This document shows positions 1 to 64,000 of a stretch of 64,000 bases of DNA, piece after piece. A program made the position numbers and the translations under genes. Position 1 is the stretch's first letter, and each line of letters starts with the position of its first letter. The notes beneath the pieces were generated by a model that was not told where the DNA came from, did no database searches, and worked only from the letters and a program-made list of their open reading frames with translations. Source of the stretch: Polyangium mundeleinium (lineage in GTDB: Bacteria > Myxococcota_A > Polyangia > Polyangiales > Polyangiaceae); the NCBI RefSeq assembly GCF_028369105.1, contig NZ_JAQNDO010000001.1, forward strand, positions 2,099,711-2,163,710, written 5' to 3'.

Positions 1-1842
1 CTCGTCGCGCCATCCAGGCTCCATCCGATCGCCGAGGGAACCCCCGGAGCCGTCGGAGAGGACCCGTTCGAGGCCGCTGACGCCCGAGAGCGCGGCGCGT
101 CGTTTCGGCGATCGCGCGCAGCCCGCGAGCGCGGCGAGGGCCTGCGTTCGCAGGGCGCGGCGGCGCTCGTCGGAGGGGCCGGCGTCGACGGCGCCCTCGG
201 AGAGGAAGGTGTCGATCACGTCGAGCGGCGAGTGCTTGTGCTCGTGCGCGTCGTTCGCGAGGAGCCACCGATCGACGGCTTCGAGCAGGGCCTCGTGGAC
301 CCCCGCAGGGCGCGCGGACGAGCGCGACGCGAGCTCGCGCAGGACACGCATGGGGTGGTCGGGGTGCGGGCTCTGGAGGCGGAGATCGTCGCGGCCGAGC
401 TGCCAGAGGAGGTCGGCGGCGCGCGGCAGGTGCGCGAGGTGCAGGCCCACGCGGCGCAGGATCGCGGGCAGCTCGTAGAGGACGGACGCGGCGGAGAAGA
501 GGGCGCCCGGGCCCCGCGTGGCCTCGGTGAGCGCAGGAGAACGGAGGACCGTCGAGGCGAGGTCGAGCATCGCGGCCGGGTGATCCGAGGAGAGCTCGCG
601 CAGGCTGGCGAGCAGGCGGCATCGATCCGCCGCAGAGGCTGCTTCGACGCTCTCGCGCACGTGGCGGAAGAGCGAGGCGACGATCTCGCCGGACGCGCCC
701 TCCGGCGTGGAGGGGCCGTCGAGTTCGCCGGCGTTGCGGATGAGCGGGACGATGGCCTGGGCGCCGAAGCGCGCTTCGAGCGCACGCACGCGCTCGTCGA
801 GCGAGCCCGTGAGCCCGCCCGTGGCGGAGGGGCCGACGAGCACGCGGTGGAGCGCGTGGTCCGAGAGGGCGCCCGGGACGACACGCGCGCCATGCGGGCC
901 ACGCTCGACGACGCCCGCGGCTTCGAGCGCGCGGAGCGCCGACACGAGATCACGGCGGCGGCAGCCGAGCAGATCGCCCGCGCCCTGGAGGAAGCGCTCG
1001 TCCGAGGTGCGCACGGGCGCGAGGAGCGCGACGAGCGCGAGGACGCCAGCGAGGAGCTTGGGGTCGCCCGCGGCGGCGGAGCGAAGGAGCAAGAGCTCAT
1101 GGCCCCGATCGAACGCGCACGCCGCGAGCTCGCCCTTGCCGAGCGCGACTGGATGGATGGCGCCTTCTTGCATGAGGCGGCCGGCCAGCGCGATCACGAA
1201 CGGATGTCCCTCGGCGAGCTCGGCGAGGCGCGCCCCATGCGCCTCCGCCTCTTCACCGAGCACGTGCCGCGCGGCCGCCTCGGCTTCGCTCGGCGAGAGC
1301 GCGCCAAGCTCGGGGAGCACGCGCACCACGTCCGACGAGAGCCCGACCTGCGCGAAGAGCGCCGAGAGGCGCGGCAGGCCTGCGGGGCGCGTCGTCAGGA
1401 TGAAGCGGACGTCGCGGCGATCGAGCGCCATGGGAAGGAGCGTGGCGGGCGCGGCTTTGCGGCCCGCGTCGTCGATCACGAGGAGGCACGGGCCGGGCGG
1501 CAGGCGCGTGGTGGGGGGCGCGCCGGCGACGGCGACGTCGGTCGCGAAGCGCAGCATGGTGCCGATCCGCTGCGCAGCGAGGGCGTCGGCGAGCGCGGAG
1601 AGCAGGCTCGTCTTGCCCGTGCCCGTGCGCCCGGGGAGCACGGCGACGCGCGCCGGGCCGCGGGCGCTGGCGAAGTCGACGAGCGCCGCGAGGATCTCGG
1701 CGCGCCCGCCGAAGGGCAGCGCTTCCTGGAAGGGGCGGCCCGCGGCGAGCGCGCCGCCTTCGAACTCGCTCGGGCCGAAGAGCGCCACACCGTGCTCGAC
1801 GTGGGCGTCCGGAGGAGTGGGGAAGCCGAGGGTCGTCTCCAT
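1..1842 (-). CDS. P-loop NTPase (AAA/STAND-like), 3' end beyond the window edge; not in the ORF track because the frame has no stop inside the window
   Basis: Hand translation of the minus strand from the ATG at 1842 gives METTLGFPTP...GRTGTGKTSLL (Walker A) and later CLLVIDDAG (Walker B-like). The frame stays open to position 1. It differs from the listed ORFs 216-1100, 1476-1943 and 1253-5044, which look like R/S/A-rich artifacts. Confidence 0.6.
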   Translation of the reverse strand, partial: METTLGFPTPPDAHVEHGVALFGPSEFEGGALAAGRPFQEALPFGGRAEILAALVDFASARGPARVAVLPGRTGTGKTSLLSALADALAAQRIGTMLRFATDVAVAGAPPTTRLPPGPCLLVIDDAGRKAAPATLLPMALDRRDVRFILTTRPAGLPRLSALFAQVGLSSDVVRVLPELGALSPSEAEAAARHVLGEEAEAHGARLAELAEGHPFVIALAGRLMQEGAIHPVALGKGELAACAFDRGHELLLLRSAAAGDPKLLAGVLALVALLAPVRTSDERFLQGAGDLLGCRRRDLVSALRALEAAGVVERGPHGARVVPGALSDHALHRVLVGPSATGGLTGSLDERVRALEARFGAQAIVPLIRNAGELDGPSTPEGASGEIVASLFRHVRESVEAASAADRCRLLASLRELSSDHPAAMLDLASTVLRSPALTEATRGPGALFSAASVLYELPAILRRVGLHLAHLPRAADLLWQLGRDDLRLQSPHPDHPMRVLRELASRSSARPAGVHEALLEAVDRWLLANDAHEHKHSPLDVIDTFLSEGAVDAGPSDERRRALRTQALAALAGCARSPKRRAALSGVSGLERVLSDGSGGSLGDRMEPGWRDE

Positions 1843-1963
1843 GGAAATCTGGCGCGCCGCGGGGCGAGCGCGCCAAGCCTACCACGGGGTCGGCGAGGGA
1901 CGGAGCGCCGAACCCTCGCCGCCGTGGCGTCGCGGCCGGGCAAAAGGTAGAAAGTAAGCTGCC

Positions 1964-3820
1964 ATGAGCAAGCGCCCGCCTTCCCCCACGGATCGCCCCT
2001 TCCGCGACGCTTTCCGGAGCTTCGCCGGTCGTGTGCGGCGGCGCTTGGCGCTCGAACGGATGCTCTCGGGCGCCGCGCTCGGGCTCGTGATCGGCGCGGG
2101 CGCGACCGCGGCGGCGTGGCAAACGCGGCACGGCGCGCTCCGGCCGTGGATGGCCGCGGGCGGCGCGCTCGGCGCGGCGGTTGGCGCGATGGTGGCCCGC
2201 CGCAAGCGCTGGCGCGACGAGGAGGTCGCGCTGTTCCTGGATGGACGCCTCGGCGGCAAGGAGTCGATCTCCACGGCGATCGAGCTCGATCGCGAGGACG
2301 AACGCGACGATCCGGCGCGCGCGGTGGTGCTCTCGCAGGCCACGACCGTGCTCGAAAAGGCGAACCCCAAGGACGCGCGTCCGCGGTTCGTTCGGGCCTA
2401 CCACCTCGCGATCCCGCTCGGCCTCGCGGCGATCGGCTACATGAGCCTGCTGCCGCTGCCCGCGCTCCCGCCGCCGCCTCCGCCGCCGCCCGGCGCCGAG
2501 CAGGTCAAGCTCGCGGACATCAAGGGGCTCGACAAGATCATCGACCTCGCGAACGCGAACGCGCGCGACGACGCCCAGCGCAAGCGGCTCGACAAGATCG
2601 CCGAGGACGCGAAGAAGCTCCGCGAAAAACTGCGCGACGGCATGGAGAAGCGCGAGGCGCAGGCCGAGATCGGCAAGCTCAAGGACGCGATCACGGCCGA
2701 GCGGCTCTCGCTCGGCGAGGGCGAGCAGCGCCAGGGGCTGGAGAGCGCGCTCGGCAAGCTCGCGGAGAACCCCGACCTCAAGGACGCGGCCAAGGCGCTC
2801 GGCGACAGGGATCTCGTCTCGTTCGACGACGCGATGGAGAACCTCGCGAACAAGCTCGAAAAAGAGGACCGCGAGCGCGCGAAGAAGACACTCGAAGAGG
2901 CCGCCGAGGCCGCCCGCAAGCAAAACGCGCCGGACGTGGCCAAGGCGCTCGAGGAGCAGAAGAAGCGCCTCGAAGAGATGGCCAAGAAGAACGAGAAGCT
3001 GAAGGAGCTCGGCAAGGCGATCGGCGAAGGCCTGTCCGAGGACGCGAAGGAAGCGCTGAAGGATCTCGACAGCGGCAAGGGCGGCGGCAAGGAGCAGCAG
3101 AAGCTCGCGGAGAAGCTCGAAGAGGCGCTCGGGAAGCTGACGCCCGAGGAGCGCAAGCGGCTCGCCGAGAACATGAAGAAGCGCGCCGCGGAGATGAGCG
3201 GCGAGGAGGCGCCGGGCGAGGGGCCGAGCAAGGAGCAGCTCGAAGATCTCGCCGAGGAGCTCGGATCCGAGGAGGGCCAGAAGCGGCTCGCCGAGGAGCT
3301 GAAGAAGATGGCCGAGCCCGAGCCCGAGGGCAGCGAGGAGGGCGAGCGGCAGAAGCGGCTCGAGGACGCGCAAAAGGGCATCGGCGAGGCCGAAGGGCAG
3401 CTCGGCGCGCCGATGCCGATGCCCGTGCCCGGACAGGGCGGCGGGAACAAGCCCGGGCAAGGGAACAAGGCCGGCCAGAAGCCGGGGGGGAACAACGGGA
3501 CCCCCGGCCCCGGCGGCAAGGACGAGGGGCAGCCGTACGCCGGTCACAGCGAGGGCGGCGGTCCGGGCGACCACAAGGGCCAGACCGGCGTGGTCGACGG
3601 TCCCGGCGTCAAATCCCGCGCGACCGGCCCGATCAACAAGGGCAAGCCGATGCCGGGGCTCGTCATGGGACGGACTTCGGGGCGCGCGGGTGACACGGCG
3701 AACATCCAGGGGACGGGCGCGCTCGGGCAAGCGGCGGCGGGGGAGCTCGGGGCGATCGAGCGGAGCGACGTGCCCGAGGAGTACCGCGAGCAGGTCGGGC
3801 GCTATTTCCAGCCCAAATGA
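1964..3820 (+). CDS. Membrane-anchored coiled-coil protein: two N-terminal TM helices, a poly-Pro stretch, a long K/E-rich coiled coil and a Gly/Pro-rich C-terminus
   Basis: ATG at 1964. Hydrophobic segments LSGAALGLVIGAGATAAAW and AAGGALGAAVGAMVA. Contains PPPPPPPPG and a long KE-rich heptad-like region. The stop lies 30 nt before the MoxR gene. Confidence 0.7.
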   Translation: MSKRPPSPTDRPFRDAFRSFAGRVRRRLALERMLSGAALGLVIGAGATAAAWQTRHGALRPWMAAGGALGAAVGAMVARRKRWRDEEVALFLDGRLGGKESISTAIELDREDERDDPARAVVLSQATTVLEKANPKDARPRFVRAYHLAIPLGLAAIGYMSLLPLPALPPPPPPPPGAEQVKLADIKGLDKIIDLANANARDDAQRKRLDKIAEDAKKLREKLRDGMEKREAQAEIGKLKDAITAERLSLGEGEQRQGLESALGKLAENPDLKDAAKALGDRDLVSFDDAMENLANKLEKEDRERAKKTLEEAAEAARKQNAPDVAKALEEQKKRLEEMAKKNEKLKELGKAIGEGLSEDAKEALKDLDSGKGGGKEQQKLAEKLEEALGKLTPEERKRLAENMKKRAAEMSGEEAPGEGPSKEQLEDLAEELGSEEGQKRLAEELKKMAEPEPEGSEEGERQKRLEDAQKGIGEAEGQLGAPMPMPVPGQGGGNKPGQGNKAGQKPGGNNGTPGPGGKDEGQPYAGHSEGGGPGDHKGQTGVVDGPGVKSRATGPINKGKPMPGLVMGRTSGRAGDTANIQGTGALGQAAAGELGAIERSDVPEEYREQVGRYFQPK

Positions 3821-3850
3821 CCGCCAGGCGCGGCTACGCTGCGCCTCCGC

Positions 3851-4876
3851 ATGACGACGACGGGCGACTTTCAGAAGAGGCTCGATCGGGCCCGCGAGGC
3901 GAGCGCGCGCCTCAAGGACGCGATCGGTCAGGTGATCGTGGGCCAGGGCGAGGTCGTGGAGCAGGCGCTCTGGGGTCTCGTGGCCGGCGGGCACGTGCTG
4001 CTCGAAGGCGCGCCGGGGCTCGGCAAGACGCTGCTCGTGCGCACGATCGCGAGCTGCCTCGACCTGAAATTTTCGCGCATCCAGTTCACGCCCGACCTCA
4101 TGCCGAGCGACGTGACGGGCACGAACATCCTCGTGACCTCGGCCGACGGCTCGCGGCACTTCGCCCTGCACAAGGGGCCGATCTTCGGTCAGGTGGTGCT
4201 CGCGGACGAGATCAACCGCGCCACGCCGAAGACGCAGAGCTCGCTGCTCGAAGCGATGCAGGAGCACGCGTGCACGATCGCCGGCGTGCGGCACGCGATG
4301 GAAGAGCCGTTCTTCGTGCTCGCCACGGAGAACCCGATCGAGATGGAAGGGACGTACCCGCTGCCCGAGGCGCAGCTCGATCGGTTTCTGCTCAAAGTGA
4401 TCGTGCCGAGCCCGACCGAGGACGAGATGACCGAGATCCTCACCCGCACGACGGGGCAACCGAAGGACGCGCCGCCGCGCGTGCTCGATCGAGACGAGGT
4501 GCTGGCGATCCGCTCGGCGTGCCGCGACGTGGCCGTGGCCGAGCCGATCATGCGCTTCGCCTCGCGCCTCGTCCGCGCGAGTGATCCGGCGACACAAGGT
4601 GCGCCCGACCTCGTGAAGCGCGCGATCCGCTACGGCGCGGGCGTGCGCGGCGGGCAGTCGCTCGTGCTGGCGGCCAAGGCCGTGAGCGTGCTCGAAGGCC
4701 GCGCGCACGTCTCGTTCGGCGACGTGCAGCGGGTCGCGAAGCCTGTGTTGCGCCACCGCCTGATCCGATCGTTCGAGGGCGAGGCCGACGGGGTGACGAC
4801 CGATCAGGTGGTCGACGCGCTCATCGAGAGCGTGCCCGCCCGTCCGGAGAACGTGGAGCAGGCGATCCGTCGATGA
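3851..4876 (+). CDS. MoxR-family AAA+ ATPase
   Basis: Walker A LLEGAPGLGKT and Walker B VLADEINRA, with a typical MoxR length of 341 aa. The stop overlaps the next start (ATGA). Confidence 0.9.
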   Translation: MTTTGDFQKRLDRAREASARLKDAIGQVIVGQGEVVEQALWGLVAGGHVLLEGAPGLGKTLLVRTIASCLDLKFSRIQFTPDLMPSDVTGTNILVTSADGSRHFALHKGPIFGQVVLADEINRATPKTQSSLLEAMQEHACTIAGVRHAMEEPFFVLATENPIEMEGTYPLPEAQLDRFLLKVIVPSPTEDEMTEILTRTTGQPKDAPPRVLDRDEVLAIRSACRDVAVAEPIMRFASRLVRASDPATQGAPDLVKRAIRYGAGVRGGQSLVLAAKAVSVLEGRAHVSFGDVQRVAKPVLRHRLIRSFEGEADGVTTDQVVDALIESVPARPENVEQAIRR

Positions 4877-6975
4877 GGCTCCGCGCGCTCTCGCTGGTCC
4901 CGATCCTCGCGCTCGCGCCGCTCGCGACGCACGCCGAGCCTGCACCCGTCCTCGCCGCCACCTCCATCGCGGAGGTGCCGCCGCCGGGGCGCGCGAGCGT
5001 GTCCTTCGAGGTCGCGCCGATCCTCGGCACGACCTCACCGACACCCGCGGGCTGGAGCGGGTTCATCGTGCGGCTCCAGAACAACGAGGCCAAGCCGCTG
5101 CGGGGCGAGGTCGAGGTCCTGAGCCGGCTGCACTCGGACCATATGCGCTTCCGCGCGACGGCGCCGTTCGTCGTCGGCGCGGGGACGAGCGTGGTCGTCC
5201 GGCTGCCGACACACGGCAGCGTGTACGGCGAGACGAGCGTCATCGCGCGGGACGACGCGGGCGTGGTGCTTGGCAGCCACACGACGGCCGTGACGAACAT
5301 GCAGGAGCTCTTCCTGCTCGACGTGAGCGAGACCTCGCGGCTGAAAGGCGCGCTGCACGACGCCGCGATCTCGCCGCTCTTCTCGCCGTGGGGCGGGTAC
5401 GGCGCGTACGGGACGGGGCCGCAGCTCAAGGTGGGCGCGCCGCGCTTCGATCCGGCGACGGGTGATCCGATCCTGCCCGATCGCGCCGCGCTGTATGCGC
5501 CCGCATCGGCCGTGCTCCTGCGCTCGGACACGCTCGTGAAGATCGGCGCGGCCGAGCTCGAAGCGCTGAGCGGCTACGTCCTCGCCGGCGGCACGCTCGC
5601 CGTGGCGCTCGCGCGCCCCGAGGATCTCCGGAGCTCCATCCTCGCCGCGTTCGTCGGCGGCGAGATCACGCAGACGTCGCCGCACTCCGAGACGCTCCGG
5701 GAGCTCGTGTTGCCCGCGCCACCCTCGAACGCCACGAAGTCGATCCCGTTCGCCGAGACGCCGGCCGAGGAGGTCAGCAAGACGCTCGTCGGTTTCTCCG
5801 GGGGCAACCTGCACGGCAGCCGCTACGGGGCCTCCGCGACGTACGGGCTCGGCGAGGTTCACCTGCTCGGCTTTGATCCGACGCGCAAGCCCGCCGTGGA
5901 CGACCCCTGGGTGCAGGCGCGTGTCCTCGATCTGACGCGCAGGGCCTTCGACCGGAAGAGCTCGATCGTCTACCGGCAGGGCGGCTCGCCCGGCACCGTG
6001 GACCTCGATCGTGTGCGGCAGGAGCTCGATCCGAACGAGAGCTCGCGCTGGGGGATCGCGGTCGCCGCGATCCTGCTCATCGCCTACGCGGTCGCCGCCG
6101 GGCCGGTGAACTTCACGATGCACGCGAACAAGGGCAAACCTCTGCGCGCGCTCGTGTGGCTGCCGATCCTCTCGGCGATCGCGTTCTTCGCCGTGGTGCT
6201 CATCGGCCTCTTCGCGAAGGGCCTCACGGGGCGGTCGCGCCACCTCACGCTCGTCGAGGCGGGCGCGGGCATGACGAAGGGCACGGCGCGGCGGTGGCGT
6301 GGCTTCTTCACGCCGCGATCGAAGGATCTCACGGTTCGCACGAGCGACGGTTCGAGCGTGGTGACGACCGCGGTCGTGGCTGCGCCCGCGACGATCGACG
6401 ATCACATGCTCGTCGATCGCGACGGCGCGCGCCTCGTGGATCTCGCGATCTTGCCCTGGCAAACCGTGGTCGTGCGCGAGGACGGGTTCGCCGACGTCGG
6501 CGAGGGGATCTCGATCGTGCACGAGGGCGAGAAGGACACGGCCGTGACGAACCGGAGCGGCCACGATTTGCGGGCGGCGCTCCTCGTCCTGCCGGGCCTC
6601 CAGCCGCGGTATTTCCCGATGATCAAGGACGGCGAGCGGGTGCTCGCGAGCGCGGGCAAGGACTTGAAGACGGTGTCCGCGGGGACGACCTGGATCCGGC
6701 AGGTGAGCGGCACGCGGCGCGCGGGGACGCTCGATCTGCATCCGCTCAGCGCGGTCTTCGTGCGCCCGCTCATCGAGCCCGATGCGCCCGGCCTCGCCGA
6801 GGCGTGGCTCGCCGTCGAGCAGAGCTCGGGCGGGCTCGTCGACTGGTTCCCCGAGGACGTGCCGGTGCTGCTCGGTCAGCTCGACGGCGGCGAGGGCAAG
6901 ACGTCGGACGCGGGCCTCAAGCTCGAACGGGATCGGCTGCTCGTGCGGATCGTCGGATACGGAGGTCGGCCGTGA
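4873..6975 (+). CDS. Secreted/membrane protein of unknown function: Sec signal peptide, a periplasmic domain, two central TM helices and a C-terminal domain. Possibly a GldG/ABC-auxiliary-like component.
   Basis: N-terminus MRLRALSLVPILALAPLATHA. TM segments around residues 395-445. Translationally coupled on both sides (ATGA upstream, GTGA downstream). Confidence 0.65.
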   Translation: MRLRALSLVPILALAPLATHAEPAPVLAATSIAEVPPPGRASVSFEVAPILGTTSPTPAGWSGFIVRLQNNEAKPLRGEVEVLSRLHSDHMRFRATAPFVVGAGTSVVVRLPTHGSVYGETSVIARDDAGVVLGSHTTAVTNMQELFLLDVSETSRLKGALHDAAISPLFSPWGGYGAYGTGPQLKVGAPRFDPATGDPILPDRAALYAPASAVLLRSDTLVKIGAAELEALSGYVLAGGTLAVALARPEDLRSSILAAFVGGEITQTSPHSETLRELVLPAPPSNATKSIPFAETPAEEVSKTLVGFSGGNLHGSRYGASATYGLGEVHLLGFDPTRKPAVDDPWVQARVLDLTRRAFDRKSSIVYRQGGSPGTVDLDRVRQELDPNESSRWGIAVAAILLIAYAVAAGPVNFTMHANKGKPLRALVWLPILSAIAFFAVVLIGLFAKGLTGRSRHLTLVEAGAGMTKGTARRWRGFFTPRSKDLTVRTSDGSSVVTTAVVAAPATIDDHMLVDRDGARLVDLAILPWQTVVVREDGFADVGEGISIVHEGEKDTAVTNRSGHDLRAALLVLPGLQPRYFPMIKDGERVLASAGKDLKTVSAGTTWIRQVSGTRRAGTLDLHPLSAVFVRPLIEPDAPGLAEAWLAVEQSSGGLVDWFPEDVPVLLGQLDGGEGKTSDAGLKLERDRLLVRIVGYGGRP

Positions 6976-8213
6976 GCGAGCCCGTCGCGACGCCCGAGAC
7001 CTGGGAGCGCTCGCCCGCCACCGCGGCCCCGGAGCCGCCTGCGCTCATTACGTCGGCGCCACCGACGATCCGCGTGCGCCACCTCTGGCACCGCTTCGCG
7101 AACCGCGACGTTCTGCGCGACGTGACCTTCGATGTCGGCCCGGGCGAGATCTTCGGCTTCATCGGGCCGAACGGCGCGGGAAAGACCACGACGATCCGCG
7201 TGATGGCGACGCTGCTCGAACCGATGGCCGGGCGCGTGGAGATCGACGGGATCGACGTCACGCTCGACCCCGACGCCGTGCGCAAGGTGATCGGCTACAT
7301 GCCCGATCACGCCGGCGTCTACGATCGCATCACGGTGCGCGAGTACCTGGAGTTCTTCGCGGACTCGTTTCGCGTGCCCTCGATCAGCGTGGTCGACGCG
7401 GTCCTCGAACTGACGGACCTCGGCAAGCTGCAGGATCGGCTCGTCGCCGAGATGTCGAAGGGCATGAAGCAGCGGCTTCAGCTCGCGCGCATCCTCCTGC
7501 ACGACCCGAAGGTGCTCATCCTCGACGAACCGGCGAGTGATCTCGATCCACGCGCCCGCATCGAGATCCGTGATCTCTTGCTGGAGCTGCGTGGCCTCGG
7601 GAAGACGATCTTCCTCTCGTCGCACATCCTCACGGAGCTGAGCGACGTGTGCACCTCGATCGGCATCCTTGAACGCGGCCGTCTCGTCGTCGCAGGGCCG
7701 ATCCACGAGATCTCGGCGCGGCTCGAAGCGATCCGCGCAGCCGAGGCCCACGGTCATGCGCCGCCGCCGCGGTACGTGCCGCCGGGCGTGCGCGCGCTCG
7801 TGCCCGCACAAGCCGCGCAAGCCGCGCCGGCTTCGCCCCAGGCCGCGGGCGTGGTGCCACCTGCGCCCGTTGCCGGCGCCGCCGTGCCCGCGACCGATCC
7901 GAGCGCGAGCGCGGCCCCGCCGCAGCCGCAACCGCCGCAGCCGATCCCGCAAGCGCCGAGCGTCCGTCGGGTGAAGCTGCGCGTCCTCGGCAACCCCGAG
8001 GCGGCTGCGTACTTCCTGCGCGGCGGGCCTGGGATCGTCGAGGTCCAGGTCATGGGCGGCCTCGTGCACGTCGGCTACACGGGCACGGAGACGAAGATCG
8101 CGGAGATGGTGACCCACCTCGTGCACCGCAACATCGGCATCGTGGGCGTGGAGCCGGAGAGGAACGAGCTCGAGCGCATCTTCCTCGAAGTCACGCGCGG
8201 AGACGTCCAATGA
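6972..8213 (+). CDS. ABC transporter ATP-binding protein with a Pro/Ala-rich linker and a C-terminal extension
   Basis: GTG start at 6972 preceded by GGAGG. Walker A GPNGAGKTT, signature LSKGMKQR, Walker B ILILDEP and an H-loop SSHIL. The listed 6156-8213 ORF is a 5' over-extension that overlaps the previous gene in another frame. Confidence 0.85.
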   Translation: MSEPVATPETWERSPATAAPEPPALITSAPPTIRVRHLWHRFANRDVLRDVTFDVGPGEIFGFIGPNGAGKTTTIRVMATLLEPMAGRVEIDGIDVTLDPDAVRKVIGYMPDHAGVYDRITVREYLEFFADSFRVPSISVVDAVLELTDLGKLQDRLVAEMSKGMKQRLQLARILLHDPKVLILDEPASDLDPRARIEIRDLLLELRGLGKTIFLSSHILTELSDVCTSIGILERGRLVVAGPIHEISARLEAIRAAEAHGHAPPPRYVPPGVRALVPAQAAQAAPASPQAAGVVPPAPVAGAAVPATDPSASAAPPQPQPPQPIPQAPSVRRVKLRVLGNPEAAAYFLRGGPGIVEVQVMGGLVHVGYTGTETKIAEMVTHLVHRNIGIVGVEPERNELERIFLEVTRGDVQ

Positions 8214-9928
8214 GCGCGCAGACCGGAACGGCAAGGGCCGCGGGCACCTCGCTCCTGCATCGCCTGAAGGACGATCCGAACCCGATCTGGATCCGCGAGC
8301 TGCGCCAGTCCGCGCGGCTCGTCCGCACGCCGATCATCCTCTGCGTGCTCTCGATCCTGGCCACGCTGGCGATCGCCTCGATCGGCGGCCTCGTCTCGAT
8401 CAACGAGAGCCCCGCGACCACGGGCTACGTCCTCTTCCAGGTCTTCTTCTCGCTCGCGTATTTCGTGGTCACGTTCGTTGGACCCGCGGTCGCGGCGAAC
8501 GCGATCGCCTCGGAGCGCGAGGGCCGCACGTGGGAAGCCGTGATCCTCACGGGTCTCCGCCCCGCGGTGATCGCGCGCGGAAAATTCCTCGCCGCGTACA
8601 CGTCGATCAGCATGTACGTGGTGATGCTCGCGCCCGTCGGCGCGCTGCCGTTCCTCTTCGGCGGTGTCACCGCGACGGAGACGATCGTCGCGTTCGGGTT
8701 CCTGTTCCTCATCGCGGCGCTCGCGGTGGCTTTCGGGCTCGCGGTCAGCTCGAAGATGAACAGCCTGCGCGCCGCGCTCGTGGTCACGTTGATCTGCGCG
8801 GTGATCGCCTCGCTCAACGTCTACGGCTGGTTCGGCGTGGGCCTCTCGGTTCCCGCGCACCACGCCTGGCCCGGCGTGCCGGACGGCCCGCCCGTCTGGC
8901 TGCCGACGGCGTACGCGCGCGCGCCCTTTGATCTCACGTACGTCCTCTGCTTGATCGTCCTGCCGATCGTCGCGACGGGTTTGCCGGCGTGGTTCCTCTA
9001 CGAGGTCACGGTCGCGAACCTCACGAGCATCACGGACGATCGCTCGACGGGCCTCAAGCGCTGGTTCCTCGTGGCCGCGCCGGTGTTCGCGCTCTGCTCG
9101 GCCGCGCCCGTCGCCGCCGTCCCCGCGCACGATCGCCTGGAGGTCTCGATCGCGGGCATCTGCATGCTTCTCGTGTTCCTGATGATCTCGGTCTACATCT
9201 TCCTCGGTGACTCGCTCGGGCCCTCGCGGCGCGTGCGGCTCCACTGGGATCGGCAGGGCGTGAGCCCGTTCGCGCGGCTGCTCGGGCCGGGCATCATCGG
9301 CACGTCGATGATGCAGCTCGGCGGGGCCGCGGTCGCATTCTTGATGCCGGTCGCGGCTGGGATCGTGGCCGTGATGGACGACGTCGACGCCGTGCAGAAG
9401 ATCCAGCAGATCCTCGTCGTCGCGCTCTACGCGGCCTCGTTTTATCTGTTCTCCGTGGGGCTCGGCGCGCTCCTGCGGGCGCGGCTCAGCACGACACTGC
9501 TCTCGCGTGTCTTGCTCCTCGCGGTGCATTTCCTCGTCACCGTGGGGCCGTGGATCGTCGCGGCGATCGCGGGCCTCTTCGCGTCGGCCTCGGGCCGAGG
9601 CGCGCTCATCGTGGCCGCGCCGTCGCCGATCTACGCCTTCGTCGCGGTCGGCGCGCTGGACTCGACCGGCGAGGAGCTGCTCGTCGTGGCTTCGGTGGCG
9701 GCCTCGGTGGTGTGGGGTCTGCTCGGGATCCTGTTCCTCACGCTCGCGCGAGGACGCGTGAGGCGCGTCATCGCGGCGCACGAGGTCGCGCTCGGCGAGA
9801 GTGATCGGATCCTCGCCGAGGAGGACGCCGCGGCGGTGCGGGCGATGGAGGAAGCGGCGGCAGCGACGGCAGCGCCCCCGGCGGCCGACGCGCCTGCGGT
9901 CGCGCCCGAGCCCGAGCCTGCGGGCTGA
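8210..9928 (+). CDS. ABC-2 type transporter permease, polytopic with about 10 or more TM helices
   Basis: ATGA overlap with the ATPase gene. Highly hydrophobic 572-aa product with many predicted TM segments. Confidence 0.8.
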   Translation: MSAQTGTARAAGTSLLHRLKDDPNPIWIRELRQSARLVRTPIILCVLSILATLAIASIGGLVSINESPATTGYVLFQVFFSLAYFVVTFVGPAVAANAIASEREGRTWEAVILTGLRPAVIARGKFLAAYTSISMYVVMLAPVGALPFLFGGVTATETIVAFGFLFLIAALAVAFGLAVSSKMNSLRAALVVTLICAVIASLNVYGWFGVGLSVPAHHAWPGVPDGPPVWLPTAYARAPFDLTYVLCLIVLPIVATGLPAWFLYEVTVANLTSITDDRSTGLKRWFLVAAPVFALCSAAPVAAVPAHDRLEVSIAGICMLLVFLMISVYIFLGDSLGPSRRVRLHWDRQGVSPFARLLGPGIIGTSMMQLGGAAVAFLMPVAAGIVAVMDDVDAVQKIQQILVVALYAASFYLFSVGLGALLRARLSTTLLSRVLLLAVHFLVTVGPWIVAAIAGLFASASGRGALIVAAPSPIYAFVAVGALDSTGEELLVVASVAASVVWGLLGILFLTLARGRVRRVIAAHEVALGESDRILAEEDAAAVRAMEEAAAATAAPPAADAPAVAPEPEPAG

Positions 9929-9948
9929 GCGAGGGCGCGCCGGCCGGG

Positions 9949-11973
9949 TCAAAGCTCACTGCAAAGCGAATCTCCGGGCTGGCACAGCGACCGCTTGCGG
10001 GGCGGCGGCTTCCTGGGGGGTGGCTTGGCCACTGTCTCGGGCGTGAACTCGACGAGTTCGAGCAGGTTCACGAAGCGGGCTCTGTGCCCGCCGGGATCCG
10101 CGCCGAGGTTTTTCTTGGCCATCGTCACGACATCCGCGAGCGTCACGTTTCCCTTGTAGGGCGAATCCCGCAGGAGCAGGCCGAACGCCGCCACGGCCGC
10201 GGCGAACTGGAGATCCGTGCGCACCTCTTGCTGATACCATTCGTCGATGAGCGGCACCTCGATCTCGCGGCTCGTTTGTCCCGAGGCATCCTTGTAACGG
10301 ACCCGCAGCGTGAGGAGGTACGGCGGGGGCGGCATGTCGGAGCTCCCCGAGGTGCGGAGCCTGGGTTCGATCTCGTAAAGCGCCGTCACCGCCTGCCCGG
10401 CATAAAGATCGACCGGGCCTTTCCAGGCATCCAGAAATTCGCGCTCCGGGCCCGTCCGATCCTCGTTGCCGATCAGCCGGAACGACCGCACGTGCGACGG
10501 ATCGAAATCGACCTCGACCCGCACGTCCCTCGCGATCGGCGTGCGCGCCCCCATCGCCTCGTCGACCAGCTCCTTGCGCGCGTCGTCCGGGCTCGCGATC
10601 TGCGCGAAATGGCCTTTCCCCTCCGCGGCCAGGCGCTTCAAGGTTTCGACGGCCGGGACATCCATCCGACCGAAGCCCAGCGTCGTCAGGGAAATGCCCG
10701 TCGCCGATTTTTCCCGGATCGACGCCGCGAGCCGGCTCGGGTCCTCCGCCGTGAAATGGTCGTCCGTCGCCAGGAAGACCCGGTTCACGCCGCCTGCGAC
10801 GAAATGCGCCTGCGCCTCCTGGAAGGCTCGCTCGATGGAAGCGCTCGTGTCCACGGTCGCGCCCGGCTTGAAGTTGTCGATGGCGGTGAGGATCCGGGGT
10901 TTGTCGTTGCCCGGCGTCGACGGCAGGTAAGGCTCCTGCGAGCTGCCTCCGTATTCGACGAGCGTCAGCCGATCTTGCGCGTCGAGCCGCGACACCAGCC
11001 TGCGCAGGGCGGCCTGGAGCAGCAGCAGTTTGTCCGGCTCATAGGTGAAGTCGGAGGATTTGTCGATCACGAAGACGAGGTTTGCCTGGGGGCGGACCGA
11101 CGGATCGAGCGGCGCTGTTTTCAGCGCGAGGCGCACGAGCCTGTGCGAATGGTTCCACGGCGCCGCGCCGACCTCGGCCCGGGCGGCGAGCGGCGCGTCT
11201 CCGATCGGGGGCGGGTCTTCGTAGGCGAACGCATTGACGAGCTCGTCGACGCGCACCACGTCCTTCGGCGGCCGCCGCCCGGCCTCCTGGATGTACCGCT
11301 CGACGAGCGAATACGAGGCCGTGTCCACGTCGAGCGGGAACGTCGAGCGTGCGATGCTCGTCGTGTAGACGAACGGGTTCTCGTCGGCGCTCGGCTTCGA
11401 GCGCGCGGTCAACCTGCGGGGCTTCGGGATTTGCGAAGGGACCCCGCTGCCCTGATGCGCCCGCTCCTCCTGGAGCATTTTCAGGGCCTCTCGCCGCGTC
11501 GCATCGTCGATCTTCGTGTCGTCCTTCGGGCGCGGGGCCGTCGTCTTTTTCTGGCCCTTCTCGTTCTGCTTCTGCTGCGCCTCGAACGCCGCAAAGTCTT
11601 TCCTCGCTTGCTCGGCCGCGAGCTGGGCATTGCGGCGCGCGACCATCACCCCGACCGGAATGGACACGAGCGCGACGGCCGCCGCTGCGAGCAACACCGG
11701 GCGCAGGAGCCGCCTTCGGAGCGAAGCCACCTTGGGGGTTTCCTTCTCGCGCGTAGCCTCCTCCAGCGCCTTTCGTTGCTCCGCCGGAAGCTCCTTCGGC
11801 GCGCGCTCTGCGAGGCCTTCGCGGAGCATGTCCGCCGTCATGCGCAGGGCGTCGATCTCCGCGCGGATCTCCAGATCGCCGTCGACGGCCGCCTCGATTT
11901 CGCGTGATGCCGCCTCGTCGAGCTCGCCGAGCACGTACGAGAGCAGGCGCGGATCGTCTTTCGAGAGCGTCAT
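9949..11973 (-). CDS. Anti-sigma factor / von Willebrand factor A domain fusion protein (YfbK-like): N-terminal anti-sigma region, one TM helix and a periplasmic VWA region
   Basis: Start MTLSKDDPRLLSYVLGELD (anti-sigma zf-HC2-like N-terminus). TM LLRPVLLAAAAVALVSIPVGVMVA. VWA-like LVFVIDKSSD. ATGA overlap with the upstream ECF sigma gene. The listed ORF 9949-12363 is 5' over-extended. Confidence 0.8.
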   Translation of the reverse strand: MTLSKDDPRLLSYVLGELDEAASREIEAAVDGDLEIRAEIDALRMTADMLREGLAERAPKELPAEQRKALEEATREKETPKVASLRRRLLRPVLLAAAAVALVSIPVGVMVARRNAQLAAEQARKDFAAFEAQQKQNEKGQKKTTAPRPKDDTKIDDATRREALKMLQEERAHQGSGVPSQIPKPRRLTARSKPSADENPFVYTTSIARSTFPLDVDTASYSLVERYIQEAGRRPPKDVVRVDELVNAFAYEDPPPIGDAPLAARAEVGAAPWNHSHRLVRLALKTAPLDPSVRPQANLVFVIDKSSDFTYEPDKLLLLQAALRRLVSRLDAQDRLTLVEYGGSSQEPYLPSTPGNDKPRILTAIDNFKPGATVDTSASIERAFQEAQAHFVAGGVNRVFLATDDHFTAEDPSRLAASIREKSATGISLTTLGFGRMDVPAVETLKRLAAEGKGHFAQIASPDDARKELVDEAMGARTPIARDVRVEVDFDPSHVRSFRLIGNEDRTGPEREFLDAWKGPVDLYAGQAVTALYEIEPRLRTSGSSDMPPPPYLLTLRVRYKDASGQTSREIEVPLIDEWYQQEVRTDLQFAAAVAAFGLLLRDSPYKGNVTLADVVTMAKKNLGADPGGHRARFVNLLELVEFTPETVAKPPPRKPPPRKRSLCQPGDSLCSEL

Positions 11974-12497
11974 CGGTTCCTCCTTTCGGCTTCGCGGTCC
12001 TTCTTCTCGACCTGCTCGCGCAGCGCGCGCAGCGCCGTATGCAACAGAAACCCCACGTTCGAGACGCTCGTCCCGAGCACCTCCGCGATTTCCTGGTAGC
12101 TCAGGTCGCCGCTGAATTTGAGCAGGACCGCCTCGCGTTGCCGCTCCGGCAGGGTATCGAGCGCGCCGAGGACGCGGCGCATCGCCTCCCGGCGCTCGAG
12201 GGCCTCCGCGGGCCCGGGTAGATTGTTCGGCATGACCTCGTCCATCTCCGCCACGGGCTCGACGTGTCGTTTGTCGCGCCGCACATCGAGGGCCCGGTTC
12301 CGGCAGACCGTGAAGAGCCAGGCCCGGAGGTGCGGCTCCACCGCCGCCCGGTCCTGGTTGCACAAGCGCAGGAACGTGTCCTGCACCACGTCGGCCGCCT
12401 GAGCGGATCCCACGATGGCCGAGGCGTAACGGAGCAAAGGGGCTTCGTAGCGCGAGAGCGCGAGAAGGACCCAGTGGCTCGTCGGTTCGCTCGGCAT
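11970..12497 (-). CDS. ECF-family RNA polymerase sigma-70 factor
   Basis: Sigma70 region 2 and region 4 motifs (VQDTFLRL, LPERQREAVLLKFSGDLSYQEIAEVLG). Co-transcribed and overlapping with the anti-sigma gene. Start chosen at MPSEPTSH (ATG at 12497); the listed ORF reaches 12653. Confidence 0.8.
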   Translation of the reverse strand: MPSEPTSHWVLLALSRYEAPLLRYASAIVGSAQAADVVQDTFLRLCNQDRAAVEPHLRAWLFTVCRNRALDVRRDKRHVEPVAEMDEVMPNNLPGPAEALERREAMRRVLGALDTLPERQREAVLLKFSGDLSYQEIAEVLGTSVSNVGFLLHTALRALREQVEKKDREAERRNR

Positions 12498-12627
12498 GGG
12501 CGCGAAAGAGCGTGTCGTTCGCTCGAAGAACGGGGGGGCGGGAGGTTTCTTAGAGAAAAAAGGAACGAGCTCGGGTCTTTGTCTCGGGCGGCTTCTCGCG
12601 GGGCGCGGATCGGGGTAGGGGGCCGTC

Positions 12628-13407
12628 ATGTCCAACGCCTCCCCGGCTCGCAAGACGCGCGCGGCGCAGTGGGCCTACGTGATCCTGGGCCTCCTCGTGC
12701 TGATCTTCGTCGTGCTCGGCGTGATGATCAAGGTGTACAAGGTCCCGTCCGGGGCGATGTTACCCACGCTCGTGCCCGGCGACCACGTCTCCGCGACGCG
12801 GGGTGGCGAGGTGCATCGCGGCGAGGTGATCGTCTTTCCGTTCCCCGAGAACCCGGAGCAGCTCTTCATGAAGCGGGTGATCGGGATGCCGGGGGACGAG
12901 ATCCAGTTCGTGGACGGGCGGCCCATCATCAACGGCTTTCGCGTCCCGCAGTGTCGCGTGGGCCGATACGATTGGGAGGGGCAGAGGCACGAGCTCTTCC
13001 TCGAATGGATCGGCGATCACGTGTACGGCGTTTTGCTCGACGGACCGGTCGACGGGGGGACGTGCGAGAAGGATATCGATTGCAGCGGGATGCAATCGTG
13101 CCGGGGCGGGATTTGCGGGATGTTGCAAGGACCGTGGCGTGTGCCTCCGGGGGAGGTGTTCGTCATCGGCGACAACCGGATGAACAGCCACGACTCGCGG
13201 AGCTGGAAGGGCGGAATCGGAAGCGGTGTGCCCATTTCCACGGTGATCGGGCACGTGGGGAGGATCGTGATGGGCGGTTTTTCCGGCAGGACGGGCACGC
13301 CCATGGACGGGCCGCCCGTCCTGCCGGCCGGCGCGGCGTCGCTCGGGCCTGCGATGGAAAAGTGCTTGAAGGAAAAACCCGCCGTGACGACGCCGCCCGC
13401 GCGTTAA
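12628..13407 (+). CDS. lepB: Signal peptidase I
   Basis: N-terminal TM anchor, catalytic Ser box SGAMLPTL, Lys box KRVIGMPGD and GDNRMNSHDSR. Confidence 0.9.
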   Translation: MSNASPARKTRAAQWAYVILGLLVLIFVVLGVMIKVYKVPSGAMLPTLVPGDHVSATRGGEVHRGEVIVFPFPENPEQLFMKRVIGMPGDEIQFVDGRPIINGFRVPQCRVGRYDWEGQRHELFLEWIGDHVYGVLLDGPVDGGTCEKDIDCSGMQSCRGGICGMLQGPWRVPPGEVFVIGDNRMNSHDSRSWKGGIGSGVPISTVIGHVGRIVMGGFSGRTGTPMDGPPVLPAGAASLGPAMEKCLKEKPAVTTPPAR

Positions 13408-13961
13408 CGCGAGCGCCGCCTGCGCGCCGCGGCGATTCCGGTGCCCACGGCGACCATGGCGAGCCCGAGCCACGGCGCGGCGTGGTCGCCCACGGCGGTG
13501 CATGAGCATGACTTCACCACGAGGTCGCCCCCGTCCTCGCCTCCCCCCGCGCCGTCGCCCGCGCCTGCGCCGCCCGCGCCGTTCCCGCCGCTGCCGGAGC
13601 CCGCCTGGGCGCCGTCGACGCAGACCTTGATGGATTTGCACGTGCCGGTCGCGCAGGCGCCTGCGGCGTCGCAAGGCTCGACCACGATGGGCGTGAGCGG
13701 CGGCAGGGCGGCGTCCGGATTGAGCCAGCCGCCCACGCAGTTGATTTCCTGCATGCAAAACGAGCGATCCGCGCAGGTGGCGCCGCCCTTGCAATCGGCG
13801 TCCGTCATGCAGTCCCGCGGCGCGCAGTGCGGGCCGCCGTGACACGTGGCGCCCTCGCTGCCGTCGGGGCAATTCGTCGGGGGCAAGTCGACCACGTCGG
13901 CGAGGGCGGGCGGGGCGGCGAAGAGCACAGCCGAAGCAAAAAGCAAAGCGAATGAGCGCAT
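13404..13961 (-). CDS. Small secreted Cys-rich protein with a C-terminal MYXO-CTERM sorting signal
   Basis: ATG at 13961 preceded by GGAGGAGG. Signal peptide MRSFALLFASAVLFAAPPALA, 17 Cys, Gly-rich linker, then CSCTAVGDHAAPWLGLAMVAVGTGIAAARRRRSR (Cys motif, TM helix, Arg cluster). The listed ORF 13404-15104 is a 5' over-extension. Confidence 0.75.
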   Translation of the reverse strand: MRSFALLFASAVLFAAPPALADVVDLPPTNCPDGSEGATCHGGPHCAPRDCMTDADCKGGATCADRSFCMQEINCVGGWLNPDAALPPLTPIVVEPCDAAGACATGTCKSIKVCVDGAQAGSGSGGNGAGGAGAGDGAGGGEDGGDLVVKSCSCTAVGDHAAPWLGLAMVAVGTGIAAARRRRSR

Positions 13962-14087
13962 GAAGTCGTCCTCCTCCGGCGCCAGGGCGCCGGTTTTGCG
14001 AACACAGTACCGCCGCAGCAGGTTTTGGTCCAAGAGGAACGGCGAGGACGCTTCCCCGCGCGCTTCGAGATGCGGTAGGATCCCGCC

Positions 14088-14645
14088 ATGGACGTCGCCA
14101 CCCTGATCGCCCAGCAAGAACGCGGCGAGCCGCTCGATTTCCTGTTCTTCTGGGGCCATACGCCGAGCAAAGAGGGGACGCTCGGTCCTTTCATCTTGAG
14201 CCAATGGTATCCCGCGCCGTTCGTCGTGCGCGGACAGAGGTACGCGGCCGCCGAGCATTTCATGATGGCCGAAAAGGCGCGGCTCTTCGGGGACGAAGCG
14301 ACGCGCGCGAAGATCCTGGCGACGGAGGATCCGGCCGAGGCAAAGGCGCTCGGGCGCGAGGTGCATGATTTCGACGAGGCGCGCTGGCGCGAGCACCGCT
14401 ACGGCATCGTGGTGGAGGCGAGCGCCGCGAAGTTCGGCCAGAACACGGCGCTCGGCGATTGGCTGGTCGGCACGGGGTCGAAGATCCTCGTCGAGGCGAG
14501 CCCGAAGGACGCGATCTGGGGCATCGGGCTCGGCGCGTCGAATCCGCGCGCGACGGACCCTCGGGCCTGGCGGGGGCTGAATTTGCTGGGGTTTGCGCTC
14601 ATGGACGCGCGCGAGGGGCTTGCCGGCGCGGCGCGTCCTCGATAG
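14088..14645 (+). CDS. NADAR-family protein (DUF1768, YbiA-like N-glycosidase)
   Basis: Conserved FFWGH, SQWYPAPF, AEHFMMAEKARLFGD and DAIWGIGLG motifs. Confidence 0.85.
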   Translation: MDVATLIAQQERGEPLDFLFFWGHTPSKEGTLGPFILSQWYPAPFVVRGQRYAAAEHFMMAEKARLFGDEATRAKILATEDPAEAKALGREVHDFDEARWREHRYGIVVEASAAKFGQNTALGDWLVGTGSKILVEASPKDAIWGIGLGASNPRATDPRAWRGLNLLGFALMDAREGLAGAARPR

Positions 14646-14675
14646 GCTCGGCCCCCGAGGCAATGTGCGCGGCTG

Positions 14676-16160
14676 ATGAGTAGCGACAGCGAAATCGAGC
14701 TTCCGGTCAAGGCGGGCGACGTGATCGCCGGGAAATACCGCGTCGATCGTGTGCTCGGCGTGGGCGGCATGGGGGCCGTCGTCGCGGCCGAGCACACGGA
14801 GCTCGAGCAGCGGGTGGCGATCAAGTTCATGCTCGAGGCCGCCGCCAAGAACGAGGTCGGCAAGAAGCGCTTTTTGCGCGAGGCGCAGGCCGCGACGAAG
14901 CTCCGGAGCGAGCACGTCACGCGCATGCTCGACTTCGGCACGCTCGACGACGGGGTTCCCTACCTCGTGATGGAGCTGCTCGAAGGCAAGGACCTCGACG
15001 CGATGATCCGCGCGGCGGGCAAGCTGCCGATCGAGGAGGCGTGCGAGATCCTGCTCCAGACGTGCGAGGCGCTCGCCGAGGCGCACGGGCGCGGCATCGT
15101 GCACCGCGACATCAAGCCCGCGAATCTATTCGTGACGCGGCGGGCCGACGGGAGCCCGGTGGTGAAGGTGCTCGATTTCGGAATCGCGAAGCACGAGGAT
15201 CCGGCGGCGATCGACGGTACGGCGCTCACGCGCAGCAACGCGCTGCTCGGCTCGCCGATGTACATGTCGCTCGAGCAGTTTCGCGCGGCGCGGGAGGTCG
15301 ACGCGCGCAGCGACATCTGGTCGCTCGGCGTGGTGCTGTACAAGGCGCTCACCGGAGGGATGCCATTCGTCGCGGATTCGCTCGGTTCGCTCATCATGGT
15401 GCTGATGACCGAGGATCCGGAGCCGCCGCAGCGCCACCGCGAGGATCTTCCGGCCGAGCTCGGCGAGGTGGTGCTGCGTTGCCTGCAAAAACACCCGGCC
15501 GATCGATTCCAGAGCGTCGCCGAGCTCGCGGACGCCCTCGCCCCCTTCGTGCCCGAGCGGTCGAGGGCGCTGCTCGATCGCATTCACGCGCACCTCGCCG
15601 GGCCGCGCGACGCGGGGAGCTTGCGGCCCGAGGCGCCGGTCTCGAAACCGGGAAACAAATCGCCTGGACAAACGACGGGCTCGTCGCTTCGGAAAAAGGA
15701 GGCTCCGTCTGGAGGGACGACGGGCGAGCGGGTTTCGGCGCCGACGATGGGGAAGACGGCTTCGGAGTGGTCGCAGACCCAGCCGGGGGCGACGTCGCGA
15801 TCGGGGAAATGGTTCGTCCTGACAGGCGTGGTCGCTTTGCTCCTTGGAATCGTGGGGGCGCGGGTGCTCGGGGGCCGCGAGGAGAAGACCATGACCGCGG
15901 AGCCGGCGCGGCCGCCGGCCATCGAGGCGCCCGCGCCGGCCGTGACCGTGGCGCCCGCGCCGAGCGTGACGGCTGCGCCCGCTCCGACGCCCGAGACGAC
16001 CGCCGCGCCTTCGAGCACGTCGGGGGCGCCTGCCGCGAGCGTGGCGGTGCCCAAGGTTGCGGCGCCCGTGAAGACCGGTGCGACGAAGCCCGCCTCGACC
16101 CAGGCGCCGAGCGCGGCACCCACCCCCGGCCTCCTTCCCGATTTCGGAGGCCGCAAATGA
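14676..16160 (+). CDS. Ser/Thr protein kinase with one TM helix and a Pro/Ala-rich periplasmic tail
   Basis: Gly loop LGVGGMGAV, VAIK, catalytic HRDIKPANL, DFGIAK and APE-like SPMYMSLE motifs. TM WFVLTGVVALLLGIVGA. Confidence 0.9.
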   Translation: MSSDSEIELPVKAGDVIAGKYRVDRVLGVGGMGAVVAAEHTELEQRVAIKFMLEAAAKNEVGKKRFLREAQAATKLRSEHVTRMLDFGTLDDGVPYLVMELLEGKDLDAMIRAAGKLPIEEACEILLQTCEALAEAHGRGIVHRDIKPANLFVTRRADGSPVVKVLDFGIAKHEDPAAIDGTALTRSNALLGSPMYMSLEQFRAAREVDARSDIWSLGVVLYKALTGGMPFVADSLGSLIMVLMTEDPEPPQRHREDLPAELGEVVLRCLQKHPADRFQSVAELADALAPFVPERSRALLDRIHAHLAGPRDAGSLRPEAPVSKPGNKSPGQTTGSSLRKKEAPSGGTTGERVSAPTMGKTASEWSQTQPGATSRSGKWFVLTGVVALLLGIVGARVLGGREEKTMTAEPARPPAIEAPAPAVTVAPAPSVTAAPAPTPETTAAPSSTSGAPAASVAVPKVAAPVKTGATKPASTQAPSAAPTPGLLPDFGGRK

Positions 16161-17179
16161 AGAAACGCGCCGCCGGGTTTTTCCTCGCCTTGGCGCTTTT
16201 GGGCGCGACGCGGCCGGGGGTTGCCCAGCAGGGCGACGTGGCCGCGGCCGAGCACCTCTTCAAGGAGGCGCTCGCGCTCATGGAGAAGGGCGATTACGAG
16301 CACGCGTGCCCGCGGCTCGCGGAGAGCCACAAGCTCGATTCGGGCGTCGGGACGCTGCTGTACCTCGGAGATTGCCAGGAAAAACTCGGCAAGCTGGCGA
16401 CCGCGTGGGCCACGTTCCGCGAGGCGGCCGACGCGGCGCGCCGGGCGGGGCAACCGGAGCGGGAGAAGATGGGGCGGGCGCGGGCGGACGCCCTCGAATC
16501 GAAGCTTTCGCGTCTCCGCATCGAGGTGCCAGATTCGGTTTCGCGCGAGGGCCTCGTCGTGCGCCGCGACGCGCTGGATGTCTCGGCCGTCCTGTGGAAC
16601 ACGGCCGTGCCCATCGATCCGGGCACGTACAAGATCGAGGCGAACGCGCCCGGAAAAACGCCGTATTCGGTGTCTGTTGTCATCGAGCCGGGATCGGCGA
16701 CGACGACCGTGACCCTGCCGCCGCTCGAAGACGCGAAGACAATCGAGGCGCCGCCGCAGCCTTCGCCCGAGCCGGTGAAGCTGCCGCCGCCTCCGCCTCC
16801 GCCAGCCCCCCTGCCTCGGCCGCCGCCCCAAGGAATCGGGGCGCTCGGGATTGCAGGCATCGTGGTGGGAGGGGCGGGCGTTCTCACGATGGGCGCGTCC
16901 CTCGGCGTGGGGCTCGCGGCGCGCGCGCGGTTCGACGAGGCGTCGTCGTTTTGCGACGCGACGTATTGTGATCGGGAGGGCGTCGTGATTCGCAAGGACG
17001 CGAAGGATCTCGCGGGCGTGGGGACGACGATTTTCGTGCCCGGCGCGGTCCTCACGGCGGCTGGCGCCGCGCTCCTCGTCGTATCGCTCGCGACGCGGGG
17101 GTCGGCAGACGCGGCGCCGAAGCCGCGCGCCGTGTTGACGTTCGGGCCCGGGGGGATCTTCGCGCGAGGGAGCTTTTGA
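16157..17179 (+). CDS. Secreted protein with a C-terminal TM region, function unknown; translationally coupled to the kinase
   Basis: ATGA overlap with the kinase stop. Signal peptide MKKRAAGFFLALALLGATRPGVA, PPPPPPPAPLPRPPP linker and C-terminal hydrophobic helices. Confidence 0.7.
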   Translation: MKKRAAGFFLALALLGATRPGVAQQGDVAAAEHLFKEALALMEKGDYEHACPRLAESHKLDSGVGTLLYLGDCQEKLGKLATAWATFREAADAARRAGQPEREKMGRARADALESKLSRLRIEVPDSVSREGLVVRRDALDVSAVLWNTAVPIDPGTYKIEANAPGKTPYSVSVVIEPGSATTTVTLPPLEDAKTIEAPPQPSPEPVKLPPPPPPPAPLPRPPPQGIGALGIAGIVVGGAGVLTMGASLGVGLAARARFDEASSFCDATYCDREGVVIRKDAKDLAGVGTTIFVPGAVLTAAGAALLVVSLATRGSADAAPKPRAVLTFGPGGIFARGSF

Positions 17180-18480
17180 TGCGCGTTCGTCCTGCCAAGC
17201 TCGTTTTCGTCCTCGGGGCGCTCGGTGGCGTGGGCGCGACGGGGTGCGCCTCGGTTTTTGGCATCGAGGAGGGCGTGCTCCGCCCGAGCATCGAGGTGTC
17301 CGGCTCGATCGGCGAGGACACGACGTGGTATGCCGATCAGACCACGCTCCTCACGGGATTCGTGGTGGTCGAAGAGGGTGCGACGCTCACGATCGAGGCG
17401 GGAACGCAGGTCCTCGCCCAGTCGGAAGGCGGGCTCCTCGTGAAGCCGGGCGCCCGGATCCTCGCGCGGGGCACGAAGGAGGCGCCGATCGTCTTCACGA
17501 GCGCCGCGTCCGAGCGCGCCGAAGGGGATTGGCGGGGCGTCATCCTTTGTGGCCGCGCCCCGATCAACGGCGCCCCCGGCGGCGTGCGCTCCTTGGATGT
17601 CCTTCCTCCCGGCATCAGCGCCTCCTGCGGCGGGACGGTCGAGGACGATAGCAGCGGCGAGTTCGAATTCGTGCGGATCGAATTTGCGGGCCGGAACAAA
17701 GGTTTCTCGGGCTCGCCGGGCGGATTCCGCTTGGAGGGCGTCGGCAGCGGCACGGTCGTCGACCACGTGCAGGTCCACCGCACCGAAAGCGACGCCATGG
17801 ATTTGCGGGGCGGAACCGTGTCGGTGAAGCACATCCTCATCACGATGTTCGAGGACGACGGCTTCGATTGGGCGCTCGGCTGGCGTGGCAAGGGCCAATT
17901 CATCGGCGTCGTGATGGGCAACATGCAGGGCGACACGGGCATCCAGGCCGGCCAGGGCACGAGCGACGCCGAGATCAACGGCGCGGGCTCGGCGCCATCG
18001 GATCCCTTGCTTTACAACGTGACCTTGATCGGGATGGACGACCAGTACGGTCCGAACGTCAAGCTGCGGGGCGGGACGCGGGGGCGGATGTTCGACATGC
18101 TCGTGGCGAGCGCGGGGACGTCGGGCCTGGGCATCGAGGAGACGCCGACGCAAGAGAATGCGAACGAGGGGCTGCTCGACATCCGGCATTCGATTTTCGC
18201 GAACGACGACAACTTCGTGGACGACGAGCCCGCGTTCTCGGCGTCGGATTGGGCCATGGATCCGGCGCGGAGCAATCGTGCTCTTTCGGCGAGCGAGAGT
18301 GGTTTGCCGTTGTTCACGAACGGCGCGATCTATCTGTCGCTCGTGAGCGGGGCGGAGGCGCTTTCGGGCGCAATCGCGCCGCCGGACGACGGGTTTTTCG
18401 ATCCGAGCGCGCTCTTCGTGGGCGCCTGCGGCGAGGTGTGCCCGGATTTCGAGGGGTGGACGGCGTTTCCGGACCGTTGA
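17179..18480 (+). CDS. Lipoprotein, function unknown, possibly a beta-helix fold
   Basis: TGATG coupling with the upstream gene (an alternative TTG start lies at 17176). Lipobox LGGVGATGCAS. Confidence 0.7.
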   Translation: MRVRPAKLVFVLGALGGVGATGCASVFGIEEGVLRPSIEVSGSIGEDTTWYADQTTLLTGFVVVEEGATLTIEAGTQVLAQSEGGLLVKPGARILARGTKEAPIVFTSAASERAEGDWRGVILCGRAPINGAPGGVRSLDVLPPGISASCGGTVEDDSSGEFEFVRIEFAGRNKGFSGSPGGFRLEGVGSGTVVDHVQVHRTESDAMDLRGGTVSVKHILITMFEDDGFDWALGWRGKGQFIGVVMGNMQGDTGIQAGQGTSDAEINGAGSAPSDPLLYNVTLIGMDDQYGPNVKLRGGTRGRMFDMLVASAGTSGLGIEETPTQENANEGLLDIRHSIFANDDNFVDDEPAFSASDWAMDPARSNRALSASESGLPLFTNGAIYLSLVSGAEALSGAIAPPDDGFFDPSALFVGACGEVCPDFEGWTAFPDR

Positions 18481-18499
18481 GATGTGGTAGGGTGCGGGC

Positions 18500-19099
18500 A
18501 TGTCGGATCCGGCTCGCACGGCGAAACATCCGAAGACCTGGGAAGACCTGGCGGAATTGCCTGAGGGGGTCGTCGGGGAGATCGTGGGCGGGGAGATCGT
18601 CCTCCTGCCGCGGCCGAATCCGCCGCACGGGCGTACGCAGGCGAAGCTTCACGCGAAAATTGGCGGTGCCTTCGACCTGGGCGAAGGGGGGCCGGGCGGC
18701 TGGGAGATCCGCGTCGAGCCAGGCATCAGGTTCGGGGAGGAGATCCGGGTGCCCGATCTGGCGGGCTGGCGGAGCGAACGCTTCGAGGAGCCGAACGAAG
18801 GCCCGCTCCTCGTGATCCCGGACTGGGTTTGCGAGATTGTCTCGCCAAGCACGGCGCGCTCGGACCGGACAGCGAAGCTCAGGCTCTACGCCCAACACGG
18901 CGCTCACCATTACTGGATCATCGACCCGGAGCGGCAGACGCTCGAGGTCTACCGGCTGGAGGGCAAGGTATGGGTCGTCGCCGCGACGTTTGGCGGGGAC
19001 GAGCGCGTCCGCGCCGAGCCTTTTGATGCGGTCGATATCGAGCTCTCCCGGCTCTGGATGCCGCCTGCCCCTACGCCTGCCACTCCCCCCACCCCCTGA
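18500..19099 (+). CDS. Uma2-family (DUF820) PD-(D/E)XK endonuclease
   Basis: Typical Uma2 layout: EIVGGEIVLLPRP, PDLAGW, PDWVCEIVSPST, KLRLYAQHG and YWIIDP. Confidence 0.85.
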   Translation: MSDPARTAKHPKTWEDLAELPEGVVGEIVGGEIVLLPRPNPPHGRTQAKLHAKIGGAFDLGEGGPGGWEIRVEPGIRFGEEIRVPDLAGWRSERFEEPNEGPLLVIPDWVCEIVSPSTARSDRTAKLRLYAQHGAHHYWIIDPERQTLEVYRLEGKVWVVAATFGGDERVRAEPFDAVDIELSRLWMPPAPTPATPPTP

Positions 19100-19102
19100 C
19101 CC

Positions 19103-19693
19103 TCACCCTCGCCGATACATCACATCCGTTCGGAGAACGTATTTCGTCCCCTCGATCACCGGCGCTCCCCGGTGGTACATCGGGTGCGAGAAGACGAGCG
19201 CCATCCCGCGCCGCGGCGCCACGCGGAGCTCGTCGTCGGTCACGAACACGAAGTCCGTCGTCCCGCCGACGCACGCCTCGTTCAGGTAAAAGATCAACGT
19301 CAGCAGGCTCTGCTCCTCCGGCGTCCGCACATACGCGCCGTCCCGGTGCCAGTCGAATTGCTGCCCCGGCGTGTAGCGGTAATACCGAAATCGCTCGTTC
19401 AACCCCACGGGGCGATACGCGCCGAGCGGAGACGGCACGTGCGCCGCGATCCGCGGCCAGAGCAGCGCCGCGAGGGCCGGGTCGTCCTGCATGACGCGCC
19501 GGTTGTTGCGGATGTCCGGCGCCATCCTGAACTTGTTCGGGCCCACCGTGATCGGCGCGTCCGTGAAGCCGTGGGCCTCGGCGCGCCGGATGAGGTCGTC
19601 ACACTCGGCGGGGGCGAGGACGTTCGCGAGCGTGAAGAGCTCCTGATCGGTCGAGAGCAGGCGTTTCTCGATGGCGTTCATGCAGGACACCAT
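19103..19693 (-). CDS. 2OG-Fe(II) oxygenase superfamily protein (prolyl 4-hydroxylase-like)
   Basis: HXD...H iron-binding triad (DWHRDG ... HRGAPV) and RTDVMY near the C-terminus. Confidence 0.85.
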   Translation of the reverse strand: MVSCMNAIEKRLLSTDQELFTLANVLAPAECDDLIRRAEAHGFTDAPITVGPNKFRMAPDIRNNRRVMQDDPALAALLWPRIAAHVPSPLGAYRPVGLNERFRYYRYTPGQQFDWHRDGAYVRTPEEQSLLTLIFYLNEACVGGTTDFVFVTDDELRVAPRRGMALVFSHPMYHRGAPVIEGTKYVLRTDVMYRRG

Positions 19694-19793
19694 GCGGGCG
19701 CGCTGGGCGGCAGGACAGGGCAGAACCGGGCAGGAACCGGGCGGGCCGGGCGGTGGACAGGAGCGCCGCGCGGAAGGATGATGCGCGACGCGA

Positions 19794-22394
19794 ATGGCGC
19801 AGCGGTTCCATCACGAGGCCTTGCTGCGGGCGCGCCTCGAGCTCGAGCTCACCCAGGAGGAGCTCGCGGCCTCGGTCGGCGTGGACGTGCGCACGTATCG
19901 CCGGTACGAATCCGGCGAGGTCAACGAGGGCGGCTTTTCGGTCCGGCAACCCGCCCGGCGAAAGCTCCTCGAAAAGCTCTCCGCCGAGCTCGGGATCGCC
20001 GCGGCCGATCTCGTGATCGAGGCCGATCCCGCGCCCGCCCCGGCGCCCCTCGCGCCCGCGCCGAGGCTCTTTTCGCCCGAGCACGTGCACACGCTCCAGC
20101 GCGCGCCGCATTTCGTGGGGCGCGAGGACATCCTGGAGGAGCTTTGGACGTGGGCGTCGGCGCCCGAGAAAGGCAAGGGGCCGGGCGTGGTCGCGCTCGT
20201 GGGCGTGGGCGGCGCGGGGAAGACAGCCATCGCCGAGCGGCTCGTCACGCGAATCGGGGATGCGCCGCGGCGCGGCGGGCTCTTCGTGTGGAGTTTTTAC
20301 GACGACGAACGAACCGAGGCGTTTTTGGCCCACGCCGTGCGGTATTTCGCGGGGGCGGAGCCGCAAGCCGGGGAGCGGCTGGAGACGCTCTTGCTGGCGC
20401 TCGGGAGCGGGCCGCCGCACCTCGTCGTGCTCGATGGGCTGGAGACCGTGCAGGCCGCGGGCGGGGCCTCACGTGCGCACGGCGAGCTCGAAGATCCGCT
20501 GCTCCGGCGGCTGCTCGTGGCGCTCGCGCGGGGGCTCGGAGCGGCGCGCGCGCTCGTCACGTCGAGGTTTTTGCTGGGCGATCTCGCGCCCTGGGCGGAC
20601 GCGGGCGCGCGCACCGTGAAGCTCGGGCCGCTCTCGCCGATCGACGCCGAGCGGTTGCTCCGGTCGTGGGGCGCGGACGGGGATGGGGAGGCGCTCGCGC
20701 GCGTCGTTCATGCCTCGGGCGGGCATGCGCTCTCGCTCGCGGTCGCGGGCTCGTATGCGGGGGCGTTTCTCGGGGGCGATTTGCGTCCGCTCGATCCGCT
20801 CGATCTCGCCGAGGCCGCGCGTGACGATCCGCTGGCCCGGCGCCTCGCGCGGGTCCTCTCGGCGTACGCGGCCGCGTTGCCCGACGCCGAGCGGGATCTC
20901 CTCGCGCGCCTCTCCGTGCTTTCGTCCGGCGCCGACGAGGACGCGCTGCTCGCGCTTGCATCGGCCTCCCCGCGTGTCGCGGGCGCGCTCGCGGGGGCCT
21001 CCACGGAGGGCGTTCGCCGCGCGCTCGCCCGCCTCGAACGGCTCGGGCTCGTCTTCCGCGCCGGGGGTGAGCCGCCGCGGTGGTCGTCGCACCCGTTCGT
21101 CCGGGACCATTTCCGCTCGTTGGTCCCGGTCTCGCCCTCGGCCGTGCAGGCGGCGATGACCGCGCCGTCCGAGGGCACGTTGATCTTCGCGCCGCGGCAA
21201 AAACCCCGGGACCGCGGCCGCCTCGACGCCGTCGAGGAGGTGATCCGGGCTTTGAACGACGCGGGCCAGCCGACCGAGGCATATCGGGTGTACTCGCAAA
21301 CCCTGGGCGCCTTTTCACACCTCGGGCTTGTCCTCGGTGAAATGAGCCGCGGAGCACGGATTTTACGATTGTTTGGCGAGACAACCGATCCGGCCTCGCC
21401 CGCCGCGTCGCTTGCGTTGGGCTTTCGTCTTGCATTGCTCTACGAGCGCGGGCTTTATGCGGGGGCGCTCGGCGACCTCACGTTTGCCCGGCGCTCCTAC
21501 GAGGCGCACAACACGCTGGTCGAAGGGACACCCGAGGTGTCTCACCTCGTGACGGGATTGCGTACCTTGGCGTACACCGAGCGGCTCGCGGGGGCGCTTT
21601 CGGCGGCGCGGGCGCACGTGTCGCAGTCGCTCGTGATGGCGGAGTCGGCCGGGCTCGGCACGCACATCGCCCGCGGAATCGCGCTCTCCGCGTCGATCGC
21701 GCACGATTTCGGGGACATCGATGCTGCGCGCGCGGGGTTTTCGCGGCTCGTGGCGATGGGGGACGCGCGGGTCGCGCGGCGCGGTTTATGGGAGGCGGAG
21801 CATTTGCTCGCGCTCGGGCAGCGCGAGGAGGCCGTCCAGATGACCGAGGCGAACGTGGCCGCCTGTGAGCGCCTCGGCTGGGCCGGGCACGCGGCGCAGG
21901 GGCAGGTGCTGCTCGGGCTCGCCGTGGTGGACGAGGATCCGGCGGAGGCGGAGCGACGTCTCCACGCGGCGCGGGCGTGGGTCGCTGTCTCCGGGGAGGT
22001 GGAAATGGCGGCGCGCGTGCACGAGCTCACGGCGCGGATCGCGCTTTCGCGGGGGGCGTTTTTCGAGGCGGCGCGGGAGGCGCTCGCGGGCGAGCAGCTC
22101 GCGGAGGCGTGTGGGCTCGGGCTGTTCCGGACGCGGCTCCTCGCGCTCGGGCTCGAAATCGCGCACGCGCGGGGCGACGAGGCGGCGATGGGGCGGGCCA
22201 AGGACGTGCAGCGCCAAGCCCTTGGCGAAGATACCTGGGGGCGCGCAGACGTGTTGCATTGGGCTGGGCTCTGTCATTCGAGCGTGGGCGAAGCGGAGCT
22301 TGGCAAGCGGTACCTCGAAGAGGCGCTCGTTTTGCGGGAGCGGATCGGCCATCCCGGGTGCGAGGCGACGCGCGAGGAGGTGTGTCGGCGCTGA
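19794..22394 (+). CDS. STAND-class regulator: N-terminal HTH (XRE-like), NB-ARC/AAA NTPase and C-terminal TPR-like repeats
   Basis: HTH LTQEELAASVGVDVRTYRRYESG. Walker A LVGVGGAGKTAIA and Walker B HLVVLDGLE. Long Ala/Leu-rich helical repeat C-terminus. Confidence 0.85.
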   Translation: MAQRFHHEALLRARLELELTQEELAASVGVDVRTYRRYESGEVNEGGFSVRQPARRKLLEKLSAELGIAAADLVIEADPAPAPAPLAPAPRLFSPEHVHTLQRAPHFVGREDILEELWTWASAPEKGKGPGVVALVGVGGAGKTAIAERLVTRIGDAPRRGGLFVWSFYDDERTEAFLAHAVRYFAGAEPQAGERLETLLLALGSGPPHLVVLDGLETVQAAGGASRAHGELEDPLLRRLLVALARGLGAARALVTSRFLLGDLAPWADAGARTVKLGPLSPIDAERLLRSWGADGDGEALARVVHASGGHALSLAVAGSYAGAFLGGDLRPLDPLDLAEAARDDPLARRLARVLSAYAAALPDAERDLLARLSVLSSGADEDALLALASASPRVAGALAGASTEGVRRALARLERLGLVFRAGGEPPRWSSHPFVRDHFRSLVPVSPSAVQAAMTAPSEGTLIFAPRQKPRDRGRLDAVEEVIRALNDAGQPTEAYRVYSQTLGAFSHLGLVLGEMSRGARILRLFGETTDPASPAASLALGFRLALLYERGLYAGALGDLTFARRSYEAHNTLVEGTPEVSHLVTGLRTLAYTERLAGALSAARAHVSQSLVMAESAGLGTHIARGIALSASIAHDFGDIDAARAGFSRLVAMGDARVARRGLWEAEHLLALGQREEAVQMTEANVAACERLGWAGHAAQGQVLLGLAVVDEDPAEAERRLHAARAWVAVSGEVEMAARVHELTARIALSRGAFFEAAREALAGEQLAEACGLGLFRTRLLALGLEIAHARGDEAAMGRAKDVQRQALGEDTWGRADVLHWAGLCHSSVGEAELGKRYLEEALVLRERIGHPGCEATREEVCRR

Positions 22395-22661
22395 CTTTAT
22401 GTCTGCCACGGAGGCAATCGATTTCGTTTCGTCACGTACCAGGATTCACAAGCATCCAGAAAGGCAACTATCCTTGTAACGCCCCCGGATTGTCGACGAG
22501 TGCTCGTAACGAGCGGTGTACCCACGCCGAGCCTCGGGGACACGACGATCGCGCCCCGGCGCGGCGTCGACCCGGAGATCCCACGAAACGCCTCGAGCGC
22601 CGCCACGATCCGAAAAACCCTGCGGGGCACCCAAGATCCTTGCTCCCCCGACGGAGGAACC

Positions 22662-24086
22662 ATGAGACGTCTCGCTTTCGCGGCGCTGTTAACTTCCATC
22701 CTCGCAGCTCCGGCCCTCGCTTCCGCGACGCCTTCCAGCGCATCGCGCCCCTACAGCCTGCAGTACGCCGTCACGCCCCATCAGGTCTCGATGGACCCGA
22801 ACGGCCTCGCGCAGGCGTCGGCGCACGTGCAGAACGCCGTGAACGCCGGCGGCATCGACGGGGCCGTGTTGCTCGTCGCGCGTCACGGCAAGGTCGTGCT
22901 CCACAAGGCGTACGGCCGCCGGGATGGGAACTTCGCCGGTCCTTCCTGGCAAAACCCTTCGATGCCCAAAGACGGCATCTTCGACCTGCAATCGATCACC
23001 AAGATCTTCACGGCGTTCGTGGCGATCGATCTCCACGACCAAGGCCTGCTCGACCTCTCGGCGCCGGTCGCGGCGTACCTGCCGGAGTTCGCCACGCCGG
23101 AGAAGTCGGGCGTGCTCGTGGCCGACCTCGTCCGCTTCACGTCGGGCCACGCCATCGACGCCGCCGCGTCGCTCGTCGGCGACCCGGATCCGTGGAACAC
23201 GATGATCGCCGAGAGCCTCACCTACACGCCGGGCACGGCGGTGTTCTACAGCGACATCGCGTATCGCTTGCTCGGCCGCGTCGCCGAGGCGGCAGGCGGC
23301 GCGCCGCTCGACGTGCTCGCGAAGAACCGGATCCTGAGCCCGCTCGGCATGAAGGACACGGCGTGGAGGCCGCTCGTGACCATGCCGTCGAAGTCGAGCC
23401 GCTTCGTCGGCACGGGTTACTCGACGGTGCGCGAGCCGGACGGCTCGCCCCGGTACATGCGCGGCGAGGTGGCCGACGACCAGGACTACTGGATCGAGTC
23501 GCAAGGGCACGGCGTGACGGGCTGCGACGGGACCTTCTCGACGGCGTGGGATCTGGCGCTGCTCGGGCAGATGTTCCTGAACCGCGGCGCGCGCGTCCTC
23601 GGCAATCCAAGCTGGGGCTACTGCACGCCCTGGATGTGGTCGTGCGGCATCGACTCGCTCGCGGCGCCGGCGCTCGTCGAGGAGATGATGGAGGTGCAGT
23701 CGAAGGACGCCTCGGGTACGCCGCTCGGCATCCACGGCGCGACGTCGAGCTGGCTCGACGACCTGCTCTTCGCGAACAAGGGATACGGCTGGGAGCTCGC
23801 GGACGCCTCGCCGGGGGCCCACGTCGTGACGGGCCTCTACGCGTCGCCGTATGCGGCCTCGAAGATCGGCGGCTCCGGCACGTTCCTCACGGTCGACCCG
23901 GATCCCTCGCGGGACCTCGTGATCGTCCTCTTGACGAACCACGGTTTGCCGTCGTTCGTCGGGCCCGACGGCATTCAGGTCGACGGAAGCGGGAACCTGC
24001 TCTGGCCGGGGTACGAGAACATGCTCGGCGCGATCCAGCCGCACGTCGTGAACGACCTCGTGCAGCTCTCGATCACGGGGCCGTGA
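22662..24086 (+). CDS. Secreted serine hydrolase of the beta-lactamase / D-Ala-D-Ala carboxypeptidase family
   Basis: ATG at 22662 with GGAGGA 4 nt upstream. Signal peptide MRRLAFAALLTSILAAPALASA. SxxK active site in QSITK. The listed ORF 22500-24086 over-extends into a lower-GC promoter region. Confidence 0.85.
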   Translation: MRRLAFAALLTSILAAPALASATPSSASRPYSLQYAVTPHQVSMDPNGLAQASAHVQNAVNAGGIDGAVLLVARHGKVVLHKAYGRRDGNFAGPSWQNPSMPKDGIFDLQSITKIFTAFVAIDLHDQGLLDLSAPVAAYLPEFATPEKSGVLVADLVRFTSGHAIDAAASLVGDPDPWNTMIAESLTYTPGTAVFYSDIAYRLLGRVAEAAGGAPLDVLAKNRILSPLGMKDTAWRPLVTMPSKSSRFVGTGYSTVREPDGSPRYMRGEVADDQDYWIESQGHGVTGCDGTFSTAWDLALLGQMFLNRGARVLGNPSWGYCTPWMWSCGIDSLAAPALVEEMMEVQSKDASGTPLGIHGATSSWLDDLLFANKGYGWELADASPGAHVVTGLYASPYAASKIGGSGTFLTVDPDPSRDLVIVLLTNHGLPSFVGPDGIQVDGSGNLLWPGYENMLGAIQPHVVNDLVQLSITGP

Positions 24087-24149
24087 TCCCAAGCCCGAGG
24101 GGCGCGCGTCGTGAGGTCGGCGCGCGTCCCCTCGCTTCGTTTCAAGGGT

Positions 24150-27008
24150 TCACTGCGGATTCGGTTGGCAGCACCCGGTGATGCAGCTCTCGCCGAGGGG
24201 GCAGGGGTCCTGGCCGGGCAAGCCGCATTTCTGCACGCCGGGCGGGCAGACTTGCTCGATGCAGCCGGGCGGCAGGTCCGGTTTGCCGATGCAGACCTCG
24301 CAGAGCTCGCACGTGTTGAGGCACGCGGTGACCTGCGTGCACGGCTTGCACTTCGACGCGTCGTTCAGCGTGTTCGCGTTGCAGCTCCCCGTGCCGGCCG
24401 GGTTCTCCGAGCCGAGCCAGACCGTGTGATTCAGGCCGGGCAGGGCGCAGCAGCCGAAGCAGTCGCAGCCGTTCGGCGTGAGCGGGCCGCAATAATCGAG
24501 GCAGGTCTGCGATTGCGTGGCGAACGCCATGGCGCACGTTCCGTTGTACCCGGCGATGTTCGCGTTCGGGTTGTACGCGCACTGGCTGCCCTCCGGCGGG
24601 TAGTTCGGCGGGACCTCGAGCGTGTCGCACTTGTGGCTCCAGTAGCAATCGTCGTTGCCCGCGCCGGTGTCCTGATCGAAATAACAATCCGACTTGCAGG
24701 GCGAGTTGTTCTGGCCGGGGATGCCGCCGTAGAAGCTGTTCTCGGTGTTGTCGCAGGGGCCGAGGCACTGGTCGTCGGCCGCGTCTGTCTTGCAGTCGCC
24801 GTCGTTGTCGATGCAGTCGCCGCAGGCGTACGTCTTGCCCTGGCACGTCGCGACCTGGCAGAAGTTGCCGCAGCCGCCCTGCGCGGGGTTGCACGTCTCG
24901 CCGCAGCCGCAGAGATTGTTGTTCGGGAGGCCCTTGCAGGTGTCGAGGATCGGGTCGCAGACGTCGGTCGTGCAGGCGATGCCGTCGTTGCAGACGGGCG
25001 GCGAGCCAGGGCTGCAGCCGGAGGCCCCGCAGGACTCGGCGCCATTGCAGAAGACGCCGTCGTCGCAGATGTAATCCTGCAGGAAGTGCGCGCACGTGCC
25101 CGTGGGCTCGTTGCACAGGTCGTACGTGCACGCGACGCCGTCGTTGCAGTTGACGGGCGTGCCGCCCATGCAGCCGACGAACGGGTTGCAGGTCTCGGTG
25201 CCGTTGCAGGTGAGGCCGTCGTTGCAGACGTTGCTGTTCGGCAGGTTCGAACACGCGCCCGTCTGCGGGTCGCAGGCGTCGACGGTGCAGGGAACGCCGT
25301 CGTTGCAGTTGGGCGGGACGCCGTCCTTGCATACGACGTCGCAGAACTCGACGCCGTCGCAGGCGTCGCCGTCGTCGCACTCCGCGTCCGTCGTGCAGGG
25401 CTTCGCCGTGGTGCAGCCGCCGAGGAGCGGGACGCAGACCTCTCCGGCGGGGCACTGGCTGCTGTCGGGCGAGGAGCCGCAGGCGCCGAACGGCTCCTTG
25501 CAAGCCTCGTTCGTGCAGGCGATGCCGTCGGACGGACAGATCACGGGCGTGCCGGCCCTGCAGCCGGTGACGGCGGCGCCGCCGGCCGGATCGCAGACCT
25601 CGTCGCCGTTGCAGGACATGCCGTCGTAGCAGGCCGCGTCGTTCGGCGAAACCACGCACTTCTTTTGTGCGTTCGAGCAGCTATCGGCCGTGCAGGAGAG
25701 GTTGTCGTTGCAAACGACGGGGGTGCCCGCCTGGCAACCGAGCCCGACCTGGCACGTCTCGACGCCGTTGCAGAAGACGTTGTCGTCGCAGGCCACGTCG
25801 CTCGGCGCGTGCGTGCAGGTGTCCATGGCCTCGTCGCAGCCATCGGCCGTGCAGGGGAAGCTGTCGTTGCAGTCGACGGGCGCGCCGGGCTTGCAGCCCG
25901 CGACCTTGTCGCAGGTCTCGGCGCCGTTGCAGAACGCGCCGTCGGAGCAGGCGCCGTCGTTCTCGACGTGCTTGCAGCCGTCGGCAGCCTGGTCGCAGAA
26001 GTCGTTGGTGCAGGCAATGCCGTCGTCGCAGGCGAGCGGCGTCCCCGCCTCGCACCCGAGCGCGCTGCACGTCTCCACGCCATCGCAGGTGATGTTGTTG
26101 TCGCAGAGGGCGTTGTTCGGCGTGTTCGTGCAGCCGTCGAGCTGCTCGTTGCAGGCGTCGACGGTGCACGCGATGCCGTCGTCGCAGGGGGATCCCGAGC
26201 TCGCCGTGCATCCGGTGCCGGCCGCGCCGTTCACGGGGTCGCAGACCTCGACGCCGTCGCAGTACGCGCCGTTGTCGCAGAACGCGCTGTTCGGCAGGTG
26301 GATGCATGCGCCGGACACGCACGCGTCCGCGGTACACCCGATGGCGTCGTCGCAGTCGGCGTCGTTCACGCATGCGGGCGCGCCGCCGGAGCCGCCGGAG
26401 CCGGCCATCACGCTGCCGCCGGAGCCGCCGATGCCTCCGGCGCCGCCGCTGCCCCCCGAGCCACCGATACCGCCGCTGCCGCCGGAGCCGGCGATCATGC
26501 CGCCGACGCCGCCGACGCCGCCGACGCCGCCCGAGCCTCCGTTGCCGCCGCCGCCGCCGCTGCCGCCGCTGCCGCCGGAGCCGGCCATCGTGCCGCCGGA
26601 GCCGGCCATCGTGCCGCCGGAGCCGTCCATCGTGCCGCCGGAGCCGGCCATCGTGCCGCCGGAGCCGGCCATCGTGCCGCCGGAGCCGGCCATCGTGCCG
26701 CCGGAGCCGGCCATCGTGCCGCCGGAGCCGGCCATCGTGCCGCCGGAGCCGGCCATCGTGCCGCCGGAGCCGGCCATCGTGCCGCCGGAGCCGGCCATCG
26801 TGCCGCCGGAGCCGGCCATCGTGCCGCCGGAGCCGCCGGAGCCGCCGTTTCCCCCGTTCCCGCCCATTCCTCCAATGCCGCCGCTGCCGCCGGAGCCGGT
26901 CGTGCTCCCGCTCCCCGTGGTTTGAAGGATCGCACCGTCGCCGCAGCCGATCGCGGCGATCGCCACCCACGCGAACCAATGCCGTTGGAACCCTCGCCGC
27001 TTCAGCAT
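24150..27008 (-). CDS. Large cysteine-rich repeat lipoprotein (Myxococcus Cys-rich repeat type) with an N-terminal Gly/Ser/Thr/Met-rich tandem-repeat linker
   Basis: Start MLKRRGFQRHWFAWVAIAAIGCG (ATG at 27008, lipobox-like AAIGC). 12 copies of GSGGTMA. More than 20 Cys-rich modules of the form CxDGxxCNGxExC...C. Confidence 0.8.
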   Translation of the reverse strand: MLKRRGFQRHWFAWVAIAAIGCGDGAILQTTGSGSTTGSGGSGGIGGMGGNGGNGGSGGSGGTMAGSGGTMAGSGGTMAGSGGTMAGSGGTMAGSGGTMAGSGGTMAGSGGTMAGSGGTMAGSGGTMDGSGGTMAGSGGTMAGSGGSGGSGGGGGNGGSGGVGGVGGVGGMIAGSGGSGGIGGSGGSGGAGGIGGSGGSVMAGSGGSGGAPACVNDADCDDAIGCTADACVSGACIHLPNSAFCDNGAYCDGVEVCDPVNGAAGTGCTASSGSPCDDGIACTVDACNEQLDGCTNTPNNALCDNNITCDGVETCSALGCEAGTPLACDDGIACTNDFCDQAADGCKHVENDGACSDGAFCNGAETCDKVAGCKPGAPVDCNDSFPCTADGCDEAMDTCTHAPSDVACDDNVFCNGVETCQVGLGCQAGTPVVCNDNLSCTADSCSNAQKKCVVSPNDAACYDGMSCNGDEVCDPAGGAAVTGCRAGTPVICPSDGIACTNEACKEPFGACGSSPDSSQCPAGEVCVPLLGGCTTAKPCTTDAECDDGDACDGVEFCDVVCKDGVPPNCNDGVPCTVDACDPQTGACSNLPNSNVCNDGLTCNGTETCNPFVGCMGGTPVNCNDGVACTYDLCNEPTGTCAHFLQDYICDDGVFCNGAESCGASGCSPGSPPVCNDGIACTTDVCDPILDTCKGLPNNNLCGCGETCNPAQGGCGNFCQVATCQGKTYACGDCIDNDGDCKTDAADDQCLGPCDNTENSFYGGIPGQNNSPCKSDCYFDQDTGAGNDDCYWSHKCDTLEVPPNYPPEGSQCAYNPNANIAGYNGTCAMAFATQSQTCLDYCGPLTPNGCDCFGCCALPGLNHTVWLGSENPAGTGSCNANTLNDASKCKPCTQVTACLNTCELCEVCIGKPDLPPGCIEQVCPPGVQKCGLPGQDPCPLGESCITGCCQPNPQ
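26581..26832. repeat. Tandem direct repeat, 12 copies of a 21-nt unit (ccggccatcgtgccgccggag). Eleven copies are identical and one has a single substitution. It is in-frame inside the Cys-rich lipoprotein gene and encodes (GSGGTMA)x12.
   Basis: Read directly from the sequence. Copies start at 26581, 26602, 26623 (variant ccgTccat), 26644, then every 21 nt to 26812. Confidence 0.9.
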
Positions 27009-27219
27009 CGCCCCCTCCGTCGCAAGAAGCCGCCCGACGAGCACAGCGTAAGCCCAAAAATTCAACGACGGAGGATGGTAGATGTTGTTACCGCTACTCT
27101 TCGCGCTTGGTCGTTCTTGAGACGCCATGGCGCGGTGATCGAGAACACTTCACGCCCGGGGCCGGTTGCGGGGCGCGACGCTCTCGACGCCGCGGCGGCG
27201 CTGGGCCAGAAGGGCTCGG

Positions 27220-28116
27220 ATGCAGGCGACGCGTCCGGGGATCCCCTCCCGGCTCCTCGATCCGGCCTTCGTACGTGAGCTCGAGGTGCTCAGGCGCCGG
27301 CTCGAAATCCGCGCGCGCTCGGGCGCCTCCGGCGAACACGTCGCGCGGCGGCGCGGCGGCGCGGCGGAGTTCCAGGAGCACAGGCCCTACAGCCCCGGCG
27401 ACGACCTACGCCGCATCGACTGGGCCGCCTACGCGCGCACCGATGAGCCCGTGCTGAAGCTCTTTCGCGCCGAGGAAGACGTGATCGTGCGGCTCCTCGT
27501 GGACACGTCCGCGTCCCTGGATTTCGGCGAGCCGCCGAAGTTCGAGTCCGCATGTCGTATCGCCGCGGCCTTCGGCTACATGGCGCTCGCGGCCTCGGAG
27601 CGAGTGCAGGTGATCTCGGCCGGGGAGGGGATCCAGCGCGAAGAGACGCCGGTGCGGGGCCGGAGTGGACTGCCTGCGCTTTTGCGAGCGCTCGGCGGGA
27701 TCACGCCGGGCGGCGGGACGGATCTCGCGCGCGCCGTCGATCGGCTGATACAAAAGAACAAGCGTGCAGGGATGCTCCTCGTCGTCTCCGATTTCCTCGA
27801 CGGCGGGCCGCTCGGCCCCGCGCTCACCCGCGCGGCCGCGGCCGGGCACGATCTCGTGCTCGTGCAGGTCGTCGCGCCCGAGGAGATCGAGCCTTCGTAC
27901 GAGGGCGACTGGGCGCTCGAGGACGCCGAGACCGGCGCGGTCGTCGAGGTGACCATGGATGCCGCGTCGATCGAGGCGTACGTGCTCCGGTTCGCGGGCC
28001 TCTGCGAGGAGCTCCGGCAGATGGCGAAGCGGTTGCGCGCGACGTACGTGCGGGTTCGCACGGACGAACCCTTGGAGAGCGCGATCCGGCGGATCGTCGC
28101 GAGGAGCATCGACTGA
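27220..28116 (+). CDS. DUF58 domain protein (MoxR-associated, VWA-like)
   Basis: DUF58 hallmarks GAAEFQEHRPYSPGDDLRRIDWAAYAR and VVSDF. The start is uncertain: ATG at 27220 or an upstream ATG at 27166. Confidence 0.75.
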   Translation: MQATRPGIPSRLLDPAFVRELEVLRRRLEIRARSGASGEHVARRRGGAAEFQEHRPYSPGDDLRRIDWAAYARTDEPVLKLFRAEEDVIVRLLVDTSASLDFGEPPKFESACRIAAAFGYMALAASERVQVISAGEGIQREETPVRGRSGLPALLRALGGITPGGGTDLARAVDRLIQKNKRAGMLLVVSDFLDGGPLGPALTRAAAAGHDLVLVQVVAPEEIEPSYEGDWALEDAETGAVVEVTMDAASIEAYVLRFAGLCEELRQMAKRLRATYVRVRTDEPLESAIRRIVARSID

Positions 28117-30111
28117 ATGTCCTCGCCGCTCGATCTGCTCGCGCCGAAGGGACTCGCGCTCCTCGGGCTGCTCGGCCCACTGGTGCTCCTCTACATCCTG
28201 AAGGTGCGGCGGAAGCGAAAGCGCGTCGCGTCGACGTGGCTGTGGGCCTCGGCGAAGCGGGATCTGATCGCGCGCTCGCCGTTCCAGAAGCTCATCGCCC
28301 AGGTGCCGCTCATCTTGCAGGCGCTGGCGCTGCTCCTGCTCGCGTTCGCGCTCGCGCGGCCGGCGACGCGGGGGAGGGCGATCACGGGCGATCACCTCGC
28401 GATCATCGTGGACGCGAGCGCGTCGATGTCGGCGCAGAGCGTGGCCGGCGCGGAGACGAAGACGCGGATGGAGCTCGCGCGCAAGGTCGCCGAGGACATC
28501 CTGTCGTCGCTCGGCCCGGGCAGCGACGCGCTCCTGCTCGAAGCGGGGCGCGACGCGCGCGTGGTGGCGCCGCTCGATCGGGACGCGGTCCGGCTGAAGG
28601 CCGCGCTGAAGACGCTGCGCGTACACGACGTGGAGGGCGACCTCGGCGCGGCCGTGGCGCTCGCGGTGGATCGGCTGCGGCAGCTCGGCGGATCACGGCG
28701 GATCGTGGTGATCACGGACGGCAACCTCGCCGCGCCGGCAGCGCTCTCGGGTGCGTCGCTCCCGATCGAGGTGATCACCGTGGGCACGCCGGTGGACAAC
28801 GCGGCCATCGTGCGTGTCGACGTGCGGTCGGGGATCGAGCCGACGCTGAAGCGCGAGCAGGTGCAGGCGTTCCTCGTGATCGCGAACTTCGGCAAGGCGC
28901 CGCGCGAGCTCTACGTGACGATGCGCGAGGACAACGCGTCGGACGTGCTCGCATCGCGGAAGATCCTGGTCGCGCCGGGCGAACGTCAGGCCGTGGTGCT
29001 CGACTTCCTGCCGGCGCCCGGCGACTACCGGCGCGGGCTCATCTTCGACATCGCGCCGCACGACGCGATGGAGGTCGACGACGCGGCCTTCGCGCGCGTG
29101 CCGGCCGGGGACAAACTGCCCGTGGCGTACGCGGCGCCCGATCCGCAGAAAACGTCGCCGTGGATCGAGCGGGCGATCGTGAGTGATCCGGCGACGACGC
29201 TGAAGACGCTCTCGGTGGCGGAGCTCGCGCAGCCGGCCGCGGTCGAGATGGACGCGTTCGTCGTGGTGGAGGGCGCATGTCCGGACTTCGTGCCGGGCGG
29301 CGATCTCCTGATCGTCGCGCCACCCGCGGGGCGTTGCTTCGGCACCGTGGTCGGAAGGACGCTCGAAGCCCCGTCGATCACGTCGTGGGAGACGGGCGAC
29401 GCGCGCATGCGGTTCCTCTCGCTCGACGGCGTGTCGATCTCGCGCGCGATGGCGCTCAAGCCTGAGGGCCCCACGCAGGAGCTCATCCGCACGCAGGACG
29501 GCACGATCGCCACCGACATCTCCACGCCGACGCGCACGGGCACGCTGCTCGGCTTCGACGTCGGCGACAGCGACTGGCCGCTCAAGGCGAGCTTCGTGCT
29601 CTTCATGCGAAACCTCCTCGAGCAGGGGCGTATCCACCGTGCGCACGGCATCACGGGGCCCGCGCGCGCCGGCGAGCCGCTCCGCGTGCGTTTGCCCGCG
29701 TCGGCGAAAGACGTCGAGGTGAAAGGACCCACCGGCGATCGGCTCGACGTGTCGCTGCGGAGCGGGCTCGCGGTCGTGCCGGAGATCTCGAAGGTCGGCC
29801 TCTACCAGCTCTCGTGGCAAGGCCCCGAGGGCGGCGCGATCGTGGCCCCGGCGAACCTGACCAGCGCGGCCGAGAGTGACCTCGGCAGCGTCATGGCCCC
29901 GGCTGGATCGGGCAAGGACGAGATCAAGGTGACGGCCGCGGGCGTCGAGCCCGACGCGCACAACGAGTGGAGCTGGGTGCTCGCGCTCGTGGCGCTCGGC
30001 TTCGTGGTCTTCGACATCTGGTACCTGACGCGCAAGCCCCGCCTCGCGCCCGCCGCTGCGCCCGCCGCGCCCAAGCGTCCGCCGGCGCCGGAGAGGAGAG
30101 CCGCAGCGTGA
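28117..30111 (+). CDS. BatA-like membrane protein with a VWA domain (aerotolerance-type N-terminal TM domain)
   Basis: TGAATG junction with the DUF58 gene. N-terminus LALLGLLGPLVLLYILKVRRKRKR followed by a second TM. MIDAS-like DASASM. Confidence 0.8.
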   Translation: MSSPLDLLAPKGLALLGLLGPLVLLYILKVRRKRKRVASTWLWASAKRDLIARSPFQKLIAQVPLILQALALLLLAFALARPATRGRAITGDHLAIIVDASASMSAQSVAGAETKTRMELARKVAEDILSSLGPGSDALLLEAGRDARVVAPLDRDAVRLKAALKTLRVHDVEGDLGAAVALAVDRLRQLGGSRRIVVITDGNLAAPAALSGASLPIEVITVGTPVDNAAIVRVDVRSGIEPTLKREQVQAFLVIANFGKAPRELYVTMREDNASDVLASRKILVAPGERQAVVLDFLPAPGDYRRGLIFDIAPHDAMEVDDAAFARVPAGDKLPVAYAAPDPQKTSPWIERAIVSDPATTLKTLSVAELAQPAAVEMDAFVVVEGACPDFVPGGDLLIVAPPAGRCFGTVVGRTLEAPSITSWETGDARMRFLSLDGVSISRAMALKPEGPTQELIRTQDGTIATDISTPTRTGTLLGFDVGDSDWPLKASFVLFMRNLLEQGRIHRAHGITGPARAGEPLRVRLPASAKDVEVKGPTGDRLDVSLRSGLAVVPEISKVGLYQLSWQGPEGGAIVAPANLTSAAESDLGSVMAPAGSGKDEIKVTAAGVEPDAHNEWSWVLALVALGFVVFDIWYLTRKPRLAPAAAPAAPKRPPAPERRAAA

Positions 30112-33100
30112 TCCCGAGCCACTTGCGCCCGTACGTGCCTTTCGTGGTCGTTGGCATCGGCTTGCTCGTGTTCGTCCTGCTCGCGCGGTGGGTGATCCGC
30201 GAGGCGGGCCTCACGAAACGCAAGATCTTGCTCGCGGGGATGATCGCGGGCGCGCTGCCGGCGCTTTACGTGGGCCTCGTCTGGACGGGCCTCGTCCCCG
30301 GCGGTTACCTACGCCTCGCGCGGCCGCAGATCACGCTGCTCGCGCTCGCGTCGACGATGTTCGTCGCGTACCGCATGGCGACGGGTTGGACGAACCAGGG
30401 CCCGTTCCGCACGCGGCTCGGCGATCTCCTCGCCCAGTTCGCCACGTTCATCGCGGCCATGGCCGCGGCCGGCCCCGAGCTCGGGCGGCCGCTCGACCGG
30501 CTCACCGTGCTCGTGGCGATCGATCGCAGCCGCTCGATCGACCTCGTCCCGAGCGCCGAGCAGCGCATCAAGCAGGAGCTCACGGTGGCCGAGATCGGCA
30601 TGCGCGAGGAGGATCGGATCGGCACGATCATCTTCGGCGCAGACGCGGCGACGGAGGACCCGCCGCGGCCGAAGTCGGACCTGCCCGCGCCGCAGCGTGT
30701 CTCCATCGGGCGCGACGGGACCGATCTCGGCGCGGCGATCCGGCGCTCGCTGGCCGAGGTGCCCGCCGACAGCGCCGCGCGCATCGTGGTGCTCTCGGAC
30801 GGCGTGGCGACGCGCGGCGACACGATGGCCGCGGCCGCGGCGGCCGTCGCGGCGGAGATCCCGGTCGACGTGGTCCCGCTCGAACAACGCTCGATCCCGG
30901 ACATCCGCGTCGTCGCGCTCCGAGCGCCGACGCGCGCGGACGAGGGCGAGCCCATCGATCTGCGGCTCGTGACCTCGTCGCCGAGCCCGGCCGCGATCCA
31001 GATCCGGCTGCGTCGCGACGGCGAGCTCATCGCGGAGTCGGGCGCGAAGATCGCCGCGGGCGAGGACGTCTTGCGTATCCGCGAGAAGGCGCCCGGCCCC
31101 GGGTTTCATCGCTACGACGTGGAGATCACGGCGGCCGACCCGGCGCTCGATCAATCGCCCGAGGACAACGCGGGCAGCGCCTTCATGCGTGTGCGTGGCC
31201 AGGCATCGGCGCTCGTACTCGACGGGGACGCGGGCAAGACGGCGTTCGTCGCGCGCGCCCTGCAGGCCGCGGCGTTCCAGGTGGATGAGGGCTCGACGAG
31301 CAGCGTGCCCGCGGATCTTGCGGGGCTCGTCGGCTACGACCTCGTCGTGATGGGCGACGTGCGCGCCTCGGATCTGTCGCCCGGCCAGATCGACGCGCTC
31401 GCGAGTTACGTGCGCGACCTCGGCGGCGGCCTGCTCCTCATGGGCGGCGATCGCAGCATGGGCCCAGGCGGGTACGCGCGCACGCCGCTCGAAGAGGTCT
31501 CCCCGGTTTCTTTTGATCTCAAACAAGAGCGGCGCCGCGCGAGCCTCGCCGAGGTGATCGGGATCGACATCTCGGGCTCGATGGCAGCCACGGCCGGCGC
31601 GCACACGAAGCTCGAGCTCGCGAACGAGGCGGCCGCGCGCAGCGCCGCGCTGCTCGGCAGCGGCGACCGGCTCGGCGTGCTCCATGTCGACACCGACGTC
31701 CACTGGAGCGTCCCGCTCGGCCCGGTGAGCGACAAGGCCGCGATCGACAAAGCGATCCGCGGCGTGGGTCCGGGCGGCGGCGGCATCCTCGTCGACATCA
31801 CGCTCGAAGCCGCGTACGCCGCGCTCGCGAAGGAGAAGGTCAACCTCAAGCACGTGCTGCTCTTCGCCGACGGCTCCGACGCCGAGCAGATGGGCCCGTG
31901 CCGCACGATGGTCTCCGACGCTTTGCGCGCCGGCATCACGACGAGCGTGGTCGCGCTTGGCAACGGCGGCGACGTGCCCGAGCTGGAGACGCTCTCGCGC
32001 CTCGGCAGCGGCCGCTTCTACCTCATCGAGGACGCGAACCGCCTGCCCGCGGTCTTCACGCAGGAGACGATCCTCGCCGCGCGCTCGTCGATCGTCGAAA
32101 AAGAATTCCGCGTCTCCCGCAGCGCACCTTCGCCCATCCTCTCGGGCGTTCCCCTCGACGAGGCCCCCTCGCTCGACGGGTATGTCGTGACGATCCCGAA
32201 GGGCCGCGCGAGCGTGCTCATGACCGGGCCCGAGGGCGATCCGATCCTCGCCGTGTGGTCGGCGGGCGTCGGTCGATCGGGCGCGTTCACGAGTGACCTC
32301 AAGGATCGCTGGGGCCGCCGCTGGACCACGTGGCCCGGCGCGGCGCGGCTTGTCGGCCAGCTCGCGCGCGACCTCACGCGCAAGGGCGAGGACGGCCGCG
32401 TGCGCGTCGAGGCCGACGCCTCGGGCGGCGAGCTTCACGTGCGCGCCACGGTCGTCGGCGACGACGGCCGCGCGCAGTCGTTCCGCCGCTTGATGGTGCG
32501 CGTCGCCGGGCCCGACGGGTTCGTCCGCGAGACCGCGCTCGAAGCCACCGGCGCCGGCGCGTATGCCGCCTCGATCCCGCTCTCGCGCCCCGGCACGTAC
32601 ATCGCGATCGCCAAGGATGAGCAGTCGGGCGACGTCGTCGGCACGGCGGGCGCGGCGCTCACCGCCGGCGAGGAGCTCCGGCCCACGGGCTCCGACGCCG
32701 CGCTTCTCGGCCGCATCGCGGACCTCACGGGCGGCAAGCGGCGCGACACGCTCGCCGGCATCTTCGGCGACCGCGCCGCGCGGCGTTTCTCCTACCAGGA
32801 CATCACGCCCGTCTTGATCGCAATGGCCGGCTTCGCGCTCCTCCTCGCGGTCGCGGCGCGCCGCTTCGCCTTGCCGGAGCCCGTCCTCGCGTGGGCCGCG
32901 CGCACGCGCGCCGCGCTGCAACCGAAGCCCGCCGAGGCCCACGCGCGCCCCGATCCGCGCTCGCCCGACGCCGTCGTCGGCGCGCTCCTCCAAGCGAAAG
33001 AGCGTGCTGCCCGCGACCGCGCCGCCCGCGAGGCCCCGCTCCCCGCGGCCTCGGCCGCCGCGCTCGCGCAGACCTCCGCGCCGGCCCCGCATGCGCCTCC

Positions 33101-33251
33101 ACCGGCCGCTGCGAGGCCACACATCCCGGCCCCGACCGCGGCCGCGCCCCCGCCCGCCGGCGCCGCGCCGCCCGCGGGACCGCCGCAGCCCCGCGCGCTC
33201 ACGGCGGCCGAGATCCTCCTCGCGCGCCGCAAAGGCCAGCCGCGATCCTGA
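30108..33251 (+). CDS. Large polytopic membrane protein with two VWA domains and an Ala/Pro-rich C-terminus
   Basis: GTGA overlap with the upstream gene. Four N-terminal TM helices. VWA MIDAS motifs VAIDRSRSID and IGIDISGSMA. A late TM VLIAMAGFALLLAVAA. The listed ORF 29967-33251 starts too early. Confidence 0.8.
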   Translation: MIPSHLRPYVPFVVVGIGLLVFVLLARWVIREAGLTKRKILLAGMIAGALPALYVGLVWTGLVPGGYLRLARPQITLLALASTMFVAYRMATGWTNQGPFRTRLGDLLAQFATFIAAMAAAGPELGRPLDRLTVLVAIDRSRSIDLVPSAEQRIKQELTVAEIGMREEDRIGTIIFGADAATEDPPRPKSDLPAPQRVSIGRDGTDLGAAIRRSLAEVPADSAARIVVLSDGVATRGDTMAAAAAAVAAEIPVDVVPLEQRSIPDIRVVALRAPTRADEGEPIDLRLVTSSPSPAAIQIRLRRDGELIAESGAKIAAGEDVLRIREKAPGPGFHRYDVEITAADPALDQSPEDNAGSAFMRVRGQASALVLDGDAGKTAFVARALQAAAFQVDEGSTSSVPADLAGLVGYDLVVMGDVRASDLSPGQIDALASYVRDLGGGLLLMGGDRSMGPGGYARTPLEEVSPVSFDLKQERRRASLAEVIGIDISGSMAATAGAHTKLELANEAAARSAALLGSGDRLGVLHVDTDVHWSVPLGPVSDKAAIDKAIRGVGPGGGGILVDITLEAAYAALAKEKVNLKHVLLFADGSDAEQMGPCRTMVSDALRAGITTSVVALGNGGDVPELETLSRLGSGRFYLIEDANRLPAVFTQETILAARSSIVEKEFRVSRSAPSPILSGVPLDEAPSLDGYVVTIPKGRASVLMTGPEGDPILAVWSAGVGRSGAFTSDLKDRWGRRWTTWPGAARLVGQLARDLTRKGEDGRVRVEADASGGELHVRATVVGDDGRAQSFRRLMVRVAGPDGFVRETALEATGAGAYAASIPLSRPGTYIAIAKDEQSGDVVGTAGAALTAGEELRPTGSDAALLGRIADLTGGKRRDTLAGIFGDRAARRFSYQDITPVLIAMAGFALLLAVAARRFALPEPVLAWAARTRAALQPKPAEAHARPDPRSPDAVVGALLQAKERAARDRAAREAPLPAASAAALAQTSAPAPHAPPPAAARPHIPAPTAAAPPPAGAAPPAGPPQPRALTAAEILLARRKGQPRS

Positions 33252-33287
33252 TCGTCGCGACGAACGCGCGTCCCTGAAAAACGCGCG

Positions 33288-34388
33288 CTACCGAACGACG
33301 CGATACGCCTGCGTCCAGGCCATCTTCCCGGCCGGCAGCGAGACGCGCGCGCGCACCCAGGTCTCGCCGCCGCGGAGCTCGTACGAGGCGTCGCCCTCGG
33401 CGCCTGGTTCCACCTTCGCGAGCTCCTTGCCGCCGTCGCCGATGAACACGACGACCGCGCCTTCTTCTTTCGGCCACACGCTCAGCTTGTTCTCGGTCAC
33501 GCGGATCCGCGTGAGCGTCACGCCCGACGACGCGTAGAGCCGACCCTTTGCGAGCCCTTCGCAGATGTGCGCTCGCTCGGGCTTTTCTGCGAACACCTGG
33601 ACCCAGCCTTTTCCAGGCCGCGCCGGCTTGATGTTCGGCTTCGTCATACCGAGGTGATGCGCGTCGTCGACCGCCACGCCCGCGATCGTCCACCCCTCGT
33701 CGAGCAGTGTGTTCCACACGGCCTCGTGGGACGGCCGCTCCGCGTTGCCCTCCGTGTTCACGTACGGGTGGCCGCTCCAGATCTCGAGCAGCTCCGCGCC
33801 GCGCGTGACGCGCACATCGTCCAGCGTGAGCGCCCAGTCGAAGTTCGGGTGGTTCACGAGCGCGACGCCCTTTTGGTCGTGCACCTTGGTGAGCCCGTGC
33901 AGCAGCGCCTCGCGTTTCGTGCTGAAGCGGCCGCCGCCGATCGTCTTTTTCGTGCAGAGGCCGTTGACGTGGACGGGTTTGCCCTCGGCCATCATCGTGA
34001 TCTCTTCGCCCCCGATGATCACGAACCCCTTCTTTTCGAGCGCCGCGAACGTCTCGGGGCTGACGCGGTTGTCGTGATCGGTGAGCGCGAGGAACGCGTA
34101 GCCGTGGCTGCGATACCAGGTGTAGACGTCCTTCGGCGGCCGATCGCCGTCGCTCCACTGGCTGTGCGTGTGGAGGTTGCCGCGCTGGAACGTCGAGACG
34201 TCGAGCGTCTCGGCGAAGTGCGGCGGGCCGAGCTTCGGCGGCTCGATCTTGATGTTGAGCGACAAGGGCGCCGCGAGGGCCGTGCGCTCGGGAGGGACAC
34301 GCGTGAACGTAATAGCCGCCACGCCGCCGATCGCGGCGACCCCCACGCCGAGCGCGATCCAGCGAAACATGCCCGTCTTCGATCGCAT
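33288..34388 (-). CDS. PHP-domain (polymerase/histidinol phosphatase-like) metal-dependent phosphoesterase, membrane-anchored or secreted
   Basis: PHP motif I GNLHTHSQWSDG and further His/Asp motifs LTDHDN and VDDAHH. N-terminal hydrophobic segment. Confidence 0.8.
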   Translation of the reverse strand: MRSKTGMFRWIALGVGVAAIGGVAAITFTRVPPERTALAAPLSLNIKIEPPKLGPPHFAETLDVSTFQRGNLHTHSQWSDGDRPPKDVYTWYRSHGYAFLALTDHDNRVSPETFAALEKKGFVIIGGEEITMMAEGKPVHVNGLCTKKTIGGGRFSTKREALLHGLTKVHDQKGVALVNHPNFDWALTLDDVRVTRGAELLEIWSGHPYVNTEGNAERPSHEAVWNTLLDEGWTIAGVAVDDAHHLGMTKPNIKPARPGKGWVQVFAEKPERAHICEGLAKGRLYASSGVTLTRIRVTENKLSVWPKEEGAVVVFIGDGGKELAKVEPGAEGDASYELRGGETWVRARVSLPAGKMAWTQAYRVVR

Positions 34389-34458
34389 CGGCCTTTCCCT
34401 GCTCGCGAGGATAGCTCCATACGCCGCGAGGGCGGAAGCGCCCCCGCGGCGCGCCCGT

Positions 34459-34995
34459 TCAGTCGAGGACGAGCCTGACTTTCACGGAGACGTCGATCCC
34501 GTCCGTCGGCCACGCCAGGAAGTTCGGGTTCGTACGGCCACTCCACTCGACGCGGACCTTCTTGCCGTCTTCGAAGAAGGGACGAATGTCGCCGTCGTGG
34601 AGCACGTCGAGGATCACGTCGGGCTCCTTCGGGGGCATGTCCGACTTCGAGACGAGCGGCGTGCGCCCCGTCGAGGTCACGGCTTCGCCGAGGATCTCGT
34701 CGACGAACGTGACGTCCTCTGCGGGCGGCGCCACGGAGATCCGCACGAACCCGAGCCGGGCCGCGCCGTACGAGTTGACGTCGCTCTCCAGCGTGACTTC
34801 GTTCCACCAGAAGAAGGACCCGTCGACCTTGGGGGTCACGGTGAACTCCGCGTCCACGTCGTACTCGCTCACGACGGACGAACACCCGAACGTGCCCATG
34901 GCCATCGCGGCCCCGACGAGGAGAGCCCATCGCGCCCCGCGCTTCTCGCCGCCGCCCACCCTTTGCTCCGCGCCTGATTCGATGAAGCCATTCAT
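34459..34995 (-). CDS. Lipoprotein, function unknown
   Basis: Start MNGFIESG... with lipobox AMAMGTFGCSS. The N-terminal boundary is uncertain. Confidence 0.55.
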   Translation of the reverse strand: MNGFIESGAEQRVGGGEKRGARWALLVGAAMAMGTFGCSSVVSEYDVDAEFTVTPKVDGSFFWWNEVTLESDVNSYGAARLGFVRISVAPPAEDVTFVDEILGEAVTSTGRTPLVSKSDMPPKEPDVILDVLHDGDIRPFFEDGKKVRVEWSGRTNPNFLAWPTDGIDVSVKVRLVLD

Positions 34996-35147
34996 GCTGA
35001 AATCGTAGCACGCCCGTGGCCTGGATCCCGCCGCGCGGTCGGCGCACCCAAGGGCGCACGAAACCGCGCGTCCAAGGGGACACCCTCGGCCCGGCAGCGC
35101 CTGGGGCGCCGCGGCGTGGGGCATTCAGACCGAAGGAGTCGTCGCGC

Positions 35148-35735
35148 ATGGCCACGATGCAGGAGGGCGCCCTCCTCTTTTCGTTGAAGTACCTCGCGCG
35201 CCTGGAAGAGGCGCGCGTTCGTCCGGAGAACGAGGCCGCGGGGCGGCTCGAACACGAAGAGGCCCAGCGCCACGCGCGTGAAGCCTCCTCGATGCACGCC
35301 CGGATCGAGGCCGAGCGGCGCGCGCGAATGGACGCCGAGCGCCGCGCCGAGGAAGCGCGGATCGAGGCGATTCGCTTCGCAGCCGTCGAACGCGCGCGTG
35401 CTGAGGCCGAAGCGAACGCGCGCCTCGAGGTGATGCGGATCGTCGAGGCGCACGAGCGCGCCCTCGCTGCGTTGAAGGAGGACAAACAGAACCAGCGCCT
35501 CGGCCGCGCCGTGCGCCTCGGCGCCCTCGGATCCATGTTCCTCTTCGCCGCGGCCTTCGGCTTCTATTTCGGCAAGGTCAAGCCCGACGGCGAGGCCCAG
35601 CTCCGCGCCCAGCAGGCCGCCATCGACGCGGCCGACGAGGAGGCGTCGCGGCTTCGCAAGAAGCTCGCTGAGCGTGACGCGCGCATCAAGGAGGCCGAGC
35701 GCGTGCTCGGCGCGCTCGCCCGGCCTGCGCGTTAG
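35148..35735 (+). CDS. Coiled-coil protein with one TM helix, function unknown
   Basis: ATG at 35148 with GAAGGAG 10 nt upstream. ERRA-rich coiled coil. TM LGALGSMFLFAAAFGFYF. Confidence 0.6.
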   Translation: MATMQEGALLFSLKYLARLEEARVRPENEAAGRLEHEEAQRHAREASSMHARIEAERRARMDAERRAEEARIEAIRFAAVERARAEAEANARLEVMRIVEAHERALAALKEDKQNQRLGRAVRLGALGSMFLFAAAFGFYFGKVKPDGEAQLRAQQAAIDAADEEASRLRKKLAERDARIKEAERVLGALARPAR

Positions 35736-36812
35736 CTAGATCGAATAGTCCTGCACGAAGAGTTTTGCGTCGCGCAGGTTCACGAACACCTCTTCCCCCT
35801 CCGCGAGCCCGAGCTCGGCGACGCGATCCTTCGTGAGCTCCACTGTCAGCGGTTGATCGTCGTCGAGCGTGAGCTCGATCCGCACCATCCAGCCGACCCG
35901 CACGAGGCGCTCGACCCGTGCGGTCGCCACCTCCACGCTGCTGCGCTTTTCCGCGCGGCTCGACACGCCCACGAGCTCGACGTCGTGCGGACGGACGAAC
36001 GCGCGCACGCTCGTCCCGTCCCCCGCGCCTGGCGGCGCGTGCACCGCGAGGCTCCCGAGCGCCGCGCGCCCGCCACGCACCTCGCCTTCGAGCTCGTTGA
36101 TCGATCCCACGAACCCCGCGACGAACGCCGTCGCCGGGCGATCGTAGATCTCCTCGGGCGTGCCGATCTGCTCCACCTTGCCGCGGTTCATCACGATGAC
36201 CCGATCCGCGACGCTGAGCGCCTCTTCCTGATCGTGCGTGACGAACACCGTGGTGATCGCGCGCTCCTCGTGGAGGCGCCGGAGCCATTCGCGGAGTTCC
36301 AGCCGCACCTTCGCGTCGAGCGCGCCGAAGGGCTCATCGAGCAGGAGCACGCTCGGCCCCGGCGCGAGCGCGCGGGCGAGCGCGACACGTTGCCGCTGCC
36401 CACCCGAGAGCTCGTGCGGGTACCTTTCGCCAAGCTCCGCGAGCCGCACCAGCGCGAGCAGCTCGCTCACCACGCGATCGATCTCCACCCGCGGCTTGCC
36501 TCGGATCTCCAGGCCGAACCCGACATTTTCACGCACCGTCATGTGCCGGAACAGGGCGTAACTCTGGAACACGAAGCCGATGTTCCGCTCCTGCACGCGC
36601 ACGTCCGTCACGTCCACGCCGCGGAGCAGCACGCGCCCTTCATCGGGCGATTCGAGCCCCGCCAGGATCCGCAGCACCGTCGTCTTGCCGCCGCCGCTTG
36701 GGCCGAGCAGCGCCACGAGCTCGCCCGCCTCGATCTCGAACGACACGGCGTCGACCGCCCGCCCGCTCCCGCCGGGAAAACGCTTCACGAGATCACGCGC
36801 CACGATACCCAC
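35736..36812 (-). CDS. cysA: Sulfate/thiosulfate ABC transporter ATP-binding protein
   Basis: Walker [25 protein letters not shown], Walker B LLLDEP and a C-terminal TOBE domain. Confidence 0.9.
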
Positions 36813-36818
36813 GAGCGC

Positions 36819-37655
36819 CTACCTTCCCGGCTCCGCGCGTGAGCCACGCTTTCGTCGCATGACGTCGAGCAACAAGAGAAGCCCGATCGACGCGAGCGCG
36901 AGTACCGTCGCCACCACGTACGCGCCGCGGTCGTCCCGATCTTCGAGCGCCCGGTACACGAAGACCGTCGCCGTCTCCGTCTTCCCCGCGATCCCGCCCG
37001 AGACCAGGAGCACCGCGCCGAACTCGCCGATCGCCCGCGCCATCGTCAGCGTCGTGCCGTACGCGAGCCCCCAGCGAATCCCCGGCAGCGTGACACGAAA
37101 GAACGTCACGAACGGCGACGCCCCGAGCGTGTACGCCGCGAGCTCCTGATCCGTGCCCATCTCCTCGAGCACCGGACCGACCTCACGCACCACGAACGGG
37201 AGCGTCACGAACGCCGTCGCCATCGCCATCGCCGGCCAGGCGAACGCGACCTCCCAGCCGAGCGCGTCCGTGATCGGCCGGAGCAGCCCGCCCTTGCCGA
37301 AGAGCGAGAGGAGCACGACGCCCACCGCCACCGGCGAGAGCGCGAACGGCACGTCGACGAGCGCGTGGAGGACACGCTTTCCCACGAACCGATCCCGCAC
37401 GAGGACGAACGCGAGCGCCGTGCCGAGCGTGCCGTTCACCACGACCGCGAAGGCCGTGAGCTTGGCCGTCATCACGAGCGCGGCGAGCACATCGGGCCGC
37501 GCGAGCACCTCGACGAAAGGCCGGAGTCCGCCGCCGAGCGCGCCACGCAGGAGCGAGCCGACCGGCAGGAGCACGAGGGCGCCCACGTAAAGCACGGCCA
37601 CCCCGATCAGGACGACGCGCACGCGGCCCTTTCCGCCGCCCGCTCGCTCAGCCAT
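36819..37655 (-). CDS. cysW: Sulfate ABC transporter permease
   Basis: Six TM helices, the EAA-loop region (EEMGTDQELAAYTLGASPFVTFFRVTLP) and synteny with cysA. Confidence 0.85.
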   Translation of the reverse strand: MAERAGGGKGRVRVVLIGVAVLYVGALVLLPVGSLLRGALGGGLRPFVEVLARPDVLAALVMTAKLTAFAVVVNGTLGTALAFVLVRDRFVGKRVLHALVDVPFALSPVAVGVVLLSLFGKGGLLRPITDALGWEVAFAWPAMAMATAFVTLPFVVREVGPVLEEMGTDQELAAYTLGASPFVTFFRVTLPGIRWGLAYGTTLTMARAIGEFGAVLLVSGGIAGKTETATVFVYRALEDRDDRGAYVVATVLALASIGLLLLLDVMRRKRGSRAEPGR

Positions 37656-38502
37656 GGGCCCCCCGCTGCCGCGCCGAGACGACGAGCACCACGCAGAACG
37701 AGATCGTCACGAGCACGAGGGACATCGCGCTCGCCGCGTGCACGTCGCCCGACTCCACCTCCCCGAACACGTGCACGGCCGCGGTCAGCGTCCGCCGTGG
37801 AATGTTGCCGGCCACCACGACCACCGAGCCGAACTCGCCGAGGGCCCGCGCAAAGCTTTGCAGCGCACCCGAGACGATGGCCGGCGCGATCGCGGGGAGC
37901 GTCACCCGCCGGAACGTCGTCCACTCGCTCGCGCCGAGCGTGTAGGCGGCCTCCTCGTCGGCCCCGTCGAGCTCGAGCAGCACGGGCTGGACCGTGCGCA
38001 CCACGAGCGGGAGCGTCACGAAGAGCAGCGCCAGGATGATTGCCGGCGGGGCGTACACGACCCGCATGCCGGCCGCCTCGAAGAGCTGCCCGAGCGCGGC
38101 GTGGGGCCCGAGGAGCGTGACGATCATCATCCCCGTCACGAGCGTGGGGATCGCGAACGGCAGGTCGATGAGGACGTCGAGCAGCTTGCGCCCGGGGAAG
38201 GGGTAGCGGACGAGCACGTATGCGATGAGCGTGCCCATCACCGCGTTGACGGCGGCCATCACGAGCGCCGTCTCCAGTGTCAGGAAAATGGCCCCGCGCG
38301 CGACGGGGTGGACGAGGGCCCGTCCGAGCTCGGCGAGACCCTGCGAGAGCCCCTCCCGCGCGAGCGTGGCCACGGGCAGCGCCACCATGAGCAGGAGGTA
38401 GGTCGCCGCCGCCCCACGCAGGCCGAGTTTGCCGAGGGGCCGTCCTTGCGCCCTCGATCGGCCCGTCGGCCGCGCCTCGGACAGCTCCACCGTCGTGCTC
38501 AA
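37648..38502 (-). CDS. cysT: Sulfate ABC transporter permease
   Basis: EAA-like DEEAAYTLGASEWTTFRRVTLP. Overlaps the cysW start. A probable TTG start near 38502 is tentative; the listed ORF 37648-38769 is over-extended. Confidence 0.75.
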   Translation of the reverse strand: MSTTVELSEARPTGRSRAQGRPLGKLGLRGAAATYLLLMVALPVATLAREGLSQGLAELGRALVHPVARGAIFLTLETALVMAAVNAVMGTLIAYVLVRYPFPGRKLLDVLIDLPFAIPTLVTGMMIVTLLGPHAALGQLFEAAGMRVVYAPPAIILALLFVTLPLVVRTVQPVLLELDGADEEAAYTLGASEWTTFRRVTLPAIAPAIVSGALQSFARALGEFGSVVVVAGNIPRRTLTAAVHVFGEVESGDVHAASAMSLVLVTISFCVVLVVSARQRGAHG

Positions 38503-38877
38503 GCGAGCGTGAGGATGGCCCGCCGTGGCGCTCGTCCGCAACGACGATGTGAAAGTTGCATCGGAAAGATGCGACAATGGCCGTGGCGCGCACGGGAGCG
38601 GGGGATGTGTCCGCGGGTCCGAGCTGCCCGTGTTCCTGCGGACAGCTTGCAAATCTGCCCGTGATCTGCCGTCGATCCGTGGGGGAGGTCTCCAGGGTTG
38701 CGGCGGCTCGGCGATTCTGGTAACCACCTCGAACGTGATCGGCGCGATGCGTGGGAACCCACACGACATTTCATCGCGATCTACCGATTGCCCAGGCCGA
38801 GGGACACGTGGACCCGACGTCGGGCGTCCGAGCGCGACGTTTCACGGCTTGACGGAACGAGCGTAATCGCCCCCAAC

Positions 38878-39114
38878 ATGAGCCCGCCGGAAACCCTCTT
38901 CGACAAGGTGATTGCCGCCAGTGGTCTTTCGGAGGTGTTTGCCCGAGGTACCATCAAGCGCGCGTGCTCGCGCGTGGGGGTGACGGCGGAGACGATGAGC
39001 CCCTCGGAGCTCGCGCGCGCGCTCGGCTCGATCGAGCAGGCGCTTTCCGTGTTCCTGCCGCCGGATCAGAAGGATTCGCGCATGCAGGCCATCCGCGCGC
39101 TCTCGCGCGGCTGA
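38878..39114 (+). CDS. Small hypothetical protein of about 78 aa
   Basis: High GC3 codon usage from an internal ATG of ORF 38698-39114. No recognisable motif. Confidence 0.35.
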   Translation: MSPPETLFDKVIAASGLSEVFARGTIKRACSRVGVTAETMSPSELARALGSIEQALSVFLPPDQKDSRMQAIRALSRG

Positions 39115-39119
39115 GCATT

Positions 39120-39563
39120 TCAAGCCGCCTTTTTGCGGATTGTCATCACAGGAACGGGCGCTTGGCGAAGGACGGCGGTCGCCACGCTGCCGAGCAGCGC
39201 GCGGCCGATGGCGCTGCGGCCGTGCGTGCCCATCACGATGAGATCCGCCGAGATTTCGGCCGCGGTCTTGCAAATCTCGTCGGCCGAGCGCCCCTCGCGC
39301 AGCACGCCGTCGAGCCGGACGCCGCGGGCCCGCCGCGCCTCGATGGCGGTGTCGAGCCTTCGCTGCGCGGCCTGCCGTACGCTCTCCGCGACCTCGGACG
39401 CGGGGAGGTAGGAGCCGTCGGGGAAGCTGTAGACGATCAGGCTGTAGACGTGCACGACGGTGACCGCGGCGCCGAGCTTCGTGGCGAGCTCGATCGCATG
39501 TTCGAGCGCGTGCTCCGAGGTCTCTTCGAAGTCGATCGGCACGAGGATCTTGTGGAACGGCAT
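39120..39563 (-). CDS. Universal stress protein (UspA family)
   Basis: ILVPIDFEETSEHALEHAIELA ... LIVMGTHGRSAIGRALLGSVATAVL (ATP-binding G-x2-G-x9-GS). Confidence 0.85.
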   Translation of the reverse strand: MPFHKILVPIDFEETSEHALEHAIELATKLGAAVTVVHVYSLIVYSFPDGSYLPASEVAESVRQAAQRRLDTAIEARRARGVRLDGVLREGRSADEICKTAAEISADLIVMGTHGRSAIGRALLGSVATAVLRQAPVPVMTIRKKAA

Positions 39564-39904
39564 GATTCCTCCCTGATGCGCCGAGCCCGGATCGGTAAGG
39601 TCTCCTGGTGAGCGAGAGCGGACGCGGGCTACCCTGGACGGACGCGCCGATTGCGGGGAATCGGCAGTGGAAACCGGCGTTTCCCGCGTCGCGATAGTTG
39701 CTTGCGCGTTGGTGAGCGCGGCGTTAGCCTCATGATCGCCCTAGGCCCGTTCGTCGTCGAACTCTGACAGCCCGCTTTGCTCGCGGTCGCTCGATCTGTA
39801 TCGGCTGACGGTCGCTCGTCTGTGTGGTCTCGAAGCGATCCGATGCACGGCCCGGGTCGCATCCGGGGAAGGTCAGGAGAGGTCGTGCATCGGGTGGTCT
39901 GAGG

Positions 39905-40372
39905 ATGAGCAAGCGACTGTACGTGGGCAATTTGGCCTTCCACTCCACCGAGGAGAGCGTCCGCAGCGCTTTCCAGAGTGCCGGTGTGGAGGTCGTCGGT
40001 GTCCAGGTCATGACCGATCGGGTGACGGGGCAATCGCGCGGGTTCGGTTTCGTGGACGTGGCGGGCGACAAGGAAGCGCAGGCGGCCATCGACGCGCTTC
40101 ATGGCAAGAGCCTGGACGGGCGCACCCTGACCGTGAACGAGGCGCGTGAGCGCACGCCGGGCGGCGGCGGCGGTGGTGGTGGTGGCTTCCGCGGCGGTGG
40201 CGGCGGCGGCATGGGCGGCGGTGGCGGCGGCGGCGGTGGCTACGGCGGTGGCGGCGGCGGCGGCGGTCGTGGTGGTGGCGGCGGCGGTCGCGGCGGCGAT
40301 CGGCGCGGCGGTCGCGGCGGCGGCGGCGGCGGTCGGGATCGCGGTCGCGGCGATCGCGGCGATCGCTGGTAG
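39905..40372 (+). CDS. RRM-type RNA-binding protein with a Gly/Arg-rich C-terminal tail
   Basis: RNP2 LYVGNL and RNP1 RGFGFVDV, then a GGGGGG/RGG tail encoded by GGC repeats. Confidence 0.85.
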   Translation: MSKRLYVGNLAFHSTEESVRSAFQSAGVEVVGVQVMTDRVTGQSRGFGFVDVAGDKEAQAAIDALHGKSLDGRTLTVNEARERTPGGGGGGGGGFRGGGGGGMGGGGGGGGGYGGGGGGGGRGGGGGGRGGDRRGGRGGGGGGRDRGRGDRGDRW

Positions 40373-40464
40373 GACGTGAGGGCCCGGCGAGAGCCGGCCC
40401 GAAAGAAAGCGCCCCGGAGCCAAGGCTTCGGGGCGCTTCTGTTTTGTGCGCGCCTCCGCGCGTA

Positions 40465-41805
<1,341 letters not shown>

Positions 41806-41845
41806 TCACGACAGAAGTCTTCCTCCTCGGGGCGCGACTCGCGTT

Positions 41846-42496
41846 ATGCTCCCCGGCCGCGTGGAACGTTCGATCGGCGTGTATGGCGAGGAGCTGCTCC
41901 TCTGGATTTGCGCGGTACGCCAGTCCCCGAGGCGTCCGCCCGCGGAGCACCTGCTCCAGCAGGCAAACTCCTTGATGAACGAGCTGAAAAGCTCGAAGGC
42001 CTCCGACGAGCTGCCCGTCGTCTCGTCCGACGATGGACAGTTCGCCATCGCCGCGATCATCGACGAGATCGCGATGAGCCTGCCGGACCTGCGCCCCCTC
42101 TGGTCGCAATACTCGCTGCAGGCCACGCGCTGGCACACGACGAACGCGGGCGTCGAGTTCTACCAGCGCCTCGATCGCGTGAAGGAAGGCCCGAAGAGCG
42201 TGCTCGCCACGTACTACGTCGTGCTCGGCCTCGGCTTCCTCGGCAGGTTTGGATTGCCCGGCCAGGTGCAGTACGGCGCGACGCAGACGCGCATCGACGT
42301 CGCGCGGATCCTCGGCGTCGACCCGGATCGCGACTGGCACGCGGGCGCGCTGCGGCCCGTGCGCGAGGAGACGGTGCGCCCGATCGACCACCAGAACCCC
42401 TGGTGGAAATCGCTTTGGATGGGCCGCGGGATCGGGATCTTCTTCGTGGTCGTGGGCTTGATCCTGATCATCGTCTCTGCCGTCGGGGGCAAGTGA
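41846..42496 (+). CDS. DotU/TssL-family protein (T6SS or T4bSS membrane-anchor-like): cytoplasmic domain plus a C-terminal TM helix
   Basis: DotU signature LATYYVVLGLGFLGRF matches the family consensus (LELYYLCLSLGFEGRY). Upstream IAAIIDEIAMS. C-terminal TM IGIFFVVVGLILIIVSAV. Start chosen at the internal ATG at 41846 to avoid overlap with the eno start. Confidence 0.7.
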   Translation: MLPGRVERSIGVYGEELLLWICAVRQSPRRPPAEHLLQQANSLMNELKSSKASDELPVVSSDDGQFAIAAIIDEIAMSLPDLRPLWSQYSLQATRWHTTNAGVEFYQRLDRVKEGPKSVLATYYVVLGLGFLGRFGLPGQVQYGATQTRIDVARILGVDPDRDWHAGALRPVREETVRPIDHQNPWWKSLWMGRGIGIFFVVVGLILIIVSAVGGK

Positions 42497-43584
42497 TGGC
42501 GAACGTGATCGGCCCGTTCACCCAGGAGATCGACGCGCTGCTCGCGACGATCGGGCAGAAGCACCCGGGCAAGAAGCCGCCCTACCAGGTGCCGATCTAC
42601 CTCGTCGTCGGGGATCCGGGGACGGGGCGATCGACGGCGATCCGCTCGCAGTTCCTCTCGTGGTCCGGCGGCGACGGGCCCTTGCCGCCCGCGTCCTCGA
42701 CGCCGTTCTGCACGTACTGGATGGCCGAGGAGTGCGTGTTCATCGAGCCCGAAGGCCACGTCATGGGCCCGCGTCGCGATCCGGCTCTGCTCCAGGCGCT
42801 CTGCGAGGAGCTCTTGCGCAAGCGGCCACGTGAGCCGCTCGACGCGCTGCTCCTTGTGCTCAACGTCGCGGCCTTCGCCGACCTCGACGAGGCCGGCGTG
42901 CAGGCGTACGCGAAGAACTACCGCGACGTGCTCGTGGAGATCGGCCGGCACCTCGGCGGCGACGTGCCCACGTACGTGATCCTCACGCGCTTCGACACGG
43001 TGTGGGGTTTCGCCGACGTGTTCCAGTGGACGGCCGAGCGCAAGCGCGAGGATCCGTGGGGCTTCACGCTGCACCAGGAGGTCGCGCCGCAGGACGCATT
43101 GCCGAAGATCCGCGAGGAGATCGACGGGCTCGCCGCGCGCTTCGAGATGTTCTGCTTCGCCAAGCTCTCGGGGGAGGAGCACGTCGAGACGCGCATCCGC
43201 GCCTACCAGCACCTCGTGGAGGTGCGCGAACTGCTCGATCGGCTCCGCATCCTCTTCGGCGTGCTCGCGATGCCGAACGCCTACGAGCGTGTGCCGTGGT
43301 TCCGCGCGATGGCCATCGGCAGCGCGGTGCCCGGCGTCGGCGACCGGCAACGCGCGGGCGTGGCGCGGTTCCAGAGCATGGGCCTCTACCCGGCCTCGAT
43401 GCCCCAGGGCATGCGGCCGGGCGGGCTGCCGATCCACGCGCTCGTCAAGACGGTCACGCTGCCCGAGAAGGACCTCGTGCCGCTGCGCGTGCGCTGGCGG
43501 GACGACCTCGCGACCTTGATCCTCGCCGGCTCCGCGATCCTCGTGTGGATCGCCGCGATCATCGTCGCGGGCGTCAACCGCTAG
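42496..43584 (+). CDS. TssM/IcmF N-terminal NTPase-domain protein, truncated form: P-loop domain plus a single C-terminal TM helix, with no periplasmic domain
   Basis: TGATG coupling to the DotU-like gene. Walker A VVGDPGTGRSTAI. IcmF-like CTYWMAEECVFIEPEGH (compare cdWWft.eaVliDTaGry). RKRPREPLDALLLVLNVAAFADL (compare RPRQPLNGVIVaiSlsDL). C-terminal TM LILAGSAILVWIAAIIVAGV. Confidence 0.7.
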   Translation: MANVIGPFTQEIDALLATIGQKHPGKKPPYQVPIYLVVGDPGTGRSTAIRSQFLSWSGGDGPLPPASSTPFCTYWMAEECVFIEPEGHVMGPRRDPALLQALCEELLRKRPREPLDALLLVLNVAAFADLDEAGVQAYAKNYRDVLVEIGRHLGGDVPTYVILTRFDTVWGFADVFQWTAERKREDPWGFTLHQEVAPQDALPKIREEIDGLAARFEMFCFAKLSGEEHVETRIRAYQHLVEVRELLDRLRILFGVLAMPNAYERVPWFRAMAIGSAVPGVGDRQRAGVARFQSMGLYPASMPQGMRPGGLPIHALVKTVTLPEKDLVPLRVRWRDDLATLILAGSAILVWIAAIIVAGVNR

Positions 43585-43620
43585 AACATCGATCGGTTAG
43601 CAACCGCTTGATGTTCTAGC
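43581..43620. terminator. Low-GC perfect palindrome (CTAGAACATC, 19-nt loop, GATGTTCTAG) that overlaps the TAG stop of the tssM-like gene. It is the first of three consecutive hairpins in a convergent intergenic region.
   Basis: Read from the sequence. Further hairpins GGGGACGC-CTC-GCGTCCCC (43633-43655) and GAGCATCGA-ACCGG-TCGATGCTC (43717-43739). Confidence 0.5.
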
Positions 43621-43737
43621 TCTCTTGTCCCGAAGGGGACGCCTCGCGTCCCCCTCTCGTCCGGGCAAAGCCTGGACGATTCACCCCCTGAGGGAAGCTC
43701 GCTTCGCGATCTTCCGAGCATCGAACCGGTCGATGCT

Positions 43738-44619
43738 CTAGCGCCCGCGGGCGAGCTCGATCTCCATCGTGATCCACGCGTCGAGGTCGGGCTCGGGCTT
43801 GAAGAGGCCGAGGTCGAACTCGCGCCCGTTGATCAGGATGAACGGCGTGCCCATCAGGCCGGCTCGATCCGCGTCGGCCTTGTCCCGCTCGATCGTCTTC
43901 GTCGCCGCCTCGGATGGCATGTCCGCGCGCAGCTTGCCCATGTCGAGCCCGAGCCCCTCGGCGATCTCGCCGATCATGGCATCGCCGAGTTTGTCCTGGT
44001 TCTCGAAGAGCGCGTGCTCCATCTCCCAGTAGCGCCCTTGCCGCTGGGCGGCGTAGGCGGCGCGGGCCGCGACCTCCGCATGGGTGTGCCTCGGCAGCGG
44101 GTAGAACTTGTGCACGAGGCGCACGTCGTCCTCGTGCTCTGCGGCGACGCGCTCGACGATCGGCACGATCCGGCGGCACGCGGGGCACTGGAAGTCCGAC
44201 CAGACCATGATCGTGACGGGCGCGGACGCCGAGCCCTTCATCGGTGAGCCGGCGACGTCGACCGTGGTCACCTTGCTCCCGAAGCGGATCTCGTAGGCGC
44301 GCGCGGCGTCGGCGCGGCCGAGACCTGCCTTCACGCGCTCCGTGAGGAAACGCGCGGCCGGATCGCAGGCCTTGCAGGGACGTTTTTCGTCGAGGCAGAC
44401 AGAGAGCGGCACAGCCTGGTCGGGGCAGGGCGCGATCTGCTCGTCGAGCAGACGTTCGACGGTCTCGCGTTCACGCGGCACGAGGTCCGCCATCTCTTTG
44501 GGCCGCTGGATCTCGAAGGCGCTGCCGCCGTCCGCGTGCTGGCTCCCGCCGCACGCGCTCGCGAGGAGCGCAGAGACGAGCAGGAGCGGGGAGAGGGTTC
44601 GCAGAGTCACGCCGCGCAT
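43738..44619 (-). CDS. DsbA-family thiol:disulfide oxidoreductase lipoprotein
   Basis: Lipobox LLASACGG. Thioredoxin CxxC active site FQCPAC. DsbA-like fold length. Confidence 0.85.
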   Translation of the reverse strand: MRGVTLRTLSPLLLVSALLASACGGSQHADGGSAFEIQRPKEMADLVPRERETVERLLDEQIAPCPDQAVPLSVCLDEKRPCKACDPAARFLTERVKAGLGRADAARAYEIRFGSKVTTVDVAGSPMKGSASAPVTIMVWSDFQCPACRRIVPIVERVAAEHEDDVRLVHKFYPLPRHTHAEVAARAAYAAQRQGRYWEMEHALFENQDKLGDAMIGEIAEGLGLDMGKLRADMPSEAATKTIERDKADADRAGLMGTPFILINGREFDLGLFKPEPDLDAWITMEIELARGR

Positions 44620-44747
44620 CTTACGTCCACATTGGGGCTTCGGCTCGCCTCACGGCGGCCTTCGCACCAAACTCCAGCACCGCCGCGGGCGGATCGGCTT
44701 CGCCCCCCTCGACGCCGGGACGCGCTCGGGGTATTCACCGGCCGAAC

Positions 44748-46223
44748 GTGCACGACGCCGCACCGCCTCCTCCGATACCCGCCAAGACCAGCGCGCCGAT
44801 CTCCGTCCGCGACGCCGGCAAGAAGCGGCTGCGGTGCCCGACGTGTCTGGAGCTCGTGGCGCCCGGGGTCGATCTCTGCCCCGAGTGCGACGAGCCCCTC
44901 GCCGGCAGCAAGAGTCTCCGCACGGGCGCGGTGACGGTCAAGGCGCCGAGCTGGCTGTCGCTCCACTGGCGTCCGCTCGTCACGGGCCTCGCGATGGCCT
45001 CCGTGCTCGCGACAGGCATCGCCCTGCGGAGCCTCGCCCCGGGCCGCTTCCTCCCGCCGAAGGCCGCCTCGCGCTCGCCGAGCGTCGTCACGCCGACCTG
45101 CACCTCGCCCTGCTGGCACGGCGAGGCTTGCCAGGTCGGCCAGTGCGTCTGGCAAAAACCAAACGATGTCGGACACCTCGGCGAGCAACCGCTCGTGACG
45201 GGGCCCTTCGCCCTGCCGAAGGACGTCTCCGACGCCTTGCCGCTCGACGCGGATCGCTTCGCGCTCGCGCTGCTCGCGGGCATCGAGGTCCACGACGCGC
45301 GCACGGGCGCGCTCGTCACGCTGGTCAGCGACGCGCCGCAGATCAAGGGCCTCTACCGCGTCGGCGAGCACGTCTACGCGACCTCGCCGCAGCGGCTCTA
45401 CGTCGTCGACGCAGCGACGACAGGCCTGCAAAAGACGATCGATCTCGGCGCGATGGTCGGGCAGGTGTCGGTCGGGGCGAACGGCCGACGCGCGCTCGTG
45501 TCGCTGCCGTCGGCGCACGCGGTTTCGATCCTGGCGACGGAGTACCACGCGGAGATCGACCGCATCCATTTCGGCGACGATCCCGTGGGGCCGATGGGCG
45601 TCGACGACACGGGCACGCGCGCGCTCGGCACGACGGGCCAGGTCCCGCTGCAGGGCCTGCGTGATCCCGCGGGCGGCGCCGTGTACGCGTTTGATCCGAG
45701 CCGCCTCGCGTCGCAGCAGGACCGCGTGCGCACGTCGATGCTGGGCAACCCCGTCAGCGTGCTCATGACCCCGGACGGAAGCGCGAGTTATGTCGTCCTC
45801 CGCGCCGAAGACGCGCTCGTGCCGCTCGAATGGCTCCCGTCGGGCGCGGTGCGGCGCCGCGAGCGGATCCAGACGTGTGATGAGCCCGAGCAAATCGAGC
45901 TCGTGCGTCGTGGCCGCCGCGCGCTCGTGCGTTGCCACGAGGGACGCGCGCTCGAGGTCTTCGACCTCGCGAAGGGCGAGCTCGCGCGGCACATCCCGTT
46001 CAACGGACGGGCGACCGACCTCGTGGTCACGCCCGACGGCGAGCAGGCGCTCGTGACGCTCACGGGCGACGGCGCGGGCTCGCTCGCGCTCGTGGATCTC
46101 GAGTCCTACGCGGTGAAGCTCCTTCCGCTTTCGGGCGAACCCAAGCGCGTGCGGCTGACGCCGGACGGCCGCATGGCGCTCGTCTTCTCGGATTGGGCCA
46201 AGGTCGCGTGGGTGGTGCGATGA
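44748..46223 (+). CDS. Membrane protein: N-terminal zinc ribbon, one TM helix and a periplasmic beta-propeller-like domain
   Basis: CPTCLELVAPGVDLCPEC (C-x2-C ... C-x2-C). TM LVTGLAMASVLATGIAL. Repeated short strand patterns (ALVSLP, YVVLRA, ALVTLT) typical of propeller blades. Confidence 0.75.
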   Translation: MHDAAPPPPIPAKTSAPISVRDAGKKRLRCPTCLELVAPGVDLCPECDEPLAGSKSLRTGAVTVKAPSWLSLHWRPLVTGLAMASVLATGIALRSLAPGRFLPPKAASRSPSVVTPTCTSPCWHGEACQVGQCVWQKPNDVGHLGEQPLVTGPFALPKDVSDALPLDADRFALALLAGIEVHDARTGALVTLVSDAPQIKGLYRVGEHVYATSPQRLYVVDAATTGLQKTIDLGAMVGQVSVGANGRRALVSLPSAHAVSILATEYHAEIDRIHFGDDPVGPMGVDDTGTRALGTTGQVPLQGLRDPAGGAVYAFDPSRLASQQDRVRTSMLGNPVSVLMTPDGSASYVVLRAEDALVPLEWLPSGAVRRRERIQTCDEPEQIELVRRGRRALVRCHEGRALEVFDLAKGELARHIPFNGRATDLVVTPDGEQALVTLTGDGAGSLALVDLESYAVKLLPLSGEPKRVRLTPDGRMALVFSDWAKVAWVVR

Positions 46224-47599
46224 GCCAGCAGCGCGTCCCGTGCCCCGCCTGCAAAGCGCCGATCGTCTTCGGGGCGCACAAGTGCCGCGCGTGCAAGGCG
46301 TGGCTCGTCCCGGAGGCGCAGCCGCGTGTACCGCGCGTGATCCTCGGCGGCATCGCGCTCGCCGGGACGCTCTTCGCCGTCGTCGTCGGCGGGCGCGAAT
46401 CCCCCGTCGGCGAGGCGCCGCCGCTCACGAACCTCGATCCTTCGGGATCGAGCAGCGCCGCGGGCGCGCCGCGTCCCGGCTCGATCGGCCCCGAGATCGA
46501 GGCCGAGCCCGAGCCCACGCCGGCCGACCCGCAGAAGCGCTGGAAGACCCGCGAGATCCGCCTCGGCGACGCCCATCCGCTCGACGTCGTCTTCCACCCG
46601 AAGGGCACGAGCGTCTATGTCAGCGCCGACGACGCCACGCTGCGCGAGTACAAGCTGAAGACGGGCGAGCTCGTGCACAAAGCGTCGATGCCGGCGCAGG
46701 GCGACGAGATCCGGATGGTGTTCGACCGGTACGTCGCGGTCCTCCGGCATGAGGACGCGGCGCGGATCCCGGTGATGGACACGTCGGCGTGGGATCGGGA
46801 TCCGGTGCTGCTCGATGTCGGCAAGAGCCCGGGCCAGATCGTCCCGATGCCGGACGGCCGCAGCGTCGTGGCCTCGACCATCGACGGCAAGCGTGTCGCG
46901 CGCTTCGACCTGCCGACGGGCGTGCGCCTCGCGGACATCACCTTGCCGCACGCGACGGGCCAGCTCTTCCTCGTCCGCGCCGAGAACCGCCCGTACATCG
47001 CGGCGATGGGCGCGCTCTCGCACGGCGGTCGCGCTGCGGGCGCGTGGATCGACCTCTTCGACCCGAGCGAGGAGCCCTTTGGCGCCACGCGCCGCAGCAT
47101 CTTCGTCGGCCGCGAGCCACGCGCCGGCGCGATCTCCCGGGATGGCAGCACGCTCTTCTTTCCGGACCGCGTCTCGAACAAGGCCGTGCTCCTCGACATT
47201 GCCGCGACCACGCAGGTCAAATCGACGGCCGTGGGCTTGAGCCCGGAGCAGGGGTTCCTCCTGAACGACGATCGCCTCGGCGTCACGCTCGACAGCAAGG
47301 CGCGCACGGTCACGGTCGTCGACCTCGCCACGATGAAGGTCACGAGCACGCTCATGCTCGACGGCGCACCGTGTGCGGGCGCGGCCTCGCCCGACGGTCG
47401 CACGCTCTTCGTCGCGCTCGGCGGCACTGAGCGGCCTCCGAAGGGCAGCGGCGTGGCCGTCATCGCCGGCGACCCGCTCCGCATCGTCGCCACGATCCCC
47501 ACGGGCCCGGGCGTCTGCGCCGTGGACGTCACGCGCGACAGCTCCCGCGCCGTCGTCGCGTCCTATTACGACAAATCGATCCTCGTGCTCGAGCAATGA
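46220..47599 (+). CDS. Paralog of the upstream gene with the same zinc ribbon / TM / beta-propeller architecture
   Basis: ATGA coupling. CPACKAPIVFGAHKCRAC. TM ILGGIALAGTLFAVVVGG. The same architecture follows. Confidence 0.75.
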   Translation: MSQQRVPCPACKAPIVFGAHKCRACKAWLVPEAQPRVPRVILGGIALAGTLFAVVVGGRESPVGEAPPLTNLDPSGSSSAAGAPRPGSIGPEIEAEPEPTPADPQKRWKTREIRLGDAHPLDVVFHPKGTSVYVSADDATLREYKLKTGELVHKASMPAQGDEIRMVFDRYVAVLRHEDAARIPVMDTSAWDRDPVLLDVGKSPGQIVPMPDGRSVVASTIDGKRVARFDLPTGVRLADITLPHATGQLFLVRAENRPYIAAMGALSHGGRAAGAWIDLFDPSEEPFGATRRSIFVGREPRAGAISRDGSTLFFPDRVSNKAVLLDIAATTQVKSTAVGLSPEQGFLLNDDRLGVTLDSKARTVTVVDLATMKVTSTLMLDGAPCAGAASPDGRTLFVALGGTERPPKGSGVAVIAGDPLRIVATIPTGPGVCAVDVTRDSSRAVVASYYDKSILVLEQ

Positions 47600-47621
47600 G
47601 CCGACGGCGCGCGCGCCGCTT

Positions 47622-48017
47622 TCAGCCCGCGCCCTCGACGTAAGCGTCGACCTCGACCTCCACGATCATGTCCGGCGCGATGAGCCGCCGCACCTCGACC
47701 ATCGTCGCGGCGGGCGCATGGGCGCCGACTTTCTCCTTGTGCGCGCGCCCGATCTCGGGCCAGCGCTCGATGTCGGTCACGTACATTCGCGTGCGCACCA
47801 CGTCCGCGAGGGAGCCGCCGAGCTCCCGCAGCGCCGCCTCGATGATCTCGAAGCACCGGATCGCCTGCGCGTACGCGTCCCCCTTTGCGTGCGTCCCTCC
47901 GCCTGCTGCGACGGGCGCCGTCCCCCCCACGTACACGTGCGGCCCGACTGCCACGGCGCGGCAATACCCCACGCGTGCCTCCCACTCCGCGCCCGAGAAC
48001 ACCTGTCGTTTTTGCAT
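47622..48017 (-). CDS. ridA: RidA/YjgF-family reactive-intermediate deaminase
   Basis: YjgF signature VEVDAYV at the C-terminus, 131 aa family length and conserved R(T)RMYV. Confidence 0.9.
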   Translation of the reverse strand: MQKRQVFSGAEWEARVGYCRAVAVGPHVYVGGTAPVAAGGGTHAKGDAYAQAIRCFEIIEAALRELGGSLADVVRTRMYVTDIERWPEIGRAHKEKVGAHAPAATMVEVRRLIAPDMIVEVEVDAYVEGAG

Positions 48018-48074
48018 GGCCCGGGTATACCACGGACCGGCTGCTCTACGGGCGCATCCGAGAATGGCGGCGTG

Positions 48075-49025
48075 TCATTGCGTCGACGTTCTCGGCGTCA
48101 GAAGGGAGCGCCAGAGTTCGCGGCTTTCGACGTCGAAGATCGCATCGGCGACGATGTCGGGACCGTCCACCCGCAGGTGTTCGGCGAGCCGCTCCTGTTC
48201 GTCTGTGCGGAGGGGACGACGGAGCCGTCGCTCGACCTGGCGCGCGAACACCGCGAGCTGGCCTTGGACAACCCCCTCTTCGATCCCCATCGCTTTTCCT
48301 TCTCTGTAGATCCGGTTTTGCATGACGATCTCCCGCGACAAACAGGAGTGTACCACGTCCGCGAGCCGTCGCTCTCTCTTATCCGCACCCGCCAGTGCGA
48401 CCATCGCCGCGCCGAGCTCAGCGAAGTCGCGTTCGTTCGTCCGGGCACGCAGGGCATCCAGCACTGCCTCCAGATTGCGCGCATCCGCGTCCACGGCCAG
48501 GGGCGTGAAAATCATCCAGAACGGACTCCCGCGGGCCTCGAGCTCGGCCACGGTGCGCTGGTAGACCGGCTCGATCCGGAAACGTACCCCGCAAAACGGG
48601 GACGTCGCCGGGGACGTTTGGTACGCGGCATGCGTCGGCCATGGTTCTTCCCGACCGGACAGGACGATCACCACGCTCTCGATCGGCAGCGGCGTGCCTC
48701 GGCCTCCGCGCGCCTCGTCGGCCGCCGCGAGCGCCGTCAGGTTGTGGTATTCGAACACGCGGAACGCGATTGTCTCGTTCATCGTGAGCGTCCACTCCGC
48801 GTGGAGCAGCCTCCGCTCGTCGCCGACTTTCACCGAAAGCGCGCGATCGAGCCTCCGCTGGCGCCCCGTCACCTGCGTGTCCACCCATCCGAGGGGCTCG
48901 ACTGGCTCTCCCGCGTCGCAGAGCGCGCGCGCCACCTCGCGAGGGAATTGCCGGGACACGTGGCGGAGCACGAGATCGACGTCGTCGTCGAGCCCCGCCT
49001 CGCCCTTCCGCTTCCTGGGCTGCAT
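48075..49025 (-). mobile_element. Rpn-family recombination-promoting nuclease / putative transposase-like protein (PD-(D/E)XK N-domain plus DUF4351-like C-domain)
   Basis: ATG at 49025. C-terminal DUF4351-like IYREGKAMGIEEGVVQGQLAVFARQVERRLRRPL...EQERLAEHL. N-terminal D...E-containing region. The listed 1160-aa ORF 48075-51557 is otherwise antisense to the aminopeptidase gene. Confidence 0.55.
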
Positions 49026-49208
49026 GCCCCGCCCCTGAGCGAACGACGTGCCAGGAAAAAGCGCCGCTGTCGTGCATGAAAATGCCCTCTTCCGGGATGG
49101 CGGCGCCATGGCGAGGGGTGGCGGCCGCCGCAGCCTCCGAACCATCGTGATCTCGAGCGCGCCTCGTGCCACCATGCGCGCGCTTCCGCCCGCCCTTCGA
49201 GCCGAATC

Positions 49209-51917
49209 ATGAAATCCCCTCGCTCGCTCCTCGCGCTCCTCGCCACGACCGTCGCTTGCAGTGCTGCTCCGCCGCCCCCCGCGCCGCCGCCGGAGCCCCC
49301 CGCCGCCGCCAAACCCCAGGCCGCCGCGCCCGCGCCCGACCTCCCCGCGCCTCCGACCGGCTTGCGCCTCCCGCGTGCCGCGCATCCGCTTCGTTATGCC
49401 GCGACGCTCGCCCTCGTCCCAGGCGACGACGTCCTCCGCGGCGAAATCACCATCGACCTGAGCCTCGCCGAGCCCACGCGCGTCATCTGGCTCCACGCCG
49501 AGCGCCTCACCGTCGAGGAAGCGCGCATCGAGGCCGCGGCCAAGCACCTCCCGCTCCGCGTCGTGCCCACGGAAGGCGACCTCGTTGGATTCGCGCTCGA
49601 CACCCCGGCGCCGGCCGGCTCGGCGCGCCTCGTCGTCAAATACCGCGGCGCGATATCGTCCCTCGACGATCACGGCGCCTTCCGCGAGGAGGCCGACGGC
49701 GTTTCGTACATCTTCTCCCATTTCGAGGCCACGGCCGCGCGCCGCGTCTTTCCTTGCATCGACGACCCGGGCGTGAAGGTCCCCTGGCAAATCTCGCTCC
49801 GCGTCCGCGAGACCGACGTCGCCCTCTCGAATACGCCGGCGCTCGGCGAGACCAAGGAGCCGGGCGGCATGAAGCTCGTCCGTTTTGCGCCCACGCAGCC
49901 CTTGCCGAGTTACCTCGTCGCATTCGCGGTCGGGCCCTTCGACCTCGTTGATGCGGGGACGGCCGGGAAAAACAAGATCCCGGTCCGCTTCGCCGTCCCC
50001 CGCGGCACCGCCGGCAAAACCTCGTTTGCGGCCAAGACCACGCCGCCGCTGCTCGGCATGCTCGAAGAGTACCTCGGATCGGCCTATCCGTACGAAAAGC
50101 TCGACGTCGTCGCCGTCCCGCGCCTCGCCTCGTTCGGCGCCATGGAAAACCCGGGGCTCATCACGTATGGCGCCCGCGGCTCGCTCGCGGCGCCGGCCGA
50201 CGAGACGCCGATGTTCCGGCGCGGCTTCACCGCCACCATGGCCCACGAGCTCGCCCATCAATGGTTCGGCAACCTCGTCACCATGGACTACTGGGAGGAC
50301 ATCTGGCTCAACGAGGCCTTCGCCACCTGGATGGGCAGCAAGGCCGTCGAGCGTTTTGCCCCGTCCTGGCACGAGGACATCCGCCGCGTCGCCTCGGCCT
50401 CGTACGCCATGGGCGAGGACGGCCTGCTCAGCGCGCGCAAAATCCGGCAGGAGATCCGCACCCAGGACGACATCGCCAATGCCTTCGACAGCATCACCTA
50501 CCAGAAAGGCGCGGCCGTCCTCCGCATGTTCGAGGCGTACGTCGGCCCCGAGAAGTTCCAGCGCGGCGTCCGCCGGTACCTCGACGAGCACGCCCACGGC
50601 AATGCAAAAGCGGCCGATTTCCTGAGCGCGCTCTCCGCCGAAACCGGCCCCGAGATCGGACCCGCGTTCGCCACGTTCCTCGATCAGCCCGGCGTCCCGC
50701 TCGTCAAGGCCGAGCTCTCCTGCGAGAAGGGCAAACCCCCCACCGTAAAACTCTCGCAATCGCGCTGGCTCCCGGCCGGATCCGCGGGCGCGGCCGAATC
50801 GACCTGGCAGATCCCGGTTTGTCTCCGGTATGGAACCGGCCCCGAGGCGCGCGCCTGCACGCTGCTCACCACGAAGACGGCCGAGCTCCCGCTCGACAAG
50901 GCGAAATCGTGCCCCGCGGCGTTTGCCCTGAAAGACGCCGGCGTCGGTTATTATCACGTCGACCTCGGCAAGGACGCCCTCGCGCGCCTCCTCGGCAAGC
51001 AAGGAAAATTCCTCGGGTTGCCCGAGCGCCTCGCCCTCCTCGACGACGCCTCGGCCCTCGTCGAGAGCGGCGCCCTCGGCCCCGGCGACGTGCTCTCCCT
51101 CGTCCCGAACGTCGTCGCCGAGCCGGAGCCTTACCTCGAACGAGGCGCCGCCACGCTCGTCGACCGCGTCCGCGACGTGCACATCCCTGCCGACCTCCGG
51201 CCGCGCTTCGCGAATTTCGTCACCCGCACCTTCGGCAAGCGCGCCCGCGCCCTCGGGCTCCTCCCGAAGCCCGGCGAGGACGAGGCCACCACGCTCCTCC
51301 GCCCCCTCCTCGTCTCGCTCGTCGCCGATCGCGGCGAGGATCCGGCCCTGCTCACCGAGATCCGCGCCCTCACCACGCGTTTCCTTGCCGACCCGGGCGC
51401 GGCCCCGCTCGACATCGCCGGCCCTGCGCTCGCCCTCGCGGCGCGGCACGGCGGCGATCGGGCGCTCCTCGATCGATTGCGCGAGACCGTCAAGAAAGAA
51501 CGCGACGAGCGCCGCCGCGGCGTCTTCCTCGAAGCGCTCTCGAGCTTCCGGGATCACGCCCTCGTCGACGAATCGCTCGCGCTCGTGCTCGACGGCGGCT
51601 TCGATCCGCGCGAAGCCGTGTGGCTCCTCGGCCAGGACGAGCGAATGCTCGATCGATCCCTCGGATACGTCGAAAAGAACTGGAGCACCCTCGTCGCGCG
51701 TATGCCGAGCGAGACGCTCGGCTACCTCCCCCTCCTGTTCCAGGGCGCCTGCGACGACACGAGCCGCGCCGCCGTCGCGCGTGTCTTCGAGGGACGCGCC
51801 TCCGAGATCGTCGGCGCTCCGCGATCCCTCGCGCAGTCCCTCGAGGCGATCTCGCTTTGCGTGGCCCAGCGGCAGAGGCTCGAACCGAGCCTCCGGGCAT
51901 TTCTCCAGAAATACTAG
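49209..51917 (+). CDS. pepN: M1-family aminopeptidase N lipoprotein
   Basis: Lipobox LATTVACSA. GAMEN exopeptidase motif. Zinc site HELAHQWFGN with a downstream E in WLNEAF. Confidence 0.9.
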   Translation: MKSPRSLLALLATTVACSAAPPPPAPPPEPPAAAKPQAAAPAPDLPAPPTGLRLPRAAHPLRYAATLALVPGDDVLRGEITIDLSLAEPTRVIWLHAERLTVEEARIEAAAKHLPLRVVPTEGDLVGFALDTPAPAGSARLVVKYRGAISSLDDHGAFREEADGVSYIFSHFEATAARRVFPCIDDPGVKVPWQISLRVRETDVALSNTPALGETKEPGGMKLVRFAPTQPLPSYLVAFAVGPFDLVDAGTAGKNKIPVRFAVPRGTAGKTSFAAKTTPPLLGMLEEYLGSAYPYEKLDVVAVPRLASFGAMENPGLITYGARGSLAAPADETPMFRRGFTATMAHELAHQWFGNLVTMDYWEDIWLNEAFATWMGSKAVERFAPSWHEDIRRVASASYAMGEDGLLSARKIRQEIRTQDDIANAFDSITYQKGAAVLRMFEAYVGPEKFQRGVRRYLDEHAHGNAKAADFLSALSAETGPEIGPAFATFLDQPGVPLVKAELSCEKGKPPTVKLSQSRWLPAGSAGAAESTWQIPVCLRYGTGPEARACTLLTTKTAELPLDKAKSCPAAFALKDAGVGYYHVDLGKDALARLLGKQGKFLGLPERLALLDDASALVESGALGPGDVLSLVPNVVAEPEPYLERGAATLVDRVRDVHIPADLRPRFANFVTRTFGKRARALGLLPKPGEDEATTLLRPLLVSLVADRGEDPALLTEIRALTTRFLADPGAAPLDIAGPALALAARHGGDRALLDRLRETVKKERDERRRGVFLEALSSFRDHALVDESLALVLDGGFDPREAVWLLGQDERMLDRSLGYVEKNWSTLVARMPSETLGYLPLLFQGACDDTSRAAVARVFEGRASEIVGAPRSLAQSLEAISLCVAQRQRLEPSLRAFLQKY

Positions 51918-51946
51918 CCCGGCCGGTTTTGGGCGAGACCGGACGG

Positions 51947-51962
51947 CGGCACCCGGCTTGCT
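51947..51962 (+). promoter_or_regulatory. Sigma54-type promoter candidate (cGGCAC-N5-TTGCt) upstream of the lipoprotein gene at 51987
   Basis: GG at 51948-49 and GC at 51960-61 with exact 10-nt spacing. RBS GGGAGGAGG follows at 51973-51981. Confidence 0.4.
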
Positions 51963-51986
51963 GGGGAGCGGCGGGAGGAGGTATTC

Positions 51987-52826
51987 GTGTCACCCCACCG
52001 CACCCTTGTTGCTGCCTCTCTTGCCATTACGCCTCTTTTTGCAGGATGTCTCGGCTCCGACGCTTCCGAGGCACCTGAGGCCACGGCAGAGCACGAAGCC
52101 GATATCTCCTACGCGACCTATTACACGGCCCGGCAGGATCTTCGCCGCTGTGCATATCCCCTTTGCGGGGGAATCTACGTCTCCGCCGTCAATCGGGACC
52201 GGACGGTCTGCGCCGACGGCACCGTCGCCGAGGAGTGTTACGTCGCTGATATCAAGTTCTCCAGCCTCCTCCAGCTCGCCGAAGTCGAGGGCACGATCCG
52301 CGAGGCCATCGGGGAGCGGCGAGAATCGACGCGCGCCGTCCTTTTTGGGGATCTCTCCCCGGGCCAGAGCGGCCTCGGCACGCTCACGCTCCGGTTTGCC
52401 TGGGTCGCCCTCGAGACGGCCGAGCTCCGCGGCGAGTTCCATCGTGTATGGCACAACGGCGTCGTCTGCGTCGCCGCGCCCTGCCCGAGCTTCGACCAGG
52501 AGTACCTGAACGACGGCATCCCGCGGACGATCCACGAGGTCGAGCTCAAAGAGGTCCCCGGCATTGGCCGGGACGATTTCGACTCCGGGCGCGCGCTCTT
52601 CTCGTCGCTCGGCATGATCCTGGCCGGCCAGAACGTCGTCATCGAGAACTACGGGCCGGCCGGGGACGCCACCGTCCTCCAGGCGACGCAGGGCTTCCTC
52701 CCGGTCATCATGCCGTCGATGCGCCGCGTCCGCCCGCCCGTCGACGACGGCCCGATCCTCGGACGCAGACCGGCAGGCGGCGGGGAGGGTGGCAGCGGCG
52801 GCATCCTGAACACGAACGTCGAGTAG
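51987..52826 (+). CDS. Lipoprotein, function unknown, Cys-containing
   Basis: GTG start after GGGAGGAGG. Lipobox LFAGCLGS. Confidence 0.65.
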   Translation: MSPHRTLVAASLAITPLFAGCLGSDASEAPEATAEHEADISYATYYTARQDLRRCAYPLCGGIYVSAVNRDRTVCADGTVAEECYVADIKFSSLLQLAEVEGTIREAIGERRESTRAVLFGDLSPGQSGLGTLTLRFAWVALETAELRGEFHRVWHNGVVCVAAPCPSFDQEYLNDGIPRTIHEVELKEVPGIGRDDFDSGRALFSSLGMILAGQNVVIENYGPAGDATVLQATQGFLPVIMPSMRRVRPPVDDGPILGRRPAGGGEGGSGGILNTNVE

Positions 52827-52873
52827 GGTCGATCATTGCAGCGCGCGCCCGGACGCGTCACGATCCCTTGGCC

Positions 52874-53089
52874 ATGGACATCGAATGGCGGACGGACGTG
52901 GAACCGGGCGCGCGGCGCGTGATCGAGTCGCTCGTCGCTTCGCAACGCACCCTCGAAGACGTGGTCCGCTGGGGCCTCGCGCTCACGCCGCCGCGCCTCG
53001 TCGCGGACGTGGTCGTGCAGGACGAATACAACCACGACGTCGTCCTCGAACATCCGGCCGGCGTGTATCTCGTCTACGACACGACCTGA
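52874..53089 (+). CDS. Small hypothetical protein of 71 aa. The reading frame continues coding-like beyond an in-frame TGA, to 53265.
   Basis: High GC3 on both sides of the TGA at 53087-53089. Confidence 0.3.
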   Translation: MDIEWRTDVEPGARRVIESLVASQRTLEDVVRWGLALTPPRLVADVVVQDEYNHDVVLEHPAGVYLVYDTT

Positions 53090-53243
53090 CTGGGCGGCTT
53101 GACGGCGGTCGCCGTCTGGGATCACAAGCCGACCGCGGCGGAGATGCTCGAAGCGCGCCTCGCGCGTGGCTGGACCCCCACGCCCACGGCCACGCGGGAG
53201 GGGCCGGTCGTCCTCGGCTACGCCGCCTGCGCAATCTCGCGCG

Positions 53244-56200
53244 CTAACTCGCCAGCCACGTGAGCACGGCGCTCTCGCCGAATTGCTCCCGCGCCAGGCG
53301 GGCGGCCTGCGCGTTTGCCGGCACGTCGCGCAGGAGCCGGGGTTGTCCTTCCGGATCCCGCACATCCGCGAGCTCACGCCCGAGCAGCCGCAGCGCCGCG
53401 CGGAGCTCCCCTTCGAACGCGTCGATGTCGCCCGCCGCGCGCAGCGCCTCGGCCGCCGCCATCCGCAAATCCACCTCGCCCGCGCCGAGGCCGCCGGCGG
53501 CCCGCATCTCCCCGAGCGCCGCGCGCGCGAGCGCTTCGGCATCTGCCACTTGCCCGAGCCGCGAAAGCGCGCGAATCCGCGTCGCCGTGAGCGACAGCCG
53601 CCGCAGGCCCATGCGATCGATGAGCCCGAGCCCCTGATCCACCTCGGCGAGCGCCCGCGCGGCGTCCCCCTCCGCGAGCGACACCCGCGCCGCGATCCCC
53701 CACGCGATCCCCACGTCGAACGGCCCGATCCCCGCCTCCGCGGTGAGCGCCTCCGCGAGCGCGCGTGCCTCCTCGCGCGCCTCCTGCGTGGGCTGCTCGG
53801 CCAGGAACGCCGCGTGGAGCAGCCGCACCCCGGTCTTCGTGAGCGTATCGTCCAGCGCCGTCGCCTGCGCCTCCGCCTCCGCGAACCGCGCCTCGGCCTC
53901 GCCCAGCGCCCCGAGTGATCCGAGTGCCTCGCCGACGCGCGCCACGCAGAGCGCCCGCATCCGCGCGTCCCCCGCCGCTTCGAATGCGCGCGTCGCGTCC
54001 TCGATGACCTCCAGCAGCACGAGCGGCTCGTTTGTCGTCGTCCGACCGTACTCGTAGGCTGCGAGCCGCGCCCACCCGTGCGCGCTCGGATCCACCGCGC
54101 CCGCTCGCTCCAGCGTCTCGCGCATTCGATCGAGCGCCTTGTGCGACTCGCCTCGATCGAGCCGCATTGCGAGCAGACACAGCAGCCGCCCGAGGCACTC
54201 TGCATAGGCCCCTTGCGCCTCCAGCTCCGGCGTCACCGTGAGCAGCTCGTCGAGGTAGCCCGGGAACGCCTCGGCGTTCACCCCGAGCCCCGTCAGCGTG
54301 CAGACGAGCCCGAGCACCCGGCAGTGCCACGTCGAGCCCTTTGGCAAGAGCGGCAGCGCCTCGATCCCCATCAGGCACGCCTCGGCCCAGGCTGTGTTCC
54401 AGTACAGAATGCAGCACGCCATCCCGCGCACGAGCCCGAGCTCGGCCCCCTCCGCGCCGAGCGCCTCTGCCTTCGCCGCGTGCGCCCGCGTCCCTGCGAG
54501 GTCGTTCCGTTCGAACGCCTCGCGCGCCGCGCGCACGTGCAGCACCCGCGCGCGTGCCGCGTCGCCGCCGCGTTGCCAGTGCTCGGCGAGCACCTCCGCC
54601 TCGTGTTCGCCCGCGACCTCCAGGAACGCTGCCGCCCGCGCGTGCCCGAGCGCGAGCTCCTCCTCGCCGAGCAGCCCGTACGCCGCCTCGCGCACGAGCA
54701 CGTGCCGGAAGGCGTACTCCACGTCCCCCGCGAGCTTGCTCGTTCGTTGCTTCTCCAAGAGCTCCGCGCGCACCAGCGCCGCGAGCGCCTGATCCACGAA
54801 GGCCCCTTGCCCCTCCCGATCCATCAGCGCGAGCACGCCACCACGCCAGAACCGCGTCCCGAAAATGCTCGCCGCGACCAGCGCCCGCCGCGCGTCCGGC
54901 GCGAGCCGCCCGAGCCGCGCTTGCAGCATGGCCACGAGCGTCGCCGGCCGCTCCCCCTCCTCGCCCTCGGCTTGCGCCGCGCGCACGAGCTCCTCCACGA
55001 ACAGCGGATTGCCGGCGGCGCGCTCCACGATCCGCTCCACCACCCCCTCGCTCTCGTCCGGGCCCAGCGCCGCGCGCGCGAGCTCTTCCACGTCGCGACG
55101 AACGAGCGGCGACAGCAGGATCCGCTCGGCCCGATCGCCCCAGATGCGCGGGTACACGTCCTCCACGTCCGGCCGCGCCAGCGCCAGCACGAAGAGCGGC
55201 TGATCCGAGAGCTCCACGAGCGCGCGCTCCACGAGACGCACGCTCCGCGCGTCGGCGTGGTGCACGTCCTCGAGCGCCAGCACCACCGGCCCCGCGGCGC
55301 AGGCGGCGCGCACGTACTCCAGGAACGTCTGCTCGATCTGCGCCCGCGCGATTCGCCCATCCACGAAGCCCGACGCCACTTGCCGCTCGTTCGTCGTCCC
55401 GAGCTCCCGCGGCCCGCGCCCTCGCAGCGCGTCTGCGAGCATCGCGTAGGCCTTCGTCCCGAGCGGCTCGCTCCGACCGACGAGGAAAAGCACCTCCTCC
55501 TCGCGCGCCTCGATCCGCGCGTGCAGCTCCCCGAGGAGCCGCGACTTGCCCATGCCCGCCGGCGCGACCAGCACGACGGCCCTCGAAAGCGGCTCCTCCC
55601 GCGTCGCCTCGAACACCCGCAGCAGCAGGTCGAGCTCGCGCTTGCGCCCCACGAACGGCATGGTTTTTCCGAGCAGCGGCCGCGCCTCGTCCTGCCCCGT
55701 CCCGCCGCCGGTGAGCAGGAGCCGCCTGCCCTCGCGTATCGTCTCGAAGCGACCTCCGAAGAGCCCCGCCGTGACCACGTCGACGAGCACCACCCCGCGC
55801 GGCGCGTCCTCTTCGTGAAGCGCCTCCACCGCGCGATCCACCGCTTCCCCGACCGGCTGCTCGCCCGACACGAACCCGGGCCCCGTCGTGAGCGCGATCG
55901 TCGCCTCCGGGGCGGCCGCCTTCACCGCGAGCGCCGCGCGCGCCGCCGCCGCTGCTTGATCCGTCGCGTCCCCGCCGAACCGCGCGAACGCCGCCACGAT
56001 CCACCCCTCCGGCTGCCACCCCTGCGAAAAGGCCCCGTTTCGCAGCAGGATCCGCGCGAGCTCCTCGCGCGGCGCCCCCGCGGGCGGCGCGAGCACGAGC
56101 ACGCTGACGAGCTCCTGCAAATCCCGCGCGACGGCCGGCGAGAACGCCCCTTTGCGCGCGCCGAGCTCGAACAACGCCGGCAGCTCGTCGAGCAGGTCCG

Positions 56201-57008
56201 ACACGCTCGCCGGGCGTTTGTCCGCGTCCTTCTGCAAGAGGCTCCGCACGAGCGCCGCCACGGCCGGCGGCACCCCGGGCCGGAGCGGCAGGAGGTCGGG
56301 CGCCTCCTCGCTCAGGACCTTCGACATCACCAGCACCGGATCCGCCGCCACGAACGGCGGCCGACCGGCCAGGCACTCGAACAGGATGCAGCCGAGCGAA
56401 AACATGTCCGAGGCCGGGCCGATCGGCTGCTCGCTGCCCACCTGCTCCGGCGACATGTATTCGGGTGTCCCGATCGATCGACCCGTCGCGGTGATGCCCG
56501 TCGGCGGCCCCATCGATCGCGCGATGCCGAGGTCCACGATCGTCGCCTGATCGATGTCTCCTCCGCGCAAGAGCACGTTCGAGGGTTTGAGGTCCCGGTG
56601 CACGACGCGGCGTGCGTGCAGCGCGGCGAGCCCTTCCGTGATGCGCCGCAGCAGCAGGAGCGCCTCGCGGGTCGACAGCGGCCCGCGCGCCAGCCGTTTT
56701 GCGAGGTCCTCGCCCTCCAGCCATTGCATCGCCAGGAAATGCGCGCCCTCTTCGCTCTGTCCGTGCGCCACGTACGACACGACACGCGGATGGCGGATCT
56801 CGGACAGAATTCGTGCTTCCCGGGCGAAGCGCTCCGTATCGAGCGACGTCGCGTCCGTATGCAGGAGCTTCAGCGCGACTTCTTCTCCGGTCTCCTGATC
56901 GCGGGCGCGGTAGACTTCGCCCATGCCGCCGCGGCCGGCGAGCGAGCGGATCAGAAACCGCCGCGCGACCAGCGTTCCGTCGGGCAGGGGCTTGGTCCTC
57001 GGGGCCAT
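53244..57008 (-). CDS. Giant Ser/Thr protein kinase with an AAA/NB-ARC-like ATPase and a TPR-like helical-repeat C-terminus
   Basis: Kinase motifs GRGGMGEVYRA, VALK, HRDLKPSNVLL, DLGIAR and TPEYMSPEQ. Walker A APAGMGKSRLL. Long helical repeats. Confidence 0.9.
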   Translation of the reverse strand: MAPRTKPLPDGTLVARRFLIRSLAGRGGMGEVYRARDQETGEEVALKLLHTDATSLDTERFAREARILSEIRHPRVVSYVAHGQSEEGAHFLAMQWLEGEDLAKRLARGPLSTREALLLLRRITEGLAALHARRVVHRDLKPSNVLLRGGDIDQATIVDLGIARSMGPPTGITATGRSIGTPEYMSPEQVGSEQPIGPASDMFSLGCILFECLAGRPPFVAADPVLVMSKVLSEEAPDLLPLRPGVPPAVAALVRSLLQKDADKRPASVSDLLDELPALFELGARKGAFSPAVARDLQELVSVLVLAPPAGAPREELARILLRNGAFSQGWQPEGWIVAAFARFGGDATDQAAAAARAALAVKAAAPEATIALTTGPGFVSGEQPVGEAVDRAVEALHEEDAPRGVVLVDVVTAGLFGGRFETIREGRRLLLTGGGTGQDEARPLLGKTMPFVGRKRELDLLLRVFEATREEPLSRAVVLVAPAGMGKSRLLGELHARIEAREEEVLFLVGRSEPLGTKAYAMLADALRGRGPRELGTTNERQVASGFVDGRIARAQIEQTFLEYVRAACAAGPVVLALEDVHHADARSVRLVERALVELSDQPLFVLALARPDVEDVYPRIWGDRAERILLSPLVRRDVEELARAALGPDESEGVVERIVERAAGNPLFVEELVRAAQAEGEEGERPATLVAMLQARLGRLAPDARRALVAASIFGTRFWRGGVLALMDREGQGAFVDQALAALVRAELLEKQRTSKLAGDVEYAFRHVLVREAAYGLLGEEELALGHARAAAFLEVAGEHEAEVLAEHWQRGGDAARARVLHVRAAREAFERNDLAGTRAHAAKAEALGAEGAELGLVRGMACCILYWNTAWAEACLMGIEALPLLPKGSTWHCRVLGLVCTLTGLGVNAEAFPGYLDELLTVTPELEAQGAYAECLGRLLCLLAMRLDRGESHKALDRMRETLERAGAVDPSAHGWARLAAYEYGRTTTNEPLVLLEVIEDATRAFEAAGDARMRALCVARVGEALGSLGALGEAEARFAEAEAQATALDDTLTKTGVRLLHAAFLAEQPTQEAREEARALAEALTAEAGIGPFDVGIAWGIAARVSLAEGDAARALAEVDQGLGLIDRMGLRRLSLTATRIRALSRLGQVADAEALARAALGEMRAAGGLGAGEVDLRMAAAEALRAAGDIDAFEGELRAALRLLGRELADVRDPEGQPRLLRDVPANAQAARLAREQFGESAVLTWLAS

Positions 57009-57116
57009 GCGCGCCCATTGGTTTCATACCCGGGCGCGCCTGCTGTCAAGCGCTTCGCCGCAGCGCGTCGGCCGTTGACACTTGCGAGAGCGCCGAAGCT
57101 TTGAGAAATGTAGTGC

Positions 57117-57662
57117 GTGTCGTGCCCCAAGATCATCACCGACCGCCTTGAGATGGTCCCCATGACCGTGAAGGTCGTCGAGGCCGTGTTCGATGGGCGC
57201 CGCGCGGAAACCGAAGCGCTCCTCGGGGCGAAGATGCCCGCCGCGTGGCCGGGCCGCGCGCTCGTCGAGCGTGCGTTCCTCGCGCGGATCGACGCTGTGC
57301 GCGCCGATCCGGACCATCGGCTGTGGGGGGATCGCGTGGCCCTCTCGCGTGAGCCTTCGCCGCGGGTCATCGGCAGTGTGGTTTTTCATGGGGGACCGGA
57401 CGCCGAGGGCCTCGTCGAGGTCGCGTACGGCATCGAAGAAGAATCGCAGCGACAGGGCTACGGCTTCGAGGCCGTGGGTGCGTCCGTGGCGTGGGCGCTC
57501 GCCGAGCCGCGCGTCCGCGCCGTCCGGGCCTCGACGTTCACCTGGCACCTCGCGTCCCGCCGCATCCTCGAGAAGCTCGGCTTCTGCGTCGTCGCCACGG
57601 AGGACGACCTCCTCGGCGAAATGCTCAAGTACCAGGTCGATCCGAGCGCGTTCCGCCGGTAG
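57117..57662 (+). CDS. GNAT-family N-acetyltransferase
   Basis: Acetyl-CoA motif QRQGYGFEAV and a RimJ/L-like layout. Confidence 0.85.
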   Translation: MSCPKIITDRLEMVPMTVKVVEAVFDGRRAETEALLGAKMPAAWPGRALVERAFLARIDAVRADPDHRLWGDRVALSREPSPRVIGSVVFHGGPDAEGLVEVAYGIEEESQRQGYGFEAVGASVAWALAEPRVRAVRASTFTWHLASRRILEKLGFCVVATEDDLLGEMLKYQVDPSAFRR

Positions 57663-57724
57663 CCGCCTCCGCGCTGGTTTTCCTCGGCAGCCTTCCTGTA
57701 AGCTCCCCTCGGAGCACCGCGTTC

Positions 57725-59302
57725 ATGCCGAACGACATGGGAATTTGCAATCCGAGGCGCAGGGGGCTCGTCGCGTTCCTCGTCGGGCTGGGCACCACGA
57801 CCGCGACCGCGCCTTGCGCGTGGGCCCAGGAAGCCGCGGCCTCTACGCCCGAGCAGGCGCCGCCGCCGATCGACGCTCCCCTGGAGGTCCCGCCGCCGCC
57901 CCCCGAGGTCGCCACGGACATCCCGCCGCCGCCTCCGCCACCGCCGTACGTGCCGCCGCCGTACGTGCCGCCGCCGCTGCCGCCCAAGCCGAGCCGCTGG
58001 TATTTCCTGCACCCGGGCGTCTTCCCCGAGGCCGACCTCTTCGCCGGCGTCGCCCAGCTCGGGCTCCTCACGCCTTCCGCGAAGGAGTTTTACGGCGGCG
58101 TGCAGGTGGGCCTCTTCGGCGCCGAGGCCCTGCACTTCACGGGCCTCGCGCAGGTCGGCCTTTTGAACACCAACGTCAAACTCACCTTCCGCGGCGGGGT
58201 CGAGTTCACGCTCGGCCGGAACCTCGTGCAGGACTTCTACGGCGGCGCGCAGATCGCCCTCTACCGCAACGTCGTCACCGACCTTTTCGTGGGCGTCGCG
58301 CAGTACGCCCTCGTCCGCAACGACACGCACCGCTTCCTCGGCCTCGCGCAGATCGGCACGCGCAACGGCACCAACGCGTTCATCGGCGCCTTGCAGCTCG
58401 GCGCTTACAACGTCATCGGCGCGGGCCTCGACTGGGAGGGCGGCGGCCCGCGTGGCGGCGGGTTCGTCGGCGCGCTCCAGCTCGGCGCGTACAACAAGAT
58501 CGACCACGGCCATTTCTCCGGCATCGCGCAGCTCGCCGCCGTCAATTCGGTCGAGGACGGCGACTTCCGCGGCGTCGCCCAGCTCGGCTTCTTGAACCTG
58601 GCCGACGAGCACTTCTACGGCGCGCTCCAGGTCGGCCTCTTGAATGGCGTCGACGAGGAGTTTTACGGCCTCGGCCAGCTCGGCGTCGTCAACATCGCCG
58701 GCGACGCGTTTTACGGGGTCTTCCAGGCCGGCGTCGCGAACATCCTCACCGACGAGGGCTTCCACGGCTTCGGCCAGTTTGGCCTCGGCGCGTACGTCGA
58801 CGAGAAGTTCGAGGGTGTCTTCCAGACGAGTGGCCTTTTCAACTACGTCGACGACTCCTTCTCGGGCGTCCTACAGCTCGGCGGCCTCTTCAACTTCGTC
58901 GACGACGACTTCCGGGGCGTCTTCCAGATCGGCGGCTTCAATGGCGTGCGCCAGGAGTTTTACGGCGTCTCGCAGATCGGCGTCCTCAACATGACCGGCG
59001 ACGACCAGTTCGGCGCGCAGCTCGGCTTCGTCAACCTCGTGAAGGACCACATCCACGGCCTCCAGGCCGGGTTTTTCTCGAGCGCCGAGGAGGTCACGGG
59101 CATGCAGCTCGGCGTCGTCAATTTCTCCGAACGCCTCACCGGCGCCACGATGGGCCTCTACAATCGTTCGAAGCACGTCCGCGGCGTCCAGATCGGCCTC
59201 ATCAACCAGACCGAGCGCCTCCGCGGCGTCCAGATCGGCCTCGTGAACCTCTCCAAGCACGGCGGGCTCCCCTTCTTCCCCGTGATGAACATCGGCCTCT
59301 GA
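57725..59302 (+). CDS. Secreted tandem-repeat protein: about 25 degenerate 16-19 aa repeats of the form [FY]xGxxQ[LIV]G[LIVF]xN, with a Pro-rich N-terminal linker
   Basis: Signal peptide, PPPPPPPPYVPPPYVPPP, then repeats such as FAGVAQLGLL, FYGGVQVGLF, FTGLAQVGLLN, FRGVAQLGFLN, ... ending VRGVQIGLINQTERLRGVQIGLVNLS. Confidence 0.8.
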   Translation: MPNDMGICNPRRRGLVAFLVGLGTTTATAPCAWAQEAAASTPEQAPPPIDAPLEVPPPPPEVATDIPPPPPPPPYVPPPYVPPPLPPKPSRWYFLHPGVFPEADLFAGVAQLGLLTPSAKEFYGGVQVGLFGAEALHFTGLAQVGLLNTNVKLTFRGGVEFTLGRNLVQDFYGGAQIALYRNVVTDLFVGVAQYALVRNDTHRFLGLAQIGTRNGTNAFIGALQLGAYNVIGAGLDWEGGGPRGGGFVGALQLGAYNKIDHGHFSGIAQLAAVNSVEDGDFRGVAQLGFLNLADEHFYGALQVGLLNGVDEEFYGLGQLGVVNIAGDAFYGVFQAGVANILTDEGFHGFGQFGLGAYVDEKFEGVFQTSGLFNYVDDSFSGVLQLGGLFNFVDDDFRGVFQIGGFNGVRQEFYGVSQIGVLNMTGDDQFGAQLGFVNLVKDHIHGLQAGFFSSAEEVTGMQLGVVNFSERLTGATMGLYNRSKHVRGVQIGLINQTERLRGVQIGLVNLSKHGGLPFFPVMNIGL

Positions 59303-59329
59303 CCCGACGGCCCGCTCGCGCTTGAACGG

Positions 59330-60322
59330 TCACGCGGGGGCCGGCGCCCTCCTGCCCCCGGTGGCCCGACGTCGCAGGAGGGAGGCCACGAGCGCGGCGA
59401 GATGGAGCGCAACGACCCCCGGGCCGAGCGGGGCGGGGGACGTCGTGCAGGCGCAGCCGCCCGGCGCCTCGACGCAGACGCCGTCGACGCACACGTCGCC
59501 TTCCAGGCAGCAGCAGCGCTCGCCGGTGGGGGGCGCGTCGAGGACGGGGCCGGATTGGTCTTCGGCGCACAGGGAGGAGAAGCCGTGCCGCGGCGTCGCG
59601 TCGCAGCCGTCAGCGATGGGCCCGGGCGGGTACATCGCGCAGATGCCAGCGCGGTCGTCCTCGGCGAGGCTGCTCAGGTCGAGCTGCTCCGGCGGGTGGT
59701 AGTGCGCGGTCATCGTGGCCTCGGGGTCGGGCGAGTGGCTGAGTCCGACGAAATGGCCGGCCTCGTGGGTGAGCACCGACAGGAGATCGATGCCGTCCGG
59801 CGCGCCGTCGGTCGTGAAGGGCCAGTCCGTGGTGTTCAGCGCCATGTCGGCGTCGTAGATCTCACCGCTGTTCACGTCGAACGTCACCGTCGTGATGGCG
59901 AGCTTGGAGGTGTCGTCGCTCCAGCCTTCGTCCACGAAAAAGATGATGTTCGCGTTGCCGCGGTCCTTGTTGTATTCGTCGAGCGCACAGAGCGCGGGGG
60001 CGCCCTCGATGAGCTCGAGGCGTGGCGGTTGTCCCTCGCAGTCGGCGGACGTCCACGCGTCGAAGGCCGTGCGGACGGCGAGACGGGCCGTGTCGAACGG
60101 GACGTCCTTGGAGGCGTCCATCTGAACGGAGTACGTGATCCGCGGCATGCCCCAAAAGAGGGGAAGGCCGCTGTCGTCTTTATGGGACGGCGTGCAGACG
60201 TGCCCTTCGAACGTCGGCGTGGTCGTGTTGCTGGTCCGGCAGTAGGCGTGCGCGGGTGCGGCGGCCAGCATTCCGAGCAAGCCGATCACCCCCGCGAAAG
60301 GAAGGGTTCGTTTCGTGGACAC
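59330..60322 (-). CDS. Secreted metzincin zinc metalloprotease with a MYXO-CTERM sorting signal
   Basis: Signal peptide. HEAGHFVGLSH (HExxHxxGxxH). Met-turn-like AMYP. C-terminal Cys-rich segment, then CACTTSPAPLGPGVVALHLAALVASLLRRR. Confidence 0.85.
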   Translation of the reverse strand: MSTKRTLPFAGVIGLLGMLAAAPAHAYCRTSNTTTPTFEGHVCTPSHKDDSGLPLFWGMPRITYSVQMDASKDVPFDTARLAVRTAFDAWTSADCEGQPPRLELIEGAPALCALDEYNKDRGNANIIFFVDEGWSDDTSKLAITTVTFDVNSGEIYDADMALNTTDWPFTTDGAPDGIDLLSVLTHEAGHFVGLSHSPDPEATMTAHYHPPEQLDLSSLAEDDRAGICAMYPPGPIADGCDATPRHGFSSLCAEDQSGPVLDAPPTGERCCCLEGDVCVDGVCVEAPGGCACTTSPAPLGPGVVALHLAALVASLLRRRATGGRRAPAPA

Positions 60323-60503
60323 GAACGAGAGTCTACCGCGATCCTGCCAGCGTTGCGCCCATGCGCGCCGCGGATTCCCTGCGCCCCTGACCCCGGGCTG
60401 AGGACCGGAGGCCTCACCCGTCGCGGCGTCGAGACATCATCGACCCGCGCAGCGCCCGACCTCCCTACGCGAGTTCCTCGGTCTTTTCGGGGGTTCACCC
60501 TCT

Positions 60504-60519
60504 GGCACGTCGGTTGCCA
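60504..60519 (+). promoter_or_regulatory. Sigma54 promoter (TGGCAC-GTCGG-TTGCC) about 48 nt upstream of the 60567 start
   Basis: Perfect -24 TGGCAC and -12 TTGC with canonical spacing. Confidence 0.55.
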
Positions 60520-60566
60520 TTGCGCGCAGAACTTCGCCCCTGTACACCCTCCGGTCCCGAGGAACC

Positions 60567-61691
60567 ATGTCCCGACGTACACTCCTTTCGGCCGCGATGC
60601 TGGCCGCCCTCCTCTCCGCGCCTGCGGCCTCCCACGCACAGAACGCCGCCACCAAACAATACGTGGACGTCGCGATCGCCGACCCGCCCAAGCAGGACGG
60701 GCTCGAGATCACCATGAAAAACGGCGCCACGTTCTCGCTCGTGGACACGCGCGATGTCGTCGGCGTCACGCCGAATGGCTCCACGCTCACCGTGGGCCTC
60801 AAGTTCGACGGCGTCGCGACGTACCGGCGCAGAGGCCACGAATGGCGCACCGTCCTCGGCATCAACGAGGCGCTCACGAAGACGCCGGCCCTCGAAGAGC
60901 CCGTCAAGAGCGCCGACGCATTCACCATCGAGAGCACGTACCTCTATTTCGTGCGTCCCTGGTTTGGCCCTTTCGCCCGCGTCACCCTGGGCACGCCGCT
61001 CTTCCGGGGATTCGACGTCCGCCCCACGGACACCACGTACACCATCGCCCGCGTCGCCGGTACGGTCGACACCGTCACCTCGCGCCGCCTCACGCTCACC
61101 GACCCGTTTCGTCCGCTCACGCTGAAAGAGACCATCGGCCCCTTCGCGCGTCCTGTCTCCGGGGATCGATTCAACCTGGAGACCCGCATCGGCGTCGGCG
61201 GATTGCAGACGTTTGCCGACGGACAGCTCATCTTGAAGGACGACGCGGCCACGGCCGATCGGGTCGAGGTGCAGGAATTGCGCGACGTCCTCCAGCTCGG
61301 CGTCGAGGGTTCGCTCGAAATGTGGGGTTCGTTCTCGGAGAAGAAGATCTCCTACAAGGTCGGCGTGGGTGCGCTGATCCCGGCGTGGAACAATGACATC
61401 CCCGCGGCAGGGGAAAGCAAAAAGAACCCGTTACAGCTCACGAACCTGGACATCGGCGCCGCCATTTCCTTCAAAGTCGTCGAGTGGGCGACGCTTGATT
61501 ATGAACTCAAGCTCGTCCGCCAGCCCCAGCTCACCGATCAATGGCAGATACGTAACGGAATGATGCTCACGCTGGGCCTCGGATACTCCAGAAAACCCCC
61601 GGCGCCGCCCGAGCCTGCGAAGCCCGCGAAGCCCGCGCCGGAGGCTGCTCCTGCCGCCGCCACCCCCGCGCCGGCGCCAGCCCCGAAATAA
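60567..61691 (+). CDS. Secreted outer-membrane-type protein (DUF3078-like beta-barrel candidate) with a Pro/Ala-rich C-terminal tail
   Basis: Signal peptide MSRRTLLSAAMLAALLSAPAASHA. Alternating amphipathic strands. Confidence 0.65.
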   Translation: MSRRTLLSAAMLAALLSAPAASHAQNAATKQYVDVAIADPPKQDGLEITMKNGATFSLVDTRDVVGVTPNGSTLTVGLKFDGVATYRRRGHEWRTVLGINEALTKTPALEEPVKSADAFTIESTYLYFVRPWFGPFARVTLGTPLFRGFDVRPTDTTYTIARVAGTVDTVTSRRLTLTDPFRPLTLKETIGPFARPVSGDRFNLETRIGVGGLQTFADGQLILKDDAATADRVEVQELRDVLQLGVEGSLEMWGSFSEKKISYKVGVGALIPAWNNDIPAAGESKKNPLQLTNLDIGAAISFKVVEWATLDYELKLVRQPQLTDQWQIRNGMMLTLGLGYSRKPPAPPEPAKPAKPAPEAAPAAATPAPAPAPK

Positions 61692-61726
61692 ACATCGTTC
61701 GTGGCGGACGACCGGCCCGAACGGCC

Positions 61727-61742
61727 GGGCACGTCGTGTGCA
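61727..61742 (+). promoter_or_regulatory. Sigma54-like promoter candidate (GGGCAC-GTCGT-GTGCA) upstream of the 61784 start
   Basis: GG and GC with 10-nt spacing; each half-site has one mismatch to the consensus. Confidence 0.35.
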
Positions 61743-61783
61743 AATCCCCTGCGGGTCCGGGCACTTCTGCGAAGAGAAGGCTC

Positions 61784-63067
61784 ATGATCGACGGGGGAAA
61801 CCGATTGAAATCCAACAAATACATCGTCTTCATTGCCGCGCTCCTCGCGCCGGCGTGTGCGCCCGACGAGCCCTCCACCCAGTCTGTGGGCAAATCTCTC
61901 CTCGACCCGCCTGCGGAGGGCTCGGGCCTTCAATATCGCATGACCTCCACGATCGCCCCGGGGACCGAATCCTACGGTTGCCGTCTCTTCCAGGTGCCGC
62001 CCGAGGGGCTCGTGATCCGGGGGCAGGACGTCGTGTTCGGCCAGGGCGGACATCACGTCCTGCTTTACCGGACCCCGTACCAAGGGATTCCGTCGCACGA
62101 CGAGCAGGGGATTGCCGTGGACGCCCTCACGGAGCACGATTGCTCCGAGGGCGCCACCGCGCGCTGGAAGGTCGACGCCGTGCTCGGCGGCTCCGAGAGC
62201 TTCGGCAGCGTGGGGATGCTCCATCGATTGCCCGACGGCGTCGGCGTCATCGTCGAGCCCGCCGCGGTGCTCGTCATGAGCACCCATTACCTCAATACGA
62301 CCACCGCCCCGCTCGAGGTCGACGCCCGCATCAACGTCTACACCATGCCCCGCGAGGACCTCAAGATCGAGGCCGGCCTCTTGTACATGGACAACCACGT
62401 CCTCCGCGTGTCGCCCTTCGGCGAGGCCGCGGCGCGCATGCGTTGCCCCGTGCCCGCCGACGTGCAGGTGGTGAGCTTGCAATCGCACATGCACGCGCGC
62501 GGCGCCTCCTTCGACGCCTCGCTCCACGGGCCCGACGGGACGACCACATCCATTTATTCGACGACGTCCTGGCAGGAGCCGCCCGTGCGCGAGCTCGACC
62601 CGCCCCTGCTCTTCCCGCGGGGAAGCACCCTCGACATCCGCTGCAATTACCGCAACGCCGAGGCGCGGCCCATCGCGTATGGCCTCTCCTCGTCCGACGA
62701 GATGTGCCAGCTCATCGGCCCGTATTTCCCGAAAAACGAGCGGTTCGAGCGGTGCGAGGACGAGAGCGGCGCGCCCTCGGCGACGTGGGTGGGCAGCGGG
62801 AAGGCCAGCGGGACGGAGACCGTCACTTGCCTCGGGGAGGCGCTGAAGGGCGAGAAGGGCGTGGGCTACGCGTATTACGATTGCGTGCACCGCGCCTGCC
62901 CCGCCATCGCGGCCGAGGTCTCGGCGCTCGTGCGTTGCCACGAGGTGAAGCGCGGCAAGGACTGCGCGAATCGGTGCCAGGGGGGGGATCTCGGCGAGTG
63001 CGCGGCCTGCCTCGTGCAGACCTGCGGCGTGGAGGATCAGGCCGCGTGCGACGCGAAGTGCGAGTGA
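61784..63067 (+). CDS. Lipoprotein resembling copper type II ascorbate-dependent monooxygenases (PHM/DBH-like), with a Cys-rich C-terminal region
   Basis: Lipobox LLAPACAPD. CuH-like GGHHVLLY...H. CuM-like SHMHARG ... M. 10 Cys in the last 90 aa. Confidence 0.55.
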   Translation: MIDGGNRLKSNKYIVFIAALLAPACAPDEPSTQSVGKSLLDPPAEGSGLQYRMTSTIAPGTESYGCRLFQVPPEGLVIRGQDVVFGQGGHHVLLYRTPYQGIPSHDEQGIAVDALTEHDCSEGATARWKVDAVLGGSESFGSVGMLHRLPDGVGVIVEPAAVLVMSTHYLNTTTAPLEVDARINVYTMPREDLKIEAGLLYMDNHVLRVSPFGEAAARMRCPVPADVQVVSLQSHMHARGASFDASLHGPDGTTTSIYSTTSWQEPPVRELDPPLLFPRGSTLDIRCNYRNAEARPIAYGLSSSDEMCQLIGPYFPKNERFERCEDESGAPSATWVGSGKASGTETVTCLGEALKGEKGVGYAYYDCVHRACPAIAAEVSALVRCHEVKRGKDCANRCQGGDLGECAACLVQTCGVEDQAACDAKCE

Positions 63068-63079
63068 AGGGCGTGGGGC

Positions 63080-63463
63080 TCAGCCGCTCGACGCGACCGT
63101 CGCGCCCGCCTTCGTGAGCTCGGGCTCCTTCCGGCCGCGCCGGTAGGCGCCCACCGCGACCACGATTCCACCGATCACGTTCATCGCCAGCGCGAGACAG
63201 ACATTGATCAGCGACTCCGCCGTCCCCATCGCCACGACCGCGGCCATCTCCGGGCGCTCGGCCGCGTACATCAGCGTCGTGACGATCCCCGTGCAGAAGC
63301 CGAGGAAGCCCGCGGTCAGGGTGAGGAACGCGAGCACGGCGGGCAGGAGCAGCCGCCCTTTCCCCGGGTTTCTCGCGTAACCGAGGGCCGCGCCGAACAG
63401 AATGATGCCGAAGAAGAGCGTCGGGTACATCCCGAAACCGCCGAGCCTGAATGCCTCTCCCAT
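63080..63463 (-). CDS. Small membrane protein of 127 aa with four TM helices, function unknown
   Basis: ATG at 63463 preceded by GGAGG. The listed ORF 63080-63631 is 5' over-extended. Confidence 0.6.
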   Translation of the reverse strand: MGEAFRLGGFGMYPTLFFGIILFGAALGYARNPGKGRLLLPAVLAFLTLTAGFLGFCTGIVTTLMYAAERPEMAAVVAMGTAESLINVCLALAMNVIGGIVVAVGAYRRGRKEPELTKAGATVASSG

Positions 63464-63813
63464 GGGAAACCTCCGTTTGTCAGGGTCGTTCGTGGGTCGT
63501 GTGTCGCCCCGCCGCGGCTCCTGCCGGAGCTCGGTCCGCTCCGGTACGCGGATCCAGCGGGACGGGGCAGTCGGACCCCGGTCGCGCGCGGATGTTCCCA
63601 GGGTCGAAAAATCTCTCAGAGGGTGTTCCACAGCCAGCGGTAGCTCGGAACCTCACCCCCTTCCCCTTCTCCGCGCGGACCTCCCGACCGAGCATGTAGC
63701 GTGTGGAGACGTATCGTCGACACAACACCGACGACGACGAGCCGTTTACGCTCTTAGCCGTGCATGGGGGGCGGCGCCGCGCGACACCGCCCCTGAAGAT
63801 GCCTGGGGGCTAT

Positions 63814-64000
63814 CTCACAACCCGCAATGGGTCGTGGTGAGCGCGTCCTGACGATAGACCCCGGTTTTGCCTGCGACCGGCCGGAAGTCGTACGTGCAGT
63901 CGCCGAGCGGCGGGAAGTTCGGGAATCCGGCGCTCTTGAAGACGGCGATGCTGTTTTTCAGGTTGTCCTGCGTCGGCTTGAAGTGCCCGCTGTCATTCGT
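63814..64000 (-). CDS. 3'-terminal fragment of a gene whose start lies beyond the window
   Basis: Open frame into the window edge ending ...YRQDALTTTHCGL*. A terminator-like hairpin GGGGCGG...CCGCCCC lies at 63766-63795, downstream on the minus strand. Confidence 0.3.

Follow-up and report, generated by a model that had tools for sequence, protein, structure and literature searches.

Why does a MoxR AAA+ ATPase stand in one row with an ABC-2 exporter and two large envelope proteins, while a DUF58-VWA-VWA trio in the same stretch of DNA has no MoxR of its own? The source organism of the window (the whole analysed stretch, 64,000 nucleotides long) is Polyangium mundeleinium. The initial annotation read the two arrangements as separate anomalies, an exporter replacing the DUF58/VWA partners of MoxR on one side, and a trio standing apart on the other. 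The comparison of related loci leads to a different answer: the five genes probably make up one half, the proximal one, of one envelope system specific to Polyangiaceae, a variant of the MRP-type MoxR-DUF58-VWA ("Bat-like") operon. As read from gene order, what appears to be new in this variant is a predicted ABC-2 exporter that intervenes between MoxR and DUF58, together with, in Polyangium, a split of the cluster by about 17 kb.

The module and its products

Five same-strand genes occupy positions 1964-9928, and the products first listed for them (a coiled-coil membrane protein, MoxR, a 700-aa protein, an ABC ATPase and an ABC-2 permease) are all present (Table 1). Their proposed coupling through ATGA/GTGA overlaps holds for three of the four junctions, which are 4-nt overlaps (MoxR/G3, ATGA at 4873-4876; G3/ABC ATPase, GTGA at 6972-6975; ABC ATPase/permease, ATGA at 8210-8213), but the G1/MoxR junction is a 30-nt gap, the MoxR ATG at 3851 lying 30 nt past the G1 stop. 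An alternative MoxR start, the ATG at 3817 within "AAATGA", was rejected, as it lies in a different frame and opens a 255-aa GC-rich artefact ORF. The intergenic region 5' of G1 is presumed to hold the promoter of the module; it contains no match to the sigma-70 consensus, which says little for a myxobacterial host.

Table 1. Features of the module, its borders and the downstream trio (positions in the window)
Feature	Position	Strand	Basis or remark
STAND-NTPase-like gene, divergent, upstream border	1-1878	-	
Intergenic region 5' of G1	1879-1963		between the divergent minus-strand gene and the G1 ATG at 1964
G1, 618 aa, orphan-family membrane protein	1964-3820	+	hydrophobicity, composition, charge, conservation
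G2, 341 aa, MoxR AAA+ ATPase, canonical (MRP-like) type	3851-4876	+	AAA_3, AAA_lid_2
G3, 700 aa, orphan family	4873-6975	+	signal peptide, central TM hairpin, AlphaFold model
G4, 413 aa, ABC ATPase, DrrA/GldA class, GTG start	6972-8213	+	ABC_tran
G5, 572 aa, permease, about 12-13 TM segments	8210-9928	+	putative ABC-2 type N-terminal half
Convergent gene, downstream border	9949-11961	-	
DUF58 protein, start TTG 27166 or ATG 27220	27166-28116	+	DUF58 E 9e-42, DTSAS motif
BatA-like membrane VWA protein	28117-30111	+	BatA_N double-TM domain and VWA, DASAS motif
Large VWA protein with GATase1_like domain	30108-33251	+	VWA_2, GATase1_like (PF07090)

The MoxR protein G2 is well defined by its profile scores (AAA_3 206 bits, E 2e-61, cut-off 27; AAA_lid_2 58 bits), its intact Walker A (GAPGLGKT) and Walker B (VVLADE) motifs, and its nearest solved structure (2r44, E 4e-73), with 65-99% identity over full-length matches. 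In the account of PMC12067865 that cites Snider & Houry 2006, membership of the MRP subfamily of MoxR depends on a DUF58 gene alongside MoxR and on vWA partners. G2 shares with this subfamily the AAA_3 and AAA lid domains, the Walker A/B motifs and an association with DUF58 and vWA genes; the latter is contiguous in sister-clade loci, and here the DUF58 gene lies 17 kb downstream and is not adjacent.

The ABC ATPase G4 (ABC_tran 108 bits, E 6e-31) carries the motifs GPNGAGKT, MSKGM, VLILDE and SSH, followed by a linker rich in Pro and Ala and, at the C-terminus, by a domain that weakly resembles DrrA1-3_C (E 0.023). The assignment of its partner G5 is less direct: residues 26-209 score below the cut-offs of two ABC-2 models (ABC2_membrane_3, about 26-28.4 bits, cut-off 31.6; ABC2_membrane_2, 26.4 bits, cut-off 27.2), the Sorangium and Minicystis orthologues carry precomputed ABC2_membrane_3 matches, and an ExExGTxE-like motif (EREGRTWEA) is conserved. 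The C-terminal half of G5 is a family-less membrane domain unrelated to the N-terminal half, with no homology detectable between the two (hhalign probability 0.3%).

G1 and G3 are labelled "hypothetical protein" everywhere and, in the profile searches proposed for them by the initial annotation, neither falls into a Pfam or NCBIfam family. For G1, this covers the whole protein, its N- and C-terminal parts and 16 orthologues, among which the DUF4175 and TIGR02302 profiles are likewise unmatched; 533 G1 relatives were retained at E <= 0.001 among the scored candidates. The predicted membrane topology, derived from hydrophobicity and charge counts only, comprises a basic N-terminus (10 K/R within 32 aa) and three transmembrane segments (33-51, about 62-78 and 148-166), with a conserved loop at 79-147. 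After the last segment, the composition changes to a PPPPPPPP tract, a 286-aa helical region rich in E/K/A/L and a G/P-rich tract, and the protein ends in an invariant C-terminus, PEEYREQVGRYF.

G3, whose family amounts to 607 clusters at 50% identity, has a confident AlphaFold model (pLDDT 87.7). A Sec signal peptide (residues 1-21) precedes an Ig-like beta-sandwich (43-151) and an alpha/beta domain of class-I-GATase-like (ThuA/GIFT/DUF4350-like) type (184-345); a highly conserved transmembrane hairpin (387-419 and 423-449) is followed by a second beta-sandwich (454-541) and an alpha+beta domain (546-694), both periplasmic in the model. Its nearest known counterparts are non-catalytic ThuA-like or class I GATase-like domains (1t0b, 2gk3, 3rht, the GH42 trimerisation domain and the IFT52 N-terminal domain) at 10-17% identity, from which the ThuA-like domain of G3 differs in being periplasmic and embedded within a multidomain membrane protein. 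As there is no cysteine in the whole protein, amidotransferase chemistry is excluded. The GldG and ABC_transp_aux models (PF09822, TIGR03521) match neither the separate domains of G3 at E <= 10, nor G3 and its 23 relatives in Pfam and NCBIfam searches at E <= 1. DUF4350 (PF14258) leaves G3 itself unmatched and gives weak matches in 3 of 24 relatives (best E 2.2e-4); the fold is consistent with DUF4350, and the GIFT/ThuA similarity holds at the fold level only. The domain architecture of the model thus places G3 close to GldG-type accessory subunits by fold, without making it a member of the GldG family. Since the cytoplasmic portion of G3 is a 13-residue loop only, a direct MoxR-G3 contact is unlikely.

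Gene order in the contiguous and split clades

Is this arrangement peculiar to one genome? Eighty genome loci were kept, all from Polyangiaceae or Polyangia, and gene order is preserved among them down to 37% identity of G3. MoxR adjoins G3 in 73 of 74 evaluable loci, G4 adjoins G3 in all 75, and the permease follows G4 in all 67; G1 is more mobile, lying directly 5' of MoxR in 34 of 64 loci and elsewhere within the locus in 20 more. The five genes are thus a real operon, conserved beyond chance in one family of soil myxobacteria, and the module they form is so far unannotated.

The trio is equally real at about 27166-33251, and G2 is the only MoxR of the window. DxSxS motifs are found in all three trio proteins; for the large VWA protein, the gene likely starts at GTG 30108, giving a GTGA overlap with the BatA-like gene, so that DISGS lies within the product and DRSRS upstream of this GTG, in a longer ORF from 29967. 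Between the module and the trio lie about 17 kb with unrelated genes, which encode an ECF sigma factor, a signal peptidase, NADAR, a kinase and a beta-lactamase-family protein.

In a sister clade, the permease is followed on the same strand by orthologues of DUF58, BatA-like and VWA3 in 19 of 59 evaluable genome loci, with 44-68% identity to the trio of the window. A reciprocal search from the DUF58 of the window retrieved about 20 metagenome contigs with the permease directly upstream, and a contiguous run from G1 to DUF58 in L095, L105, L107, L112 and L119, which reaches VWA3 where the contig is long enough. DUF58 orthologues placed directly after the permease, in genome and metagenome loci together, are 52-73% identical to that of the window. 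The full cluster recovered by this search has eight to nine genes, in the order G1, MoxR, G3, ABC ATPase, ABC-2 permease, DUF58, BatA-like VWA and, as the last, the VWA/GATase1-like gene; in some clusters a DUF1415 gene is inserted between DUF58 and the BatA-like VWA. What looked like two anomalies is thus probably one system in two halves, and the reading of the trio as separate from MoxR is not supported: on the evidence of gene order, the predicted exporter has been added to the canonical MoxR-DUF58-VWA set and does not stand in for it, and the DUF58 of the window is predicted to be the MoxR adaptor of the same system, displaced by about 17 kb.

In Polyangium, Sorangium, Minicystis, Byssovorax and Chondromyces, DUF58 and the two VWA genes stand apart from the module, and a neighbour-joining tree of G3 parts this split clade from the contiguous one with no scored exception; as the tree is midpoint-rooted and without outgroup, it does not set the direction of the change (split or fusion). 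One split-clade locus (L038) still has a DUF58 gene 1.2 kb downstream. Distant DUF58 genes (L124 and L128) have a MoxR directly upstream, and in Polyangium-like contigs (L083-L086), no MoxR or permease occurs in the 0.4-7 kb of sequence available upstream of DUF58.

These data also bear on the alternative of a stand-alone MoxR-assisted ABC exporter, in which MoxR would have exchanged DUF58/VWA for the exporter and two envelope proteins, the trio being an unrelated orphan served by another MoxR. The trio does lie more than 5 kb from the module in the window and across the Polyangium/Sorangium clade, with unrelated genes in between, and in the split clade the trio could rely on a different MoxR encoded at another site of the 13-Mb genome. 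However, the contiguity of trio and permease across the sister clade, with which the reciprocal search agrees, the lack of a MoxR beside the trio in the window or in L083-L086, and the canonical AAA_3 character of G2, closest to 2r44, make this alternative unlikely.

Resemblance to Bat, archaeal and Gld systems

The MRP-type operons considered for comparison were the Bacteroides aerotolerance "Bat" operon, Borrelia BB0172-BB0176, the Leptospira bat cluster and the mycobacterial moxR1 operon. The Polyangiaceae cluster shares with them an AAA_3 MoxR, a DUF58 protein, a BatA_N and VWA protein with DxSxS and a further large VWA protein, which stand side by side in the sister clade. It differs in the ABC-2 exporter, the 700-aa GIFT/ThuA-like protein and the 618-aa putative coiled-coil anchor found between or around MoxR and DUF58, and in being split in two in Polyangium; moreover, the cluster genes scanned include no TPR gene of BatC/BatE type, and no BatD-type gene is apparent among them. 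The function of Bat-type MoxR-DUF58-VWA systems is still unresolved (PMC3557215, PMC5700661, PMC12067865).

A second parallel comes from archaea, where MoxR, vWA and a GldG-like DUF4350 protein have been predicted to act together in a complex for secretion or membrane remodelling (Makarova, Galperin & Koonin 2015, PMC5898192). Both this arCOG01314 (DUF4350)-MoxR-vWA system and the present one associate MoxR and DUF58/vWA with a signal-peptide-bearing, membrane-anchored protein that has an extracytoplasmic flavodoxin/GATase1-like fold related to GldG, and both are accompanied by Ig-like envelope proteins. In contrast, an ABC transporter is present here and does not figure in the PMC5898192 account of archaeal neighbourhoods, G3 has no DUF4350 model match of its own, and its transmembrane hairpin is central where the archaeal protein has a single C-terminal segment.

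The analogy with GldAFG drawn by the initial annotation survives as a resemblance: both combine an ABC ATPase of the DrrA class with an ABC-2 permease, here a putative one, and with an accessory membrane protein that faces the periplasm and bears a GIFT/GATase1-like domain. Could the module then be an orthologue of the Bacteroidota GldA/GldF/GldG gliding-motility transporter, beside MoxR by chance? Polyangiaceae glide, G4 and G5 score best with GldA and GldF, respectively, among the NCBIfam models, and G3 has its ThuA/GIFT/DUF4350-like fold domain, but all three proteins miss the family cut-offs, the scores of G4 (TIGR03522, 208.8 bits vs 402.6) and G5 (TIGR03518, 26.8 bits over residues 70-199 only vs 288.5) being far under the equivalog thresholds. 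Besides, drrA (TIGR01188, 205.8 bits, cut-off 312) scores as well as GldA on G4, and GldG or ABC_transp_aux fails to match any G3 family member searched. GldF has about 240 aa and six transmembrane segments, unlike G5 with its extra, unrelated membrane domain, and the central hairpin and four periplasmic domains of G3 form an architecture different from that of GldG. Orthology with GldAFG is thus highly improbable, and gldAFG is not known to be coupled to MoxR.

Just as remote is the chance of a MoxR-vWA biological-conflict system (anti-phage or kin-discrimination), of the kind described as enriched in multicellular bacteria (PMC7159879): the host does belong to the multicellular myxobacteria, the gene 5' of the module is STAND-NTPase-like and bpMoxR (PF20030) matches G2 at 43 bits, but this is well under the AAA_3 score, the STAND neighbour is kept solely within Polyangium, beta-propeller, VMAP and effector domains are absent from every cluster protein scanned, PADLOC returns generic P-loop matches only, and the module is syntenic family-wide like a housekeeping locus (by comparison of loci).

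A putative trans-envelope machine

How might the parts of a Bat-like envelope system with an exporter work together? Two G4 ATPases and the G5 permease would form an ABC-2 type exporter, on which G3 may dock via its conserved transmembrane hairpin, presenting its non-catalytic ThuA/GIFT-like and Ig-like domains to the periplasm, in the manner proposed for GldG on GldAF. G1, with its transmembrane segments, proline tract, long charged helix and conserved tip, could act as a TolA-like anchor spanning the periplasm. Cytoplasmic MoxR and its DUF58 adaptor would spend ATP on assembling or remodelling a complex to which the MIDAS-bearing membrane VWA proteins belong, and the system would serve to export or assemble a component of the envelope or surface, as opposed to solute efflux. 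The cluster as a whole favours the idea that Bat-like systems serve the export or assembly of envelope material over the idea that they "sense oxygen".

The VWA domain of the BatA-like protein BB0173 was experimentally found to be periplasmic (PMC5700661), which raises the question of how a cytoplasmic MoxR acts on BatA-like proteins. A bolder and more tentative possibility is that the exporter between MoxR and DUF58 is the missing transmembrane link of Bat-type systems, uniting MoxR/DUF58 and the ABC ATPase in one trans-envelope machine that would deliver to, or energise, the periplasm-facing VWA/GIFT-domain proteins and the periplasm-spanning coiled-coil. If true, the Polyangiaceae cluster would offer the first genetic entry point to MoxR action on such proteins and to what Bat and DUF4350-MoxR systems build.

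Few bacterial gene clusters without a known mechanism are as widespread as MoxR-DUF58-VWA operons, and the present variant unites this set, an ABC-2 exporter and an accessory protein of GldG-like fold in one operon, linking two associations previously apart, the GldAFG-type ABC systems and the DUF4350-MoxR-vWA systems. It predicts that mutants of the MoxR-ABC half and of the distant DUF58-VWA half share a phenotype in tractable relatives such as Sorangium or Chondromyces. For annotation, two orphan protein families (G1 and G3) gain a genomic context, and a "MoxR without partners" or a "DUF58-VWA without MoxR" can arise artefactually when an operon is split.

Gene order and conservation of the module

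In the window (G+C content ~70%), five same-strand genes were delimited from codon-position G+C and ORF maps (see table), between a minus-strand STAND-NTPase-like gene upstream and a convergent minus-strand YfbK-like VWA gene downstream. The initial annotation described all five as coupled by overlaps, which holds for three junctions read as 4-nt overlaps (ATGA for G2/G3 and G4/G5, GTGA for G3/G4), but not for G1/G2, where a 30-nt gap separates the genes and the ATGA at 3817 is out of frame with MoxR. No promoter-like sites were found in a promoter consensus scan, and the matches of a terminator consensus scan lie inside coding sequence only (6 versus 3.0 ± 2.0 expected).

Relatives of G3 fall into 607 clusters at 50% identity in a full HMMER scan, nearly all full length, and are encoded by 127 stretches of species-representative genomes, the best 80 of which all belong to Polyangiaceae, Polyangia or unclassified Myxococcota/'delta proteobacterium' MAGs. 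When these best 80 of 127 loci were searched by tblastn with the five module proteins, MoxR was found directly upstream of G3 in 73/74 loci, the ABC ATPase directly downstream of G3 in 75/75, and the permease next after the ATPase in 67/67; G1 lies directly upstream of MoxR in 34 of 64 loci, and elsewhere in the locus in 20. The module is thus an ancient and family-specific operon and a real one, to which G1 is slightly less tightly bound.

In Sorangium (compared loci L001, at 19785-21647, and L015-L046), the G1 homologue is encoded on the other strand and about 4.7 kb past the end of the permease gene, the interval being taken up by a Ser/Thr kinase gene and two genes without annotation; in two other loci (L072 and L076), it is found 3.5-5 kb upstream of MoxR. 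The immediate neighbours of the module (the STAND-like gene at 1-1878, the YfbK-like and the S26 peptidase genes) are conserved beside it within Polyangium only. The same restriction to Polyangium applies to the gene set at 9949-12653, the third VWA-bearing set of the window.

Features of the module, its surroundings and the G3 protein (window positions in nt; G3 parts in residues of the AlphaFold model)
Feature	Position	Strand	Remarks
STAND/AAA_16-type NTPase gene	1-1878	minus	cut by window edge
G1, membrane protein	1964-3820	plus	618 aa
G2, MoxR	3851-4876	plus	341 aa
G3	4873-6975	plus	700 aa
G4, ABC ATPase	6972-8213	plus	413 aa, GTG start
G5, ABC-2-like permease	8210-9928	plus	572 aa
670-aa protein	9949-11961	minus	anti-sigma-like N-terminus, vWF_A, VWA, YfbK_C; after ECF gene
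ECF-type sigma factor	11970-12653	minus	Sigma70_r2/r4; convergent with module
STAND/AAA_16-type NTPase gene	19782-22394	plus	N-terminal HTH_3
992-aa Cys-rich protein	24150-27128	minus	ORF, very high third-position G+C
DUF58 gene	27166-28116	plus	trio
BatA-like VWA gene	28117-30111	plus	trio
VWA3 gene	30108-33251	plus	trio; GATase1_like domain
G3 signal peptide	1-21
G3 Ig-like sandwich	43-151
G3 alpha/beta domain	184-345
G3 two-helix transmembrane hairpin	387-449
G3 second sandwich	454-541
G3 alpha+beta domain	546-694

A probable link with the DUF58-VWA trio

The MoxR of the module was initially held to work with an ABC exporter instead of DUF58/VWA partners, and the trio of DUF58, BatA-like and VWA3 genes to lack a MoxR of its own. 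Orthologues of this trio (54-68% identity for DUF58, 45-64% for the BatA-like protein, 54-64% for VWA3) immediately follow the permease in the same orientation, often overlapping it, in 19 of the 59 evaluable loci. Of the two major G3 clades, one (contiguous clade) has this arrangement in all its evaluable loci. The other, split clade (Polyangium, Sorangium, Minicystis, Byssovorax and Chondromyces) has no trio within 5 kb, one locus excepted. A reciprocal search of metagenome contigs, with the DUF58 protein of the window as query, recovered the G5 permease directly upstream of DUF58 in about 20 contigs; five of them (L095, L105, L107, L112 and L119) span G1-MoxR-G3-ATPase-permease-DUF58, and four of these extend through the BatA-like and VWA3 genes. 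The closest, Polyangium-like contigs (L083-L086, DUF58 78-96% identity) show no MoxR or permease in the 0.4-7 kb that they cover upstream of DUF58, and distant DUF58 genes (contigs L124 and L128, 30-32% identity) have a MoxR directly upstream, the textbook arrangement.

The view of a partner-less MoxR is thus contradicted by the DUF58/VWA orthologues adjoining the permease in the sister clade, as well as by the reciprocal search. The trio does lack an adjacent MoxR in the window, where none besides G2 was found, but its orthologues are contiguous with the MoxR module in the sister clade, so that the two anomalies cancel each other, and module and trio probably form one system.

DxSxS motifs occur in each of the trio proteins. 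The probable start codon of VWA3 is GTG 30108, where it would share a GTGA with the end of the BatA-like gene. Between the DUF58 and BatA-like genes, many contiguous clusters have an extra, optional DUF1415 gene of 230-248 aa (as in loci L058, 14204-14896, and L105, 8389-9135), which is absent from loci L059 and L078 and from the trio of the window.

The 17 kb between the two halves in the window hold unrelated functions, namely an ECF sigma factor and anti-sigma-VWA pair, a signal peptidase, a NADAR protein, a Ser/Thr kinase, a 2OG oxygenase, an HTH-AAA regulator, a beta-lactamase-family protein and a 992-aa Cys-rich protein. The ORF of the latter, whose only annotation is a weak Dictyostelium Cys-rich repeat match, is separated by 38 nt from the TTG start codon of DUF58. 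Permease and DUF58 are separated by about 1.2 kb in locus L038, and by an insertion of about 3.1 kb in the metagenome contig L090 (3867-7001), and both loci may represent intermediate states of the operon split.

The module proteins

G2, with AAA_3 (206 bits) and AAA_lid_2 in Pfam and 2r44 as closest solved structure (E 4e-73), is a canonical MoxR. G4, with all ABC ATPase motifs, a linker rich in Pro and Ala and a tail weakly similar to DrrA1-3_C, is an ABC ATPase of the DrrA/GldA class. At its Q-loop position (window 7230-7260, residues about 103-112), G4 reads IGYMPDHAGVY, a site kept in at least 90% of 64 aligned sequences, where Asp-His replaces what we take to be the usual Gln. Some 12-13 hydrophobic segments make up G5; the N-terminal half resembles ABC-2 permeases, at scores slightly below Pfam cut-offs, and orthologues of G5 outscore it on ABC-2 models. 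The C-terminal half had no usable match to a Pfam or NCBIfam family, and an internal duplication was rejected, no homology being detectable between the two halves.

G1 and G3 were initially described as large envelope proteins of unknown function. Pfam and NCBIfam gave nothing usable for G1 (whole or in pieces), for G3 (whole or by domain) or for their orthologues; both are named 'hypothetical protein' in every named entry among the listed matches, the one exception being a UniRef label that is evidently spurious. Among PDB sequences, a profile built from 24 G3 relatives had no significant match, and a repeat homologue search with the diverse G3 profile yielded little beyond the close homologues already known. 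A first AlphaFold model of G3, from a shallow alignment of 16 close homologues, reached a pLDDT of 53.5 only; the model used, from a more diverse 24-sequence alignment reaching down to 27% identity, has a pLDDT of 87.7 and a pTM of 0.86. Foldseek against the PDB gave generic Ig-like matches only. Fold-level matches include GH42 trimerisation domains and the IFT52 N-terminal (GIFT) domain, and would belong to the alpha/beta domain, because no other part of G3 fits them in size and type. DUF4350 and GldG have been tied to the same structural class by Makarova et al. (PMC5898192), and, although G3 itself has no match to the DUF4350 model, 3 of its 24 relatives touch it, at best with E about 2e-4.

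A cleaved signal peptide and the hairpin would place all four globular domains of G3 in the periplasm, with only about 13 residues in the cytoplasm. Conservation in the protein is highest in the hairpin and its flanks, which suggests that G3 docks within the membrane, most plausibly on G5. G3 has no cysteine and is therefore no amidotransferase. Aligned by hhalign with the VWA3 of the window, the G3 profile showed only a weak match of the '...L..YV..GG.L' motif, which is not significant (probability 13%).

The N-terminus of G1 is basic (10 K/R in 32 residues). The protein further has three hydrophobic segments (33-51, about 62-78 and 148-166), a charged and conserved loop (79-147), a PPPPPPPP tract and a G/P-rich one, a 286-residue stretch of 58% E/K/A/L, and an invariant C-terminus, PEEYREQVGRYF. 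Following the positive-inside rule, its long helical part would be periplasmic, in a TolA-like layout.

Known systems and a putative mechanism

A DUF58 companion is the defining feature of the MRP subfamily of MoxR (PMC12067865), and the cluster can be assigned, from sequence, to the MRP-type MoxR-DUF58-VWA systems. It differs from them by a putative ABC-2 exporter, an accessory protein with a GldG-like fold and a presumed coiled-coil anchor inside the operon, and by the operon split in the Polyangium lineage. It also resembles Bat-type operons, whose function is unresolved despite Leptospira knock-outs and Borrelia topology work (PMC3557215, PMC5700661), the archaeal DUF4350-MoxR-vWA complex, a predicted secretion or membrane-remodelling machine (PMC5898192), and GldAFG, without demonstrable membership of the last two; tests of GldA, GldF, GldG and DUF4175 membership failed. 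Membership of a conflict system was not supported by domain searches or by PADLOC, which made no defence-system assignment. No described MoxR-ABC-2-DUF58 operon was found in the searchable literature, which is absence of evidence only; as far as this literature shows, the cluster, which is real and conserved, represents a form of a known system type that had not been described before.

A possible mechanism would be as follows: G4 and G5, ABC-type by domain identity, would form an ABC-2 exporter of presumed G4(2)-G5 stoichiometry, with G3 as its hairpin-docked periplasmic accessory subunit and G1 as a tether spanning the periplasm, while MoxR and DUF58, as family knowledge suggests, would assemble or remodel the complex, including the membrane VWA proteins, with the outcome that a component of the envelope or surface is exported or assembled. 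This specific picture as a whole is doubtful, and much less likely than the existence of one system. A more novel reading, rather unlikely, is that the exporter provides a link missing so far, through which MoxR in the cytoplasm acts on VWA domains in the periplasm.

In Minicystis rosea CP016211 (locus L002, 2620-8845), a second, divergent MoxR, 39% identical to G2, lies directly upstream of the G1 homologue, and is followed by a 385-aa protein without Pfam match and a TgpA-type transglutaminase (TgpA_N, Transglut_core, DUF4129), so that two MoxR systems adjoin in this genome.
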